Assembly (NCBI GenBank): GCA_963841215.1
Contig: CAWJBW010000001.1
Location: 5,332 to 69,331, forward strand
Origin: an uncultured Actinomycetes bacterium
GTDB taxonomy: Bacteria > Actinomycetota > Acidimicrobiia > IMCC26256 > PALSA-610
Direction: 5' to 3'
Length of the DNA: 64,000 bases
The notes beneath the pieces were generated by a model. It was not told where the DNA came from. It saw only the letters and a program-made list of their open reading frames with translations, and ran no database searches. Positions within the stretch are counted from its first letter, which is position 1. Each line of letters opens with the position of its first letter. The position numbers were made by a program, and so were the translations under genes. Shown here piece after piece: positions 1 to 64,000 of this stretch.

Positions 1-176
1 AACGTGTCGGTGTCGTTGTACACCGCGATCGCTTCGTCGTACCCGGTCACCATCATCACGCCGTGGTGCCGCTCGCGTTGCACCGGGCACTGCGCGCGCA
101 GCCATTCGAAGTACGGGTACGGGTCGGTGACGCACTCGTTGCCGCGGAAGAAGTCGATCGCGTCGTAGTCGGTCAC
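1..176 (-). CDS. Cytochrome P450 (CYP150-like), N-terminal part, runs off the window start
   Basis: Not in the ORF track. Manual translation from GTG at 176: MTDYDAIDFFRGNECVTDPYPYFEWLRAQCPVQRERHHGVMMVTGYDEAIAVYNDTDT, clearly paralogous to the N-terminus of the P450 at 5001-6303 (DPYPYFEELRAACPV...VTGYDEA). Confidence 0.8.
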   Translation of the reverse strand, partial: MTDYDAIDFFRGNECVTDPYPYFEWLRAQCPVQRERHHGVMMVTGYDEAIAVYNDTDT

Positions 177-196
177 GGCAACAGGACTAGCAGCGG

Positions 197-214
197 TTGT
201 ACCGGTCGGTCCAA
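197..214. promoter_or_regulatory. Palindromic operator copy 1 (TTGTACCGGTCGGTCCAA)
   Basis: In the divergent P450/ACAD spacer; near-identical to sites at 3401, 9945 and 12739; abuts a TAGGAT -10 box (215-220) 6 nt before GTG 227. Confidence 0.75.
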
Positions 215-226
215 TAGGATCGGAGC

Positions 227-1375
227 GTGGATTTCTCGTTCACCGAGTCGGAACGCGATCTGGCCGACCTGAGTCGCGAGTTCGCGCAGAAGGAGATCGC
301 GACGCGTGCTCCCCTGGCGTGGGAGGAGGCGCGCTGCCCGACCGACCTGCTGCGCGAGATGGGTGCGTTGGGCTTGCTCGGCATGTTGATCCCCGAGCAG
401 TGGGGAGGCATCGGCATTTCGACCGTCGGCTTCGTCGCGGCGCTGGAGCAGATCGGCCTGGCCGACCAGTCGGTTGCGGCTGCGTTGCAGGCACACGTGA
501 CCATCGGTTCACTCCCGCTGTACCTGTTCGGCAACGACGCACAACGAGAGCGTTGGCTGAGACCGTTGGCCGAGGGACGCGTCCTCGGCGCGTTCGGTTT
601 GACCGAGCCCGATGCGGGTTCTGACGCGCGCGGCATCCGCACGAGGGCGGAACCGCGCGATGGTGGCTGGCTGATCAACGGTCGCAAGACCTTCATCTCC
701 AACGCCGGCACCGACATGTCGTTCGGCGTGACGCTGCTCGCGCGCACCGAGTCGCCCGAGGATCGGGGGCCGTCGTTCGCGAGCTTCGTCGTCGAGAACG
801 AAACCCCCGGCTTCACGATGGGGCCGAAGATGCGCGGCATCGGCTGGCGGGGACTCGACACCCGCGAGCTGTTCTTCGACGACGTCTGGGTCGCCGACGA
901 TCACCTCGTCGGCGATCCCGACGATGGGCCTCAGCCAGTTCCTGCGCACGCTCGAGGTGGGGCGCATCTCGATTGCCGCGCTGTCGCTCAGCCTGACCCA
1001 GGCCGTGCTCGACCTGGCGACGGACTACGCCCGGCAGCGCGAGCAGTTCGGCCAGCCCATCTCGAAGTTCCAGGCGATCCAGTTCAAGCTCGCCGACATC
1101 GCGACCGAGCTCGAAGCGGCACGGTGGCTGACGTATCGCGCGGCGTCGTTGCGCGACACCGGTGAACCGTTCCTCAAGGAAGCGGCGATGGCGAAGCTCA
1201 AGGCGAGTCGCGTCGCCACCTGGGCGGCGTCGGAGGCGGTCCAGATCCACGGCGGCCTCGGGTACATGCTCGAGTCACCGGTGGCGCGCTTCTACTGCGA
1301 TGCCAAGGTGCTCGAGATCGGCGAAGGCACCAACGAGATCCAACACCTCGTCATCGCGCGCAGCTCGGCTGCTGA
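227..1375 (+). CDS. Acyl-CoA dehydrogenase (frameshifted near 924 and 1360)
   Basis: ORFs 227..1165 and 924..1634 join; motifs GAFGLTEPDAGSD, REQFGQPISKFQAIQFKLAD, IGEGTNEIQ; probable true end QLGC-TGA at 1373-1375. Confidence 0.9.
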
Positions 1376-3390
1376 GCCAGCGTCCCGACGGGCGTGGAGC
1401 AGCGACGACGCACCCGGCGCGAGCGCACGGACGCGGCGCGAGCGCGTATTGCTTCGGCGATGTCATCGCGGTCGGGCAGCCAGGCACGTTCGAGGTCGGG
1501 TGCGTAGGGCGGCGGGGTCGGTGCGGCACCGATCCGCTGGATCGGCGCGTCGAGATCCCAGAAGCCGTCGCGCGCGACGGTCGCGGCGATCTCGGCACCG
1601 ATACCGAACGGGACCACGGCCTCGTCCGCGATGAGCAAGCGACTCGTCTTGTGCACGGATTCGAGGATCGGAGCCATGTCGAGCGGAGCAACGGTGCGCA
1701 GGTCGAGCACCTCGACGGAAATGCTCTCGCCGGCAAGCAGCTCGGCCGCGGCGACCGCCTCGTGCACCATCCGTGAGACCGACACGACGGTGACGTCGCT
1801 GCCCGTTCGCACGACCGCCGACGTTCCGATCGGGAGGATGTGGTCGGCCGGCGGTTGTGGTCCCTTCATGCCGTAGAGCAGCCGGTTCTCGATGAAGACG
1901 ACCGGGTTCGGGTCCTGGATCGCGGCGCGCAGCAATCCGTACGTATCGGCCGGGGTCGACGGCATGACGACACTCAGCCCCGGGATGTGTGCGAGCAACG
2001 CTTCGAGGCTCTGCGAGTGCTGGCTGCCCGAGGAGCGCCCCGCGCCGAACTGGGTCCGCACGGTCAGCGCCATCTCCGCGGTGCCGCCGGTCATGAACGG
2101 CAGCTTCGCAGCCTGGTTGAGCAGCTGGTCGAGGCAGACGCCGATGAAGTCGAGGTACATCAGCTCGACCACCGGGCGCATGCCGGCCATGGCGGCGCCG
2201 ACACCGAGGCCGACGATCGCGCTCTCGGAGATGGGGGTGTCGCGGACGCGATCCCCGAATCGGTCGTGCAGACCGCGCGTCAGGCCGAAGACGTTGCCTC
2301 CGGCGGCGACGTCGATCCCCGCGACGAACACGCGCTCGTCGTTTGCGAGCTCCGCTTCGAGCGCGGCTCGGATCGCGTCCATGGTGCGGAACACCGGAGC
2401 ATCAGCGGGCAACGCCGGCGGTTCGGCCCGTTCGGGCCGCGGGCGCGCGACGAAGTCGGTCAGCGTGGCGGCCGGCGGCATCGGCAATCGCCGGGCCGCC
2501 TCGATGGCTTCGTCGAGCTCTTGTGCGACCGACGACTGCATGGATTCGAGCGCGCCATCCGGGATGCCCGCGGATCGGAGCCGGCGCGCGTTGACGAGCA
2601 GCGGGTCGCGTGCTTCCCACTCGCGTACTTCGTCGGGCGATCGGTAGCGCTCGGGGTCGCCTTCGTAGTGCCCGTGCCAGCGGTAGGTGGCCGCCTCGAC
2701 GACGGCGGGACCGCGTCCGGCGCGCGTCGCCTCGACCACCGAGCTCATCGCGGTTGCGGTCGCCACGACATCGTTGCCGTCGACCGCGACGTAATCGACG
2801 CCGTAGCCGGCCGCGCGCCGCTCGAGTGGCGCCGCGTGCTGGGCCGACGCGGGCGAGAACTCGGCGTAACCGTTGTTCTCGCAGAAGAAGATCACCGGCA
2901 GCCGCCAAACCGCGGCGAGGTTGATCGCTTCGTGGAAGGTGCCGTGCGCCACCGCGCCGTCGCCGAAGAACGCGACCGCCACGCTGCCGTCGCGTCGCAG
3001 CTGCGCGGCGGTCGCGGCACCAGCCGCGATCGGCAGACCGGCGCCCACGATTCCGTTGGCGCCGAAGATGCCGATCGTCGGATCGGCGATGTGCATCGAT
3101 CCGCCGCGTCCTCGGTTCGTGCCTTGGTCCTTGCCCATCAACTCGGCGAACATCCCGAGCGGGTCGAGACCCTTCGCGAGGCAGTGACCGTGGCCGCGAT
3201 GCGTGGACGTGATCACGTCCTTCGGGTCGAGCGGCCAACACGCGCCCACGGCCGACGCCTCCTGCCCGATCGACAGGTGCACGAAGCCCGGTACTTCGCC
3301 GTCGCGGTAGAGCGCGGCGACGCGCTCCTCGAATCCACGGACCACGAGCATCCGCCTGTGCATCTCGAGCAGGTCGGCGTTCGTGAACAT
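1351..3390 (-). CDS. Fused TPP-dependent dehydrogenase E1 alpha/beta (pyruvate/acetoin/2-oxoacid dehydrogenase family)
   Basis: Real start MFTNADLLEMHRRM at 3390 inside ORF 1351..4209; alpha part GFVHLSIGQEA, GRGGSMH and TPP motif GDGA...ENN; beta part DTPISE, GSQHSQ, DLRTVAPLD. The C-terminal tail is probably extended by an indel. Confidence 0.92.
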   Translation of the reverse strand: MFTNADLLEMHRRMLVVRGFEERVAALYRDGEVPGFVHLSIGQEASAVGACWPLDPKDVITSTHRGHGHCLAKGLDPLGMFAELMGKDQGTNRGRGGSMHIADPTIGIFGANGIVGAGLPIAAGAATAAQLRRDGSVAVAFFGDGAVAHGTFHEAINLAAVWRLPVIFFCENNGYAEFSPASAQHAAPLERRAAGYGVDYVAVDGNDVVATATAMSSVVEATRAGRGPAVVEAATYRWHGHYEGDPERYRSPDEVREWEARDPLLVNARRLRSAGIPDGALESMQSSVAQELDEAIEAARRLPMPPAATLTDFVARPRPERAEPPALPADAPVFRTMDAIRAALEAELANDERVFVAGIDVAAGGNVFGLTRGLHDRFGDRVRDTPISESAIVGLGVGAAMAGMRPVVELMYLDFIGVCLDQLLNQAAKLPFMTGGTAEMALTVRTQFGAGRSSGSQHSQSLEALLAHIPGLSVVMPSTPADTYGLLRAAIQDPNPVVFIENRLLYGMKGPQPPADHILPIGTSAVVRTGSDVTVVSVSRMVHEAVAAAELLAGESISVEVLDLRTVAPLDMAPILESVHKTSRLLIADEAVVPFGIGAEIAATVARDGFWDLDAPIQRIGAAPTPPPYAPDLERAWLPDRDDIAEAIRARAASVRSRRVRRRCSTPVGTLAQQPSCAR

Positions 3391-3400
3391 GAGCGATGTA

Positions 3401-3418
3401 TTGTACTGGTCGGTACAA
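3401..3418. promoter_or_regulatory. Palindromic operator copy 2 (TTGTACTGGTCGGTACAA)
   Basis: In the divergent E1/SDR spacer; overlaps a minus-strand TACAAT -10 box (3400-3405). Confidence 0.8.
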
Positions 3419-3457
3419 CTTGGCGAGCGGGAGCGGACAGGAGAACAGGGAAGGGCG

Positions 3458-4237
3458 ATGGCCGAGCAGATCGACATCCCCGCATCGTTCGCCAGTGCGG
3501 CCGACATGACCGGGAAACGTGTGGTGATCACCGGCGCGAGCCGGGGCCTCGGTCGGTTGCTCGCACACACGTTCTCGCAGGGCGGCGCGCGCGTGGCGCT
3601 GGTGGCGCGGACCGAGGTCGACATCAAAGCGGTCGCCGAGGCGCTTCCGGGACCATCCCTCGCGCTCGCGGGCGACGTGACCGACGGCGAGTTCAACGAC
3701 GCGGTCGCCGATAGCACGGTGGCCGAGTGGGGTGGCGTCGACGTCTGGATCTGCAACGCGGGGATCTCGCCGATCTTGGCCGGGCCGCGCGAAACCGATC
3801 CGTCGGTCTGGCGTGAGATCCTCGACGTGAACCTCACCGGTGCATTCCTCGGCGCCCGCGCCGCCGCCCGCGTGATGGGGGAGGGCGGGCGACTGATCTT
3901 CACCGGCTCGGTTCTCGGGGAACGGCCGCGCGCAGGCCTCACTGCGTACAGCGCGTCGAAGGCCGGCCTCGTCGGTATGGCGAAGGGTCTCGCGCTCGAC
4001 CTCGCGTCGTCGGGCATCACCGTGAACGTCGTCGCGCCCGGATGGTTCGACTCGCCGTTGGCCGAGAGGTGGAAGAACAACGCCGAGCTCGGAGCCGGTG
4101 TGCTCGGGCACACCGCGCAGAAACGCTGGGGCGCATCCACCGACCTCGCCGGGGCGTACCAGTTCCTGGCCTCGGACGCCTCGGCATTCGTCACCGGCAC
4201 CGTGCTCAACGTCGACGGCGGATACCTCCTGGTATGA
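3458..4237 (+). CDS. Short-chain dehydrogenase/reductase (FabG-like)
   Basis: TGASRGLG Rossmann motif, CNAG, YSASK catalytic motif, VDGG C-terminus. Confidence 0.92.
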   Translation: MAEQIDIPASFASAADMTGKRVVITGASRGLGRLLAHTFSQGGARVALVARTEVDIKAVAEALPGPSLALAGDVTDGEFNDAVADSTVAEWGGVDVWICNAGISPILAGPRETDPSVWREILDVNLTGAFLGARAAARVMGEGGRLIFTGSVLGERPRAGLTAYSASKAGLVGMAKGLALDLASSGITVNVVAPGWFDSPLAERWKNNAELGAGVLGHTAQKRWGASTDLAGAYQFLASDASAFVTGTVLNVDGGYLLV

Positions 4238-4969
4238 CACGCGTCGTTGCGATCACGGGAGCGGGGGAACGCTCGGCGCCGCGCTGTCGAGTCACTTCGC
4301 AGGCGAACCCGAGACCGATGTCGTGTTGAGCGACGTCAGTGCCGCGTCGCTCGATGCGACCGTGAACGGCTTACCGGAGCAACGCGGCGCGGTCGAGACG
4401 TTGCGAGCCGACGTGGGCGAGATCGCGGACGTCGAAGCCGTCGTCGAACTCGCGGTCGAGCGCTTCGGCCGGCTCGACGTGCTGATCAGCAACGCCGGTG
4501 TGCTTGCTCCGAACGGTCGCATCCACAACCTGACGACCGAGGATTGGGAGCGTGTGCTCCGGGTCAACGTTCTCGGTGCCGTCAACGGCATCCGGGCCGC
4601 GGTGCCCGTCATGCGCGCGCAGCAGACAGGGTCGATCATTCTCACGGCCTCGGTCGCCGGCCTCACCGCGTGGTCGCACGCCGCTCCGTACTGCGCGACG
4701 AAGGCGGCCGTGATCCAGCTCGCGAAGGTCGCGGCCGTCGAGTACGCGCGCGACGGACTCCGCGTGAACTGCGTGTGCCCCGGAACGTTTCTCTCCGGCA
4801 TCCACCAGGATCTCCCGAGGAGGCGATCGACGCGATTGCGGTCAAGCATCCGCTCGGGCTCGGAAACGCCGCCGACCTCGTCGGCGCGTACTCGTACCTC
4901 GCGAGCGACGCGTCCCGGTGGACAACGGGCTCGGCGATCGTGGTCGACGGCGGCTACGCGGCGCCGTAA
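4234..4969 (+). CDS. Short-chain dehydrogenase/reductase (frameshifted near 4265 and 4815)
   Basis: ATGA overlap with the upstream SDR; MTRVVAITGA-GGTLG, SNAG, YCATK, VNCVCPG, TTGSAIVVDGGY across three frames. Confidence 0.88.
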
Positions 4970-5000
4970 GTGACGGCGTACGGCGCCGCCCGATGGCTGG

Positions 5001-6303
5001 TCACCGGTCGCCGTTCGCAGGCGTGAACTCGATGTGCAGCGCGTCGAGGCCGCGCAGCACCCACGTCGGCGAGTACCGGAAGCGGCGGGCGCCCGGCGGG
5101 CCGTGGTGTTCTTCGGAGAGGCGGATGTCGCGCGTCCGATCGAGGATGCGTTCGAGGCTGACGCGGCCCTCGGCGTGCGCCAGCGGGCCACCCGGACACG
5201 AGTGGTTGCCCCGGCCGAACGCGATGTGCGACTGGGCGTTTGCGCGCCCGATGCGGAACTCCTCCGGGCATTCGAACCGACGGGGATCGCGGTTGGCGGC
5301 GCCGTTGAGCACCATGACCGGCGTCCCGGCTGCGATGTCGACCTCGCCGATCGTCGTGCCGCGACGGGTGAGACGGAAGTCCGTCTTCACCGGGCTCTCC
5401 ATCCGCAGCACCTCCTCGAGGAAGCCGGGGATGAGCTCGGGCTGCGCCCGGAGCTCGTCCTGGATCTCGGGTTGCTCGGCGAGCAGCATCAACGCGGCGG
5501 CGAGCAGACGGGCGGTCGTCTCCTGACCCGCCGCGAACAAGAACGTGGCGGTGCGTACCACCGCGATCACGTCGGGCGTCGTCCCGTCGGGGTACGTCGC
5601 GAGGGCGAGGTCGGTCAGCACGTCCTTGCGCGGCTCGCGCCGTCGGTCCTCGATGTACTGCGCGAACCAGTCGTCGAGCCACGCGAGTGCATTGAGCTCG
5701 GTGTCGCTCGTGCGCGCCGGCGCCGGCGCCGGCGCCGATCTCGCCGGGTGCGGCGCTGAGGCCGAACCCGTGGCGGAACCGTCGGTGGTCGGCCTCGGGC
5801 ACCCCGAGCAGATCCGCAACGACCAGCATCGCGAACGGCTGCGCGTACGCGCCGATGAACTCGCAGCGGCCGTCGGCGACGAACTCGTCGAGCTGTTGAT
5901 CGGCCTGGCGCCACATGAAGGCCTCGTTCTCCTTCAGCCGCTTCGGCGTGATCAGCCGCATGAGCAGCGCGCGCTCCCGCGTGTGCGCCGGCGGGTCCAT
6001 CGTCACCATGTGCTCGTGCATCGGGAGCTGGTCGCGGTAGCGATCGATGATGTCGCCCACCTCGTCGCCCTCGAGCGGGACCGGGAACGTCGCGAAGGGA
6101 CCGATCACCGAGTTGCACGAAGAGAACGTGTCGACGTCGCGGTAGACCTGGGTCGCCTCGTCGTAGCCGGTCACCGCCACGACGCCGAGATGCGGCAGGG
6201 CCAGCACCGGGCACGCCGCGCGCAGCTCCTCGAAGTAGGGATACGGGTCCTCGACGAGCGCCTCGTCGCCGAAGTAGTCGACCGTCTCCCAGTCGTTTGC
6301 CAC
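5001..6303 (-). CDS. Cytochrome P450 (CYP150-like; frameshift near 5705)
   Basis: MDPPAHTRER, I-helix AAGQETT, ExxR (EEVLR), heme motif FGRGNHSCPG; ORFs 4954..6303 and 5001..5819 join. Confidence 0.93.
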
Positions 6304-6324
6304 GCGTGTTCCTCCAGAGCAAAG

Positions 6325-6361
6325 TTGTGCAGTTGCACAAAAGGGTTGTGCGACTGCTTAA
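6325..6361. promoter_or_regulatory. TetR-type operator pair (TTGTGCA-GT-TGCACAA plus degenerate copy TTGTGCGACTGCTTAA)
   Basis: Perfect 7-2-7 palindrome at 6325-6340 and a second copy at 6346-6361 in an AT-rich divergent P450/TetR spacer. Confidence 0.7.
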
Positions 6362-6394
6362 CACGGTCCGACCGCGCGTGGCAACCTGGAGCCG

Positions 6395-7024
6395 ATGGAT
6401 TCGCCGCGCCGGATGGGCGCAAAAGACTCGCTGACGCGCGCAAAGCTGTTGGATGCCGCCGAGCGGCTCATGCTCGAAGAGGGCTACGCGGCCGTCACGT
6501 CGCGACGGGTCGGGCGGGAAGCCGGCATCAGCTCGCAGCTGGTCCACTACTACTTCCGGACGATGGACGACCTCTTCCTCGAGGTGTTTCGCCGCCGCGC
6601 CGAGGAGGGCTTCGGTCGGTTCGCCCAGGCGATCGAGGCCCAGCCGTCGCTCCGCACGATCTGGAGCTCCATGACCGACGGCCGCGGTTCGGTGTTCAAC
6701 CTCGAGTTCGCGGCCCTCGCCAACCACCGCAAGGCGATACGTGCCGAGATGGCGAGCTACGCCGAACGCTTCCGGACCATGCAACTCGACGCGATCTCGT
6801 CGGTCCTCGCGACACACGGAACATTGCCGGCCGGGATCACGCCGGAGGTGGTGCTCGTCGCCATGGCCGGCGTGTCGCAACTCATCACGCTGGAGCGCGC
6901 GCTCGGCGTCAGCGGCGGCCACGACGAGACGCTCGCCTTCATCGAGCGGTGCCTCGAGGACGCTTCTCCGGTTGGGGGTCGGTCGGGAACAGGTGGGCCA
7001 AGAACGCAGCCGACCACGCGTTGA
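6395..7024 (+). CDS. TetR/AcrR family transcriptional regulator
   Basis: N-terminal HTH: LLDAAERLMLEEGYAAVTSRRVGREAGISSQLVHYYFRTMDDLF. Confidence 0.93.
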   Translation: MDSPRRMGAKDSLTRAKLLDAAERLMLEEGYAAVTSRRVGREAGISSQLVHYYFRTMDDLFLEVFRRRAEEGFGRFAQAIEAQPSLRTIWSSMTDGRGSVFNLEFAALANHRKAIRAEMASYAERFRTMQLDAISSVLATHGTLPAGITPEVVLVAMAGVSQLITLERALGVSGGHDETLAFIERCLEDASPVGGRSGTGGPRTQPTTR

Positions 7025-7886
7025 GGTCGGCGGGGACGTAGTAGCCCGCCTCGTCGTTGATCGCCGCCCAGTTCTGCACGATGTCTTCCATGGTCGGTTG
7101 CGGCGCGGGGTGGAGATAGCCCGGTGTCACCCCAATGAACACGCGCGCGAAGCGGCCGGCGCCGGCCACGTAGACCTCACCGCTGACCGGGCAGTCCTCG
7201 TGCGCGAGGAAAGCGACCAGCGGCGCGATGAGATCGGGCGGCATCGGTCCCGAACTGGCGGGCTCATCTCCAGATCGGCCGGCCATACGCGTCATCGCGT
7301 TCGGAGCGATCGCGTTCACCTTGATGCCGTGCGCGGCGCCTTCGGTCGTGAGACTGCGCGTGAGCCCGATGACGCCGGCCTTCGCGGTCGCGTAGGAGAG
7401 GTTCTCGAGCAGGCCGAACACGCCGACGGAGGTCGTCATGACGATGCGGCCGTAGCCCTGCTGCACCATGTGCGGCCACGCGGCGCGAGTGGTGTTGAAC
7501 GAGCCACCGACGTGCACCGCGAAGTGCTGCGCAAGGTTGTCGGCGTCGGCTTCCGGCATGCCCGCCCAGCGAATGATGCCTGCGTTGTTGATCAGGATGT
7601 CGACGCGCCCGAACTCTTCGACTGCGGCGTCGATGAGCGCCTGGGCGCCCTCCGCCGTGGATACGTCGCTGTTGTCGGCGCTCGCGATGCCACCCGCCGC
7701 GACGATCTCGGCCGCAACGTGCGTCGCGGGCGCGGCGTCGCCGCCGACCCCTTGCATCGAGCCACCGAGGTCGTTGACGACGACGCTCGCACCCCGCTCG
7801 CCGAGGAGGAGTGCGTACGAACGGCCGATCCCGCGTCCCGCGCCCGTGACGACCGCGACCCGCCCCTCGAAGCTGTACGTGCTCAC
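6939..7886 (-). CDS. SDR, peroxisomal MFE-2/hydroxyacyl-CoA dehydrogenase-like
   Basis: VTGAGRGIG, VVVNDLGG, INNAGI, YATAK, GYGRIVMTTS. Confidence 0.92.
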   Translation of the reverse strand: MSTYSFEGRVAVVTGAGRGIGRSYALLLGERGASVVVNDLGGSMQGVGGDAAPATHVAAEIVAAGGIASADNSDVSTAEGAQALIDAAVEEFGRVDILINNAGIIRWAGMPEADADNLAQHFAVHVGGSFNTTRAAWPHMVQQGYGRIVMTTSVGVFGLLENLSYATAKAGVIGLTRSLTTEGAAHGIKVNAIAPNAMTRMAGRSGDEPASSGPMPPDLIAPLVAFLAHEDCPVSGEVYVAGAGRFARVFIGVTPGYLHPAPQPTMEDIVQNWAAINDEAGYYVPADLNAWSAAFLAHLFPTDPQPEKRPRGTAR

Positions 7887-7963
7887 TTGTCATCCCTGCT
7901 TTCGTTGCCGACCGACGAACAAGGCCGGTGACGCGCCTGCGCACCGATGTACCGTCGGAGCCC

Positions 7964-8575
7964 ATGCCGCGAACCGCAGGGGGCGACGAGCCCCGACGCA
8001 GCGCGAAGTGGAAGGCGCGTCGCGACGTGATCATCGACACCTCGGCGCCGGTCTTCGCGCGGCGCGGCTACCACGCCACGGGCATCGCAGAGCTGTGCGC
8101 GGTCAACGGCCTCGGCAAGGGCGCCTTCTACCACTACATCGAGTCGAAGGAGGAGCTCCTCGCCGCGATCCACGATCGGGTGATGGACGAAGTGATGCTC
8201 GGTGCGGATCGCGTCGCCGACACGGGCGGGCCGCCGTCCGCGCAGCTGGCCATGCTGGGCGACGAGCTGCTCGACGTCATCCACCGTTACCCCGATCACG
8301 TCTGGGTGTTCCTCCACGAGTTCCCGGCGCTCACCGCCGAACGGGCCGAGCAGTTTCGCGTGCGTCGGCGGGAGTACGAGGGAAGGGTCGAGGCGGTCGT
8401 GCAGGCCGGCGTCGATGCCGCGGAGTTCCGTGCGGTCGATGCGAGGCTGACCGCGTTCGCGTGGCTCGGCATGCACAACTACACGTACTTGTGGCTCAAG
8501 GCAGGCGGCCGCCTGTCGGCGCGCGACGTCGCGAAGCCGTTCGCCGACATCTTCATCCGAGGGATCGGCAACTAG
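7964..8575 (+). CDS. TetR family regulator (KstR2-like C-terminal domain)
   Basis: FARRGYHATGIAELCAVNGLGKGAFYHYIESKEELL; C-terminal LGMHNYTYLWLKAGGRLS. Alternative start at 7928. Confidence 0.92.
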   Translation: MPRTAGGDEPRRSAKWKARRDVIIDTSAPVFARRGYHATGIAELCAVNGLGKGAFYHYIESKEELLAAIHDRVMDEVMLGADRVADTGGPPSAQLAMLGDELLDVIHRYPDHVWVFLHEFPALTAERAEQFRVRRREYEGRVEAVVQAGVDAAEFRAVDARLTAFAWLGMHNYTYLWLKAGGRLSARDVAKPFADIFIRGIGN

Positions 8576-8656
8576 TACTCGGCTGCGACCTCCGGCCCTC
8601 GAACGCCCGTGCGACTGCTTCCAAGGGTCCGGGCCTCCGGATCTGCGCCTGGCTAG

Positions 8657-9901
8657 TTACGGCGACTCGAACCCGAGGAGCCCTGCGAGCGTGCCACCGA
8701 CGAGGGCGGCGCGCTCGTCGGCGGGGAGATCGCCGAGCTGCTTCGCGATCAGCTCCCGGCTCCCTCGGAACGTCCCCTCCGCGTGTGGGTAGTCGTTGCC
8801 CCACACGATCGTCGACAACCCGGTGACGTGCCGGCAGGCGATGGCCACGGGGTCGTCCTGGAACGACACGTGGAACTGGCGCTTCACGTACTCGCTCGGC
8901 ATCAGCGGGTACGGCCACTTGTCGTTCAGGCGGAACAGCTGCGCCATGCCGGGTTGGTCGTTGTCGGCGCGGGTGTCGTCCCAGTTCCCGAGCCACCAAT
9001 CGGCATCCTGGCCGATCCCGGTGACCCAGCACTTGTCCATGCTCCCCACGAGCGACGCGAGCCAGTGCGCGTTGAACTCGATCAGCGCGAAGTGCAGGTC
9101 GGGGTAGCGCTCGGGAACCCCGCCACCGATGAGCTCGCACATGACCTGCTGCGGGATGATCGGGCCGTAGACGCACTGCGTGATCATCCGCTTCGAGGCC
9201 GACTTCTCGGTCATCGGTTGGTTGACCTGCGCGGCCTGCTCCATGACGACCTTGAGCGTCGTCGCGGTCTTGTCGTTGACCTTCACCCCACCGGTCTGCG
9301 TGTGGATGAACACGTGCACGCCGTTGGCCTGGGCTGCCGCCCACACCGGGTCGAACTCGCGCGAGTAGTACGGCTGCGGCGGCGTCGAAGGGAGCAGGAT
9401 CGCGCGGAACCCGCCGGCGGCGACGCGCTCGATCTCGACGACGGCTTCGTCGATGTCGGTCAACGGGATGGGCGCCGTCGGCGCGATGCGCGAGAAGTGC
9501 GGCGCGAACCGCTCGATCACGTAGTCGTTGTAGACGCGCGCGTGCGCCATCGACAGTTCGTGGTCGTCGGAGTAGAGCCCGAACAGCGAGAGGTTCGGGT
9601 GCATCACCTGCACGTCGACCCCGTCGAAGTCCATGTCGTCGAGGATGATCTCCGGGTCGCCTTCGGGCATCCGCCCGCCCGTCTGGCGGTACCGGGAGAC
9701 GGTCCAGCCCTCGTAGCCCGACGTGTGCAACTTCCGGAAGATCCGGGCGCCGCCCTCGACGAGCGGCTCGATCTCGAAGTCCTCTTCCCACACCGCGCGG
9801 TCCCGCAGGTGCTTCGGCAGCCGAGTGCGGAACAGGTCGGTGGGCTCGAGCAGGTGCCCGTCCGCGGAGACGACGAAGTCCTTCGTCATGCGTTCCGTCA
9901 T
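8657..9901 (-). CDS. Amidohydrolase family protein (Amidohydro_2)
   Basis: VSADGHLLEP metal motif, DMDFDGVDVQVMHPN, WGNDYPHAEGT. Confidence 0.9.
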   Translation of the reverse strand: MTERMTKDFVVSADGHLLEPTDLFRTRLPKHLRDRAVWEEDFEIEPLVEGGARIFRKLHTSGYEGWTVSRYRQTGGRMPEGDPEIILDDMDFDGVDVQVMHPNLSLFGLYSDDHELSMAHARVYNDYVIERFAPHFSRIAPTAPIPLTDIDEAVVEIERVAAGGFRAILLPSTPPQPYYSREFDPVWAAAQANGVHVFIHTQTGGVKVNDKTATTLKVVMEQAAQVNQPMTEKSASKRMITQCVYGPIIPQQVMCELIGGGVPERYPDLHFALIEFNAHWLASLVGSMDKCWVTGIGQDADWWLGNWDDTRADNDQPGMAQLFRLNDKWPYPLMPSEYVKRQFHVSFQDDPVAIACRHVTGLSTIVWGNDYPHAEGTFRGSRELIAKQLGDLPADERAALVGGTLAGLLGFESP

Positions 9902-9944
9902 GCGAATACGCCTTCCTTACGCTGGCCTCGCGCGGGGCCGCACG

Positions 9945-9962
9945 CTGGACCGATCGGTACAC
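9945..9962. promoter_or_regulatory. Palindromic operator copy 3 (CTGGACCGATCGGTACAC)
   Basis: In the divergent amidohydrolase/cyclase spacer; a second CCGATCGG core lies at 9971-9978. Confidence 0.7.
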
Positions 9963-9994
9963 ATACTACGCCGATCGGTGGCATGCTGTCCGCC

Positions 9995-11055
9995 GTGACC
10001 AAGCGGTGGACACAACGCCCGCCCGGCTCGACCTGGGGCGATTGGGGCGACGACGACGAGCTCGGCCGCATCAATCTGCTCACGCCCGAGAAGGTCCTCC
10101 AGGGCGTGCGCGAGGTCGAGGCCGGCGTCAGCTTCTGTCTGAGCCTCCCGCTCGACTTCCCCGGCGGAACCGCCTTGAACCAGCGTCGCCACCCGCCCGT
10201 TCTCGCGCCGACCGAAGACATGCGCGGCAACCGCGACACGCTTTTACAACGTCCACATGAGCGAGATGGAGGAGTGGGGAGACCCGCGCTACGTCGACGT
10301 GTGGGCCGACGACGTGGTGACGCTCTCGTTGCAGTACTCGACGCAGTGGGATTCGCTCGCCCACGTCGGCGCCGAGTTCGACGCCGACGGCGACGGTATC
10401 GAGGAGCCGGTCTATTACAACGGGTACCGCGCCGGCGTCGACCTCGTCGGACCGAAGCCCGACGCGGCGGGAGACGGCGGGCAGCACCGCTGCTTCGCGC
10501 ACCACCTCGGCCTGGAGCACATGGCCTACAACGGCGTGCAGGGGCGCGGCGTGCTCATCGATCTCGCCCACCACCTGGGCCACGAATGGCGCGGTGTCGA
10601 CCGGAAGACGCTCGAGGAGATCATGGCGGCGGACGGCGTCGTCGTGGAGCCGGGCGACATGCTCCTGCTGCACACCGGTTTCGCCACCGAGATCCTCGCG
10701 ATGGAACCGCGAGCCCGATCCCGTGAAGATCCACACGATGTGCACCTACCTCGACGCGCGTGACGAGGCACTGCTCGAGTGGATCAGCGAGTCACAGATC
10801 TCGGCGCTCGTGGCCGACAACTACGCGGTCGAAGGACTGGTCGGCAAGGATCGCGACGAGAGCCGGCACTCGTTCCTCCCGATCCACAACCTCTGCCTCT
10901 TCAAGCTCGGCGTTCCGCTCGGAGAGATGTGGTACCTGCACGAGCTCGCCACCTGGCTGCGCGAGCACAACCGCAGCCGGTTCCTGCTCACCGCGCCCCC
11001 ACTTCGATTGCCCGGAGCAGTCGGCTGCCCCCTCACACCCGTCGCAACGGTCTGA
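9995..11055 (+). CDS. Cyclase family (kynurenine formamidase-like) metal-dependent hydrolase; frameshifts near 10243 and 10700
   Basis: WGDWGDDDELGRINLLTPE, QYSTQWDSLAH, GRGVLID, GDMLLLHTG, ADNYAVE, LGVPLGEMWYL, PPLRLPGAVG across three frames. Confidence 0.88.
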
Positions 11056-11062
11056 CGTCGGT

Positions 11063-11108
11063 CGTTTGAACCTGCGCGTGCCTCACAGGGGCCGGCTGGG
11101 TTCAAACG
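11063..11108. terminator. Possible bidirectional hairpin between convergent genes
   Basis: CGTTTGAACC (11063-72) / GGTTCAAACG (11099-11108), 10-bp stem with a long loop. Confidence 0.3.
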
Positions 11109-12727
11109 GGGGACGCACGCGACAGCTTGAACGCCGTGTAGTCGTTCGCCTGAACGTCAGCGATCACCGCGAAGAGCTTGGGCCTTCCGCCCGAGTTCAG
11201 GAGGTACTTGCGCGGCTTCCCGGGGATGTTGGTTCCGAAGAAGTAGCTGCTCTCCCCGAACGGGGACTTCGCCGCGCCTCTGTCGACCATGCTCGTCCAC
11301 TCGTCTTCGGCCGCGGCGTCCACTTCGATCGTGTCGTAGCCGTGGTCGCGCGCGTACACGAGCGTGTCGATGATGAAGTCGACCTGATCGCCGTTGTACC
11401 GCGGGTTGTTGCCGGCCGCCGCGTGCGGCCCGCCGGGGAAGAAGAGGTTCGGGAAGCCGGCGCTCTGGACGCCGAGGAACGTCTTCGGACCATCGGCCCA
11501 GTAGTCGGCGAGCGTCAGACCGTGCCGGCCGCGGATCCCCATGCGCGTCAGCGCGCCGGTGCCGAAGTCGAACCCGGTCGCCCACACGACGATGTCGAAC
11601 TGCTGCTCACCTTCGGCGGTTTCGATCCCGCGCTCGGTCATGCGCACGATCGGCGTCTGCCCGAGATCGACGAGCGACACATTCGCGTTGTTGTACACCT
11701 CGTAGTAGCCGGTCACGAACGGCGGCCGCTTCTCGGCGAAGCGGTGGTCCTTCGGGATCAGCTTCTCCACCGTCTCGGGATCCTCGACGATGCTCCGGAT
11801 CTTCTCGGAGATGAACTCGCACCACGCTTCGTTCGCAGCGCGATCGAACATCAAGTCGGTGTAGTTGCTGGTCAGCTTGGAGAACCCGGGGCTCGACCAC
11901 ATCTTCTCGAAGAACGCCTGCCGCTCCTCCTTCGAATCATCGAAGGTGGCGCGATCGTGCGCCGGGTGGAGGAAGCCGCTGAGCGACGTGTTCAGCGTCA
12001 CGCACATCGCCTCGAAGTCGGCGCGGAGTTGTGCTTGCTCGTCGGGTGTGATCGGTGCGTTGTTGAGCGGTGTGCACCAGTTGGCGGTGCGTTGGTACAC
12101 GGTCAGTGAGGCAACGTCGCGAGCGATGGAAGGGATGATCTGCACGCCACTCGATCCGGTACCGATGACCGCGACGCGCTTGCCTGCGAAATCAACCGGC
12201 GTCGCCGGCCACCGTCCGGTGTGGTACGACTCGCCTCGGAAGACCTCGCGACCCGGCACGTCCGGGAAGTACGGCACCGAAAGGACGCCCGTCGCGGGGA
12301 TCAAGAAGCGGGTGCGGAACTCCCGTCCGTCGTCGACCCCCACGGTCCACTTCCCCGACGACTCGTCGTACACGGCCGAAGTCACCTGCGAGTGCAGGTG
12401 GATGTGGCGCCGCAGGTCGAACCGGTCGACCACATGGTTGAGGTAACGCTCGGTCTCCGGCTGTTCCGCGAAGTGCTCTTGCCACTCCCATTCGTCGAAC
12501 AGTTCCTTCGAGAACAGGTAGCCGTACGTGTAGCTCTCGGAGTCGAACCGCGCGCCCGGGTAACGGTTCCAGTACCACGTACCGCCGACGCCACCGCCCG
12601 CCTCGAGCAGCGCCGCGGAGAACCCCACTTCACGGGCGCGGTACAGCTGGTAGATGCCGGTGATGCCGGCGCCGACGACCAGCACGTCGACGTCGGCGGC
12701 GAGCCGTGCAGGTTCGTGGGTTCCCAT
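11102..12727 (-). CDS. Type I Baeyer-Villiger monooxygenase
   Basis: GAGITG, GGTWYWNRYPGARFD, fingerprint FRGESYHTGRWP, GTGSSG, ATGF. Confidence 0.95.
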   Translation of the reverse strand: MGTHEPARLAADVDVLVVGAGITGIYQLYRAREVGFSAALLEAGGGVGGTWYWNRYPGARFDSESYTYGYLFSKELFDEWEWQEHFAEQPETERYLNHVVDRFDLRRHIHLHSQVTSAVYDESSGKWTVGVDDGREFRTRFLIPATGVLSVPYFPDVPGREVFRGESYHTGRWPATPVDFAGKRVAVIGTGSSGVQIIPSIARDVASLTVYQRTANWCTPLNNAPITPDEQAQLRADFEAMCVTLNTSLSGFLHPAHDRATFDDSKEERQAFFEKMWSSPGFSKLTSNYTDLMFDRAANEAWCEFISEKIRSIVEDPETVEKLIPKDHRFAEKRPPFVTGYYEVYNNANVSLVDLGQTPIVRMTERGIETAEGEQQFDIVVWATGFDFGTGALTRMGIRGRHGLTLADYWADGPKTFLGVQSAGFPNLFFPGGPHAAAGNNPRYNGDQVDFIIDTLVYARDHGYDTIEVDAAAEDEWTSMVDRGAAKSPFGESSYFFGTNIPGKPRKYLLNSGGRPKLFAVIADVQANDYTAFKLSRASPV

Positions 12728-12738
12728 GGCGGGGCGTA

Positions 12739-12756
12739 TTGTACCGATCGGTACGC
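12739..12756. promoter_or_regulatory. Palindromic operator copy 4 (TTGTACCGATCGGTACGC)
   Basis: In the divergent BVMO/Rieske spacer; overlaps a minus-strand TACAAT (12738-12743). Confidence 0.78.
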
Positions 12757-12788
12757 AAGTGGACCCGGGACGCGGAGAGGGGAGCGGT

Positions 12789-14153
12789 GTGGCGATCGCG
12801 GATCGGAAGTGGTCGGCCCTCCCGGTGCCCTACGCGATGGAGTTCCCGGACCGGGCGCGCAAGGAGCGCTACTACGACCCGGACTTCTACGCGATGGAGG
12901 CCGAGCTCCTCTGGCCGCGGGTCTGGCAGATGGCCTGCCGGCTCGAAGAGATCCCGCAGCCGCGCGACTTCGTCGAGTACGAGTTCCTCGACCAGTCGAT
13001 CATCGTGTTGCGCACCGACGACATGGGGGTGCGCGCGTTCCAGAACGCGTGCCGCCATCGGGGCGTCAAGGTCGTCGCAGGGCGCGGGACGTGCACGAAC
13101 GGGTTCACCTGCCCGTTTCACGGGTGGTGCTACGGGCTCGACGGCACGAACACCCACGTCACGCAGCGGAAGACGTTCGCCGAGCACAACTTGCACCCCG
13201 ACGACATCAACCTCGTGCCGGTGCAGTGCGAGACGTGGGGCGGCTGCGCGTGGATCAACCTCGACCTCGATGCGCCACCGTTGCGTGAATGCATCGAGCC
13301 CTACGCGACGATCCTCGACGGATGGAAGGTGGAATCGCTGCGGACGGAGTGGTGGTACGCATGCCGTCTGCCGGTGAACTGGAAGCTCGCGCAGGCGGCG
13401 TTCATGGAGCAGTACCACGTGATCGAGACGCACCCGCAGCTCCGCATCGCCGGTCGGTACGCGCCGCGCACCGGCGCGGCATTCGATCCGCGCGCGTTCG
13501 TCGAAGCCGACATCCACTACCTGCGCACGATGAGCGAAGGCATGGCCGGGATGGTGCACGCGAACGACGTTCGCATCGCCGAGGGCATCCAGGACATGGA
13601 GCTGCCCGCTGACGCGAGCACCGCGATCTCGACGTGGCAACGCACGCTGAACGACGCGGTCGTGCACTGGCACCGCGCCGTTGGCCACGACATCCCCGAT
13701 CTCAACGAGCTCGAAGCGCGCGGTGGCGCCGAACCGATGGCGTACTGCTTTCCGCACGCCTTCGTCCTGCCCATGTACAGCAGCGCCTCCGCATACCGCT
13801 TCCGTCCGCTCGGACCGGAAGAGACCTTGATGGAGATCTGGTCGCTGACGCGATTCGCCGAGGGCGACGGTCCGCCGAAGCCGACGCCGCCGGAGCCGTG
13901 GGAGGCCGACGATCCGCGGTGGCCGCCCATCCCCGCGCAGGACTTCTCGAACCTGCCGCGACAGCAGAAGGGCCTGCACGCGAAAGGTTTCGAGTACATG
14001 CGCCTGTCCGAGCGGGCCGAGGGACACCTCTCGAACTTCGAGCGGACGGTCGACGGCTTCCTCGCCGGGCTCCCTTACGAGAAGCTGCTCCCCGCGCTGC
14101 GTGCGATCAACGTCAACCCGCTCGAGATGCCCATCGTCGACATCGGGTTCTGA
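12789..14153 (+). CDS. Rieske non-heme iron oxygenase, alpha subunit
   Basis: CRHRG...CPFHGW Rieske motif; NWK...EQYHVIETH mononuclear iron motif; QD near the C-terminus. Confidence 0.93.
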   Translation: MAIADRKWSALPVPYAMEFPDRARKERYYDPDFYAMEAELLWPRVWQMACRLEEIPQPRDFVEYEFLDQSIIVLRTDDMGVRAFQNACRHRGVKVVAGRGTCTNGFTCPFHGWCYGLDGTNTHVTQRKTFAEHNLHPDDINLVPVQCETWGGCAWINLDLDAPPLRECIEPYATILDGWKVESLRTEWWYACRLPVNWKLAQAAFMEQYHVIETHPQLRIAGRYAPRTGAAFDPRAFVEADIHYLRTMSEGMAGMVHANDVRIAEGIQDMELPADASTAISTWQRTLNDAVVHWHRAVGHDIPDLNELEARGGAEPMAYCFPHAFVLPMYSSASAYRFRPLGPEETLMEIWSLTRFAEGDGPPKPTPPEPWEADDPRWPPIPAQDFSNLPRQQKGLHAKGFEYMRLSERAEGHLSNFERTVDGFLAGLPYEKLLPALRAINVNPLEMPIVDIGF

Positions 14154-14165
14154 TGAGTTACCCAC

Positions 14166-14554
14166 ATGAGGTACGCGGATGTCGTCGAGGGCATCCGGGC
14201 CACGATTGCCGCGTATACGCACGCGCTCGACGACGGCCGTACCGACGACGTCGTCGCCACCTTCTGCCCCGACGGCGTGGTCGACATCCCCGGAATGGGC
14301 ACCCACGTTGGTCACGACGCGCTGCGCGCCGCGTACCGCGCTGGAAACCGCGCCGGCCCCAGCGCCATTTGGTCGTCAACACGCTCGTGACGGAGTGGAG
14401 CGGCGAGGAGGCGAAGGCGACGAGCGACGTGGTCTTCCTGCTGCAGGGCGACGCCGGCTGGTCTGTGCAGGTCGTCGGCCGCTACGAAGACACCCTGCAC
14501 TGCGCCGAGGGCAGCTGGCGCTTCCACCGGCGCGCAGCCGAGTTCCTGACCTAG
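14166..14554 (+). CDS. SnoaL-like/NTF2 fold protein (frameshift near 14340)
   Basis: IAAYTHALDDGRTDDVVATFCPDG...QRHLVVN...GRYEDTL...WRFHRR. Confidence 0.8.
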
Positions 14555-14563
14555 GCGGTACGA

Positions 14564-15628
14564 GTGGCGAACACACGTCGATATCGGGTCGTCCAATGGA
14601 CGACGGGCAATGTCGGCAAGAGCTCCGTGCAGGCGATCGCGGCGAACCCGACGCTCGAGCTCGTCGGCTGTTACGCGTGGTCGCCGGACAAGGTCGGCCG
14701 CGACGTCGGTGAGCTGTGCGGCATGGACCCGCTGGGCGTGACGGCGACCGACGACGTCGACGCGTTGCTCGCGCTGAAGCCGGACTGCGTCGTGTACAAC
14801 CCGATGTGGATGGACACCGACGAGCTGGTGCGCATCCTGTCGGCGGGGGTGAACGTCGTGTCGACGGCTGCGTTCATCACCGGACACAACCTGGGCCCCG
14901 GTCGCGACCGGATCGAGGAAGCCTGCGCGCGCGGCCGTGCGACGATGTTCGGCACGGGTATCAGCCCGGGCTTCGCGGAGCTGCTGGCGATCGTGACGGC
15001 CACGATCTGCGACCGGGTCGACAAGGTGACGGTGAACGAGGCCGCCGACACGACGTTCTACGACTCACCCGCGACGGAGATCCCGGTGGGCTTCGGCAAG
15101 CCGATCGATCACCCCGAGCTGCTGAAGATGACGACCCACGGGACGGCCGTCTTCGGCGAGGCTGTGCGGATGGTGGCCGACGCCCTCGGTGTCGAGCTCG
15201 ACGACGTGCGGTGCGAGGCCGAGTACGCGCAGACCACCGCCGACCTCGACCTCGGATCGTGGACCATCGCCGCGGGATGCGTCGCGGGGGTCGCCGCGAG
15301 CTGGAAGGGATCCGTCGGCGGCAAGGTCCTGGTCGAGCTCAACGTGCGGTGGCGCAAGGGACAGACGCTCGAACCCGACTGGAAGATCGACCAGGACGGT
15401 TGGGTGATCCAGATCGACGGCCGGCCGACGGTGACCGCGAACATCGGCTTCCTGCCTCCGCCCGACTTCGAAGCCGAGACGATGGCCGACTTCATGGTGC
15501 TCGGCCACATCATGACGGCGGCGCCGCCGCTGAACGCGATCCCGGCCGTCGTCGCCGCGGCACCCGGTATCGCGACCTACAACGATCTCCCGCTGGTACT
15601 GCCGCGCGGGATCGCGTCGTCGGGCTAG
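14564..15628 (+). CDS. NAD(P)-dependent oxidoreductase, dihydrodipicolinate reductase/diaminopentanoate dehydrogenase-like
   Basis: RVVQWTTGNVG, GVNVVST, GTGISPGF, NAIPAVVAAAPGI. Confidence 0.82.
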   Translation: MANTRRYRVVQWTTGNVGKSSVQAIAANPTLELVGCYAWSPDKVGRDVGELCGMDPLGVTATDDVDALLALKPDCVVYNPMWMDTDELVRILSAGVNVVSTAAFITGHNLGPGRDRIEEACARGRATMFGTGISPGFAELLAIVTATICDRVDKVTVNEAADTTFYDSPATEIPVGFGKPIDHPELLKMTTHGTAVFGEAVRMVADALGVELDDVRCEAEYAQTTADLDLGSWTIAAGCVAGVAASWKGSVGGKVLVELNVRWRKGQTLEPDWKIDQDGWVIQIDGRPTVTANIGFLPPPDFEAETMADFMVLGHIMTAAPPLNAIPAVVAAAPGIATYNDLPLVLPRGIASSG

Positions 15629-15634
15629 CGCGCG

Positions 15635-16403
15635 CTACTCGAACAGGTCGGGCTGCTCGCGTGTGATCATCGCGTAGAGCGGCTGGAACGCGTAGTCACA
15701 CGCGATCGGCGATCCGACCTGCTGGTACGTCTTGCGCGCCATGTCGGCATCGATGAGCACGGGAGTCCCTGCCGCCTCGGCGAGCAACTGCGCCTGACAG
15801 CGTCCGTTCCATCGTGATGAACGACCAGACCGCCGCGTCGACGGAATGACCGACCGTGAGGAGCCCGTGGTTGCGGAGGATCACCGCTTTGCAGTCGCCG
15901 AGGGCTGCACCGATCCGCTTGCCTTCTTCGAGATCGAGCACGACCCCGGTGTAGTCGTCGAACAGCGCGTGGTCCTCGAAGAACGCGCACGCGTCCTGCG
16001 TGATCGGATCGAGGAGACGGCCCAACGAGGACCATGCCTTGCCGTACAGGGAGTGCGAGTGCGCGGCCGCGACCACGTCGGGACGACCCGCATGCACCTG
16101 CGAATGGATCGCGAACGCGGCGCGGTTGACCATCGCGTCGCCTTCGACCACCGCGCCCGTATGGTCGACGCAGATCAGGTCGGAGACACGGACGTGCTTG
16201 AAGCTCATCCCGAACGGGTTGACCCAGAAGCGATCGAGGTGTTCCGGATCACGCACGGTGATGTGGCCGGCGACCCCCTCGTCGAACCCGAACTTGCCGA
16301 ACAGCCGGAACGACGCGGCCAGGCGTTGCTTGCGGTGCAGGCGTTCCTCCTCCACGGACTCGAATTTGGAGAGGAGGGCCAGGTCGGGAAGCAGCGCGGG
16401 CAT
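15635..16403 (-). CDS. Class II aldolase/adducin family protein (frameshift near 15800)
   Basis: GVAGHITVRDP, AFAIHSQVH, AAHSHS, ILRNHGLLTVG; C-terminus FQPLYAMITREQPDLFE-TAG; leaderless TAGGAT+6 nt+ATG. Confidence 0.92.
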
Positions 16404-16450
16404 GCCGAAATCCTAGGCCCGCGCCGACAGCAGCCATTCCGCAGTCGGCG

Positions 16451-17599
16451 TTACAACCAGTCGCGGCGCTTGAAGATCACGTACAAAGTGACGCAGGTCG
16501 CGACCATGAGCGAAAGCGCCAGGGGATACCCGAACCACCAATCGAGCTCGGGCATGTTCTCGAAGTTCATGCCGTAGACGGTGCCGATCAGCGTGGGCGC
16601 GAAGAGGATCGCAGCCCAGGCCGAGATCCTCTTGACCTCCTCGTTCTGGATGTTGCTCGCGGCGGCAAGGTTCTTCATCTCTTCGTTCTGCTGTTGGGCG
16701 ACGAGCGTCGCGTTGACCGTGAGCATGTCGCGCAGCAGCTGCCGGAACTCTTCGACGCGCTCGACCACCTGCGTCAAGTGGTCGTCGACATCGCGCAGGT
16801 AGCGTTGGAGCTCGTCGTCGATGCCGTATTTCGCGAAGCCCGCGGTCAGTGCCGACAACACTTCCGTCAACGGTCGCGTCGCGCGTTGGAACTCGGTCAC
16901 CTCGCGCGACAGCTCGTAGATGCGCCGCGAGACACGAGGGTCACCGCTGAACACCTCGATCTCGATCTCGTCGATGTCGTTGCCGAGACCCGCGACGACA
17001 GGCAGATACCCGTCGACCACACGGTCGAGGATGGCGTACAGCACCGCCTCGGGGCCGCGCCGGAGCAAGTCGGGCTGGCTCTCGAGCCGGCGCCGCACGG
17101 CCCCGAGATCGGGCGCCTCGCTGTGACGCACGGTCAGCACGAAGTCGCGCCCGACGAAGATGTGCACCTCGCCGAACTCGACCTCTTCGATCTCGTCGAC
17201 GTAGCGCGCCGGACGCAGCACGACGAACAGGATGTCCTCGTACCGCTCGATCTTCGGGCGCTGGTGGGCGACGATCGCGTCCTCGACTGCGAGCTCGTGC
17301 AGCCGGAACTGTTCGGCGAGTGACGCGACCTCGTGCCCTTCGGGCCGGTAGAGCCCGATCCACGCCATGCCGTCCGGCTGGTTGTGCAGACACTCGTACG
17401 TCTCCGCCAGCGTGCGGGGCGAGGCGACGCGGTCTCCGTCGACGTACACCGCGCTGTCGACGATTCTCGAGGCCGAGCCCGAGGCCTCGGCTTCGTCTTC
17501 GTCCGTCGACGCGACCGCTTCTACGGCGTCGTCGCGCTCACCCGTCCGCCGGCGGGTGGGGACGAGCGAGCGAATGGGGGACCGACGACGCTCCGGCAA
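16451..17599 (-). CDS. corA: Magnesium/cobalt transporter CorA
   Basis: HELAVEDA..AHQRPKIERY, signature YGMNFENMPEL, two C-terminal TM helices. Confidence 0.95.
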   Translation of the reverse strand: MPERRRSPIRSLVPTRRRTGERDDAVEAVASTDEDEAEASGSASRIVDSAVYVDGDRVASPRTLAETYECLHNQPDGMAWIGLYRPEGHEVASLAEQFRLHELAVEDAIVAHQRPKIERYEDILFVVLRPARYVDEIEEVEFGEVHIFVGRDFVLTVRHSEAPDLGAVRRRLESQPDLLRRGPEAVLYAILDRVVDGYLPVVAGLGNDIDEIEIEVFSGDPRVSRRIYELSREVTEFQRATRPLTEVLSALTAGFAKYGIDDELQRYLRDVDDHLTQVVERVEEFRQLLRDMLTVNATLVAQQQNEEMKNLAAASNIQNEEVKRISAWAAILFAPTLIGTVYGMNFENMPELDWWFGYPLALSLMVATCVTLYVIFKRRDWL

Positions 17600-17635
17600 T
17601 CGATACCTCGCTCTCGACGTCTCCCGTTCCCGGCG

Positions 17636-18478
17636 TCATCCTACGGTGTCGGGCTCGGTCGCCTGGCCGGTGTCGTCGCAGGGCAACGGCGCGTCGAACC
17701 CTGCGACTTCGAGCTCTTCGTCGAGGATCCGCAGCGCTCGCTCCATCGCCACCGGACGCAAGGATCCGATACCGCGCCCGAAAGGGTTGTCGAGGAAGTG
17801 CAACAGCAGCAGCAGCGTGACGATGACGAACACGACCGAGCCCATGAGCATCGCCTGCGTCACCGCGCGCTCACCGCTGTCGGCGAAGAACAACATGTAT
17901 ACGAAGATCACGAACGAGATCGTGAACAGCACGATCCACAACGGGGTCGGGATCACCCCGACTGCGCCGTGCACGCGGTCCTGGCGGGCGACCTGGCGGT
18001 CGGCGGTCTGGTCGAGCCACTTGCTGTACGCAGCTTCTTCGCTCGCGGTCTGCGGCTCGACCAACTTGAGCGTGTCGAACATCGCGGACCCCCACGGATT
18101 CAACTCCTCCCCGAGCGACCCGTCCTCGAGCCGGTCCCACTCCGGGCCGGCGACGTAGCGGGCGTAGCAGACGAGCTCGCCACTCAGCTGCTCGCGAGCT
18201 CGAGGTTCGAAGAACTGCGCGGTCTCGACCTGTTGGGCAACCGTGACCGCCTCCGCCTCGGCACCCGCGCGCGACTCGTCGTACGTCGTGAACGCGAGGA
18301 ACACGATGAAGCCGAGCAGGATCGCGAATCCCGAAGCCAACACGCCGAAGACGCCGGAGGCGCGGTCGCCGTCCGCGAAGTAACTCCCGTCAGGAGCCCG
18401 CCGCCGCACGAACAACATCACCGCGACCGCCACCAGCGCGACCACGATCGTGATGACGAATCCGATGACGACGTTCAT
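17636..18478 (-). CDS. Membrane protein, DUF4239/bestrophin-like
   Basis: Four hydrophobic segments; FAILLGFIVF...EA, IPTPLW, LDNPFG pattern. Confidence 0.7.
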   Translation of the reverse strand: MNVVIGFVITIVVALVAVAVMLFVRRRAPDGSYFADGDRASGVFGVLASGFAILLGFIVFLAFTTYDESRAGAEAEAVTVAQQVETAQFFEPRAREQLSGELVCYARYVAGPEWDRLEDGSLGEELNPWGSAMFDTLKLVEPQTASEEAAYSKWLDQTADRQVARQDRVHGAVGVIPTPLWIVLFTISFVIFVYMLFFADSGERAVTQAMLMGSVVFVIVTLLLLLHFLDNPFGRGIGSLRPVAMERALRILDEELEVAGFDAPLPCDDTGQATEPDTVG

Positions 18479-18632
18479 GTGTGCGGAAAACCCTATTGGC
18501 GCGATCCCGCACATGTGGTGATCCCGTCGAGGGGATTACGCCACCATGCCGCCGGCAGCAGGCACTCGAAGATCGCCACTCTTGCGCCGGAATGGTGCGA
18601 CCATTGCACGAAGCGCAAACACTGGAGGCGCG

Positions 18633-18956
18633 ATGTTCAACTTCTGGACCGTGATGTACCTCGTGTTCATCGGCTTGATCGCGGGCTACGCCGCCCGCTT
18701 CTTGCTCAAGGGCGAGGACACGATGACGTGGTGGCAGACGATGCTGCTCGGCATCGTCGGGTCGTTCATCGGTGGGTTCGGCGCGTACGTGCTCTTCGGT
18801 TGGGACGATGACGAAGGCTTCTTCCAACCGAGCGGATTGATCGCCTCTGTCCTCGGTGCGATCGTCGCCTTGCTCATCTGGCGCGTGATCCAGAACGCGC
18901 GCCGCGCCGACCGCGCCCCACTGAGCGCGTCGGCCACTGAGCGCGTCGGCCACTGA
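18633..18956 (+). CDS. GlsB/YeaQ/YmgE (transglycosylase-associated) stress-response membrane protein
   Basis: IGLIAGYAARFLLKG...TMLLGIVGSFIGG...IASVLGAIVALL; GGAGG RBS. The exact stop lies inside a 16-bp triplication. Confidence 0.88.
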   Translation: MFNFWTVMYLVFIGLIAGYAARFLLKGEDTMTWWQTMLLGIVGSFIGGFGAYVLFGWDDDEGFFQPSGLIASVLGAIVALLIWRVIQNARRADRAPLSASATERVGH

Positions 18957-18965
18957 GCGCGTCGG
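18918..18965. repeat. Perfect 16-bp tandem repeat x3 (CCACTGAGCGCGTCGG)
   Basis: Units at 18918, 18934 and 18950; each contains TGA. Confidence 0.95.
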
Positions 18966-18973
18966 GTCGCCGC

Positions 18974-19816
18974 TTACGACGGTGGCGACCAGGGAGTGAT
19001 CGGCCGCTCCAAGAGCGTTCCGTCGACGACGATGTCGACGCGCTCGTTGAAGAACGCGATGCGGCCGGTGATCTCGGCTGCCTCGCGCAAGGGCTGCCGG
19101 TAGGTCCAGGCGACGTCTTCGGCTTCGCTGGTGGACCAGTACGAGGCTTGGCCCTTGTAGGCGCAGAACGTCTCACGCCGGCTGGGTTCGAGGAGTTCGG
19201 TCCTCACGTCCTCGACCGGTAGGTAGTAGCGAACCGGGAGGGGCGGTTCGAAGAGCAGTGCGGGCCGGGTGCTCTCGGCCAGCAGCGTGCCGCCGAACTC
19301 GATGCGGACATGGCGCGAGCTGTGGAGGATGTCGATGCGATGGAACGGGTCCCGCGGATGGGAGACGTTGCGTTCGTCCTCCTCGTACCACGCATCGAAG
19401 GCATCGAAGTCGACGGTGACGTAGCCCGCGAGCGCAGGATCGGAGGGCCGGAACGCTTCGGCCGCGCGCGTACCGCCGCGTGCCCGCACCGCGACGGGCG
19501 CGCCGTCGGTGGTGTGCACCGAGAACGGGACGCTGGGATCGAGTACGACACGGTCGCCGAGCCGCTGCCCGCCGATCGCGGAGACGTCTTCGGGTGCGGC
19601 GCCGGCCTGGGCAGGTGCCGCGTCGATGTCGCCCGCGATGTCGTCGGTCGGAACGGCATAGGTCGGCACGACGCGCTTGGGTTCCCACACGAGGAGGGCG
19701 CGGGTGGTGTCGATCACTGTCTGTCCGTCGAGTGACGCGCGGATCCGCTTCTCGGAAGGCTCGTGGCGCAGCTCCCCGAGCTCGTTCATCATCAGATCGC
19801 GCATGCGAAGGCTCAT
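18974..19816 (-). CDS. Tandem DUF427 domain protein
   Basis: DTTRALLVWE, WYEEDE...HPRDPFHRIDIL, LFEPPLPVRYY, CAYKGQASYWS, AWTYRQP; leaderless TAATGT+6 nt+ATG. Confidence 0.9.
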   Translation of the reverse strand: MSLRMRDLMMNELGELRHEPSEKRIRASLDGQTVIDTTRALLVWEPKRVVPTYAVPTDDIAGDIDAAPAQAGAAPEDVSAIGGQRLGDRVVLDPSVPFSVHTTDGAPVAVRARGGTRAAEAFRPSDPALAGYVTVDFDAFDAWYEEDERNVSHPRDPFHRIDILHSSRHVRIEFGGTLLAESTRPALLFEPPLPVRYYLPVEDVRTELLEPSRRETFCAYKGQASYWSTSEAEDVAWTYRQPLREAAEITGRIAFFNERVDIVVDGTLLERPITPWSPPS

Positions 19817-20071
19817 ATGCGAACATTACGGAGCAACTTGGCTATCGGTTCTCTCTGTCCGCGCACGCACAGACAAAATTCCGCCGTCGCTCTACGTTCC
19901 GCCCATGTCCACGATGATTCGTTGCGGGGTGAGCGTTGTGGGCGGGTGCGGGCTGAAAACTCGTAAGAGCGGAGGTGCGGCCGAGTTGCTCGGCGGTGAT
20001 GGCTCGGACGAAGATCGTTCGAGACGGGTAAACGGGACCGAGATCCGGTCCTCGAGCGGGAGGAAACAGTC

Positions 20072-21234
20072 TTGGGCGGCGTACTGCGACGTATCAGTGC
20101 AATTGGAGTCGGCGTGCTCCTTGTATCAGGAGTTGGTATCAGCGCCGCCGAGGCGGCTCCGAAGGATCGAGTGCTCCCGTGGTTCCCGGGCACCGAAGGA
20201 CCGACCGTTCTCACGAGCGGCTTGAACAACCCGCGCCAGATCCAGTTGGTGAACGGCGACGGCGTCCTGCTCATCGCCGAAGCGGGCAAGGGCGGCACTG
20301 ATTGCATCGGTGAGGGTGAAGAGGCCCAATGTGTCGGTGCGACCGGTGCGGTGAGCACCGTCATCGCGCCGCAGTTCGGCGACAACCGGCCGGCGCGGGA
20401 GGTCGTCTCCGGCCTGCTCTCCTTCTCCGGCCCCGACGGCTCGTTCGCAGTCGGCTCCGACGGCGCCTCCGCCCGTTCGCTCGGCCGGATCAAGGTGATC
20501 GTCACGGCCGGTGCACCCGACCTGCCTCCCACGGTTCCTGCCGAACAAGGGGGCAAGCTCCTCGACGCGCGACCGCACGGTCCGATCAACGAGCAAGCCG
20601 ACGTGACGGCCTACGAGGAAGCGAACGACCCCGACGGTCAAGGCGCCGAGTCGAACCCGTATGCAGTTCTCGCGCTGCGGGGCCGCACACTCGTCGCCGA
20701 CGCCGCCGGCAACTCGATCGTGTCGGTCAGCGACTCGGGTGAGATCTCGACGTTCGCGGTCCTGCCCAACATCACGACCGGCCTGTGCGCCGACGTGCCG
20801 AACGACGCCGGCACGACCGGTTGCGACTTCGTACCGACCTCACTCGCACTCGGTCCCGACGGCGCGATCTACGTCGGCGGGCTCGGCGCCGAGACCCCGG
20901 GTGCCGGCAGCGTGGCCAAGCTCGACCCGGACACCGGTGCCATCCTGCAGACGTGGGACGGACTGTTCACGGTGACCGGCGTCGCGGTCGGACGCGACGG
21001 CGCGATCTACGCGAGTGAGCTGTTCGGTGGTGACCCGAGTGCACCGGTGCCGGGGCAGCTCACGCGCATCTCGGCCGACGGCTCGCGCACCAGCAAGGCG
21101 GTGCCGTTCCCCGCAGGCGTTGCGGTCGACAAGTTCAACAACGTCTTCGTGGCGGCGTTCTCGGTAGCACCGATGCGGGCTTGGGCATTCCGGATCAGGA
21201 CACGTCCGGTCAGATCTGGCGTCTCCGCTTCTGA
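20072..21234 (+). CDS. ScyD/ScyE family secreted beta-propeller protein (C-terminal frameshift near 21175)
   Basis: Signal peptide ending AEA; SGLNNPR, IAEAGKGG, ESNPYAV, VADAAGN, VPTSLALGPDGAIYVG; true end GQIWRLRF-TGA. Confidence 0.82.
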
Positions 21235-21352
21235 GCTCCTGAGCGGTACAGCAGTGGTGTAGATGGCGGTGCGCACGTGCGCACCGCCATCTGCGCGCCG
21301 TGGAACATCTGCGGTCGCGAACCGGTGAGCTCGCGATTGCGTAGTGCGGCGT

Positions 21353-22235
21353 ATGACGGCTACTCCCACCCTCGAACAGCTCGAACCGCCCGCCGGCCTC
21401 CGCGGCCTCGCCGGCCGCCATCGACACCTATCCGCTCGGCCGCTCCGACGCCGAGACCCGGCGCCTGATCCTCCAGCACCAGATCTACAGTCCGCTCACG
21501 CGGCAGTTCCTCACGTCGGCCGGCATCGGACGGGGCATGAAGGTCCTCGACCTCGGCAGCGGCGCCGGCGACGTCGCACTGCTGTGCGCCGATCTCGTCG
21601 GTCCGCATGGTCAGGTCGTCGGTGTCGACGGGAACGGTGCCATTCTCGACTTCGCGCGCCATCGCGTCCGTGCCGCGGGTTGGGGAAACGTCGAGTTCGT
21701 CGAGGGTGACGTACGGGACCTCGACCTCGCGGAGGACTTCGATGCTGTCGTCGGGCGCTGGATCCTCATGTACATCCCGGAGCCGGCCGAGCTCCTGCGC
21801 GCGCTGACGGAGCGCCTGCGACCGGGAGGGATCATCGCGTTCCAGGAGAGCGCGAACCTCAAGGCGGGCGTACAGACGTATCCGTCGACATCGCTCCACG
21901 ACGAGCTCCGGCGGTGGCTCGCGCCTCCGGTCGATCCGCCGATGCCCGTCTTCGACATGGGCCTGCGGCTCTATCGCACCTACCTCGACGCCGGTCTCGC
22001 CGCACCCGAGCTCCGGCAGGAAACGCCGATCGGTGGCGGGCCCGACTGGCCCGGCTATGCGATGCTGGCCGAATCGATGCGCAGCATGCTTCCCTTCATG
22101 GAAGAGCTCGGCACGGTGACGGCCGAGGAAGCCGACGTCGACTCGCTCGAAGATCGTCTGCGCGCCGAGGTGTTGGAGCAGCACGCGGTGCAGATCCTTC
22201 CGACCGTCGTCGGTGCCTGGGCCGCGAAGCGCTGA
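21353..22235 (+). CDS. Class I SAM-dependent methyltransferase (N-terminal frameshift near 21410)
   Basis: YPLGRSDAETRRLILQ, VLDLGSGAGD, FDAVVGRWILMY, LRPGG. Confidence 0.88.
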
Positions 22236-22281
22236 CCACGAGGGCGCTGACGCCGAGGGTCTTCAGCACGAGGGTCTTCAG
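22229..22281. repeat. Degenerate 15-bp tandem array (about 3.5 units) spanning the spacer between two convergent stop codons
   Basis: GCGCTGACCACGAGG / GCGCTGACGCCGAGG / GTCTTCAGCACGAGG / GTCTTCAG. Confidence 0.8.
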
Positions 22282-23258
22282 TCGTCCGTGCGGCGGGCGC
22301 GGGCTCGGCGTTTTCCTTCGTGCATCGCCCGCACCCGAGCGATCGGGATGGCATTTCCTTCTGCGACGAGCTCGGCGCTGAGGCCCTGGGGGCTGGGCAT
22401 GTGTTCGACCCACGGGTCCGCATCACCGAGGCGCTCGAGCGCAGTGTGGACGGTGAAGTCGGCGGGTGCGATGTCGTCGAGCTCGTCCCAGCTCAGTGGG
22501 AACGACACCGGCACACCGGGCCGGACGCGCGGGCTGTACGCCGCGACGACGGTGGCGCCGCCGGCGCGGGTGGAGTCGACGAACACCTTGCCGTGGCGGT
22601 CCTCTTTGATGAAAGCCGTCGTCGCGATGTCGGGATCGAGTTGTTCGGCCCGCGCCGCGATGGCACGGGTGGCACCGGCGGCGTCCTCGAGGGACACCTC
22701 GTCGTCGATCGGCACGAACACGTGCACGCCCTTGGCGCCGCTGGTCTTGACCGCACCTTCCAGACCGACATCGGTCAGCGCCCGACGAACGAGGTGCGCG
22801 ACCCGCACGACCAGATCGAAGTCGGCGCCCTCGGGCGGATCGAGGTCGAGGACGAGATGCGTCGCACGGTCGGGGCGTGCGACCGTGACCAGGGTCGGGT
22901 GGTACTCCACCGCGCGTTGATTGGCGAACCACAGCAGCGTGCGGCGGTCGTTGGCGACCGCGTAGTTCACCTCGCGCTTCGACGACTCCGCCCAGAACGG
23001 CACCGTCTCGATCCAGTCGGGCGTGTACTTCGGGACGTTCTTCTGCATGAAGGCCTCTTGGCCGCGATGCACCCGGATCACCGACAACGGACGGTGCTCC
23101 AAGGCCGGGATGATCCGCTCGCGCACGCCATCGAGGTACTCGACGAGGTCGCGCTTGGTCGCGCCGGCGCCGTCGAACAGCGACTGGTCGAGGTTGGTGA
23201 GGGGCACCCCGGCGCGTGATTCGTCACTGCCGCTGGCCTTTGCACCTTTCGCACTCAC
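22278..23258 (-). CDS. Stand-alone LigD polymerase domain (AEP primase-polymerase)
   Basis: TKRDLVEY, FMQKN, EYHP, LVLDLDP (DxD), KTSGAKGVH, AYSPR, PVSFPLSWDEL; no ligase or phosphoesterase domain. Confidence 0.9.
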   Translation of the reverse strand: MSAKGAKASGSDESRAGVPLTNLDQSLFDGAGATKRDLVEYLDGVRERIIPALEHRPLSVIRVHRGQEAFMQKNVPKYTPDWIETVPFWAESSKREVNYAVANDRRTLLWFANQRAVEYHPTLVTVARPDRATHLVLDLDPPEGADFDLVVRVAHLVRRALTDVGLEGAVKTSGAKGVHVFVPIDDEVSLEDAAGATRAIAARAEQLDPDIATTAFIKEDRHGKVFVDSTRAGGATVVAAYSPRVRPGVPVSFPLSWDELDDIAPADFTVHTALERLGDADPWVEHMPSPQGLSAELVAEGNAIPIARVRAMHEGKRRARARRTDD

Positions 23259-23357
23259 GGCACGAAACGCTAGCGACCTCGGTCATCGAGGGTTCCCGCG
23301 CACCGTCGCTACAGGTAGGGTCGATCAGTCACGTTCGACATGCGAGGGGAACAGAAC

Positions 23358-23877
23358 ATGGGCAGGCGGCACATTCTTGTCGGAGCAATGATCAGCGCGA
23401 TGGCTCTCACGGGCCTCGCCGGTACGGCGTCGGCGGCTCCGGCACCGAAACCGTCGGTGGGCTACGTCATCGGTGCGGTGCGGATCGACCCGAACGATCC
23501 CACCGTCGCGTACGTCAAGGCCGTGTACCGGTGCACCGAGGCCGACCCCGTCAACGATCCCGCAACCCTGTGGGTGTCGGTGAAGCAGAACGACGCCGGC
23601 ACGCGCGACGCCGAGATCTCCGGCGAGGGCAGCGGTTGGGGCGGTGTGGCGACGCGCTGGGAAGACAGCCACCGCAACACGCTCGATTGCGACGGACGCC
23701 TGCACATCGGGACCTTCACGATCGACCAGATCGAGGGGAAGCAGGGCTACGACACGCTGACGCCGCGGACTCGGCTGGGTGCAGTTCTGCCTGTTCGACG
23801 ACACGACACCAAAGGGTGATGGCGAGACCGACTTCGGGGAGCCCATCTCCTCGATGGTGTGGAGGATCGTCCACTAA
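23358..23877 (+). CDS. Secreted hypothetical protein (frameshift near 23765)
   Basis: RBS GAGGGG; signal peptide MGRRHILVGAMISAMALTGLAGTASA; YRC...LWVSVKQ...CDG...WVQFCLFD; GC3-rich codons. Confidence 0.65.
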
Positions 23878-23884
23878 CGGCGTC

Positions 23885-24595
23885 TCAGTCGGTGGCGAAC
23901 ACCAGGTTCTCGGTCCGAGCGGTGCGGATCGCCCACGACACGGTGAGCGCGATCGCGCTCGTGGTGATCCCGAGGCTCACGAACGTCTTCAACAAGACGT
24001 ACGTCGGTGTCGACACGCTGACGAGGAGCGCGAACGTCGCGGCCGCGCTGACAAGGTGCACTCCCGCCCACAGGACGGTGAGCACGGCGAAGAGGCGCTC
24101 GATCGACGGGAGACTCGCGATCTCGGGCGAGAGCGGACAGAAGTCGTGTGCGAGCCGGCCGATGATCGGCCGCCCGATCCACAGCGACGCGAGGAACACG
24201 ACCGACAGGGCAAGGGTCGTCACGACTGGTTGCAGGAAGTAGATGAACGTGCCACTCATGACGCCGAAGATCGTTCGTGTTGTGAGACCGAGCACCGCCA
24301 GCACGAGGACCGCCGGCACCGGCTTGCCGGAGAGGACGCGACGAGCGATCGCACCGTAAGACCACGACAGCGCGGCGATCATCGCGACGCCCGGACCGAA
24401 GTGCACGAGGCAGACGTAGAAGAGGACAGCCGGGAAGAGCGTTGCTTCGATCAGCGAAGGGAGCGACCGGCGTCCGATCACGGCCAGCACGTGCAGCTTC
24501 GACAGCGGGCGGACGTCGGGCCCGTCGGCCGACGCCGCGACGAGCAAGGACCGCGGCGGCGAGCTCGCGGCCTTGCCGACTTGATCGGCGATCAC
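23885..24595 (-). CDS. VC0807-like integral membrane protein
   Basis: LIEATLFP, multiple TM helices, YFLQPV, SLWIGRPIIGRLAHDF, LTVLWA; GTGA overlap with the upstream gene. Confidence 0.72.
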   Translation of the reverse strand: MIADQVGKAASSPPRSLLVAASADGPDVRPLSKLHVLAVIGRRSLPSLIEATLFPAVLFYVCLVHFGPGVAMIAALSWSYGAIARRVLSGKPVPAVLVLAVLGLTTRTIFGVMSGTFIYFLQPVVTTLALSVVFLASLWIGRPIIGRLAHDFCPLSPEIASLPSIERLFAVLTVLWAGVHLVSAAATFALLVSVSTPTYVLLKTFVSLGITTSAIALTVSWAIRTARTENLVFATD

Positions 24596-24834
24596 GAACT
24601 GGCGCGACGAGCGACGGTGCGACGAGGGAACGGGGATTCGCGATCGAAGCGACGCGCATCGGTCACGGCGCGTTGCTGGCGGCGCTCCAGGAAGCAAGCG
24701 TCGAGCTCTTGCTCGATCGCTTTGAGGCGCTCCTGATCCTTGGCAGCCAGGCCGAAACTGGCGCCGGCCTTGTCGAAGAGCGTGCCGCGTTCGACGGCGA
24801 GCCGCGCCATGCGACGGTCGAGATCGGGCTCCAT
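24592..24834 (-). CDS. Small protein, DUF2630-like
   Basis: RBS GAGGA; QERLKAIEQELDACFLERRQQRA resembles the DUF2630 core from memory. Confidence 0.55.
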   Translation of the reverse strand: MEPDLDRRMARLAVERGTLFDKAGASFGLAAKDQERLKAIEQELDACFLERRQQRAVTDARRFDRESPFPRRTVARRASS

Positions 24835-25042
24835 TGCTTCCTCAGTTCCGATCCCGTGGGGTCGACCGAACGTAGCGACCCGGGGCACGCCGCCGAAGGA
24901 GCGAGAAGCGAGCAGCATTCCCACGACGTGGGAGGATCCTCAGCCTATACCCGCAGTTCCTCGACGCCCGACTCGGCGCGCGTACACTCGGGGCAGCGAA
25001 CCGGTCGAATTCGTTGAGCGGTCGTGATCAGAAACGAGTGGA

Positions 25043-25243
25043 ATGGCTACAGGTACAGTCAAGTTCTTCAATGCCGAGAAAGGCTTCGGCTTCATTTCGC
25101 GTGAGGGTGGCGACGACATCTTCGTGCACTACTCCAACATCTCAGGTGACGGATACAAGTCGCTCGACGAAGGCCAGCGCGTCGAATTCGAGATCGGCCG
25201 CGGTCGAAAGGGTGACGAGGCGCAGAACGTCCGCGTCGTCTGA
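25043..25243 (+). CDS. cspA: Cold-shock protein
   Basis: [18 protein letters not shown] (RNP1), DIFVHYS (RNP2), 66 aa. Confidence 0.97.
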
Positions 25244-25253
25244 TCTTCACGGA

Positions 25254-25290
25254 GTGAACCGCCGGCGCGATGTTCACGTCGGCGGTTCAC
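25254..25290 (+). terminator. Hairpin terminator after the cold-shock gene
   Basis: GTGAACCGCCGGCG / CGTCGGCGGTTCAC, 14-bp stem with one G-U pair. Confidence 0.65.
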
Positions 25291-25314
25291 CCCGATCACT
25301 CCTCCTAGAACGCC

Positions 25315-26289
25315 ATGAAGCGACCGCCGTCAGCCGCGCAGCCACGTGAACGAGCTGACGGACCCCCCGTCGACGAGGTGGGAGCCTTCGAGCGACGGCT
25401 CCGAGTCGACGCGACGCTGTGGTCCGAGGCCGACGTCTCGACATCGCTCGCCCAGATCTTCCGCAAGGTCGCCGACCGACGCACCCGACGGTCCGGTGGT
25501 CGCATCCCTCCTCCCGCCGCAGTCGCGCCACCCGCCGCAATCGCGACCGCGACCGCGACGGCGACCGACAAGGCACCCGTGTCCGTCCCGGCGCCCGCGC
25601 CGACCGGGCAACCGGGGACGGTGCTGTCGATCGAAGATGTCGCGGCAGACGTTCGCATCATTCGCGTCGGGCGGCCGCCGGGTCTGCAGTTCGTCGCCGG
25701 TCAGTACGTCAAGCTCGGGGTGCCGGGGAAGCGGAACGCGAGTTACAGCTTGGCGTCGGCGCCGCACGAACCTCACCTCGAGTTCTGCGTCGAGCTGATT
25801 CCCGGCGGCCGGCTGAGCCCGTCGCTGTTCGCCTTGCGGGCCGGGGACGCGGTGACGTTGAGCGATACCGCGAAGGGCAAGTTCCTCCTCGAGTCGGCAC
25901 CGATCCATCTGATGGTCGCGACCGTCACCGGCATTGCCCCGTTGCGCAGCATGCTCCGAGACGCGCTTCATCGGGGAACCGCCGCCGAGTTCGTCGTGCT
26001 GCACGGCGCGAGTCACCAAGACGAGCTGCCGTACTTCGACGAGCTGACCGCGCTCGCGGGGTCGAGCGCGCACGTGACCTACCGGCCGACCGTGAGTCGA
26101 CCGACCGCGGCGCAGAACGCCGGCTGGGCGCAGGATGTCGGACGCGTCGACGATCTCGCGTGCCGCGTTTCGGCGACCGTCGACTCCCGGCGTACGCACG
26201 TGTACGCGTGTGGTCATCCGGAGATGGTGCGGCGCGTGCGGGGCGAGCTCGGCTCCTCGTTCCCCGTGTCGAGTGAGGTGTTCGACTGA
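25315..26289 (+). CDS. Ferredoxin-NADP reductase-like FAD/NAD-binding oxidoreductase
   Basis: FVAGQYV, SYSLASAP, GGRLS, ATVTGIAPLRSML, YACGHPEMV; about 100-aa Pro/Ala-rich N-terminal extension. Confidence 0.82.
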   Translation: MKRPPSAAQPRERADGPPVDEVGAFERRLRVDATLWSEADVSTSLAQIFRKVADRRTRRSGGRIPPPAAVAPPAAIATATATATDKAPVSVPAPAPTGQPGTVLSIEDVAADVRIIRVGRPPGLQFVAGQYVKLGVPGKRNASYSLASAPHEPHLEFCVELIPGGRLSPSLFALRAGDAVTLSDTAKGKFLLESAPIHLMVATVTGIAPLRSMLRDALHRGTAAEFVVLHGASHQDELPYFDELTALAGSSAHVTYRPTVSRPTAAQNAGWAQDVGRVDDLACRVSATVDSRRTHVYACGHPEMVRRVRGELGSSFPVSSEVFD

Positions 26290-26310
26290 AGCGCCGACCG
26301 GCGCTCGTTC

Positions 26311-26769
26311 TCAGCTGCGCGGGTAGGGGACCGGGAAGTCGTCGTTTCCGGGCCAAACGGTGATGAGCCGCATCCGGCCGTCGTCGGCGACCTCGCAGAA
26401 ATCGGTTCCGGGACCGATGCTCCCGTCGGGGTGCTTCCACACGAAGCTGTACCGGAAGAAGCCGTGGAACTCCTCGATCGGCGTGACCACCTCGACCGAG
26501 ACGCCACTGCCGGAACGACCGCGCGAGCTTGCCGTGCTCGCCTTCGGTGCATCCTCGGGCACGCCGGCCGACATCTGTCCGATGTACGCACCGATCATTT
26601 CGGACACGGCGTCCAAACCGTGGAGCCGGCCGAGCCGCGGGTCCATGAAGACGATGTCCTCGGTGCAACAGCGACGGAGAACCTCGACCCGTTTGGCCGG
26701 ATCGCGCTCGAACCAGGCTTCGCCGTAGATCACGAGGCACTGCGCGGGGGTCAGGCGTTCCGAAGTCAC
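26311..26769 (-). CDS. SnoaL-like/NTF2 fold protein
   Basis: YGEAWFERDPAKR...IVFMDP...GLDAV...RYSFVW...GTDFCEVADDGRM. Confidence 0.72.
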   Translation of the reverse strand: MTSERLTPAQCLVIYGEAWFERDPAKRVEVLRRCCTEDIVFMDPRLGRLHGLDAVSEMIGAYIGQMSAGVPEDAPKASTASSRGRSGSGVSVEVVTPIEEFHGFFRYSFVWKHPDGSIGPGTDFCEVADDGRMRLITVWPGNDDFPVPYPRS

Positions 26770-26795
26770 GACGCGATGCTCCCACACGAAACCCC

Positions 26796-26837
26796 GTGTC
26801 GGTCGGGCAACATGTCGGTCGGGCAGCGTGTCGGTCC
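26796..26837. repeat. 16-bp tandem repeat (about 2.6 units) in a divergent promoter region
   Basis: GTGTCGGTCGGGCAAC / ATGTCGGTCGGGCAGC / GTGTCGGTCC. Confidence 0.8.
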
Positions 26838-26896
26838 GGTGTTGGCGACGGCCGCGCGCGGACCGGTAGGTTCCGCCCACCACAGAGGGGGATCAC

Positions 26897-28303
26897 ATGA
26901 AGATGCGATCGGTTGCGCGCGCCGGGAAGCTCGGTGTTGTCGCAATGTTGCTCGTCACGGCCGCGGCATGCGTGAGCGGTCCGGTGAACCCGCCGAGCGA
27001 CATCTCGCTCCTCATCGGCCCCGATGCAGCAGCCCTCGGCTACGAGCGGTCGGAGTTCTTCCTCGCCGGCGTCGCGAATTCGTACACGCCCACCGCGCCA
27101 CTCGGGACCGACGGCAAGTGGCAGGTCGCGCCCAACCCCGACCCGGCGACGCGCGCTCCGTACAGGACCCGCTTCGTCGTGTACCGGCCGACCGATCCCG
27201 CGAAGTTCAACGGCACGGTCGTGGTCGAGTGGCTGAACGTGACGAGCGGCGTCGACATCCCGAGCGACTGGCTCTTCGCCCACAACGAATACGTGCGTAG
27301 CGGCGCCGCGTACGTCGGCGTCTCGGCGCAGCTCGTCGGTGTCACCGCGCTCAAGGCGAGCGGCCCGCGGTACGCGTCGCTCGTACACCCCGGCGACAGT
27401 CACTCCTACGACATCTTCACGCACGCCGGTCAACGGGTGCGCGACAACCCCACCGTGCTCGGAGGTCTCACTCCGGAGGTGTTGATAGCAGCCGGTGAAT
27501 CGCAGTCGGCGGGCCGGCTGGTCACCTACGTCAACGCGATCCATCCCCTGGCGAACGTCTACGACGGCTTCATGGTGCACAGTCGAGGTGCCGGCGGTTC
27601 CGCGCTGACGCAGGCGCCGCTGCCCACGACCTCGGTGCCGTCGCCGGCGCCGATCCGCAACGACCTCGCCGACCCGGTGATGGTCGTGCAGGCCGAAGGC
27701 GATGTCATCAACTCGATCGGCGTTCGCCAGCCCGACACGCCCAAATTCCGCCTGTGGGAGCTCGCCGGGACCTCGCACTTCGACGCCTACACGTTGACGG
27801 TCTCGACCATCGACGTGGGCGACGGCAGCGGTGCCGTCGCGATGTTCGACCGAATGCGCAACCCACCCGATGTCGGATGCGGCAACAAGATCAACGCCGG
27901 ACCGCATCACTGGCTCCTCCAGACGGCATACAGCGCGCTCGACACCTGGGTGCGTACCGGCACCGGTCCGGCGGCGGGCCAACCGCTCGTCGTGGCGTCC
28001 ACGGGACCGACGGTCCTCGCGCGCGACTGGGTCGGCAACGCGCTCGGCGGCGTCCGCACGCCGCACGTCGATGTTCCGATCGCCACGTTGCAAGGCACGA
28101 ACACCGGGCCCGGTTTCTGCCGCCTCTTCGGGAGCACGATCCCGTTCACGACGCAGCAACTCGCGGCGCTGTACCCGACGCACGAGGCCTTCGTCACGCA
28201 GTATGCGAGCGCGTTGGACGATGCGGTCACGAACGGGTTCATCCTCCCCGAGGACGCGCCCGAGTTGCTCGCCGCAGCGACGGCGTCGACGATCCCGAAC
28301 TGA
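26897..28303 (+). CDS. Alpha/beta hydrolase domain lipoprotein
   Basis: Lipobox AAAC; FNGTVVVEWLNV, nucleophile GESQSA, WELAGTSH, GNALGGVRTP. Confidence 0.82.
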   Translation: MKMRSVARAGKLGVVAMLLVTAAACVSGPVNPPSDISLLIGPDAAALGYERSEFFLAGVANSYTPTAPLGTDGKWQVAPNPDPATRAPYRTRFVVYRPTDPAKFNGTVVVEWLNVTSGVDIPSDWLFAHNEYVRSGAAYVGVSAQLVGVTALKASGPRYASLVHPGDSHSYDIFTHAGQRVRDNPTVLGGLTPEVLIAAGESQSAGRLVTYVNAIHPLANVYDGFMVHSRGAGGSALTQAPLPTTSVPSPAPIRNDLADPVMVVQAEGDVINSIGVRQPDTPKFRLWELAGTSHFDAYTLTVSTIDVGDGSGAVAMFDRMRNPPDVGCGNKINAGPHHWLLQTAYSALDTWVRTGTGPAAGQPLVVASTGPTVLARDWVGNALGGVRTPHVDVPIATLQGTNTGPGFCRLFGSTIPFTTQQLAALYPTHEAFVTQYASALDDAVTNGFILPEDAPELLAAATASTIPN

Positions 28304-28331
28304 ACCGATCACGACCTGAACCGATCATGAA
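28300..28331. repeat. 16-bp tandem duplication containing the stop codon
   Basis: CTGAACCGATCACGAC / CTGAACCGATCATGAA. Confidence 0.8.
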
Positions 28332-28353
28332 ATGCGCGGGCCCGGCCGCACGA

Positions 28354-29757
28354 TCAATGCCGGGCTGAAGCGTCGACTCCGGTTTCGGGGACGTACGAGC
28401 CGCGACCGTCGGGGCGATACACACCGCGTACGTCGCCGGCGAGGATGCCTTCGAGCGCGTCGACGGCCCGGTCCACTTCGTCGGCGGTGTTGTAACAACC
28501 GACGCTGAACCGCACCAGGCCCGGTGCGCCCTGCTTGTCGCCGTGGCGGGCGCGCGCCAGCCACGCGGCGGCCTCCCGGCGCGTGAGGCCGAGAAGATGA
28601 GCAACGTACGGATGGGCGCAGAAACAGCCGGTGCGCACGCCGATGCCGTGTTCGAAGTCGAGGATCGCGCCGACGAGTTCGTGGTCGTAGCCGTCGACGG
28701 AGAACGGGATCACGCCGGTCTTGTCGATAGCCGGGTCGGTCGGTCCGTGGATCGTGACACCCGCGAGCGCTCCGAGCCGTGCGTGCGCGTGCCGCGTCAG
28801 GTGCGTCTCGTGGGCGGTGATGCGATCGAAGCCGACGCGTTCGAGCATCGACGCGGCTTCGGCGAAGGCGATCGCGCCGAGGACGTTGGGGCTGCCGGCC
28901 TCGGCGCGATCGGGAAGGTCCGCCCATGCGACGTCGTCGAGGGTCACCGCGTGAACGGTCCCGCCTCCGACGTGGTCGGGTCGCGTCGCGAGCGCGGCTC
29001 GAGCGCCGACCAAGGCGCCGGCGCCGAACGGTGCGTACATCTTGTGGGCCGACATCACGACGAAGTCGAGGTGGCCGGGATCCTCATGCGTACGCATGTC
29101 GATCGCTCGGTGGGGAGCGAGCTGCGCGGCATCCACGACGATGCGGCCGCCGACGGCATGCACCTTCTCGGCCAAGCGATGGATCGGTGGCACGACCCCG
29201 GTGACGTTGGACGTACCGGTCACCGCGAGCAGTGCGATCCGGCCTGCGTGGCCCGCGAGGAGATGGTCGAGGTGAGCTTCGTCGAGCGTGCCGTCGGACC
29301 GCGACTTCACATGCACGGTGTGAGCCCGGGCGCGCCAGGGCAGGTCGTTCGAGTGGTGTTCGAGCACGGTCGTGAGCACGATGGCGTCGGGGCGCAGGGC
29401 GACCGTGCGGGCGAGCGTGTTGAGCGCTTCGGTCGTGTTCTTGCCGAACACGACGACGTCGCGGGCGCGATCGGCGCCGACGAATTCGGCGATGCGGGAA
29501 CGGGCGTTCTCGAACAACTCGGTGCTGAGGCGCGACCGGTAGCCGTTTCCGCGGTGCACGCCCGACGAGAACGGCAGGAACTGCTGCACCGAATCGCTGA
29601 CGGCACGGAACGCCGGTGTGCTCGCGGCGTTGTCGAGGTTGACGTGTGAAACCCACCGGCCGTCGAGCAGGGGAACCTGCAGGTCCGAACCCACCACCGC
29701 CCCGCGCAGATCGAGCATTGCCGGTGTTGTGCTCGGAGGGGAGAGCGTGCTCGTCAT
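28354..29757 (-). CDS. Class V PLP-dependent aminotransferase (cysteine desulfurase-like)
   Basis: NLDNAASTP, EHHSNDLPW, DAAQL, SAHKMY (PLP lysine), RTGCFCAHPY. Confidence 0.92.
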   Translation of the reverse strand: MTSTLSPPSTTPAMLDLRGAVVGSDLQVPLLDGRWVSHVNLDNAASTPAFRAVSDSVQQFLPFSSGVHRGNGYRSRLSTELFENARSRIAEFVGADRARDVVVFGKNTTEALNTLARTVALRPDAIVLTTVLEHHSNDLPWRARAHTVHVKSRSDGTLDEAHLDHLLAGHAGRIALLAVTGTSNVTGVVPPIHRLAEKVHAVGGRIVVDAAQLAPHRAIDMRTHEDPGHLDFVVMSAHKMYAPFGAGALVGARAALATRPDHVGGGTVHAVTLDDVAWADLPDRAEAGSPNVLGAIAFAEAASMLERVGFDRITAHETHLTRHAHARLGALAGVTIHGPTDPAIDKTGVIPFSVDGYDHELVGAILDFEHGIGVRTGCFCAHPYVAHLLGLTRREAAAWLARARHGDKQGAPGLVRFSVGCYNTADEVDRAVDALEGILAGDVRGVYRPDGRGSYVPETGVDASARH

Positions 29758-29868
29758 GGCAGCTCCTCGGTGGAGGAATCGTTGCCGCCATCCTCCCGGC
29801 CGGGCGCTAGCGACGCGCTAACGGTTGTGTCGACCCTCGGGCTCGAGGTGCTCGGTAGCGTTCGGCCC

Positions 29869-30879
29869 GTGGACCTCTCGACGGCGTTCGACGCCGTGGA
29901 CGCGGTCGCCGCCGACACCCGTTTCTCGGGTGTCGTTCGCATCGACCGCGGCAGCGAGCAGACACGCGCGCAGGCGTACGGCTTCGCGCACCGCGCGCTC
30001 CGCGTCCCGAACACCGTCGCCACCCGGTTCGGCATCGCCAGCGGCACGAAAGGGTTCACTGCCGCGACGGTCGTGAGCCTGATCGCAGAGGGCGCGATCG
30101 ATTTCACGACACCGGCCCGGTCGCTGCTCGGATCCGACCTTCCGCTGATCGACGACGACGTCACCGTCGAGCACCTGCTGGCGCATCGATCGGGAATCGG
30201 TGACTTCGTCGACGAGGACGCCGGCGGTGACATCGACGACTACGTGCTGCCGGTGCCGGTGCACGAGCTCGCCACGACCGAGCAGTACCTCGCCGTCCTC
30301 GACGGGTTCCCGATGAAGTTCCGGCCCGATGCGCAGTTCTCGTACTGCAACGGCGGGTACGTCGTGCTCGCGCTGCTGGCCGAACGTGCGTCCGGCGTGA
30401 GCTTCGCCGATCTGGTGCACGAGCGCGTGTGCCGGCCGGCCGGTCTCGCGGACACTGCGTTCCTCCGCAGCGACGAACCGACCGCGACTGCCGCGCTCGG
30501 ATATCTCGACGCCGACGGGACGCGAACCAATGTTCTGCACCTGCCCGTGCGCGGCAGCGGCGATGGCGGGATCTTCTCGACCGCCGCCGACATGCGCGCG
30601 TTCTGGGTCGCGTTCTTTGCCGGGAAGATCGTCGCGCCGGAGCGCGTGGCCGAGATGGTCACACCCCGGAGTGACGTACCGGAGGAGCGGAAGCGGTACG
30701 GCCTCGGTTTCTGGCTGCACGCGACCTCCGACGTCGTGATGTTGGAGGGGTACGACGCCGGCGTGTCCTTCCGGAGCATGCACGACCCGGCACGCGACGT
30801 CACCTGCACCGTGATCGCGAACACGTCCGAGGGCGCGTGGCCGATCGTGAAGGTGCTCGAGTCCTTCCTCGACCGATGA
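29869..30879 (+). CDS. Serine hydrolase, beta-lactamase family
   Basis: SxxK (ASGTK), LLAHRSG, YxN (YCNGGY); leaderless TAGCGT+7 nt+GTG. Confidence 0.9.
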   Translation: MDLSTAFDAVDAVAADTRFSGVVRIDRGSEQTRAQAYGFAHRALRVPNTVATRFGIASGTKGFTAATVVSLIAEGAIDFTTPARSLLGSDLPLIDDDVTVEHLLAHRSGIGDFVDEDAGGDIDDYVLPVPVHELATTEQYLAVLDGFPMKFRPDAQFSYCNGGYVVLALLAERASGVSFADLVHERVCRPAGLADTAFLRSDEPTATAALGYLDADGTRTNVLHLPVRGSGDGGIFSTAADMRAFWVAFFAGKIVAPERVAEMVTPRSDVPEERKRYGLGFWLHATSDVVMLEGYDAGVSFRSMHDPARDVTCTVIANTSEGAWPIVKVLESFLDR

Positions 30880-30891
30880 TCGCCGAGCCGT

Positions 30892-32059
30892 TCAGGGGCG
30901 CGGGAGCCCGCCGCCTCGGTACGCACGGGCAACGAAGCGAACGAACGCCTGCACCGCGTCTTCGGCCTGCGAGAACGGGCCCCGGCCGGAAGCCGCGCGA
31001 CGTCACGCCGCGCTGGACGCCTTCGCAGGCGTTCCAGTCCTGAGCGTTCGTGACGTGCCAGAAGTCGACTGCGTAGGCGGGATCGAAATCGGCGCGCGCA
31101 ACGGTGTCACCGGTGAACAGCCACTGGCACTCGACCAAGGACGTACCGGCCGACCGCGGTTCGATCCGGTGCGTCATCACGTAGTCGGGATGAAGGCTGA
31201 GGAGCAGGTTGGGGAAGATGCCGGCGTACAGCACCTGTCGCCGTCGAGTCGCGTCGAGCCCGGGGAGGAAACCGGCCGGGCTCTTCCCCGACATCGACAT
31301 CGTCTCGGCGTGCGCGGCGAGGTCCATCGTGCCGCCGAACCACGCGCCGGGGAGGTCGTAGTTGTCGCCGCTCGCCGGCGGGCTCACCGTGCAGAGCTCG
31401 GGATGAATCGCGGGGCAGTGGTAGCACTCGTGGTAGTTCTCGATCGGCAGCTTCCAGTTCGCTGCCAAGAGGTAGTCGTGCGACGCGCCGACGACGAGCT
31501 CCTCGCAGCCATAGGGCGCGATGAGCTCTTCGAGGCCACCGATCCAGCGCGCGAGCGGCACGGCGTCGCCCGAAACGTTGACCATCACCCAGCCGTGCCA
31601 CTCCTCGGCGCGTACACCGACGAGGCCGAAGTCGTTCGGGTCGAAGTCGGGCGGAGGGTCGAACCGCGGCGTCGCCCGCAGACTTCCGTCAGGTGCATAC
31701 GTCCAGCCGTGGTACGGACAGTGAATGGCGGCACGGTTCGCAGTCGTGCCGCACGGCATGAGCTCGTGGCCGCGGTGCCGGCAGACGTTGAAGAACGCCC
31801 GTACGTTGCCGTCGTCGCCGCGCACGACGACGACCGCGTCGTCGCCGATACGCACCGCCCGTCGGGCACCCGGCTCGACGAGATCGGCGGCGCGACCCGC
31901 GCAGACCCAACCGGCCGCGAACAGGTGTTCGCGCTCCCACGCCAAGACGGCTTCCGACGTGTATGCCTCCTGCGGCAGCATGCAGCCGCTACCGCCGGGA
32001 TCGAGGGCACGCTCGAGGGCATCATGGGGAAGGGGAGCGGGACGCGCCGGGTTCGCCAT
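30892..32059 (-). CDS. Rieske oxygenase alpha subunit, glycine-betaine/choline monooxygenase (GbcA-like) group; frameshift near 30980
   Basis: CRHRG...CPYHGW, NWKLPIENYHECYHCPAIH, FPNLLLSLHPDY, QDWNACEGVQRG; true end EDAVQAFVRFVARAYRGGGLPRP-TGA. Confidence 0.9.
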
Positions 32060-32072
32060 GTCACCGCCTTCT

Positions 32073-32100
32073 CTCTCTCGACGCCCGCTCTCTCGACGCC
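32073..32100. repeat. 15-bp-period tandem duplication upstream of the Rieske start
   Basis: CTCTCTCGACGCC at 32073 and 32088. Confidence 0.75.
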
Positions 32101-32150
32101 GTGTACCGAGGCTCGGGACGATTTCTACCCGAGGAGATGTTGCACGTCGC

Positions 32151-33175
32151 ATGACCGATCCCGTCCGTCAGACGCTCGAGCTCGGCGCGCAGTGGCCGAC
32201 GATCGATCCGTTCCTCTTCTGCGCGCACCACGACGACGCCTATCCCGCCGGCAACGACGCAGATGGGACCGGCCGCCTCCCTCGAGGGCCGCGACCTCGG
32301 CATGGACTTCGCGGGCCGCGACGGCTGGCGGATGTACCACGGGCGCGAGGTGCCCGGGTTCCCGCCGCACCCGCACCGCGGCTTCGAGACCGTCACCTAC
32401 GTGCGCAAGGGCTTCATCGACCACGCCGACTCGCTGGGCGCGGCGGCCCGGTTCGGTCGTGGCGACGTGCAGTGGCTCACCGCCGGTGGCGGCATCCAGC
32501 ACTCGGAGATGTTCCCGCTCCTCGAACGCGAAGACCCGAACCCGCTCGAGCTGTTCCAGATCTGGTTGAACCTCCCGGCTTCCGACAAGCTCGTCGACGC
32601 GTACTTCACGATGTTCTGGGACACCGACCTCCCGCGCGTCGTCGTCGGTGACCGGGCGCGGAGGCGACGATCACGGTGATCGCAGGCGCGCTCGACGGCG
32701 CCACGCCGCCGGCCCCGCCGCCGAATTCGTGGGCGAGCCGCCCCGAGTCGGACGTCGCGATCTGGCACGTCGTGCTCGAACCCGGCGCGACATGGGTGAT
32801 GCCGGCGGCCGCGGGTCCCGAGACGATTCGCACGTTGTACGTGTTCGACGGCGAGACGTTGAGCATCGAAGGCCACGACGAGCGCATCCCGGTCGACACC
32901 GGTGTCGTCGTCGACGCGCACGCCGCCGATCCGGCTCTCGAGCACCGACGGTGTGGAGGTGCTCGTTCTCCAAGGTCGCCCGATCGCGGAGCCCGTCGCC
33001 CGTTACGGACCGTTCGTGATGAACACGCGCGCCCAGATCGAGCAGGCGTTCGACGACTATCGGAGGACCGCAGTTCGGCGGCTGGCCGTGGCCGTCCGAG
33101 GACCCGGTGCACGAACGGGAACGCGGCCGCTTCGCCCGCCACGCCGACGGCCGGGTCGAAGAGGTCGCCGGCTGA
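32151..33175 (+). CDS. Pirin family protein (several frameshifts)
   Basis: [67 protein letters not shown]. Confidence 0.9.
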
Positions 33176-33183
33176 GCGAACCG

Positions 33184-33219
33184 CAGCCGCTTCGGCAGCC
33201 GCGTCAACAGCCGCGTCAG
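33184..33219. repeat. 12-bp tandem repeat x3 ending in the stop codon of the minus-strand gene
   Basis: CAGCCGCTTCGG / CAGCCGCGTCAA / CAGCCGCGTCAG. Confidence 0.75.
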
Positions 33220-34008
33220 CGGGGCGGAACGGGCCGGCCCTGGAAGTCGCCGATCAGCGACACCTGCACGCGCTCGCCGGCATCGCTACGTGCGAACTCG
33301 CTCAGCTTGTCGCGGTAGTAGTCGGCCCGGAGATCACCTTCGGACGCCGCGTTGTAGGTCGGGTAAAAGGCCCGGCGAGGCTCGGACGAATGATTCGGTC
33401 CACTGCGGTGCGGCGTGCGCGAGTGGAACCACAAGGTCTGGCCCGCGCGCACCTCGACCGGCTGCCAGTCGAGCGCGGCGAAGATGTCGGGGCGGATGCA
33501 CCCGTCGTCGTCGGTCGGGAGCAGCTCGTGATGCGCGCCGGACACGACTTCGAGCCCGCCGTTGGCCGCCGATGCGTCGTCGATCGCGACCATGCAGGAG
33601 ACGTGCGTGTCGACGAAGCGGTAGGCGGGCGCGTCCTGGTGCGGCGCGTATCCCGCACCGCCCGGCAGCTTGTAGTTGATCTTCTCCTTGTAGAGCACCG
33701 CCGGTTCGCCGAGGAGCGCGCCGGCGGCGTCGAGCATCGAACCGCTGGTGAGAAAGGCCCGCAGGGGTGCGTGGAACGGGATGAGGTTCTCGCTCCGGCA
33801 CAGCTTCGGGCCGTCGTCGGTCATCTCGTAGTGGTGCATCCAGCCGTCGCCGTCGGTGGGCCAGGTCGCGATCTCGTCCACCCAGTGCCGCAACTCGTCG
33901 AGCCCGGCCGGATCGACCGTGTCGGCGAGCACCCAGCCCGTGCGCGTGAAGTGTTCGACGGCGCCGGCATCGATGGTTGCGAACTGCGGGAGCCGCGCTC
34001 GATGCCAC
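33216..34008 (-). CDS. PhyH family Fe(II)/2-oxoglutarate dioxygenase (PhnY-like)
   Basis: [19 protein letters not shown] (HxD), [18 protein letters not shown]...RR. The N-terminus [14 protein letters not shown] extends past the ORF-track start; probable GTG at 34008 with one indel. Confidence 0.85.
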
Positions 34009-34019
34009 GGCTGCCGACA

Positions 34020-34316
34020 CTAATCCGGACGCGATCGCATGAGAGCTTGGATGTTGTCGCAAGCGTCGGCGCGGTTGCGTCGTGTGATGCCACATCCCGT
34101 ACAACGGTGCACGACGACGAACGCGCCGCGTTCGTAGTGCAGCCCGACCGGCTCCATGAGCGCGCGGCAGGTCGCGGCCCGATCGCCGGGATGCACGTCG
34201 ACGTGCATCGACCAGAGACACGCCGGACAGTGGTTCGTGTAGCCGTTCCCGGTGACACCTTGGGAACACCGGGCACAGCGAAAGTCTTCGCGCGTGCGCG
34301 TGAAGCGGCGCGACAG
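34020..34316 (-). CDS. RNHCP domain zinc-binding protein, CTG start
   Basis: Manual extension of ORF 34020..34208: (L)SRRFTRTREDFRCARCSQGVTGNGYTNHCPACLWSMHVDVHPGDRAATCRALMEP...HRCTGCG; SD GAGGTG 4 nt before CTG. Confidence 0.88.
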   Translation of the reverse strand: MSRRFTRTREDFRCARCSQGVTGNGYTNHCPACLWSMHVDVHPGDRAATCRALMEPVGLHYERGAFVVVHRCTGCGITRRNRADACDNIQALMRSRPD

Positions 34317-34322
34317 GAGGCA

Positions 34323-34385
34323 CCTCGCTTCGCCGATCCGAACGGGGCCGCGCCGGGACGATCCGTGGGTGGATCGCCGTCGAGG
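34323..34385 (-). promoter_or_regulatory. Putative translational attenuator leader of the RNHCP gene
   Basis: Segment 34371-34385 can pair with 34359-34364 (short hairpin) or with 34323-34339, which includes the SD. Confidence 0.45.
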
Positions 34386-34450
34386 GCGCGGGTGTCAGGT
34401 CGTCGAAGCCGGTACCTCCGTCTCCCACCGTAACCGCGGCCGACCCGACC

Positions 34451-34629
34451 GCGTCTGGAGCGGGAGAGTCACGGGGCGCACGCGGAAGCTCCAGACGCGA
34501 CGCTCGGAGGCGAGACCGAGCGCGTCTGGAGCGGGAGGGTCACGGGGCGAGCCGACGCGTCGGAGGCGAGACTCGAGCGCGTCTGGAGCGGAGGGTCATC
34601 GGGGACGCGGAGCTCCAGACGCGTCGCTC
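34451..34629. repeat. REP/BIME-like array of palindromic units
   Basis: GCGTCTGGAGC at 34451, 34522 and 34579; reverse complement GCTCCAGACGC at 34488 and 34612; shared loop GGGAGRGTCACGGGG and linker TCGGAGGCGAGAC. Confidence 0.8.
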
Positions 34630-34669
34630 GGGTTCGAGCGCGGTCTCGAGCGGTGTCAGCCGGCGCTGG

Positions 34670-35259
34670 TTACGCGGGTGACCAAGCGGGGTCGCGGCCG
34701 GCCATGCCGACGATGCGGTCGAGGAGTGGCGCGTCGGCGGGAACGTGCACGACCGGTCCGAACATGTCGCCGCGTTGGTCCGCAGTCTCGGGCGTGGAGA
34801 AGCCGGCGAGGAACTCGTGCACCGCGTCGAGGAGTTGCGGCTCGCACTCATAGGGTTGGGCACTCGCGCGGCGACGTCCCAGCCGTGGATCACGATCTCG
34901 TCGAGCGCGACGAGGCCGCCGATCTCGCCGGGGAGATCGACGCCACCCGCCTGGGTCATGCCCGTCCACGCAGCCGGGTCGCGCCACGCTTCGGCGAGCG
35001 CCGCCAGTTGTTCGGGGATGCGGACGTGCCAGTCGTCGCCGAGCCGCGCCGCATCGCCCGAAGGTCCCTGCGCGCTGTCGCCGCCGATCTCCTTGCGGGC
35101 TGCGGCGGTGAACGCGAGTGCGAGGCCGCCGATGTGGTCGATCAGGTCACCGAGGCTGTAGTCGGGACACGGTGTCGGCCCGGTGAGTGCATCGTCGGGA
35201 ACATTCGCGACGAGGGCCGAGAGGCGGCGAGCTGCTGGGGTCAGATCGACGGGTGTCAT
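34670..35259 (-). CDS. TIGR03086 family (MDMPI/DinB-like) metal-binding protein; frameshift near 34868
   Basis: PTPCPDYSLGDLIDH, AWRDPAAW, EIVIHGWDVA, FGPVVHVPADAPLLDRIVGMAGRDP. Confidence 0.88.
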
Positions 35260-35268
35260 GCCGGTTGA

Positions 35269-35295
35269 GACCGTCCGGTCGCGCGGAACTCATCG
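35269..35295 (-). promoter_or_regulatory. ECF sigma promoter, SigG/ECF56-like (CGATGA-N18-GTC)
   Basis: Minus strand CGATGA-gttccgcgcgaccggacg-GTC, 9 nt before the ATG; matches the recalled mycobacterial SigG consensus. Confidence 0.5.
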
Positions 35296-35389
35296 GCGGC
35301 CTTCGCGAACCGCGGCGCCGGCAGTCACGTACTGGTCCACAACTGCCGGTACCCCCCGCCGGCGGGCAGCACTACCAAAGGAAGCAGAG

Positions 35390-36391
35390 ATGAACAAACG
35401 AGCAATGATCCGGCGGGCGCCGATCGGTGTCGCCGGTGCGGTTGCCGCGCTGGCCATCGGCTTCGCGAGCCCCGCATCGGCCGCATCGACATCGGCGTCG
35501 GTCGCGAACGACACCCTTACCGTCTCCGGCAGTTCGGCGAGCGAGAGCATCGCGCTCCGGCTGTCGGTGAGCGATCCGAACCAGCTCGAGGTCGACTTCG
35601 GCGACGACGGCTCCGCTGACGGCACCTTCGATCGCAGCTCCTTCAGCACGATCGAGGTCTCGCTCCGCAGCGGCAACGACTCGTTCCGCGTCGACCAGAC
35701 GAACGGCACCTTCGCCGACGAGACGCTCGTCGTCGACGGCGGGAGCGGCAACGACACGATGGACGGCGGCGACGGCGCCGAAGTGTTCTACGGCCGCAGC
35801 GGTAACGATGCCGTCGACGGCAACCGCGGTGACGACTCCGCCTACCTCGGTTCCGGCAACGACAGCTTCCGCTGGGACCCGGGTGACGGCAGCGACCTCA
35901 TCGAGGGCGACAGCGGCACCGACACGCTCGACTTCAACGGTGCGGGCGCGCCGGAAGTGATGAGCCTGACGCCGAACGGCAGCCGGGCCCTGTTCCTGCG
36001 GGACGTCGCCAACATCCGCATGGACATGGACAACGTCGAGCGGCTCGACCTCACCGCCCTCGCCGGACCGGACACGATCACCATCGAAGACATGACGGGC
36101 ACCGACTTCCGTCAGGCGGACGTGGACCTCTCGGGTCCGGCCGGTGGTCCTGACGGCGAGGCGGACGTCGTCACGGTGAACGGTTCGAGGCGAGCCGACA
36201 ACATCGACGTCGAGGCCGACAGCGGCGACATCGACATCGAGGGCCTGCAAACCGAGACGCACATCTCGGGCAGCGAGCTCATCGACAACCTGCAGGTCAA
36301 CGCAGGTGACGGCAACGACGCCGTCGACGTCGAGGCCGACGTCAATGCGTTGATCACCGTGGCCATCGACCTGGGAGCGGGTCAGGTCTAG
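35390..36391 (+). CDS. Secreted calcium-binding protein with hemolysin-type (RTX) repeats
   Basis: Signal peptide ending ASPASA; repeats GGSGNDTMD, GGDGAE, GRSGNDAVD, GNRGDD, GSGNDSF, GDSGTDTL. Confidence 0.88.
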   Translation: MNKRAMIRRAPIGVAGAVAALAIGFASPASAASTSASVANDTLTVSGSSASESIALRLSVSDPNQLEVDFGDDGSADGTFDRSSFSTIEVSLRSGNDSFRVDQTNGTFADETLVVDGGSGNDTMDGGDGAEVFYGRSGNDAVDGNRGDDSAYLGSGNDSFRWDPGDGSDLIEGDSGTDTLDFNGAGAPEVMSLTPNGSRALFLRDVANIRMDMDNVERLDLTALAGPDTITIEDMTGTDFRQADVDLSGPAGGPDGEADVVTVNGSRRADNIDVEADSGDIDIEGLQTETHISGSELIDNLQVNAGDGNDAVDVEADVNALITVAIDLGAGQV

Positions 36392-36418
36392 CCGGCGGGC
36401 GACGCGCAATGCGTCGGG

Positions 36419-36450
36419 CAACGGGGCTCCCAGGGATGGGAGCCCCGTTG
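36419..36450 (+). terminator. Hairpin terminator
   Basis: CAACGGGGCTCCCA-GGGA-TGGGAGCCCCGTTG, perfect 14-bp stem. Confidence 0.75.
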
Positions 36451-36497
36451 TCGCGCGCGACGACGCACGGTGGTGCATGGTGTGGAGCGAAGGAGCC

Positions 36498-37144
36498 ATG
36501 ACGAACCAGTGGAGCACTCCTACGACTACCGCGAGAACCTCGAACGTGTGCGCCGGTCGTACGACGCGATGGTCGAGGTGCGCGACAGGAAGCCGGCCGA
36601 GGAGTGGAAGCAACGCGAGCGGGAGTCGTTCCTCGAACGAGTTCGGGCCGATGGAGGAACGCGCCTGCTCGAGGTGGGCGCCGGAACGGGCTTGCACGGC
36701 AAGTGGTTCGCTGATGCCGGACTCGAAGTGTTGTGCACCGACGCGTCGGCGGCGATGGTCGAGGCGTGCCGCGCCAAGGGACTCGACGCGTTGCAGATGG
36801 ACTTCCTCTCGCTCGATCCGGCCGGAACGTTCGACGCGGTGTTCGCGATGAACTGCCTGCTGCACGTTCCTCCTGACGACCTTCACGCGGCGCTGTGCGC
36901 GATCCACGATGTGCTCGTCCCCGGCGGCTGGTTCTTCCTCGGCCAGTACGGCGGTTTCGAGCGCGCGTCGACCTGGGCGGAAGACGTCTACGAACCGAAG
37001 CGCTTCTTCTCGTACCTGTCGGACGATGCGCTGCTCGGTGCCGTCGCGCGCGTCTTCGACGTCGTCGAGTTCCACACGGTCGACGTCGACGGCCTCGAAC
37101 CCGGTGCCCACTTCCAGGCGTTCACGCTCCGGCGTGCTTCATGA
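36498..37144 (+). CDS. Class I SAM-dependent methyltransferase
   Basis: LLEVGAGTG, FDAVFAMNCLLHVP, LVPGG; RBS AAGGAG before ATG 36498 (indel just after the start). Confidence 0.88.
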
Positions 37145-37149
37145 GTGCA

Positions 37150-38354
37150 TCAGTAGAAGTCCGGCATCCACGGCGGAGCGCCCGCGAACGCAGTCGCGAG
37201 CGCGTCCAGCGCGCCGGGATCGGACGTGCGCAAGAGCCCGGCAGTCGCGAGACGCCATGGCGACGCGTACCCCGTGTACAGGCTGGAGAAGGCACCGATC
37301 CCGAGCTCGACCTCACCGTCACCCCCGCGCGTGAGCCGGCCCTCGCCTCCTTCGACGACGAGTTGCCAGGGGCCGTCGTTCCAGTCGCACAGCGGATCGG
37401 CGACGCGCACCGACACGGAGACGTTCGTCCCGGTGCCGTAACCGCGCGCCGCGATCGCGCCGGGCGCGTCGATGAGACGCGCCATCCAGCGCCACCCGTC
37501 GTGTGCGCCGAGATCCTGCTCGGGCAGCGACAACAGCAGGGAGTGGTCCGGCGGTCCGGTGATCCGGCAAGTGGGTGCGATCGAAGACGACGTGCCGACC
37601 AGGCGCCAGAGCGCCTGCTCGACTGCAGGGTCGTCGGCCATGAGCTCGGCGACCTGCAGCGTCGCGAGGTTCTCGGTCGGCGGCCAGTGCAATCGGTACC
37701 GCACGTATCCGTCGACCGCACCATTCGTGCCATCGACGACGTAGATCTGTTGGTCGGGGCCGGCGTGGACGCGTTCCCACCAGTTCGCGCTGCGATCGAG
37801 GAAGCCCGGCGAGTTCCGCGCGAACGTGTGCGTAGCACGCTTCGATCGCGCTCCGATCGGACTCGGATGCGCGTCGAGTCGGCGTTCCGCGCCCGAGCGG
37901 CAGACGTTGCAGCTCGCGCGTCGGGAGCTCGAGCTTGCCCCACGTGCCGGCGAGCTCGAAGCCGATCCTGCGGTACAGCGCGTTCGTCGCCGGGTAGAGG
38001 CCTGACAGCACGAGCCCGCGCTCGCGCAACAGGGGATAGTGCACCGCGGCAGACAGTGGACCCGAAGCCACGGCCCCGGAACTCCGGTGCGACCGCGACC
38101 GGCGAATAGCCGCCCATCGGTACGGATCGACCGCCGAAGAACTGTCCGAAGTCGCGGATGCGTGCGCACGCAACCGGTTCGCCGTCGACCCACGCCGCGC
38201 GCACGCGGTCCGCCGGCGGTCCCTGCGCGAATCTGTCGTAGTCGGCGAGCGCCCAGCCGAAGGAACGACACAGCAGTGCCCACACGGCGCGCAGCTCGTC
38301 GTCGTCCCGGGGCGCGCGCACCTCCGGCGTGGCTGCTTGGACCGATCGCACCAT
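37150..38354 (-). CDS. Eis-like GNAT acetyltransferase with C-terminal SCP2 domain (frameshifted)
   Basis: QFFGGRSVPMGG, VAVAPEFRGRG, LYPATNALYRRIGFELAG, WMARLIDAPGAIAARGY, C-terminal PWMPDFY. Confidence 0.87.
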
Positions 38355-38433
38355 CCCCACGCTACGATTCCCGGTTCCCTTTCGGCGAGACATTCCCGGC
38401 CCGAGACGGTCTCGGCAACTGGAGACACGAACT

Positions 38434-41269
38434 TTGGAACAGCGCCCCATCGCCATCACGGGCATGCACCGCACCGGCACATCGATGGTCACCCGAGCGT
38501 TGCACGACTCCGGACTGCACCTGCTCGGTGCCGGCGCCGACGCGTTCATCGACGCGGCCGAGGACAATCCGGAGGGGTTCTGGGAGAACGCCGCGATCGT
38601 CGCCTGCAACGACGACCTGCTCGAAGCGACCGGCGGCGCGTGGGACAACCCGCCGTCGCTACCGCCGCAAGGCGCCGACGACCCGCGAGTCGCTCACCTC
38701 GTCGACGCCGCCCACGAGGCGCTCGCCGGATTGCGCGAGCTCGGCCAGAAGGAGTTGGGAACGTGGGGCTTCAAGGATCCCCGGACCTCGCTCACGGCAC
38801 CGTTCTGGATGGACCTCGAGCCCGACCTGCAGTTCATGATCTGCGTTCGCCATCCGATCGAGGTCGCGCTCTCGCTCAAGCGCCGCAACCAGAACTCGTA
38901 CTCCCTCGGCTTGTCGCTCTGGGAGAAGTACTACGCGACCCTCGTCGAGACGGTGCCGCGTGAGCGCCGCTTGGTGACGCACTACGACGCGTTCTTCGCC
39001 GACCCAGCGGGCGAGCTCGCCCGCCTGTGCGACTTCGCCGGGCTGGACCCCGCCGAGCCGCGAGTTCGTGCCGATCTGCGGCACCACGACATCGACGTCG
39101 GTCTCGTCGACGCCGGCGCGAGCCCGGCACTCGTCGCGTTGTACGCGGAGCTGTGTCGAGAAGCGGATGTCGCGGTGCCCGCCGAGTCACCACGCGACGA
39201 AGGGCGAGTGCGCCGGCTCGTGCTCGACGGCGCGGTCGCCCGCCAGCACGCCGCGCAGCGGCAGCAGGCGATCGAACGTCTCGAGGAACGCCTCCGCGAG
39301 AACCAGGCCGAGCACAAGGAACTGTGGGAGAAGCGCAGCCAGGAGAGCCAGCGCCGCGAAGAGGAGGCACGGCAGCGTCAAGCCGACACCGAAGCGCTCC
39401 AACGGCGGCGTCAAGCCGACACCGAAGCGCTCCAGCGGAGGCTCGTCCGGGACCTGGCGGAGATCAACCAGCGGACGCGGCGCACCGACCTTCGGGTCGA
39501 ACGCGCGGTGCAAGCCGTGACGCTGCGAAGCGCGCGTCGCGCCCTCCGGCGGTGGGCCCGCCGCTCGGCGCGTCTCGGCGAGGCGAACATCGTGAAGCCG
39601 GGCAAGCGCATCGCCAAGCGCGGTGCGCGGGTTGCCGTCCCGCGCGCCAAGGTCGTCGTCGTCCCGCGCGCACGTTCAGTCGCGAAGCGACTGCCGGACC
39701 CCGCCCAAGACGTCCTGCGCCGCGGCCGTACCGCAGCGCGCGCGGCGTACGTCGCGTCGACGCGCGAACGGCGCGTCACGATCGGCGCCCAAGGCTTCGG
39801 GCGAGAAAGGTTCCGCGCCGGGCACGCGCGCCGCGCGCGGCACGACACCGAAGAACTGGCAGAGGAACTTCGAGAAGCTGGTCGGCGCGACGGTTCCCGA
39901 ACGCGAGCCGTGGCTCATCTGCATGGCCGGGACACCGGGCTCGGCCCGACGCGTTGGTACGGAGGCCGGCAGCGCATTTCCGGCGGCAGCTGCGGGTGCG
40001 TCGACGCTGCCCGCGCTGGTGAACCGGTGGCGGGGCTCGGACCGTTGGGCGGGCGCCGAGGTGTCGCTCATCGCGCAACTGGAGGCGAGACGCTACGAGG
40101 GATTCCGGCGCCTCGTCGTGCCGGTACAGGCCGGACCGTGGTTCGCGCGGCGCGTGGCGCTGCGAGGGCATGTGACCAGTCGCTACGCGGTGCTCGCCGA
40201 CAACGCCGCCGGCACCGTCTTCGACCTCGGTGCGAGGGCCGCGACGCCGGCTCGTTCCCTCCTCGGTGAGGTGGCCGAGTGCGCGGGCGCGTCAGGTGAC
40301 CTCCCTGCGGTGCTCGACTGGACCGACGCCGGCGTCGCCGCCGAGCTGCCCGGAGTCACGACCTTCCGGGCGCCCGCCGGTGAGCGGCTCCCGTATCTCG
40401 ACTCGAGTGTGGCCGTCGTCGTCGTCGACGAGATGCACGACGGCCGCGAGGCGGCTCGCGTCGCGTCGCAGCGCGTGATCACCGTCGGCGACACGAAGCG
40501 ATCGCCGGGGGCGTCGACGATCGTGTCGGTCGACACGCGCGCCGGCGGCAACGGCGCGACACCGCACGCGCACGCGCATGCGGCAACCGTTGTCGTCTGC
40601 TCGGCCGATCCGAACGCCGACGCGGCCTGGCGGGCGGCGCTGGCCGACGCTTCGCTCGACGCCGGTGCCGAGCTGCGTTTCGGTGATCTCGATGCGGCGG
40701 CAGTCGCCGACTGCCTGCCGGCCGCCGACGTGCTGGTGCTCGTCGAGCCCTACGTCGTGCCGTTGCCCGGTGCCATCGAGCTGGCGGCCACGCTCGCGCT
40801 CGCAGATCCGACCGCCGCGGTCGCGGGCAAGACGCTGCGGGCCGACGGGCTGCTCGAATCCGCCGGCGGCACGGTGTTCCACGACCGTTCGGTCGCCTTG
40901 ATCGCGAATCGCTCACCGGAAGTGAGCGCGCCCTGGCACGAGTACGTTCGGCCGGTCTGCTGGGCACCGGGTTTGGTCGCGGCCGCGAGCAGCCTCTGGG
41001 AGAGCGTTGATCGGCCCGCGGACTCCGGCGGCCGCGCGTTCGTGCGCGAATGGTGCGCAGCCGTGTGGGCGCAGGGCTCGCGCGTGGTGTACCGGCCCAC
41101 CGTCATGGCGACGCGGGTCGGCGGCGACCGCGACGAACCGGTCACCCCGCTCGAGCGGTCGGCGTGGCAGCGGGTCCTCGATCTCCGACCGGCGCGTCCT
41201 GCGGATCTCGGTGACGGCGCCTGGCGCTACCTGCTCGCCCACGACGACGTCGATGCGTGCCGGGGTTGA
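38434..41269 (+). CDS. Sulfotransferase-like domain + coiled coil + degenerate GT2-like domain (frameshift near 39780)
   Basis: 5'-PSB-type motif ITGMHRTGTS, NPEGFWE, WGFKDPR, CVRHPIEVALSLKRR; E/Q/R-rich helix at about 39230-39500; C-terminal AVAGKTLRADGLLESAGGTVFHD...YVRPV, GSRVVYRP. Confidence 0.75.
39376..39441. repeat. In-frame 33-bp duplication (RQADTEALQRR x2)
   Basis: Units at 39376 and 39409 inside the coiled-coil segment. Confidence 0.9.
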
Positions 41270-41421
41270 GCCGAGTGGCGTTCCGCGGTCGCGCGACTGT
41301 GCCCGTGCGGGCATGCCCGTTTAACATCGTGCGGATCGCCGATCTCCGCGCAGGGATCAAGTCGCCGCGTTCGCGCCTTCGGCGCGCGGAGCACGGCTGC
41401 CAAGGAAGGCCTTCGAGCGTG

Positions 41422-42070
41422 ATGGAATACGGACATCAGTTGCAGAACGACCGCTGGATCGTGGAGGCGGTGTTCCCCGGCCTGCGAGATGGCTACTTCA
41501 TCGAGGCCGGCGCGTGCGGTGGCGCGAAGATGAGCGCGAGCTACGTCCTCGAGCACCATTTGGGCTGGAACGGGATCTGCGTCGAGCCCGTGGACAAGTA
41601 CTTCGAAACGCTCCAACGCAATCGCAGCTGTGCGAAGGACCACCGCTGCCTGGCCGGCCGCACGGGCGACTTCGTCGAGTTCCTCTCCTACGACGAGGAT
41701 CTGGCCCGCAGCGGCATCCAGTCGCTCAACAAGAACGATCTCTGGGCCGCGAAGCACGACGCGGACAGCCGCACGACGACGAAGGAGACCGTCACGTTGC
41801 ACGATCTCCTCGAGCAGCATGGCGCACCGCAGACGATCGAGTTTCTCTGCCTCGACGTCGAGGGCGCCGAGCGCACGATCCTCGACGCGTTCGACTTCGA
41901 CGGCGAACACCGCATCCTCGCGATCAGCATCGAAGGCAAGTCCTGCGACGACCTCCTCGAAGCGAAGGGCTACCGACAGGTGCTCAACCCGTACGCACCG
42001 CAGGAAGATCGACCACTACTTCTTGTGTGAGACCCTGGCCGAACAACGCCCCGACCTCCTGAACGCATGA
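41422..42070 (+). CDS. FkbM family methyltransferase (C-terminal frameshift near 42000)
   Basis: DGYFIEAGACGG, LGWNGICVEP, TLHDLL, IEFLCLDVEGAE. Confidence 0.88.
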
Positions 42071-44498
42071 ACTCGATCACCCATGTAGCCGGCAGGAGTC
42101 GCGTCGCGTCGCGTGCGCGCGGCACTGGCCATGGTGCTCGTCGTGGCCGGCCTTGCGCTCACGAGCGCGCCGGCAGCCGCGCACTCGCCGCACGACGCGA
42201 TCATCCACGTCGTCACGTCGCCGGACTTCGCCTCCGACAACACGGTCTTCGTGATCTCGGAGAACCGCATCATGCGGTCCACGAACGGCGGCGAGAGCTG
42301 GCAGGAGATCTTGCGGGGCATCAGCCCGAACCCGCACCTGCGCTTCGCGATCGCACCGAGCGACAAGAACGTCATGTACCTCAGCACGCGCGGTGCCGGA
42401 GTGCTGAAGTCCACCGATCAGGGACTGTCGTGGGCACGCACGAGCGCCACCTCCGAGAACACATCGCTCTCGGCGATCGCGGTGTCGCCCCAGTCGCCCG
42501 ACACCGTGTTCGCGGCGGGAGCTCGTGAGCGGCCTGTTCCGGACGACCGACGGCGGCGAGCAGTGGACCAGGGTCCGCGGTCCGTTCGGCCGGGTCACCG
42601 CGTTGACGATGGCGAACGACGGCGCTCGCGTGATCGTCGGCGACGAGCAGGGGCGGATCTGGTACTCGGACGACGGTGGCGCCCAATGGACGGAGTCGAC
42701 GGGCACCCCGGGTGCCTCTGCCGGCACCGCCGATCCGATCACCGCGCTTCATCGCGACCGACGGATGCCGGCGACTCGGGCGACCAAGACCAAGTGTTCG
42801 CCGGCACCGACGCGGCCACGATGTTGCTGCGTTCGGACGACGGCGGCGCGTCCTTCACGACCGTCGGCGACGGCCTGCCGGCCGGGCCCGTCAACTCGAT
42901 CAAGGTCGTCCCCGGGGCCGACGACGAGGTCTGGGTGTCGATGTGGCACGGCGGCGCCTACCGCTCCACCGACGGCGGCGACACCTTCGAGCGTTCCGGC
43001 AACGGTCTGAAAACCAACCACCAGGCCGCCGATGTCGGCGTCGCGGACTACCGACACCTCGCGATCGCGACTGGCGGCAGAGACGACGATGACGGCGACG
43101 GCGCGACCGTCATGCTTCATGGGCGGCTTCGGCGGCTTGTTCCGCTCCGACGACGACGGTGCGAACTGGCGTGAGCTGCAGACCCAGTCCGAGTACCTCA
43201 CCGGCCTCGACGTCTCGCCCGACTACGCCGACGACGGCACCGTGGCCGTGATGGCGTACATCAAGGGCGCCTACATGTCCGAGGACGGCGGCGAGACGTT
43301 CGACTTCAGTTCCGACGGGCTCGACGGACGAGGAGCTCGGCGACGGGAACGAGTTCGCACCGGTCCGGCGGTTGCACAACGTCGTCTTCTCGCCGGACTA
43401 TGCGCAAGACGGAACGATCTTCTCCGCGGCCTGGCCCACGTTCCTCAAATCGACCGATCGTGGCCGTTCGTGGCAGCAGATCCAGGTGTCACCGCGGCCG
43501 CCCGACACGCCGCTGCGGCAGTTCGTCATCGCGGTCTCGCCCGGCTACGCGGAGGACGGCACGATCTTCCTCGGGTCGCGCCAGGGCGACATCTACAGGT
43601 CCACCGCGCGCGGCGACGAGGGCACATGGGAGAAGATCTCCAACGTCCCTGTCGGCGACCCTCGCCGACGAGCCCGTGCAGCTCGAGGTCGACCCGATCC
43701 TCGGCATCCGGTCGCTGCTCCTCCACCCGCAGTACCCCGAGCGTCGCGAGCTGTACGTGAGCACCGGCAAAGGCGTTTTCCACAGCGTCGACGACGGGAT
43801 CAGCTGGACACCGACCGGGCCGACCGAGGTCGGGATGCTCTCGATGTCGCCGGAGTACGCCACGGACGGAACCGTGTACGCCGGCACCGGACACGGCCTC
43901 TCCGTGACGCGCGACTCCGGCGTCACGCTGGTCGCTCGTCGACGGCGCGCCCTTCGCCGCAACGAGCGACATCGAGGCGGTCGCGGTCGCACCCGACGGA
44001 TCGGTGTTCGTGAGCGTCCTCGGTGAGGGCCTCTACCGCTCCACCGACGGTGGCCGAACCTTCGACGAAACCGGTACCGGCCTCATCGCCGAGAACAAGC
44101 TGATCGCAGACTTCACCAACCCCACCTCCCAGCCGATCCAGTTCTCGCCGACGTTCGCCGAGGACCAGACGATGTTCGCGATCGCACAACAGGACATCGT
44201 GAAGTCGACCGACGCCGGCGCAACGTGGGAGACCGTCGAGATCCCGAGCGGGCAGGACTTCCTCGAGAGTCTCCCGTCCGGCCGCGGGCGACGCGGACGG
44301 ACGGATCGATCCAGCAGCGCGCCGTACATCCTCGTTCTCGCCGGCGTGGTCGGCATCATTCTCCTCGGCGCGTACCTCTGGTCGAGGCGGGGTCGCAATC
44401 AGGGACTCGGCGAGAGCGGTCCGCACGACGAAGGCGCCGATCCGGACGACGACCCCGCCCCACCGGCGCTCGAGACCACATCCGGCGCACGCGAATGA
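42067..44498 (+). CDS. Secreted, C-terminally anchored BNR/Asp-box beta-propeller protein (multiple frameshifts)
   Basis: Signal peptide ending AAAHSPHD; more than ten SxDxGxTW-type repeats (STNGGESW, STDQGLSW, SDDGGAQW, STDGGDTF, STDRGRSW, STDAGATW); SPDYAxDGT repeats; TM helix YILVLAGVVGIILLGAYLW followed by RR; ATGA overlaps at both ends. Confidence 0.8.
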
Positions 44499-47400
44499 CC
44501 CGCCGGCGCGTGCTCGTCGTGCACACGCGGATGCCGGCGTTCGATCGCGACCGCGGCTCTCAAGAGATCGACAACTCGATCCGGTTCCTGCTCGACGCCG
44601 GATGGCAGGTCACCTTCCTCGCGCGCGAAGGCCAAGGCGTCGCCGAGGAGCGTCACGCGCAGCGGCTCCGCAATCTGGGTGTTGCGACCTACGCCGGGTT
44701 CGACTGGGCGGAGCGGCTGCTGCGGTCGAACAGCTTCGACCTCGCACTCGTCGCGTTCTGGGAGCTGGGGGAGCGTGCTCATCCCGCTCATCCGCAAGCA
44801 CTCACCGGACACGCGCGTCGTCATCAACTCGATCGACGTGCACTTCCTGCGCCTGGCACGGCGTGCGCTCGTGCAGGGCACGCAGCTCGATGCCACGTAC
44901 GGCGATGCGACCGCACGCGAGCTCAACACCTACAGCAGCGCCGACGCGGTGATCGCCGTCTCCGAACGCGAGTGCTCGCTGCTCGGCGACTTCCTCGGCG
45001 AGGACCGCGTCTTCGCGATTCCGCTGTCGGAGCAGGTGCCAGCGATCGACCGTCCCGCTGGCCGACCGGCGGGGAATGCTGTTCGTCGCCAACTTCCGGC
45101 ACGAGCCGAACAAGGAAGCCATCGAGTACCTGTGCGCGGAGGTGCTGCCGCTCGTCGACCGCGTCCTGCTCGAACAGCACCCGGTGCGCGTGATCGGCAA
45201 CCGGCTCGCCGAAGCCGAGCCTCGACATCGACGAACGCACGCCGGGCGTGCAGCTCGTCGGCTGGGTGCCCGACGATCACGCCCTACCTCGAACAGTCGC
45301 GCATCTCGGTCGTGCCGCTGCTGCACGGCGCGGGGGTGAAGGGCAAGGTGCTGCAGTCGATGATGGCGTACACGCCGGTCGTGACCACACCGGTCGGCGC
45401 CGAAGGGCTCGACCTCGTGAACGGGGTGCACGCGCTCGTCGGGACCGACGCCGCCGATCTCGCGGCCGGCATCACCCGACTTCTCGTGGACGACGAGCTG
45501 TGGACCCGCGTCGCGGACGCCGGCGCCGACCACATGGACGCCCGGCACAGCCTCGAGCTCGTTCGGACCCGTTTTCTCGACGTCGTTGCGCAGGTGATGC
45601 AGCGCCCGGCCCGCACCCATGGCGGAAACCGGGGCGGCATGACGGTCGCCGCGGGCGACGGCACGCGCCGACGCCATCCGCCGCCGCGTCCAGATGATCG
45701 CCGCGCCGGGTGCGGTCGTCCTCGTCGCGACGGCAGGGGAGTCGATCGAGCTCCGGGGCCAGCGTGAGCGTCGCAGTTCGTCGAACCGCCCGACGGACCG
45801 GCCGGGATCGCCCGGCTCGAGGCGCAGCGTGAGCAGGGCGCCGCGTACCTCGTGCTCCCGAAGCCCGCGTTCGCGTGGCGTCACACGCTCCCCGAGCTCC
45901 ACCACCACCTCGAGGAGACCACCCGGCGCGTGCACCAGGACGAGCACCTGATCGTCTACGACCTGCGCCTCGCGCGATGCGGACCCGATCCTCGGCGCAG
46001 CCGACACGCGGCCCCGGCGCGTGCACGTGCTCGGGACCTACGCACCCGACCGCACCGGGCCCGCGGGCGCCGTCGTCGCCGAGCTCGCCAACAGCCGCCA
46101 CGACGTGCACCAGACGTGGCGCTCCGCCACCGAGCCGCCGCCCGCCCCCGACACATCCGACGCCGACGCACCGACGCCGACTTCCCCGATCCGGACTACC
46201 TCGTCTACGTGCGCGACGACGCCATCCTGCCGAGCCGGTTCCTCGATGATCTCGTCGCCACCCAGGCCCACCTCGACGTCGATCGCGTGCAGCCGACACA
46301 CATCAGCGGACCTGCGAGCGGACCGCCGATCATCGAACGCCACAAGGGTGTCATCGCCCGCGAGGTCGCGGCGCCCGACGCCGCTGCCCGTGCTGTCGGT
46401 GCGCGCCGGGGCCGACCCCGATGGCCCGGTGGCGCTTCTCGACCGCGTGAACGTGGGACTTCGCGCGCCGGTGCATGCGACCGAAGATGCCATCGACGCC
46501 TTTTCGCACGTGTCGCACGGTGTGGGTGCGCGGCACCGACGGTTCGATCGTGCGCTACGACCGCCCCGAGCCGGAGGGCGTTCCGCGCATCAGTGTCGTG
46601 ATGGCGACGTACGAGCGCGGCGACCTGTTCCGCGAGTCGCTCCTCGCATTCGTCGAAGCAGACACTGAACCGATCCGAGTACGAAGTCGTGCTCGTCGAC
46701 GACGGGTCCAGCGACAGCTCGCTCGACGCGATGCTGGACGAGTTCGCCGAGCAGCTCCAGGTCACCGGTGTCCGCATCGAGCACGCGGGTCGCAGCGCGG
46801 CGAAGAACATGGCGATCCTTCTCGCCCGGGCGCCCGTGGTACTGATCTTCGACGACGACGACCGGCCCGCGCCCGACTACCTCGAGCGACACGTCCGCGC
46901 GCACGACGCGCGCCCCGAGCCCGGGGTCGCGATCCTCGGCCACACCGACTGGGCGCCCGAGGTCGAACCGACCGAGGTCATGCACTTCGTCACCGACGTC
47001 GACCGGTTGATGTTCGCCTACGAGCGTTTGGGCCACGGCCAAGAGCTCGACTGGCGCGGCTTCTGGGAAGGCCGGATCTCCTGCAAGCGCGCGCACCTCG
47101 TCCGCCACGCATTGCACGATCAGCGCATCAACTACTCGATCGACGTCGAAATGGGTTGGCGACTCGCGCCGCACGGCCTGCGCGTCATCTACGACACGAC
47201 CGCGGTGAGTGTGATGGCGCGTCCGCTCGACACGGAGACGTTCTGCACACGCATCCAGGCCAAGGGTCGCGCGCACGCAGCCATTGCCGCGCTGCATCCC
47301 GGAACCGACATCGCCCGCCAATTCAAGATCGACGCTGCCCTCGAGCTCTGGGAGAAGCAACGATCGCGCCAAGGCGAGCTGCGCCGCCGGGTCGCGTCGC

Positions 47401-48414
47401 TCGAGGCTCGCGTCGGCCGAGACGAGCGTGAAGCGGCAGACGCGCGGGACCAGAAGGTGATCTCCGAGCTGCACGTCGCGTACCGGCAGCTGTTCAAGCT
47501 CCTGCACGCCAAGGGTGTCGCGGAAGCCACCGGCCGCCTCGACCGAGAGCGTGTGGTGGCGGAGCCCGCGCGCCGCGGTCCCGCCGGCGGGACCCTGCCA
47601 TCACACCGAAGCGGCCGCGGCCACCGACCGACGGTGCCACGCGTCGATCGCTCGCCGCCGGAGCTCGCGTACGACGGGTCGCCGGCCGGCGCCTCGGCCA
47701 CGCCGGCACTCAGCATCAGCATCCCGGTGTGGAGCCGCAGCCCCGAGCTCGCCGCGATGGCGGTGCGGACGATCGACCGGATCTGGGAGGTTGCGCGCGT
47801 CCCGACCGAGGTCGTCGTCGTCGACAACGGTTCGCCGCTACGAGACCCGGCTGGCAGCCAAGGTGTACCGCTATCCGGAGAACACCGGCGTGTCGGCCGG
47901 TTGGAACACCGGCATCCGCTTGTCGGGCGCCGATGCGTTCGTCGTGCTCAACAGCGACTGCATGGTCGAACCCGGTTGGGACGAAGCGCTCTACGAGGCG
48001 GCCACAGACGGCCGCCGCATCGCGTTCCCGTACACCGACCACGACGACGGCAACGGCTTCACGATGCCCGACCAGGCCGGCACCGCGGGCTGGTGCTTCA
48101 TGATGACGCGCGCGGTCCATGACGAGATCGGCGACTTCGACGAGTGGTTCAGCCCGGCCTTCGGCGAGGACACGGACTACTGGCACCGGGCCTGGCAGCT
48201 CGGCATCGAGCTCACACCGGTGCCCGCGGCACGGGTCGTGCACGCTCGCCGCACCACCGGCGGCAAGGACTCGCAGAGCGAGTGGCTGCTCCTGTCGCAC
48301 CGGTACAAGTACGGCTGGAAGCACGACGTCGAGCCGTTACGGGCACCGCCGTACTACAACCGGGAGATCGTCGAGTACCACGGTTCGTTCGAGGTCCGCG
48401 GAGATGAACGATGA
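44495..48414 (+). CDS. Multidomain glycosyltransferase (GT4 + GT2-like + GT2 + GT2), probably one gene split by many indels
   Basis: GT4: MPAFDRDRGS, LFVANFRHEPN, VPLLHGAGVKGK...PVVTTPVGAEG. GT2: ISVVMATYER, VVLVDDGSSD, AAKN, IFDDDD. Second GT2: ISIPVW, VVVVDNGS, GWNTG, LNSD, FDEWF, GEDTD. Could be two or three genes. Confidence 0.75.
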
Positions 48415-48991
48415 CGGACGAGAAACGCCCGGATCGGCGCCCGGGTGTTCTGCATCGGATTGAACAAGACCGCGACGTCGTCGTTCCACGAGGCGATGAC
48501 GATCCTCGGGTTCGAGAGCCTGCACCACGGCGGGCCGGAGGTCGAACAGAAGTTGACTGCCGCGATCGAGGAGAAGGTGCCGCTCCTGAAGTACCTCGAT
48601 CCGCGCTACGACGCCTTTTCCGACATCGGACAGCTCAGCCGGCGGTTCATGATGCTCTACACCCAGTACCCCGGCAGCCGGTTCGTCCTCACCGTTCGTC
48701 CGCGTCGAACAGTGGCTCGACAGTCGGCGGCGGCATGTCGAGAACAACATCCGTCTCAAAGCGGCGGGCAGCTACGACGGCCGCTTCATCGTCGTCGAGG
48801 AGGAGAAGTGGCGACGCGAGTGGTCCGACCACCTCGACAAGGTGCATGCGTTCTTCGAGACGCGCGACGGCCTGCTCGAGATCGATTTCACCGACGGTCC
48901 GGGGTGGGGTCCGCTGTGTGCGTTCTTGCAGCTCCCGCAACCGGACGTGCAGTTCCCGTGGGCGAATCGCGACAAGCGCTCGCGCCAGTAG
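48411..48991 (+). CDS. Sulfotransferase family protein (frameshifted)
   Basis: VFCIGLNKTATSS (5'-PSB motif), YDAFSD, YPGSRFVLTVR, GWGPLCAFL, FPWAN; ATGA overlap with the GT gene. Confidence 0.82.
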
Positions 48992-49001
48992 CGTCGGGTT
49001 C

Positions 49002-49592
49002 GTGAGCGCGACTGCACCCCGATCGCGCCGGCGGCGGGTCTTCGGTCTCGGACTGAACAAGACCGGCACCTCCTCGCTGCACGAGGCGCTCACGATCCTC
49101 GGCTACGAGAGCCTCCACTGGGGCGGCCCCGAGATCCGGCGCAAGGTGGAAGCCGCGCTCGAGGCGGGCGTGCCGCTGCTGTCGAACCTCGATCCGCGCT
49201 ACGACGCCTTCTCCGACATCTTGGCGCTCAGCACCAACTACGCGCGCCTCGACGTGCAGTACCCGGGCAGTGGATTCGTCCTGACCGTCCGACCGGTCGA
49301 CGCTTGGATCGACAGTCGGAGGCGGCACGTCGAGCGGAACATCCGTTTGCACGAGCGAGGGGAGTACACGGGCACGTTCCTCGTCGTCGACGAACCTGCG
49401 TGGCGCCGCGAGTGGGCGGAACACGTCCCCGCCGTGCGCGAGTACTTCGCGGGCCGCGACGACCTCCTCGAGCTCGATGTCACGGCCGATCCGGGGTGGG
49501 AATCGCTGTGCAGCCTCGTACGCGTCGACGTGCCCGATGTGCCGTTCCCGTGGGAGAACCGCGATCACGTGCCCGCGCCGGATCGCTGCTGA
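49002..49592 (+). CDS. Sulfotransferase family protein, tandem paralogue
   Basis: VFGLGLNKTGTSS, YDAFSD, YPGSGFVLTVR, GWESLC, FPWEN. Confidence 0.85.
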   Translation: MSATAPRSRRRRVFGLGLNKTGTSSLHEALTILGYESLHWGGPEIRRKVEAALEAGVPLLSNLDPRYDAFSDILALSTNYARLDVQYPGSGFVLTVRPVDAWIDSRRRHVERNIRLHERGEYTGTFLVVDEPAWRREWAEHVPAVREYFAGRDDLLELDVTADPGWESLCSLVRVDVPDVPFPWENRDHVPAPDRC

Positions 49593-50995
49593 GCGGATCC
49601 CTCCGGGAAGTCCGTACGCGACGATGCCACCGTTCGGATTGGCGGGCGCGGCAAAGAACCAGAACCCGTACGGCACGAACACCTGGCCTCCCGACACCGA
49701 GATGCCGCCCCCGAGGTCGGCGCCCGGAGTGTCGGACCACAGGATCGCGCCGGTCGCCGCGTTCAGGGCGTAGACGGTGCCGGTGATCGTCGGCTGGTAC
49801 ACGACGCCGTTGGCGTAGGTCATCGCGCCGAACGTCGCTGACGGCAGCGATCGTTGCCACACCGTGGCGCCGGTCGCGGCGTCCAGCGCGAACGTGGTCG
49901 ACCGGTTGTTCGGGTCGTGGAAATTGACGAGGTTCGACCACTGGTTCGACGCGAGATAGATGCGACCGGCGTTGTACGCGGCCGTGGTCATGATCCCGCC
50001 GAGGTGGCTGCCGGTGGGAAGGTGCTCGGGCCCACACGTCGCTTCCGTCGTCGCGGTCGAAGACCGCGTAGACACCCGCCTTGTCTCCGACCCCGACGAC
50101 GTCCTGGTTGCCGATGCGGAACAAGTTCGGCGCCGCGCCGAGGTCGGCATCGGGACCCTGGGGCGCTTGGCCGAAGATCGTGTACACGTCGTCGGCGGTG
50201 AACTGACGAATCCACCGAACTGCGCCGGTCGCGTACTCGATCGCCATGAGCGCGTCGCCACGCGGTGACGCCGGTGGCTCGTACGTCTGCCCGGTGCCGA
50301 TGTAGAGCAGGCCGCGGCCGCTGTCGACCGCCGCGGACGACCAGACCGAGACGCCCGCGCCCTGTTGGGCGTTGTTCGCCGTGGTGTAGACGCGCCACCG
50401 TTCGACGCCGGTGTCCGCGTCGAGCGCGACGATGCTGCCGCGGAACGTGTAGTCGGGCTTCGGGATCGCCAGCTCGACCGACGCGACACCGACGACGATC
50501 ATGTCGTCGACCGCGATCGGCGACGAGAAGATGCGCGTGTTGGGGTGCGGATCGAGATCGCGCGACCACACCGGTACTCCGGTGGCGCTGTCGACCGCGT
50601 GGAGGTTGCCCGCGCCGTCGCCGACGTAGACGCGATTGGCGTGGAGGAGCGGGGAGTCGTCGATCACCGTGTTGGTGAGCTGGCGGGTCCAGATCGCCGT
50701 ACCGTCGGCCGCCGAGACCGCGCGCAAGGTGCCGTCCCAGTTCCCGAAATAGACCACGCCGCCGAACACGGCCGGCGTGCTCGTCGAGCCGTCGGTGCCG
50801 GGCACGCGCCACAGCTCCTCGAGCTCGTCGACGTTCGCCGGTGAGATGGTGGACTCGAGCGCGGCAGCACGGGTGTTGGACGCGTCGACTGCCGTACGAG
50901 AGCCAGCAGCCCGACGCGACGACACTCAGCACCGCGACGAGCACGCCCGTTCTCAAGATCCGCACGCGGCCCGTCGTCCGATTCCCCTCGATCAT
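49590..50995 (-). CDS. PQQ-binding-like beta-propeller lipoprotein (polyvinyl-alcohol dehydrogenase-like); frameshifted, 3' end approximate
   Basis: Lipobox ASGC then WLSYG; repeated AxDxxTGxxxW; GVSVWSSAAVD, YIGTGQ, DADLGAAP, GDKAG. Confidence 0.8.
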
Positions 50996-51030
50996 CGTTC
51001 CCCCTTGATCATCGTTCCGCTTGATCATCG
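50988..51030. repeat. 16-17 bp tandem repeat x3 containing the start codon
   Basis: TCGATCATCGTTCCCCC / TTGATCATCGTTCCGC / TTGATCATCG; each unit reads CGATGATC on the coding strand. Confidence 0.8.
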
Positions 51031-51061
51031 AAGTGTCTTGGCGGCTCCCCGATGGAACACG

Positions 51062-52729
51062 TCAGTCGTCGTCCACGATCAATGCGCCACCGAGCCCGTA
51101 CGCGCCGCCCATCGCTGCGTTCGTCGCCCCGAAGAAGGAGACGAGCACGATCTCGTCGTTCTCGACGGCGAGATCCTCGATGCCTGCGAACACTGCGGTC
51201 GCCGTGGACGTGCCCGGCGCGAAGGTCACGGTGCCGGTGCCGCCGACGAAGTCGAGACCGTCGGCGGCGGTCCAGCCGTAGGTGACGTACGTCGCCGTGA
51301 TCGGGAGCGTCGATGTGCGCGTCAGCGTGAGTGGTATCGCGATCGGCTTGCCTTCCTCGACGGCAGTCGTGCCCGGGATGACCGAGACGGGCGCGAGCGC
51401 GCCGACGATCTCGAGCCGAGGGAACGTCAGCCCGTTGCGGGCGTCGGTGATCGGGACGCCGGCGAGCCGGAACCGGCGGAGGATCTGGGTGACGGAGTCG
51501 CCGGGGTACAGCTGTCGTGCGAGCGCGAACGCGCCGGCGACGTGCGGCGTCGCCATGGAAGTGCCGTTGAAGTCGGCGTAACCGCCACCCGGAACCGACG
51601 AACGGATGGCGCTCCCGGGTGCCCACAGCTTCATCATCGACGCCGAATTGGAATAGCTCGCGACCGTGTCGGACTTGGTGGTCGCACCGACGGCGATGGC
51701 GCTGGAGATGCATCCCGGTTCCGAGATGCCGGACGCCGTCGAGTTGTTACCGGCGGCGATGACCGTCGCGACGCCGATCGAACGCAGGTTGTCGATGGCA
51801 GGCTTGAGCACGTTGGCGTCGCAGTACGACGAGTACACGAGGCCGCCGATGCTCATGTTCACACTGGCGACGCGCAGTGATGCGGCGACGTCGTACACGT
51901 GCTCGAGGCCGGCGAGCATGTCGCCGTTCAGCGCCAACGCGCACGGACTCGGCTTCCCGAGCGCGGCGCAGATCGGGTCGGTGAACCGCGAGAACACCTG
52001 TACCGCAACGAGCTTCGCGGCGGGCGCGACGCCGGTGAACGGAGCCCCCGCGGCCGGCCCGCCCACTGCGATACCCGCGACGTGCGTCCCGTGCCGGCAG
52101 TCGTTCGGTGCGTACGTGCACGGCGCCGCCGCGCCGGCGCCGAGTTGCGACACCTGTCCGTTCGGGCACGTAGCGATCCCGCTGAAACACGACTCGTCGA
52201 CGACCTTGCCCGCGAGGTAGGGATGGGTGGAGTCGATGCCGGTGTCGAGGACCGCCACCGCGCTGTCCGCTTCCGGAAATCCCTGCCGCCTGGGACGCGG
52301 TGGCGCCGACGAGAGGGGTGCTCTGCGGCGTCGGCGATCGCCATCGGACGGTCCACCTCGACCGACACGACGCGTGGGCGATCGACGGAGCGCGGCGATG
52401 GTCGCCGGGGGGACTTCGAGCGCCACGTACGGCACCGAGTGATACCGATGGACCACTTGCCCGCCGTTGTCGTTCACGATGGCCTCGACGGCGTCGCTGC
52501 CCGTGTCGATCGCCGTGCGTTGCCGGGCACCTTCGGCCGCGGAGAGGTCGGAGAACGCCCGGTTCGGGGTGCGAAGCGTCACGATCACTCGCACGCTGCC
52601 TCCGGCCGCGGTGGCCCGGTATCGCCGACGTCGCCGACCGGATCACCGGGCCGCAGATTCCGCCGAGGCCGGCGGTGCGAACAGTCCGAGACAACCGACG
52701 AGGAGAACACAGACGATGCCGCGCCGCAT
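51062..52729 (-). CDS. Secreted S8 subtilisin-like peptidase with C-terminal Calx-beta-like domain (frameshifted)
   Basis: Triad VAVLDTG / HGTHVAG / GTSMATPHVAG; signal MRRGIVCVLLVGCLGLFAPPASA; C-terminal TAADGLDF..GTVTFAPG..DLAVENDE. Confidence 0.9.
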
Positions 52730-52825
52730 TGAAGAAGGCTCCTCGATCGGGACCGGCGCACGCTAACGCTTCCGTCGCCGCCGAGCACGCCCGAACCGTC
52801 CTCGCACCGATTACCGTGACCCGCC

Positions 52826-54297
52826 GTGCTGCACGACGCCGACCAGCCGGCCCGTCCGCTGCGCGTCGCGATCATCGGTGCCGGGATGGCCGGCATCTTG
52901 AGCGGCGTGAAGCTGCACGAGGCCGGGATCCACGACTTCACGATCTACGAGAAGGGCGACGCGCCCGGCGGAACGTGGCGCGAGAACACCTACCCGGGTC
53001 TGGCGTGCGACGTGCCGTCGCACCTGTACAGCTACTCCTTCGCACCGAACCCGGAGTGGAGCCACCGCTTCTCGCCCGGCGAGGAGATCCAGCAGTACTT
53101 CCTCGGCGTCGCCTCGGAGTTCGGCCTCGACGCGCGGACGCGCTACGGCGATGCGGTCACGCGATTGCCGCTTCGTCGACGGCCGTTGGCACATCGAGAC
53201 GGCCGAGGGCCACCACGACGACGTCGATGTCGTCATCGCCGCGACCGGAGTGCTCCACCATCCCCGATATCCGGACATCCCCGGCCTCGAGTCCTTCGAG
53301 GGCTCGATGTTCCACAGCGCGCGGTGGGACCACGACGCGAAGGTCGACGGCACGCGTGTCGGCATCATCGGGAACGGGTCCACCGGTGTGCAGATCACGA
53401 CTGCGCTCGTCGATCGGGTCGAGAAGCTCTCGCTGTTCCAGCGGACCGCGCAGTGGATCATGCCGCAGGAGAACCCGGCCTACACGGACGAACAGAAGGT
53501 GTCGTACCGCAACGATCCGCGCCAGCTCCAGGAGATGCACGCGCACTTGAGCGAGATGTTCGGCATGTTCGCGATGGCGGTCGTCGACTCGAACTCACCG
53601 CAGATCAAGGTGGTCGAGGACATGTGCCTCGCGAACCTCGAGGAGAGCGTCCGCGACCCCGAGCTGCGGGAACGTCTCCGGCCCGATTACCGCGCCGCGT
53701 GCAAGCGACTCGTCGTGTCGCCCGGCTTCTACGACGCGATCCAACGCTCGAACGCCGAGCTCGTGACCGAGGGGATCGAGCGCATCGAACCGGCCGGCGT
53801 CCGGACGCGAGACGGTCGCCTGCACGAGCTCGACGTCCTCGTGCTCGCCACCGGCTTCCAAGTCTCCGCGTTCACGCGCCCGATGAACGTGGTCGGGACG
53901 CGGCGGCCGCTCGCTCGACGACGAGTGGTCGGAACGACCGCTCGCGTACCTCTCGATCTCGGTTCCGGGCTTCCCGAACTTCTTCATGTTGAACGGTCCG
54001 AACGGACCGGTCGGCAACTTCTCGCTCATCGAGGTCGCCGAGTTGCAGTTCGACTACATCATGCAGCTCATCGAGCAACTGCGCGCCGGGTGTCGCGAGA
54101 TCGAGCCGAAACGCGAGGCGATGGAAGCGTTCGAAGCCGAGCGGGTGGCGGCGACGAAGGGCACGATCTGGGCCACGGGCTGCCGGAGCTGGTACCTCGA
54201 CGACCGCGGTGTCCCCGCGTCGTGGCCGTTCACGTTCGCCCGGTTCCGGGCCGAGATGGCGGCGCCGGATCCAACCGCCTACGCCACCGCTCGGTAG
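52826..54297 (+). CDS. Flavin-containing monooxygenase, BVMO family (frameshifts near 53160 and 53900)
   Basis: GAGMAG, GGTWRENTYPGLACDVPS, FEGSMFHSARWD, GNGSTG, ATGF, PNFFMLNGP, GCRSWY. Confidence 0.9.
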
Positions 54298-54341
54298 CAC
54301 TGTCTGTCGCGTGGTTCCCGATTCCTGAGTACGGTCCCGGG

Positions 54342-55172
54342 ATGGCCGACGACGACCTGCACGACTTCGAACGCGACCAGTTCACCCACGACGGCAAGAC
54401 CCGCACGGTGTTCCGGCAGGGGACCGGCCCGGCCGTCATCGTCATCGCCGAGATGCCGGGCATCACACCCAAGGTTCTCGAATTCGCGCGCCGCGTCGTC
54501 GCGATCGGATGCACGGCCGTGTTGCCACACCTCTTCGGCACCCCGGGTCGCGATCCGAACGCGCGCAGCTCGACCCGTGAGCGCATCGGCGCCGCCGGCT
54601 ATGGGCTCTCGTCGATGGTGCCGGCGTGCATCAGCCGGGAGTTCGCGGTCCTGGCGCTCGGGAAGACCTCGCCGGTCGTGTCGTGGCTCCGCGCGCTCGC
54701 CGCATCCGAGCACCAGCGGGCGGGCGGACCGGGCGTCGGCGCGATCGGTATGTGCTTCACCGGCGGTTACGCGCTGGCGATGGCCGCCGACCCGGTGTTG
54801 CTCGCGCCGGTCCTCTCGCAACCGTCGGCGCCGTTCGCGGTCTCGAAGCGGCGGAAGGAAACGATCGACATCTCGCCCTCGGATCTCGCCGCGGTGCAGC
54901 AACGCTGCGCGCACGAGAATCTGACCGTGCTCGGCCTGCGGTTCAAGGGGGACCGGTTCGTTCCGGCCGAGCGTTTCGAATTCCTCCGCGAGCAACTCGG
55001 GAGCGCGTTCGTCGCGATCGAGCTCGACGATGACGCCGCCAATCCCGACGCGATCATGTCGCCACATTCCGTGGTGACCGAACACCTCATCGACGATCCC
55101 GGGCAACCGACGCGCGACGCGCTCGATCGCGTCCTCGACCTGTTCCGGACGAGACTTCTCGGAGTCGCATAG
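54342..55172 (+). CDS. Dienelactone hydrolase family protein
   Basis: EMPGITP, nucleophile GMCFTGG, PVLSQP, HSVVT; leaderless TACGGT+6 nt+ATG. Confidence 0.88.
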   Translation: MADDDLHDFERDQFTHDGKTRTVFRQGTGPAVIVIAEMPGITPKVLEFARRVVAIGCTAVLPHLFGTPGRDPNARSSTRERIGAAGYGLSSMVPACISREFAVLALGKTSPVVSWLRALAASEHQRAGGPGVGAIGMCFTGGYALAMAADPVLLAPVLSQPSAPFAVSKRRKETIDISPSDLAAVQQRCAHENLTVLGLRFKGDRFVPAERFEFLREQLGSAFVAIELDDDAANPDAIMSPHSVVTEHLIDDPGQPTRDALDRVLDLFRTRLLGVA

Positions 55173-55185
55173 CCACGGCCCGATC

Positions 55186-56439
55186 ATGATCGCCACCGGA
55201 GCAGTCGGCCGGATCCTCACGAGCCGGGGGATCCGCGGTTTCGCCGACGGCTTCGTGAGCGTGCTCCTCGCGCAGTACCTCGACGCACTCGGTTTCTCGC
55301 CGTTCGAGGTCGGGGCGATCGTCACCGGCACGCTGCTCGGCTCGGCTGCCCTCACGCTCACGTTCGGTCTGACCGCGCACCGATACCAGCTCCGCACCCT
55401 GCTCGTCGCGGCGAGCGCGCTCATGGCCGCGACCGGCCTCGGCTTCATGACCTTCACGTGGTTCTGGCCGTTGCTCGTCGTCGCGGTGCTGGGGACGCTC
55501 AACCCCTCGGCCGGTGACGTGAGCGTGTTCCTTCCCGCCGAGCAGGCGTACGTCGCCGAGGAGGTCGTCACCGAGCGCCGGCCGCACGTCTTCGCGCGAT
55601 ACAACGTCGCTGCCGCCTGGGCCGGCGCGCTCGGTGCGCTCGCGTCCGGGTTGCCCGAGGTGATCGCCCGGCGCGCCTCCTGGGATCCGACGCTGACGCA
55701 ACGGTTGTCGTTCGGCGTCTACGTCGTCGCCGCGCTCGCGATCCTGGTCGCCTACCGGCGTCTCCCGTCGAAGCGCCACGTACCTGCGCCGGCGAGCTCG
55801 GACGCGAGCGCACCGAGCGCACCGAGCGCGCCGCGCGGCGGCCTCGGGAGCTCGCGCCGAATCGTGTTGGAGTTGTCGGCGCTCTTCAGTCTGGACGCGG
55901 CCGGCGGGGGATTCGTCGTGACATCGCTGCTCGTGCTCTGGCTGCACCTGCGTTTCGACATGTCGGCCGGAATCACGGGTGCGGTCTTCTTCGCCGCGGG
56001 AGTGCTCGGCGGCTGCTCGCAGTTCCTCGCACCGCGTCTGGCGGCCCGCTTCGGCCTCATCCGGACGATGGCGTTCACGCACATGCCGGCGAACGTCCTG
56101 CTGGCGTGCACTGCGTTCGCGCCCAACGCGGCGATCGCGGTCTCGATGTTGCTGGCGCGGGCGCTGCTGTCGCAGATGGACGTCCCGGCGCGCCAGTCGT
56201 TCGTGATGGCCGTCGTCCCGCCCGAGGAGCGGGCCGCAGCGGCGAGCGTGACGAACGTGCCGCGCAGTCTGGCGGCGGCGACGACGCCCCTTCTCGCCGG
56301 AATTCTGCTCGAGCGCACGACGTTCGGCTGGCCGTTGCTCATCGCCGGCGTCACCAAATTCGTCTACGACGCGCTGCTGCTCTTCCTGTACCGGGACGTC
56401 CCCGAGCGCGCCGGCGCCGCACGCGCCCGCCGCGGATAG
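55186..56439 (+). CDS. MFS transporter
   Basis: About 12 hydrophobic segments; RGFADG, SLDAAGGG, SQMDVPARQSF. Confidence 0.92.
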   Translation: MIATGAVGRILTSRGIRGFADGFVSVLLAQYLDALGFSPFEVGAIVTGTLLGSAALTLTFGLTAHRYQLRTLLVAASALMAATGLGFMTFTWFWPLLVVAVLGTLNPSAGDVSVFLPAEQAYVAEEVVTERRPHVFARYNVAAAWAGALGALASGLPEVIARRASWDPTLTQRLSFGVYVVAALAILVAYRRLPSKRHVPAPASSDASAPSAPSAPRGGLGSSRRIVLELSALFSLDAAGGGFVVTSLLVLWLHLRFDMSAGITGAVFFAAGVLGGCSQFLAPRLAARFGLIRTMAFTHMPANVLLACTAFAPNAAIAVSMLLARALLSQMDVPARQSFVMAVVPPEERAAAASVTNVPRSLAAATTPLLAGILLERTTFGWPLLIAGVTKFVYDALLLFLYRDVPERAGAARARRG

Positions 56440-56452
56440 GGCCCGCCGGAGG

Positions 56453-57596
56453 TCACGGCCGAATGGCACATACGCGGACCGCCGGCGGCGCTGCCGCGCC
56501 TGCGCCTCGCGTTTGGCCTGCGCCGGTCAGGAATGCGGCCATGCGCGCGCCTTCCCGTTCGATCGCGCGGGCGGCGCGTTTGGTGACGTACGAGAGATGC
56601 TCGACGACGATGGCGCCGGGGTTCCCGCCGGACGCGCGCTCTCGGTACCACGTTGCCGCAAGCCTTCCGTCGACCAGCACGGTGCCCTGCACCTTGGTTG
56701 CGCGCCCGGCTTCGCCACGAGCTGCGTCGGGCACGAACCGGGACCGGTCGGCGTGCGACAGGAGCGCGTTGTCGTACTCGGGGAGGAAGCGCACCGGTGC
56801 CTCGACGTCGCCGGGCGGCCGCGGCGCATCGGGCAGATCGAAGAGCTCCCGGCCGCGCTCGTCACGGAAGCGGCGCAGTTGTGGGCGCAGCCGTTCGACG
56901 ACTTCGCGAAGGCCGGTGAGGTGCGACCACGCGGCGACGTCGGCGACGGTCGCGGGACCAAAGGCCTGGAGATATCGCAGCACGACGTCGTCGACGCGGG
57001 ACGCGGCGGCGAGTGGACGCCCGACCCAATGTTCGAGCGGTGTCGTCGCGACCTGACCCGAACGACCCCAGAGCCCGCGTGGCGGGACCTGCACCAGCGC
57101 CAGCTGGTTCCGGCACGCGTAGGCGAGGGCAGCCGCGTCCAGGTCGGGAAAGCGCTCGCCGAGCGCGGCGCGCAGCTGCGTGCCCGTTCGGGGTTGCTTC
57201 CTCGAGCAGGCCGCGCGCGTACGCGAGCACCTCGTCGATGTCGACGCCGGCGAGCGGAGGCCCGAAGTCGCGATGTCGCGCCAACTCGCGGTTCAACACC
57301 GGCTGCATCAGCGGTCGGAGCTGCAGTGCGTCATCGACGGTGAGGAGATGCAGGGTCGAGCGCATCGCGGCGATGCGAACGAGCGAACGATCGAGGATGC
57401 AACGCGAAACCGCTTCGGGATCGAACGGCTCGAGCCTCGACCACAGCGCCAGGTAGGGATTCGAGGGAATTTGCGCCTGGAGTCCCACGAGTTGGTGCAC
57501 GGCGTCGATGACGCCGAGCGGCACCCGCTCGAGCAGGAACTGACGGGCAAGGGTCGCGCGGCCGAGCGCGCGCGTGTCGAGGACGTCGTCGGGCAT
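56453..57596 (-). CDS. AlkZ-like (HTH_42) DNA glycosylase; frameshift near 57190
   Basis: RATLARQFLL, VGLQAQ (QxQ), LWSRL, MRSTLH, RYLQAFGPAT, RFLPEYDNALL. Confidence 0.88.
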
Positions 57597-57600
57597 GCCG

Positions 57601-57643
57601 TCATTGTGCTGGCCCTCATTGTGCTGGCGTCATTGTGCCGGCG
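57601..57643. repeat. 14-15 bp tandem repeat x3 immediately upstream of the AlkZ-like start
   Basis: TCATTGTGCTGGCCC / TCATTGTGCTGGCG / TCATTGTGCCGGCG; each unit carries a minus-strand CACAAT. Confidence 0.85.
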
Positions 57644-57706
57644 ATGCCCCTGCGCAGGCACTGCCGCGATCCGGCCGTAGGCTGGGGACACACGACTGGA
57701 GGAGCA

Positions 57707-58546
57707 ATGGCGAACGGAGTGATGGAGCGGGGCCTCAAGCAGGCGGAGGCCGAGCGCGCCGAAGACGCCGCCGGGTGGGCCGCACCCGCAGCCGCGACCG
57801 CGACGGTGCCGGACGCGATCACGCCCGACACCGTGAGCGAGTGGACGCCTGCACCGCCGCGCGCCGGCGTCGAAACGATGACGATGCGCGGCGTCGCGTC
57901 GGCAACCGGCGTGCTGCTCGTGCTACTGATCGCCGCCGGCGCCGTCGGTTGGAACCTGGTCGACACGGAGGCGACCGGACAAATTCGGTTCCCGGGCTGG
58001 CTCCTCCTCCCGCTCTTCGCCGCCGTCGGCGTCGCCTTCCTCACGATGTTCAAGCCGGAACTGGCGCGCTTCACCGGGCCGATCTATGCGCTGCTGGAAG
58101 GGCTCGTGCTGGGTGCGATCTCGCGCGTCTACGAGGAAGCATGGGACGGCATCGTCTTGCAGGCCGTCGCCATCACGGTCCTCGTCCTCGGTGCGATGGC
58201 GTTCCTCTACGCGACGCGGATCATCAAGGTCACCGAACGGTTCCGCCGCATCGTGATCGGGGCGACGCTCGCCATCGTGGTCTTCTACGTCATCTCGATG
58301 TTGCTCTCGATCTTCGGCGCGTCGGTGCCCCTCATCTGGGACGCAGGTCCGTTCGGAATCCTGTTCAGCCTGTTCGTGTGCGGGATCGCGGCATTCAACC
58401 TCGCACTCGACTTCGACCTCGCCGAGCGCGGCGTCAAGTCGGGTCTCCCCAAGCAGTTCGAGTGGTTCTGTGCGTTCGCCCTGACCGTCTCCCTCGTCTG
58501 GCTCTACCTCGAGGTGCTACGGCTCTTGGGCAAGCTCCGCCAGTGA
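57707..58546 (+). CDS. Bax inhibitor-1/YccA family membrane protein
   Basis: MTMRG, YALLEG..LGAIS, GIVLQA, NLALDFD, LVWLYLEVLRLL; RBS GGAGGAG. Confidence 0.92.
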   Translation: MANGVMERGLKQAEAERAEDAAGWAAPAAATATVPDAITPDTVSEWTPAPPRAGVETMTMRGVASATGVLLVLLIAAGAVGWNLVDTEATGQIRFPGWLLLPLFAAVGVAFLTMFKPELARFTGPIYALLEGLVLGAISRVYEEAWDGIVLQAVAITVLVLGAMAFLYATRIIKVTERFRRIVIGATLAIVVFYVISMLLSIFGASVPLIWDAGPFGILFSLFVCGIAAFNLALDFDLAERGVKSGLPKQFEWFCAFALTVSLVWLYLEVLRLLGKLRQ

Positions 58547-58560
58547 ACTGAGAGGCCCCA

Positions 58561-61485
58561 GTGCTTCCGTCGCCGTCCGCGCCGCTTCTCATCGGGCGGG
58601 AAGCGCAGCTGACCCTGCTGCGCGACTTCCGTTCGCGTGTACCCGCGGGCACCGGCGGCGCCTTGCTCGTGCGCGGTGACGCCGGCGCCGGGAAGACGCG
58701 CCTGGTCACCGAGCTCGCGACCGAGGCGCGCGCCGGCCGGCGTCGTGATCCATGCCGGAGGCTGTGTCGCACTCGGGGATCAACCGCTGCGCCACGCGGC
58801 GCTGATCGAGTTGCTGCGCAGCGCCCGGCACCATGGTGCGGGCGCGGGAGCGAACCTCGAAGCGATCGGCGCGCTCCCGACCGAGCAGATGCTCGAGCGC
58901 ATGCTCGCGCTGGTCGACACCGTCGCGGCGCCACATGCCGCCATCCTCGTCTTCGAAGATCTCCACTGGGCCGACCGGGGGACATGCGAGATCCTGACGG
59001 TGCTCGTCCGCCACGTCGCGGGCCGGCCTGTCGGTCTCGTCATGACGTGTCGGGAGGAGGTGCCGCGAGACCATCACGTGCGTGCCTTCCTCTCCGAGCT
59101 GTCCCGCTCGCAGTTGGTCACGCCGATCGCGGTGCCACCCCTCACGCCGGCAGAAGGCGCGAGCCTGATCACCGCACTGCTGGGCGAGGTCGACGCCATC
59201 ACGGTGGCGCGCGTGTTCGAACGGTCGGGTGGGAGCCCGCTCATCATCGAAGAGCTCTGCGCGCAGAGCGCCACCGCGGTGGGCAACGAGGTGCACGGCC
59301 CGATCCGCGAGATCCTGCTCGGTCGCTTCTGGCAGCTCTCGGATGCCGCGCGCGACATCGTCGCGCGCGGTGGCCGTCGCGGGATCTCCGGTTGTCGAGC
59401 AGCACCTCAGGACCGTGGTCGATCTCGACGACAGGGCGTTCGCCGCCGCGCTCCGAGAGGCGTTGGATCTGCGGGTGCTCGCACGGGCCGACGCGGCGAT
59501 CACGATGCGCCACGTCCTGATGGGCGAAGCCGTGTACGGGGACCTCCTGGCGCTCGAACGGGTACAGGTGCATGCCCGATGGGCGGCCACGTTGTCGGAT
59601 GCGCCGGCGGCGCTCGTCGCGCACCATTGGTACGAGGCCGGCGACGACGAGCGCGCCTTCGACGTGGGGCTGGTCGCGGCGCGTGAGGCGACGCACGCAA
59701 TGGCGTTCGACCTTGCCCACCGCCAGTACGCGCAGGTCCTGTCCCTGTGGGATCGCGTCGAGGAGCCGGCGGAACGCGCCGGCGAGGGACGCTCCGACAT
59801 GGCGCTGCACGCGGCCGAAACCGCGAACTGGGCCGGCGACCCCGCCAACGCGGTCGCGGTCGTCGACGAGGCGCTGGCAGTCGTGGAACGGGCCGAGCGC
59901 GAGCCACGCGAGGAACGCGACGAGGCGATGGCGAGCGTCCTGCTCGAGCGGCGGGCGTGGTATCTCTTGCGGCAGGGTGCGAACGACGCCGCCCGCAAGG
60001 CGTATGACGCGGCGTTGGCCGCGCTGCCCGAGACCGCTGATGCCGCGACTCGCGCCCGGGTGCTCGCGGGCAGTGTGCGCGCGTGGGAGCGGTCGGCCGA
60101 GTACGACCGTGCGCTCACGCTGGCGCAGGAAGCCGTCGACGTTGCCGTGTCCGGTTCGGTCGCCGCCGAGATCGGCCCGGCCCAGTACATGCTCGGGCGC
60201 GTCCTGCTGGCCCGCGGCGACATCGACGACGCGATCGCGGAGCTCGAGGGCGCGGCGGCCTCCGCCGAAGACATCCTCAACCCGGTGCTGCTCGCGATCG
60301 CGCGCCTCGAGCTCGGCGATGCGTACGCGCGTCAGGGCCGCCTCGGCGACGCGGTGCCCGCGGCGCTGGCGTCGGCGGCACGACTGCGCGCCCGCGGTGA
60401 CCTCGAACCGCACGCGCTGCTCGCAACGGCGGCGGCCGGTGCCCTGTTGCACCGTCTCGGACGTCCCGCCGAAGGACGCGTGCTCGCAACCGAGATCCTC
60501 GATACGGCTCGTGCCCCGGTGATCGTGGCGATCGGTCACCTGCTGGCCGGAGCGTTCGACGTCGAAGCCCTGCGCCTCGCGAGCGGGCGTGAGCACCTGG
60601 AGACGGCCCGCATCCTCGCGGCTTCGCTCCTCGACGGCCGGGTCGGTGCCGCGCTGGCGTCGGCTCGCACCGACCTCGCGTTCGCCGAGGGCAACCTCGA
60701 AGCGGCCGCGAGCGCCGTCGATGAAGGCATCGCCAAGGTGGAGCACTCCGGCGACGACGAGGCGCTCGCCCACCTCTGCTTGGCCGGTCTGCGGATCGAG
60801 GCCGAACGCGATGTCGCAGCGCTCGGACGCGGATCCGAACGGTCCCGACGCCGGCGGAGCGAGACCATCGCCGAGTACGAACGGCGCATCGAGCTCGTGC
60901 TCGCGGCCAAGGACCCACGCGCCGTCCGCCACGACCTCGACGCGATCCGAGCGGCGTGGAACGCGGAACGAACCCGGCTGGACGGTGAGCACGACCCCGA
61001 CGCGTGGGCCGCTGCGGTCGACGCCTGGGACACGGCCGCCTGGCCCCGCCTTGCTGCCTACGCCGCGCTGCGACACGCCGAAGCCCTCGCGCACGTGCGG
61101 GCATCGGATGCTGCACTCGCGGACGCCTTCGCGGACGCGGACGCGCGCGCCGAGGCGCTCGACAGCCCGTTGCTGCGCGCGCCGATCGCAGCGCGTCGCG
61201 ACCCGCGCCGGCGTGGCCGTCACGATCACGGCCGACGTCACCGCGGCGGAAGCCGAGGATCCCCCCACGGCGCAGGAGATCGACCGGCTGACGAAGCGCG
61301 AACGCGAGGTCCTCGAGCTGGTCATGGCCGGGGCGACGAATCGACAGATCGCGACGCGGCTGTTCATCAGCGAGAAGACCGCGAGCGTGCATGTCTCGCG
61401 GATCCTCACCAAGCTGGGGGTCACGAGCCGCCAAGAAGCGGCAACCCTCGCCGGCCGGAGCCTGCGAGCCCGCCGGGCCCCGTGA
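58561..61485 (+). CDS. Large ATP-binding LuxR family regulator (frameshifts near 58735, 59365 and 61190)
   Basis: LIGRE, Walker A GDAGAGKT, Walker B FEDLHWAD, SGGSPL, TPR-like middle region, LTKREREVL...FISEKTASVHVSRILTKLG. Confidence 0.92.
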
Positions 61486-61566
61486 CGGCGCTCCCGGCGA
61501 CTTCTAAGCCGACAAAGCAGACGTCTGCCCGACGCCGTGGCCCGGCCGTTCGCGGATCATCGGAGC

Positions 61567-62007
61567 ATGACCTCGTCACCACCCGAACCAGCCGGCGAAC
61601 TCCTGAACACCGCACCTGCGCTCGGCCACTGCCGCCAGTACGGCGGGCTCGTCGTGCGCACGATCCCGGCCCGGGCGCCCAAGTGGACGCGGGGCCGGGC
61701 GGCTGACGGCCGCCGCCCCGGGACCGTCGGCACGGACGACGGCTTCGACGAGTACGTCGTGGCATCACGGGCCGGTCTCCAGCTCGGCGTCGTCGGGCTC
61801 CGCGTCGACCCGGACGGCAGCGCGACGGTCTCTCCCGTGCAAGTGCACCCGTTCGCGCGACTCGCCTCGACCCGCATCGGGGTCGGCGGCGGCGGGGCCG
61901 GCAGCACCGCGGGTGGGCCGACCCGAGTCGGGCGCACGGGCACCGGCATCCAGGGCGTGCTCGTACGCGGCGCCCTGGCCGAGATCGCCCGGCGGCGCGC
62001 CGCCTGA
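61567..62007 (+). CDS. Hypothetical protein, possible GNAT-like fold
   Basis: RBS GGAG; YVVAS..LGVVGL..VQVHP...GTGIQGVLVRGAL pattern resembles GNAT motif A. Confidence 0.45.
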   Translation: MTSSPPEPAGELLNTAPALGHCRQYGGLVVRTIPARAPKWTRGRAADGRRPGTVGTDDGFDEYVVASRAGLQLGVVGLRVDPDGSATVSPVQVHPFARLASTRIGVGGGGAGSTAGGPTRVGRTGTGIQGVLVRGALAEIARRRAA

Positions 62008-62051
62008 GACGGGCGTGGCGGGCGGCGACCGCCGCCGGATCTGGTCATTCG

Positions 62052-62077
62052 GTAACTTTCCGCGCCCTGACCTCGAT
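62052..62077 (+). promoter_or_regulatory. ECF sigma promoter, SigD-like (GTAAC-N17-CGAT)
   Basis: GTAAC 62052-56 and CGAT 62074-77 upstream of a cell-wall gene; matches the recalled actinobacterial SigD consensus. Confidence 0.4.
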
Positions 62078-62093
62078 ATCCCTGACTCGATAT
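62065..62093. repeat. 15-bp tandem duplication in the VanW promoter region
   Basis: CCCTGACCTCGATAT / CCCTGACTCGATAT. Confidence 0.75.
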
Positions 62094-62120
62094 CGGGGCG
62101 AGACAGGTTGCGAAGTTGCC

Positions 62121-63828
62121 ATGGCCTCCGACAGCACCATCGCCGAGCGAGTCTCGGTCAGCGACGCCGACCGGGCACCGGCGCGCTCCGGAGCCCGGCG
62201 CGGGCGCCGTTGGTACGTCCGTGCTCGCCCAGGTCCTCGGCATCGTGGTCGGGTTGCTCGTGGCGGCCGTCGGCGTCGAGCAGCTCCTGTACTCGAACCG
62301 CATCCTGCCCGGGGTGCAGGTCGACGGCGTCAGGGTCGGCCAGAAGACGAACGACGCGGCCCGGGATGCGCTCGCGGACCACGCGGCCACGCTCGAGTCC
62401 GAACCGATCGTCGCCACCGTCGGTGAGCAGCAGCTCACGATCGCGCCGGCCGACGTCGGTCTCCAGGTCGACGCAGATGCGACCTACGAGGCGGCCCGCG
62501 ACGCCGGCCGCACGGATCTCCTCCCGTGGGAGCGGCTCGGCGCGCCCTTCGCCCGCATCGGTTCCGGGAAGGACGTCCCGTGGCGGGTCTCCTACGACAC
62601 GGCCAAAGTCGACGCGATCCTCCAGCAGTGGGAGGCGCAGCAGGTGACCGGCCTCGTGCCCGGCGACGTCACGTTCGCCGGCGGGACCGTCGCCCCGGTG
62701 ATGCCCGCGGTCGGCACCACGGTCGACGCGGCTGCCGCCCGCGCCCCGATCGATGCCGCGCTGCGCAGCGGAACGCGCGAACCCGTCGAACTGCCGACCA
62801 AGCCGGTGCCGCCCGTGCTCACCGACGCGGATGTGCAGGCGGTGGCCGACAGCGCGAACGCGGTGCTGTCGGCGCCGTACGAGGTGGTGACGCCGTCGGC
62901 CACGCTCACCATCACACCCGAACAGGTGGTCACCGCCCTCGGCACCACGCGCCAACCCGACGGTACCGGCCTCGCCCTCGCGGTCGATCCCGCCAAGCTC
63001 GCGACGGCAGTCGGGTCGGGAGCCGACGTGTTCGTCACCGCGCCGGTCGACGCGGGCTTCGTGGTCAACGGCGACAGCACCGTGACGATCGTCCCCTCCC
63101 AAGACGGGCTCACCCTCGATTTCAACGTCGTCGGGCCCGCGATCCTGGCCGGGCAGCGACGCGTCGAAGCGACCCTCGGACCGCTGCACCCGGTCCGGGA
63201 CACCGCCTGGGCCCAAGCGCTCGGGATCAAGGAAGTGGTGGGCTCGTTCACGACCGAGCACCCGTGCTGCGCATCACGCGTGACCAACATCCACCTGGCC
63301 GCGGACCTCATGCAGAACACCGTCCTCGAGCCAGGGGAGACGTTCTCCCTCAATGACGAGGTCGGTCCGCGCACCGCCGCGCGCGGGTTCGTGTCCGCGC
63401 CCGTGTACTACCAGGGCTTCACGACCGACTTCGGCGGCGGCGTGAGTCAGCTCTCCACGACGGTGTTCAACGCCGCGTGGTGGGCGGGTCTCGAGATCGT
63501 GGCGCACCAGCCGCACAGCATCTGGATCACGCGGTATCCGGCCGGCCGTGAAGCCACGCTGAACTACGGCTCGATCGACAACAAGTTCCGCAACAACACT
63601 GCGCACGGCGCGTTGGTGCACACGTCGTACACCGGCACGTCGATCACGGTGACCATCTTCGGCGACAAGGAAGGCAAGGTGGTGCGCGAGGAGAACCGAG
63701 CGGTCACCTCGGGCACCCAGGCCGCCGGCGCACCGTTCGTCGTCGAGTTCGATCGCGTGATCGAGCAACCCAACGTGCCGCTCGTTCGCGAGCACTACCG
63801 GTGGCGCTACCAGCAGTCGAATGAGTAG
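62121..63828 (+). CDS. VanW family protein with PG_binding_4-type domains (frameshift near 62215)
   Basis: N-terminal TM helix, ILPGVQVDGV, PVDAGF, RVTNIHLAA, PGETFSLNDEVGPR, GGGVSQLSTT, HS..ITRYPAGREAT. Confidence 0.9.
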
Positions 63829-63848
63829 GACCGGCGAGTAGGACCGGC
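63823..63848. repeat. 13-bp perfect duplication containing the stop codon
   Basis: GAGTAGGACCGGC x2. Confidence 0.85.
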
Positions 63849-63871
63849 GTCCTGCGGCGCGCGACGGCGTG

Positions 63872-64000
63872 TCAGAGCAGGATGATGAAGACGAGTCCGA
63901 CCACTGCGAGCACGAGCAGGACGATCGCGATCGTGGCGAGCGTGGTCTTCGTCCCCGCCGACATCCCGCCCATCCCCATCACGTCGAGCACGGCTTCTCG
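63872..64000 (-). CDS. C-terminus of a membrane-anchored protein, runs off the window end
   Basis: REAVLDVMGMGGMSAGTKTTLATIAIVLLVLAVVGLVFIILL-TGA. Confidence 0.55.
   Translation of the reverse strand, partial: REAVLDVMGMGGMSAGTKTTLATIAIVLLVLAVVGLVFIILL

What the first reader, a model, noticed from the sequence alone, without database searches (positions are those of the whole stretch)
38434..49592. Candidate locus for a sulfated and O-methylated surface glycan (three sulfotransferases, FkbM, giant GT, anchored propeller)
Seen: six co-oriented genes, four of them chained by ATGA overlaps (42067, 44495, 48411). Three carry PAPS-binding 5'-PSB-type motifs (MHRTGTS, NKTATSS, NKTGTSS). Known: GT2/GT4 enzymes build polysaccharides, FkbM enzymes O-methylate sugars, and characterised sulfated glycans are uncommon in bacteria. 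Inference: the cluster makes and decorates a multiply sulfated, methylated cell-surface polymer or glycoprotein that I cannot match to a described actinobacterial pathway. No Wzx/Wzy/Wzm/Wzt export genes or CysDNC PAPS-supply genes are in the window, so it would need unlinked partners.
Basis: partly seen in the sequence, partly recalled or inferred. Interest (0 to 1): 0.72.

Follow-up and report, generated by a model that had tools for sequence, protein, structure and literature searches.

The report
Conserved sulfated-glycan gene cluster in Acidimicrobiia
This is a real gene cluster, shared by many uncultured soil Acidimicrobiia, that most likely builds a sugar polymer and adds sulfate and methyl groups to it; bacteria of this phylum are not yet known to make such a product, and the many broken reading frames look like sequencing errors.

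Summary
All six co-oriented genes, the three ATGA overlaps and the three PAPS-loop motifs are at the stated coordinates. Pfam confirms Sulfotransfer_3, FkbM, a BNR/sortilin propeller, a GT4+GT2+GT2 giant transferase and two Sulfotransfer_4 genes.

The region carries 14-18 frame changes. Independent short-read contigs lack single bases at several of these sites. Housekeeping genes of the same assembly are broken too, and orthologs are intact, so I read most breaks as assembly errors.

The conserved core is three genes. The first is a ~1000-aa protein: sulfotransferase, long helix, new ~100-aa domain, degenerate GT-A domain. The giant GT follows it directly in 21 of 21 informative Acidimicrobiia loci. 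Sulfotransfer_4 follows in 15 of 15 and is fused to the GT in 7 of 15. An ABC-2 transporter lies nearby in 8 of 15. FkbM and the anchored propeller are an insertion specific to this genome.

CysDN, CysC, Wzm/Wzt and a second Wzx/Wzy locus rich in sulfotransferases lie elsewhere in the genome.

Best reading: cytoplasmic assembly of a sulfated, methylated glycan by an O-antigen-like, ABC-transporter-type route. The helix protein may be a sulfate-adding chain terminator. No product has been shown. This is a new variant of a known kind.

The parts
38434..41269 (+). Gene 1. N-terminal Sulfotransfer_3 domain (to about 39200), then a long charged helix and Arg-rich linker (about 39200-39800), then a ~100-aa uncharacterised 'HLE' domain and a degenerate GT-A-like domain. 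One frame change lies between 39717 and 39770.
   Evidence: Pfam ST3 9.5e-13. tblastn of intact orthologs maps frame 1 at 38434-39717 and frame 2 at 39770-41266. Orthologs are single ORFs of 973-1046 aa. The AF2 model of the ortholog shows ST 22-260, a helix 269-377 and a GT-A-like domain 800-1027. Foldseek hits sulfotransferases and ppGalNAc-T GT-A folds.
39369..39434 (+). Tandem 33-nt (11-aa) duplication inside the helix of gene 1.
   Evidence: the repeat finder family D9: two copies, 97% identical, spacing 33. The helix and linker vary in length from 212 to 345 aa across 30 homologs.
41422..42070 (+). FkbM-family methyltransferase. One frame change near 42005; its stop overlaps the next start (ATGA at 42067).
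   Evidence: Pfam Methyltransf_21 6.4e-12. NCBIfam TIGR01444 40.9 vs 37.7 bits. Start and C-terminus inferred from the 62%-identical homolog in L087/L061.
42067..44498 (+). Secreted, C-terminally anchored BNR/sortilin-type beta-propeller protein. About 5-7 frame changes.
   Evidence: Pfam Sortilin-Vps10/BNR pieces in three frames. Intact homologs lie in one frame in G001 and G014. Signal-like N-terminus and C-terminal hydrophobic helix. The G001 homolog scores 172.6 vs cut-off 175 for NF045728, F510_1955 glycosylhydrolase.
44495..48414 (+). Giant multi-module glycosyltransferase: GT4, then HLE domain plus GT-A-like region, then GT2, then GT2. About 5-7 frame changes; its stop overlaps the next start (ATGA at 48411).
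   Evidence: Pfam Glyco_trans_1_4 and Glycos_transf_2 twice. Orthologs are single ORFs of 1266-1501 aa. DDGS/DDD and NSD motifs are kept in the window copy. The HLE domain is shared with gene 1: hhalign prob 97%, E 4.9e-11.
48411..48991 (+). Sulfotransfer_4 gene #1. Frame changes at 48438 and near 48703.
   Evidence: Pfam halves 1.5e-09 (profile 1-101) and 8.9e-13 (profile 121-213) in two frames. One base at 48438 is absent in contigs of 2 of 2 covering runs. Tandem paralog of #2 (repeat finder D1).
49002..49592 (+). Sulfotransfer_4 gene #2, an intact 196-aa ORF.
   Evidence: Pfam 2.2e-24, 86.9 bits. 59-67% identical to the ST4 of relatives. Nearest solved sequences are SgdX2 8y9p (5.8e-06) and schistosome sulfotransferases.

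Best explanation
The locus is a functional-type glycan assembly and sulfation module that is widespread in uncultured Acidimicrobiia.

**Shown.**
- Domain identities of all six genes.
- Conservation of the core triad: gene 1, giant GT, Sulfotransfer_4.
- Frequent fusion of Sulfotransfer_4 to the GT.
- A PAPS supply route in the genome.

**Inferred mechanism.**
1. A soluble or peripheral multi-module transferase (GT4 + GT-A-like + 2 GT2) builds a repeat-unit glycan on a lipid carrier at the cytoplasmic face.
2. The Sulfotransfer_4 enzymes sulfate the chain there, using PAPS made by CysDN and CysC.
3. A methyltransferase (FkbM in this genome) O-methylates it.
4. Gene 1 holds a second sulfotransferase at the far end of a long helical spacer from a GT-like docking end. 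This is the layout of the coiled-coil chain terminators of ABC-transporter-dependent O-antigen systems.
5. Export goes through an ABC-2 (Wzm/Wzt-type) transporter. That transporter is linked in about half of the relatives and unlinked or missing in this assembly.
6. The anchored BNR propeller, specific to this genome's version, would act on the product outside the membrane.

Most of the frame breaks are errors of a long-read-type assembly, not gene decay.
For: **Domains.** Pfam hits for every gene. PAPS-loop GMHR[ST]GTSM is present in all 27 sequences whose N-terminus is included, and VR[HN]P.EVA[LM]SL[KR]RR is kept, bar single conservative changes, in 30 of 30 homologs. GT2 DXD-type motifs are retained in the window copy.

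**Conservation.**
- Close orthologs of gene 1 (59-74% identity) occur in 7 of 62 other family genomes searched.
- At least 158 protein clusters of 575-1831 aa match in metagenomes; named ones are 'sulfotransferase [Acidimicrobiia/Acidimicrobiales bacterium]'.
- Among 27 Actinomycetota loci from GTDB species genomes, the giant GT follows gene 1 directly in 21 of 21 that extend past gene 1. Sulfotransfer_4 follows in 15 of 15 that extend far enough.
- GT and ST4 form one ORF in 7 of 15, plus G067.
- Gene 1 stop and GT start overlap as ATGA in most loci.

**Transport and decoration in relatives.**
- Wzm/Wzt orthologs lie within 10 kb in 8 of 15.
- Extra Sulfotransfer_3/1 genes, methyltransferases, an AT3+SGNH acyltransferase and a sulfatase occur in individual loci.

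**Soluble enzymes.** No hydrophobic 19-mer in the GT, and none conserved in gene 1.

**Architecture of gene 1.** The AF2 model has mean pLDDT 76.5 and a 109-residue helix between the ST domain and the C-terminal domains. ST length is fixed at 247 aa in 25 of 30 (range 231-247). The C-terminal part is 445 ± 8 aa. The helix plus linker varies from 212 to 345 aa. The comparison with terminator/coiled-coil/GT proteins rests on passages of PMC11231755.

**PAPS route.** APS kinase on C11, CysN, CysD and a PAPS-reductase-family gene on C3.

**Frame breaks as errors.**
- Contigs of independent runs lack one base at 44309, 45220, 45269, 45841, 45966 (2 runs), 46368/46372 and 48438 (2 runs). 36 more rows were not shown.
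- CysN lies in 3 frame pieces, and CysD, APS kinase, fumarase and others are split.
- Completeness is 71% for 11 contigs.
- Flanking genes show about 6 frame changes per about 11.5 kb against G002.
Against: - No product, expression or activity data exist.
- The window has no initiating phosphoglycosyl transferase, flippase or transporter. This assembly has no close ortholog of the relatives' Wzm. Its only Wzt-like match is 47-49% identical over 90 aa on C4.
- The nearest solved relatives of Sulfotransfer_4 act on small molecules.
- The GT-A-like domain of gene 1 lacks a DXD: V-E-P-x, a single acidic residue in 29 of 30. It may not be catalytic.
- The Wzt proteins next to the Acidimicrobiia clusters showed no Wzt_C cap-binding domain at E 1e-5. 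That weakens a cap-recognition model.
- The helix is very charged (46-53% E/R/K/Q/D; best a/d hydrophobic occupancy 0.42-0.55). It could be a single alpha-helix rather than a coiled coil.
- Frame-change density in the cluster (about 1.3-1.6 per kb) is roughly three times that of the flanks (about 0.5 per kb).
- The cluster is absent at the syntenic site of same-genus G002.
Confidence: 0.68

Rival explanations
1. The cluster in this genome is a decaying, non-functional island. The frame breaks are real mutations in an accessory locus that has lost its transporter.
For: There are 14-18 frame changes in 11.2 kb, about three times the density of the flanks. The cluster plus the PQQ and S8 genes (38.4-52.8 kb) is missing at the syntenic place in same-genus G002. 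No close gene 1 ortholog was found in G001 or G002. No close ortholog of the relatives' Wzm was found in the assembly.
Against: Independent contigs at 90-99% identity lack single bases exactly where frames change. Housekeeping genes of the same assembly are equally split. Catalytic and PAPS motifs are intact, and amino-acid identity to orthologs is 43-74% across all pieces. ST4 #2 is intact.
Confidence: 0.12
2. The enzymes make a sulfated, methylated small glycoconjugate (a glycolipid or an oligosaccharide natural product), not a wall or surface polymer.
For: Solved relatives of Sulfotransfer_4 act on small molecules (SgdX2, schistosome sulfotransferases). The ST3 domain resembles CurM/OLS and Stf1 sulfotransferases in fold. 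The window has no polymerase, flippase or initiating transferase. An actinomycete oligosaccharide antibiotic is sulfated on its assembled chain (PMC13291958, passages).
Against: Four GT-type modules sit in one 1266-1501-aa protein next to a helix-spacer protein. ABC-2 Wzm/Wzt-type transporters occur in 8 of 15 loci, and an AT3+SGNH acyltransferase in one. No PKS, NRPS or aglycone genes were seen in the loci scanned.
Confidence: 0.12
3. The cluster glycosylates and sulfates a protein, for instance the adjacent secreted propeller protein, as in S-layer or flagellin glycosylation.
For: Secreted propeller proteins lie next to the cluster in several genomes: BNR in the window, L055/G067, L067 and L072; FG-GAP in L069, L073 and L060. 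In Calditrichota, related ST3-GT-TPR giant proteins sit directly behind flagellar genes.
Against: No oligosaccharyltransferase-like gene was seen in the loci scanned. The propeller families differ between loci and are absent from most. The propeller homolog matches a putative glycosyl-hydrolase family, which fits processing of a polymer.
Confidence: 0.08
4. The product is an intracellular methylated polysaccharide, like the mycobacterial polymethylated polysaccharides (recalled from my own knowledge, no call), here also sulfated. No exporter would then be needed.
For: The window has no exporter. All biosynthetic proteins are soluble. A methyltransferase and a putative hydrolase are in the cluster.
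Against: ABC-2 transporters lie beside the cluster in 8 of 15 relatives. The hydrolase-like propeller has a signal peptide and a membrane anchor. There is no sequence link to the mycobacterial enzymes (not tested).
Confidence: 0.05

Closest known systems
Coiled-coil terminator / multi-module polymerase systems of ABC-transporter-dependent O-antigen synthesis (E. coli O9a WbdD-WbdA; Klebsiella pneumoniae O7 ORF6, O12 WbbB). Source: PMC11231755, passages read; PMC3482155, search listing only.
   Same: A chain-modifying enzyme sits at the N-terminus, followed by a long helical spacer and GT-type modules at the other end of the same protein, as in O7 ORF6. The partner is a polymerase with several GT modules in one polypeptide. 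The enzymes are soluble and cytoplasmic. Wzm/Wzt-type transporters lie beside the cluster in 8 of 15 relatives.
   Different: The distal enzyme is a PAPS-type sulfotransferase, not a methyltransferase, kinase or Kdo transferase. The GT-like end lacks DXD. No Wzt_C domain was seen in the linked transporters. The host is a Gram-positive-type actinobacterium. There is no sequence homology to WbdD (not tested directly). Terminator function is untested.
Synechan (xss) sulfated exopolysaccharide pathway of Synechocystis. Source: PMC8205485, abstract from the search listing.
   Same: A bacterial glycan cluster that combines glycosyltransferases with sulfotransferases and depends on PAPS.
   Different: As I recall it, the xss pathway is Wzx/Wzy-dependent; one search showed only the start of the abstract. 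The window cluster has no Wzx or Wzy and uses fused multi-module enzymes. A separate locus of this genome on C11 is the closer analogue.
Actinoplanes missouriensis wps-1 cluster, a predicted sulfated EPS in an actinomycete. Source: PMC13390465, passages read.
   Same: An Actinomycetota locus with two sulfotransferases of different families, a methyltransferase and a glycoside hydrolase. The product is likewise only predicted.
   Different: wps-1 is Wzx/Wzy/Wzz-dependent, with single-domain enzymes and a kinase-like protein. It has no helix-spacer sulfotransferase and no giant GT. The C11 locus of this genome (Wzx, Wzy, kinase-like APH, several ST3) resembles it more than the window cluster does.
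Sulfotransfer_4 (PF17784) enzymes with solved structures: SgdX2 (8y9p) and schistosome oxamniquine-activating sulfotransferases (4mua, 5tiv).
   Same: Family membership by Pfam score. The N-terminal G-x-x-(K/R)-T-G-T-(S/A/N)-S loop aligns.
   Different: Similarity is weak (E 6e-06 to 4e-03). Those enzymes act on small molecules. Here the domain is fused to a 1270-aa glycosyltransferase in 7 of 15 loci, which points to a glycan substrate.

Membership tests
Sulfotransfer_3 (PF13469), gene 1 N-terminus | Score above Pfam's gathering cut-off over the whole domain | tested here: met
   49.3 bits vs 27, profile 1-213 of 216. Orthologs score 49.7 and 63.9 bits.
Sulfotransfer_3 (PF13469), gene 1 N-terminus | 5'-phosphosulfate-binding loop and 3'-phosphate-binding motif (motif definitions recalled, not from a call) | tested here: met
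   GMHRTGTS and VRHPIEVALSLKRR are in the window. The loop is present in 27 of 27 sequences with a complete N-terminus, and the 3' motif in 30 of 30 bar single conservative changes.
Sulfotransfer_3 (PF13469), gene 1 N-terminus | Sulfotransferase fold | tested here: met
   The AF2 model of the G061 ortholog matches 3rnl, TPST1/2, the CurM and OLS ST domains and Stf1, with Foldseek E 2e-06 to 7e-05. The window's own copy was not modelled.
Sulfotransfer_4 (PF17784), 48411-48991 and 49002-49592 | Score above the gathering cut-off | tested here: met
   #2: 86.9 bits vs 22.8. #1: 38.5 and 49.0 bits for the two halves in two frames.
Any PAPS-dependent sulfotransferase | PAPS binding and sulfotransfer activity | not testable with these tools
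   Needs a purified enzyme. The genome does encode CysN, CysD and an APS kinase.
FkbM methyltransferase (PF05050 / TIGR01444) | Score above the curated cut-offs | tested here: met
   46.4 vs 22.7 bits. 40.9 vs 37.7 bits.
GT4 and GT2 glycosyltransferase modules (giant GT) | Pfam scores and catalytic-type motifs | tested here: met
   Glyco_trans_1_4 at 41.1 bits; Glycos_transf_2 at 63.3 and 38.4 bits. DDGS, DDD and NSD motifs are present. CAZy HMMs are not available here.
Coiled-coil chain terminators (WbdD / O7 ORF6 type) | Modifying enzyme separated from the GT or polymerase-recruiting end by a long helical spacer | tested here: met
   Helix 269-377 lies between ST and the C-terminal domains in the model. 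Spacer length is variable while the domains are fixed.
Coiled-coil chain terminators (WbdD / O7 ORF6 type) | The spacer is an oligomeric coiled coil | tested here: inconclusive
   46-53% charged residues; best a/d hydrophobic occupancy 0.42-0.55. No oligomer was modelled.
Coiled-coil chain terminators (WbdD / O7 ORF6 type) | Wzm/Wzt transporter in the locus, with a cap-binding Wzt_C module | tested here: not met
   None in the window. Wzm/Wzt occur in 8 of 15 relatives, but no Wzt_C at E 1e-5. Wzt_C does sit next to related ST3 genes in Chloroflexota loci L093 and L095.
Coiled-coil chain terminators (WbdD / O7 ORF6 type) | The terminal residue of the glycan carries the modification, and chain length depends on the spacer | not testable with these tools
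   Needs the glycan structure and spacer-length mutants.
Wzx/Wzy-dependent sulfated EPS clusters (xss, wps-1) | Wzx flippase, Wzy polymerase and an initiating transferase in the cluster | tested here: not met
   Absent from the window. Present in a different locus, C11:447-479 kb.
F510_1955 family glycosylhydrolase (NF045728), propeller gene | Score above NCBIfam's cut-off | tested here: not met
   The intact G001 homolog scores 172.6 vs 175 bits. The window copy is too fragmented to score whole.

The most novel reading that the evidence does not exclude
Gene 1 is a sulfate-adding chain terminator and molecular ruler. Its sulfotransferase sits on the end of a length-variable helical spacer and caps only chains that have grown long enough. 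This sets the length of a multiply sulfated, phosphate-free anionic wall or surface polymer that Acidimicrobiia use in place of, or beside, teichoic-acid-like polymers. It would be the first sulfate-based chain-length control and the first sulfated cell-envelope glycan pathway in Actinomycetota. The shared ~100-aa 'HLE' domain would be the docking element between terminator and polymerase.
Probability: 0.22. Interest if true: 0.8.

Novelty: new variant of a known kind. Interest (0 to 1): 0.6.

Why it matters
Sulfated polysaccharides are treated in recent literature as nearly confined to cyanobacteria among bacteria. For actinomycetes they are only a prediction awaiting proof (PMC13390465, passages).

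Here a compact three-gene core recurs across uncultured soil, permafrost and other Acidimicrobiia: 27 species-level loci and at least 158 protein clusters. It sits in a genome with about 13-16 sulfotransferase genes, a PAPS route and a second Wzx/Wzy locus rich in sulfotransferases.

If the product is a sulfated envelope polymer, three things follow:
- it adds a new class of anionic wall or matrix polymer to a very abundant but uncultured soil lineage;
- it bears on sulfur cycling and soil aggregation;
- it offers fused GT-sulfotransferase enzymes for making sulfated glycans in microbes.

The terminator-like layout makes one specific idea directly testable: sulfate as a chain-length cap.

For the scan itself, the case shows that a frame-shattered region of a long-read MAG can still be read reliably through intact orthologs.

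Tried and rejected
1. **Homopolymer compression as the cause of the frame breaks.** The G/C run-length spectrum of the genome equals that of the relatives' loci, so this signature is absent.

2. **Partial repair test.** I removed the visible 'left out' bases in a script. This did not give one long ORF. Only 12 of 48 indel rows were visible, and high GC keeps all frames open. The test is inconclusive.

3. **Complex prediction of gene 1 residues 572-1027 with giant-GT residues 340-700.** No answer: score 0.00, controls not run. It says nothing either way.

4. **Profile searches of the gene 1 C-terminal part and of the GT's unknown region against PDB sequences.** Nothing significant. Pfam at E ≤ 1 also gave nothing. 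The fold search settled the GT-A-like fold instead.

5. **Protein Atlas search of the HLE domain.** Only 'hypothetical protein' clusters of Actinomycetota, scores 0.90-0.92.

6. **Mobile-element boundaries of the island.** No tRNA in the window. No flanking direct or inverted repeats beyond chance-size matches.

7. **First tblastx without a score filter** was swamped by high-GC noise. I repeated it with a filter.

8. **Two ORFs taken as conserved unknown proteins in L057 (14232-16851, + strand)** turned out to be antisense readings of the Wzm/Wzt genes.

9. **Literature search for SgdX2** returned only noise.
   - 'Acidimicrobiia' + 'sulfotransferase' gave 3 papers (2 listed), none on this topic.
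   - 'sulfotransferase' + 'chain termination' + 'ABC transporter-dependent' + 'polysaccharide' (at least 3 of 4 terms) gave 45 papers, 12 listed. No listed paper held all four terms, and none of the 12 titles or abstract starts describes a sulfate terminator.

Full report
**1. The observation**

The window is G000:C1:5332-69331, from a 3.88-Mb, 11-contig assembly of about 69% G+C. It is rated 71% complete and 0.14% contaminated.

A Pfam scan of 49 stop-to-stop ORFs of the region gave:
- Sulfotransfer_3 (9.5e-13)
- FkbM / Methyltransf_21 (6.4e-12)
- Sortilin-Vps10/BNR propeller pieces in three frames
- Glyco_trans_1_4 (2.7e-10)
- Glycos_transf_2 twice (3.5e-17, 1.6e-09)
- Sulfotransfer_4 #2 (2.2e-24)
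- Sulfotransfer_4 #1 as two halves in two frames (1.5e-09, 8.9e-13)

The propeller has a signal-peptide-like start and a C-terminal hydrophobic helix. A scan of 101 further ORFs of the window found no Wzx, Wzy, Wzm/Wzt or CysDNC genes.

**2. The reading frames**

GC3 phase jumps repeatedly between 42 and 49 kb. Intact homologs in other genomes lie in one frame where the window needs many.

My count of frame changes:

| Gene | Frame changes |
|---|---|
| Gene 1 | 1 |
| FkbM | 1 |
| Propeller | about 5-7 |
| Giant GT | about 5-7 |
| ST4 #1 | 2 |
| ST4 #2 | 0 |

That makes 14-18 in 11.2 kb. Three lines of evidence point to assembly error rather than decay.

- **Independent contigs.** Contigs of four public runs were laid at 90% or more. 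Pieces at 99% or more numbered 24 of 98, 9 of 63, 7 of 40 and 4 of 48. They lack single bases at 44309, 45220, 45269, 45841, 45966 (2 runs), 46368/46372 and 48438 (2 runs). 36 further rows were not shown. The base at 48438 is the one that separates the ATG at 48411 from the NKTATSS frame. The indel at 41364 (3 runs) is intergenic, because FkbM starts at 41422.
- **Housekeeping genes of the same assembly are split.** CysN lies in three frame pieces. CysD, APS kinase, fumarase, malate/lactate dehydrogenase, an acyl-CoA dehydrogenase and pirin are split too.
- **Catalytic motifs survive**.

Against this, the density in the cluster is about three times that in the flanks. The flanks show about 6 changes in about 11.5 kb aligned to same-genus G002. 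I therefore keep a 0.12 rival of real decay. The homopolymer spectrum is normal.

**3. Gene models from intact orthologs**

A search of 63 genomes of the family with the ST3 piece found matches at E ≤ 1e-10 in 41. That tally includes G000 itself and unpublished G055. Close orthologs (59-74% identity) occurred only in G063, G067, G037, G061, G069, G034 and G066.

In these genomes gene 1 is one ORF of 973-1046 aa and the giant GT one ORF of about 1270-1500 aa.

The G061 version of the giant GT reads:
- GT4: residues 27-350
- unassigned region: 360-690
- GT2: 697-944
- GT2: about 1042-1250
- Sulfotransfer_4: 1284-1460

All of this is in one 1469-aa ORF.

The unassigned region and the middle of gene 1 share a ~100-aa domain (consensus HLEA.R..GARY.VLP....W). 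hhalign gives probability 97% and E 4.9e-11. This domain has no Pfam, PDB-sequence or named Atlas relative.

**4. Gene 1**

An AlphaFold2 model of the G061 ortholog was built from 30 aligned homologs (mean pLDDT 76.5). It shows:
- a sulfotransferase domain (22-260);
- one continuous helix (269-377);
- lower-confidence Arg-rich helices up to about 548;
- an alpha/beta domain (576-790);
- a GT-A-like domain (800-1027).

Foldseek matches sulfotransferases (3rnl, TPST1/2, the CurM and OLS ST domains, Stf1) and GT-A enzymes (ppGalNAc-Ts).

Across the 30 homologs:
- the ST domain is 247 aa in 25 of 30 (range 231-247);
- the C-terminal part is 445 ± 8 aa;
- the helix plus linker ranges from 212 to 345 aa.

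The window itself carries a 33-nt tandem duplication in the helix. The PAPS-loop and 3'-PB-like motifs are kept with at most single conservative changes. The DXD-equivalent of the GT-A-like domain is V-E-P-x. A more distant homolog in G005 has a canonical GT2 there.

The helix is highly charged. Whether it is a coiled coil or a single alpha-helix is open.

**5. Conservation of the gene set**

A scan of one genome per GTDB species returned 40 loci. Of these, 27 are Actinomycetota, with titles such as Acidimicrobiia bacterium, Acidimicrobiales bacterium, Candidatus Aldehydirespiratoraceae and uncultured Actinomycetes.

- In 21 of 21 loci that extend beyond gene 1, the giant GT follows within 0-30 nt. 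The other 6 end within 141 nt of the match.
- In 15 of 15 loci that extend far enough, Sulfotransfer_4 follows. The other 6 end inside or just after the GT.
- GT and ST4 are one ORF in 7 of 15, and also in G067.
- The gene 1 / GT junction is an ATGA overlap in most loci.

Around this core, individual loci carry:
- an extra Sulfotransfer_3 between GT and ST4 (L072, L083, L085, L090, L081);
- Sulfotransfer_1 + radical-SAM/SPASM + Methyltransf_11 (L065);
- Methyltransf_24 (L064, L067, L083), Methyltransf_25 (L069) or FkbM (L087);
- a sulfatase (L067);
- AT3 + SGNH (L074);
- BNR propellers (L067, L072) or FG-GAP propellers (L069, L073);
- an SBP_bac_11 lipoprotein upstream, in 5 of the 7 loci.

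Orthologs of one ABC-2 transporter pair (ABC2_membrane + ABC_tran) lie within 10 kb downstream in 8 of 15 loci.

**6. What is special in this genome**

FkbM and the anchored propeller (41.4-44.5 kb) are inserted between gene 1 and the giant GT. These two genes are adjacent in every relative.

ST4 is duplicated in tandem. The GT-ST4 link is a stop/start overlap rather than a fusion.

The whole segment 38.4-52.8 kb is missing at the syntenic site of same-genus G002. No close gene 1 ortholog was found in G001 (60% complete) or G002 (94%). No tRNA or flanking repeats mark the borders.

**7. Partners elsewhere in the genome**

- **PAPS route.** APS kinase at C11:220655-221081. CysN at C3:275916-277147. 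CysD at C3:277301-277980. A PAPS-reductase-family gene lies beside them.
- **Transporters.** A Wzm/Wzt pair with a Wzt_C domain, next to GT4 genes, at C4 about 658-660 kb. It is only 47-49% identical over 90 aa to the Wzt of the relatives' clusters, and their Wzm has no match at 1e-6.
- **Sulfotransferases.** The genome holds Sulfotransfer_3 matches at 19 places and Sulfotransfer_4 at 6. I group these into about 13-16 genes.
- **Second locus.** C11:447-479 kb has about six ST3 genes, GT4s, a kinase-like APH, DegT, a hexapeptide transferase, a deacetylase, Wzy_C, Wzx and Bac_transf.

**8. Mechanism**

*Shown:* the domain content, the conserved adjacency and fusion, and the PAPS genes.

*Inferred:*
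- Sulfation must happen in the cytoplasm, where PAPS is made.
- The GT and gene 1 proteins have no conserved hydrophobic segment. The glycan is therefore built at the cytoplasmic face and exported afterwards.
- The linked ABC-2 transporters point to an ABC-transporter-dependent route.
- The layout of gene 1 matches the rule described for O-antigen systems: the terminating enzyme sits at the distal end of a coiled-coil ruler, and GT modules may sit at the other end, as in K. pneumoniae O7 ORF6 (PMC11231755, passages).
- I therefore propose that the fused Sulfotransfer_4 decorates repeat units, and that the ST3 of gene 1 modifies chains that have reached a given length.

This last step is the weakest, at about 0.2-0.3. 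The linked Wzt proteins lack a recognisable cap-binding module. The GT-like end lacks DXD. No binding prediction was obtained (see Tried and rejected).

In Chloroflexota, related ST3 genes (31-35% identity) sit directly behind Wzm and a Wzt that does carry Wzt_C, in clusters with WbsX, NKWYS, GT2 and a WecA-type transferase. This is the arrangement expected for a cap-dependent system.

**9. Comparison with what is known, and novelty**

The enzymes belong to known families. The pathway type, ABC-transporter-dependent assembly with multi-module polymerases and a helix-spacer protein, is known from Gram-negative O antigens.

Sulfated bacterial polysaccharide pathways are characterised in cyanobacteria (PMC8205485, listing and abstract) and predicted in one actinomycete (PMC13390465, passages).

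In the library I found no paper that links Acidimicrobiia with sulfotransferases in this sense. I also found none that describes a sulfate terminator.

I file the finding as a new variant of a known kind. It is real, conserved and uncharacterised, and its product is unproven.

Noticed in passing
G000:C11:447000-479000 (loci L040, L041): A second, larger polysaccharide locus. It holds about six Sulfotransfer_3 genes, GT4s, an APH-like kinase fused or adjacent to a GT4, a hexapeptide transferase, a DegT aminotransferase, a deacetylase, DUF1996, an epimerase/dehydratase, Wzy_C, a Wzx flippase, a GFO oxidoreductase and a Bac_transf initiating transferase. This is the Wzx/Wzy type of predicted sulfated EPS cluster, resembling wps-1 of Actinoplanes.
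   Followed up: partly
whole genome G000: The genome is unusually rich in sulfotransferases for 3.9 Mb: PF13469 matches at 19 places and PF17784 at 6, on contigs C1, C2, C3, C5 and C11. An intact Sulfotransfer_4 of 192 bits lies at C3:761383-761967.
   Followed up: partly
window 39369-39434: A perfect-register 33-nt (11-residue) tandem duplication lies inside the long helix of gene 1. It is a plausible way in which the spacer length changes between lineages.
   Followed up: partly
window 38400-52800 vs L104/L105 (G002:C2): Same-genus G002 is syntenic for the flanks (window 28.4-30.9, 37.2-38.4 and 52.85-63.4 kb). It lacks the cluster and the PQQ propeller and S8 peptidase genes, and the flanks are rearranged. 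The cluster sits in a variable island.
   Followed up: partly
L096 9556-13764 and L098 9971-15091 (Calditrichota MAGs): Giant proteins of 1403 and 1707 aa combine Sulfotransfer_3, GT2, GT4 and TPR repeats. They sit directly downstream of flgK and flagellin-like genes, which hints at sulfated flagellin glycans.
   Followed up: no
L093 7672-13921 and L095 7675-16113 (Chloroflexota MAGs): The order is Wzm, then Wzt with a Wzt_C cap-binding domain, then Sulfotransfer_3 (fused to WbsX and NKWYS in L095), then NKWYS, then GT2, then a WecA-type transferase. This is a canonical ABC-dependent cluster in which a sulfotransferase sits where terminators usually do.
   Followed up: no
L067 18167-20014; L065 17691-18761: A sulfatase lies next to a BNR propeller in one relative's cluster. 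A radical-SAM/SPASM gene (possibly a sulfatase-maturase type) lies in another. This suggests turnover or remodelling of the sulfated product.
   Followed up: no
L055-L059, upstream of gene 1 (e.g. L057 4833-5717): An SBP_bac_11 lipoprotein gene directly precedes gene 1 in 5 of 7 close relatives but not in the window. As I recall, the family includes sulfate and molybdate binders. It had no NCBIfam match.
   Followed up: partly
window 35162-37141: An RTX calcium-binding repeat protein and a Methyltransf_25/11 methyltransferase lie on the + strand just upstream. A minus-strand Eis-like GNAT (37153-38361, itself frame-split) separates them from the cluster.
   Followed up: no
window 218-1631, 5004-5933, 32155-33315, 52850-54300 and G000:C3:275916-277147: Frame-split ordinary genes show that indel errors are assembly-wide: acyl-CoA dehydrogenase, P450, pirin, an FMO-like gene and CysN. 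Any gene call from this genome needs ortholog-guided reading.
   Followed up: partly
L011 (G005:C26:5000-24000): A more distant version of the system. It has ST3 fused to a canonical GT2 (950 aa), GT4+WbsX (1131 aa), WbsX+ST3+methyltransferase (879 aa), further GT2 proteins and an ABC_membrane/ABC_tran exporter.
   Followed up: partly
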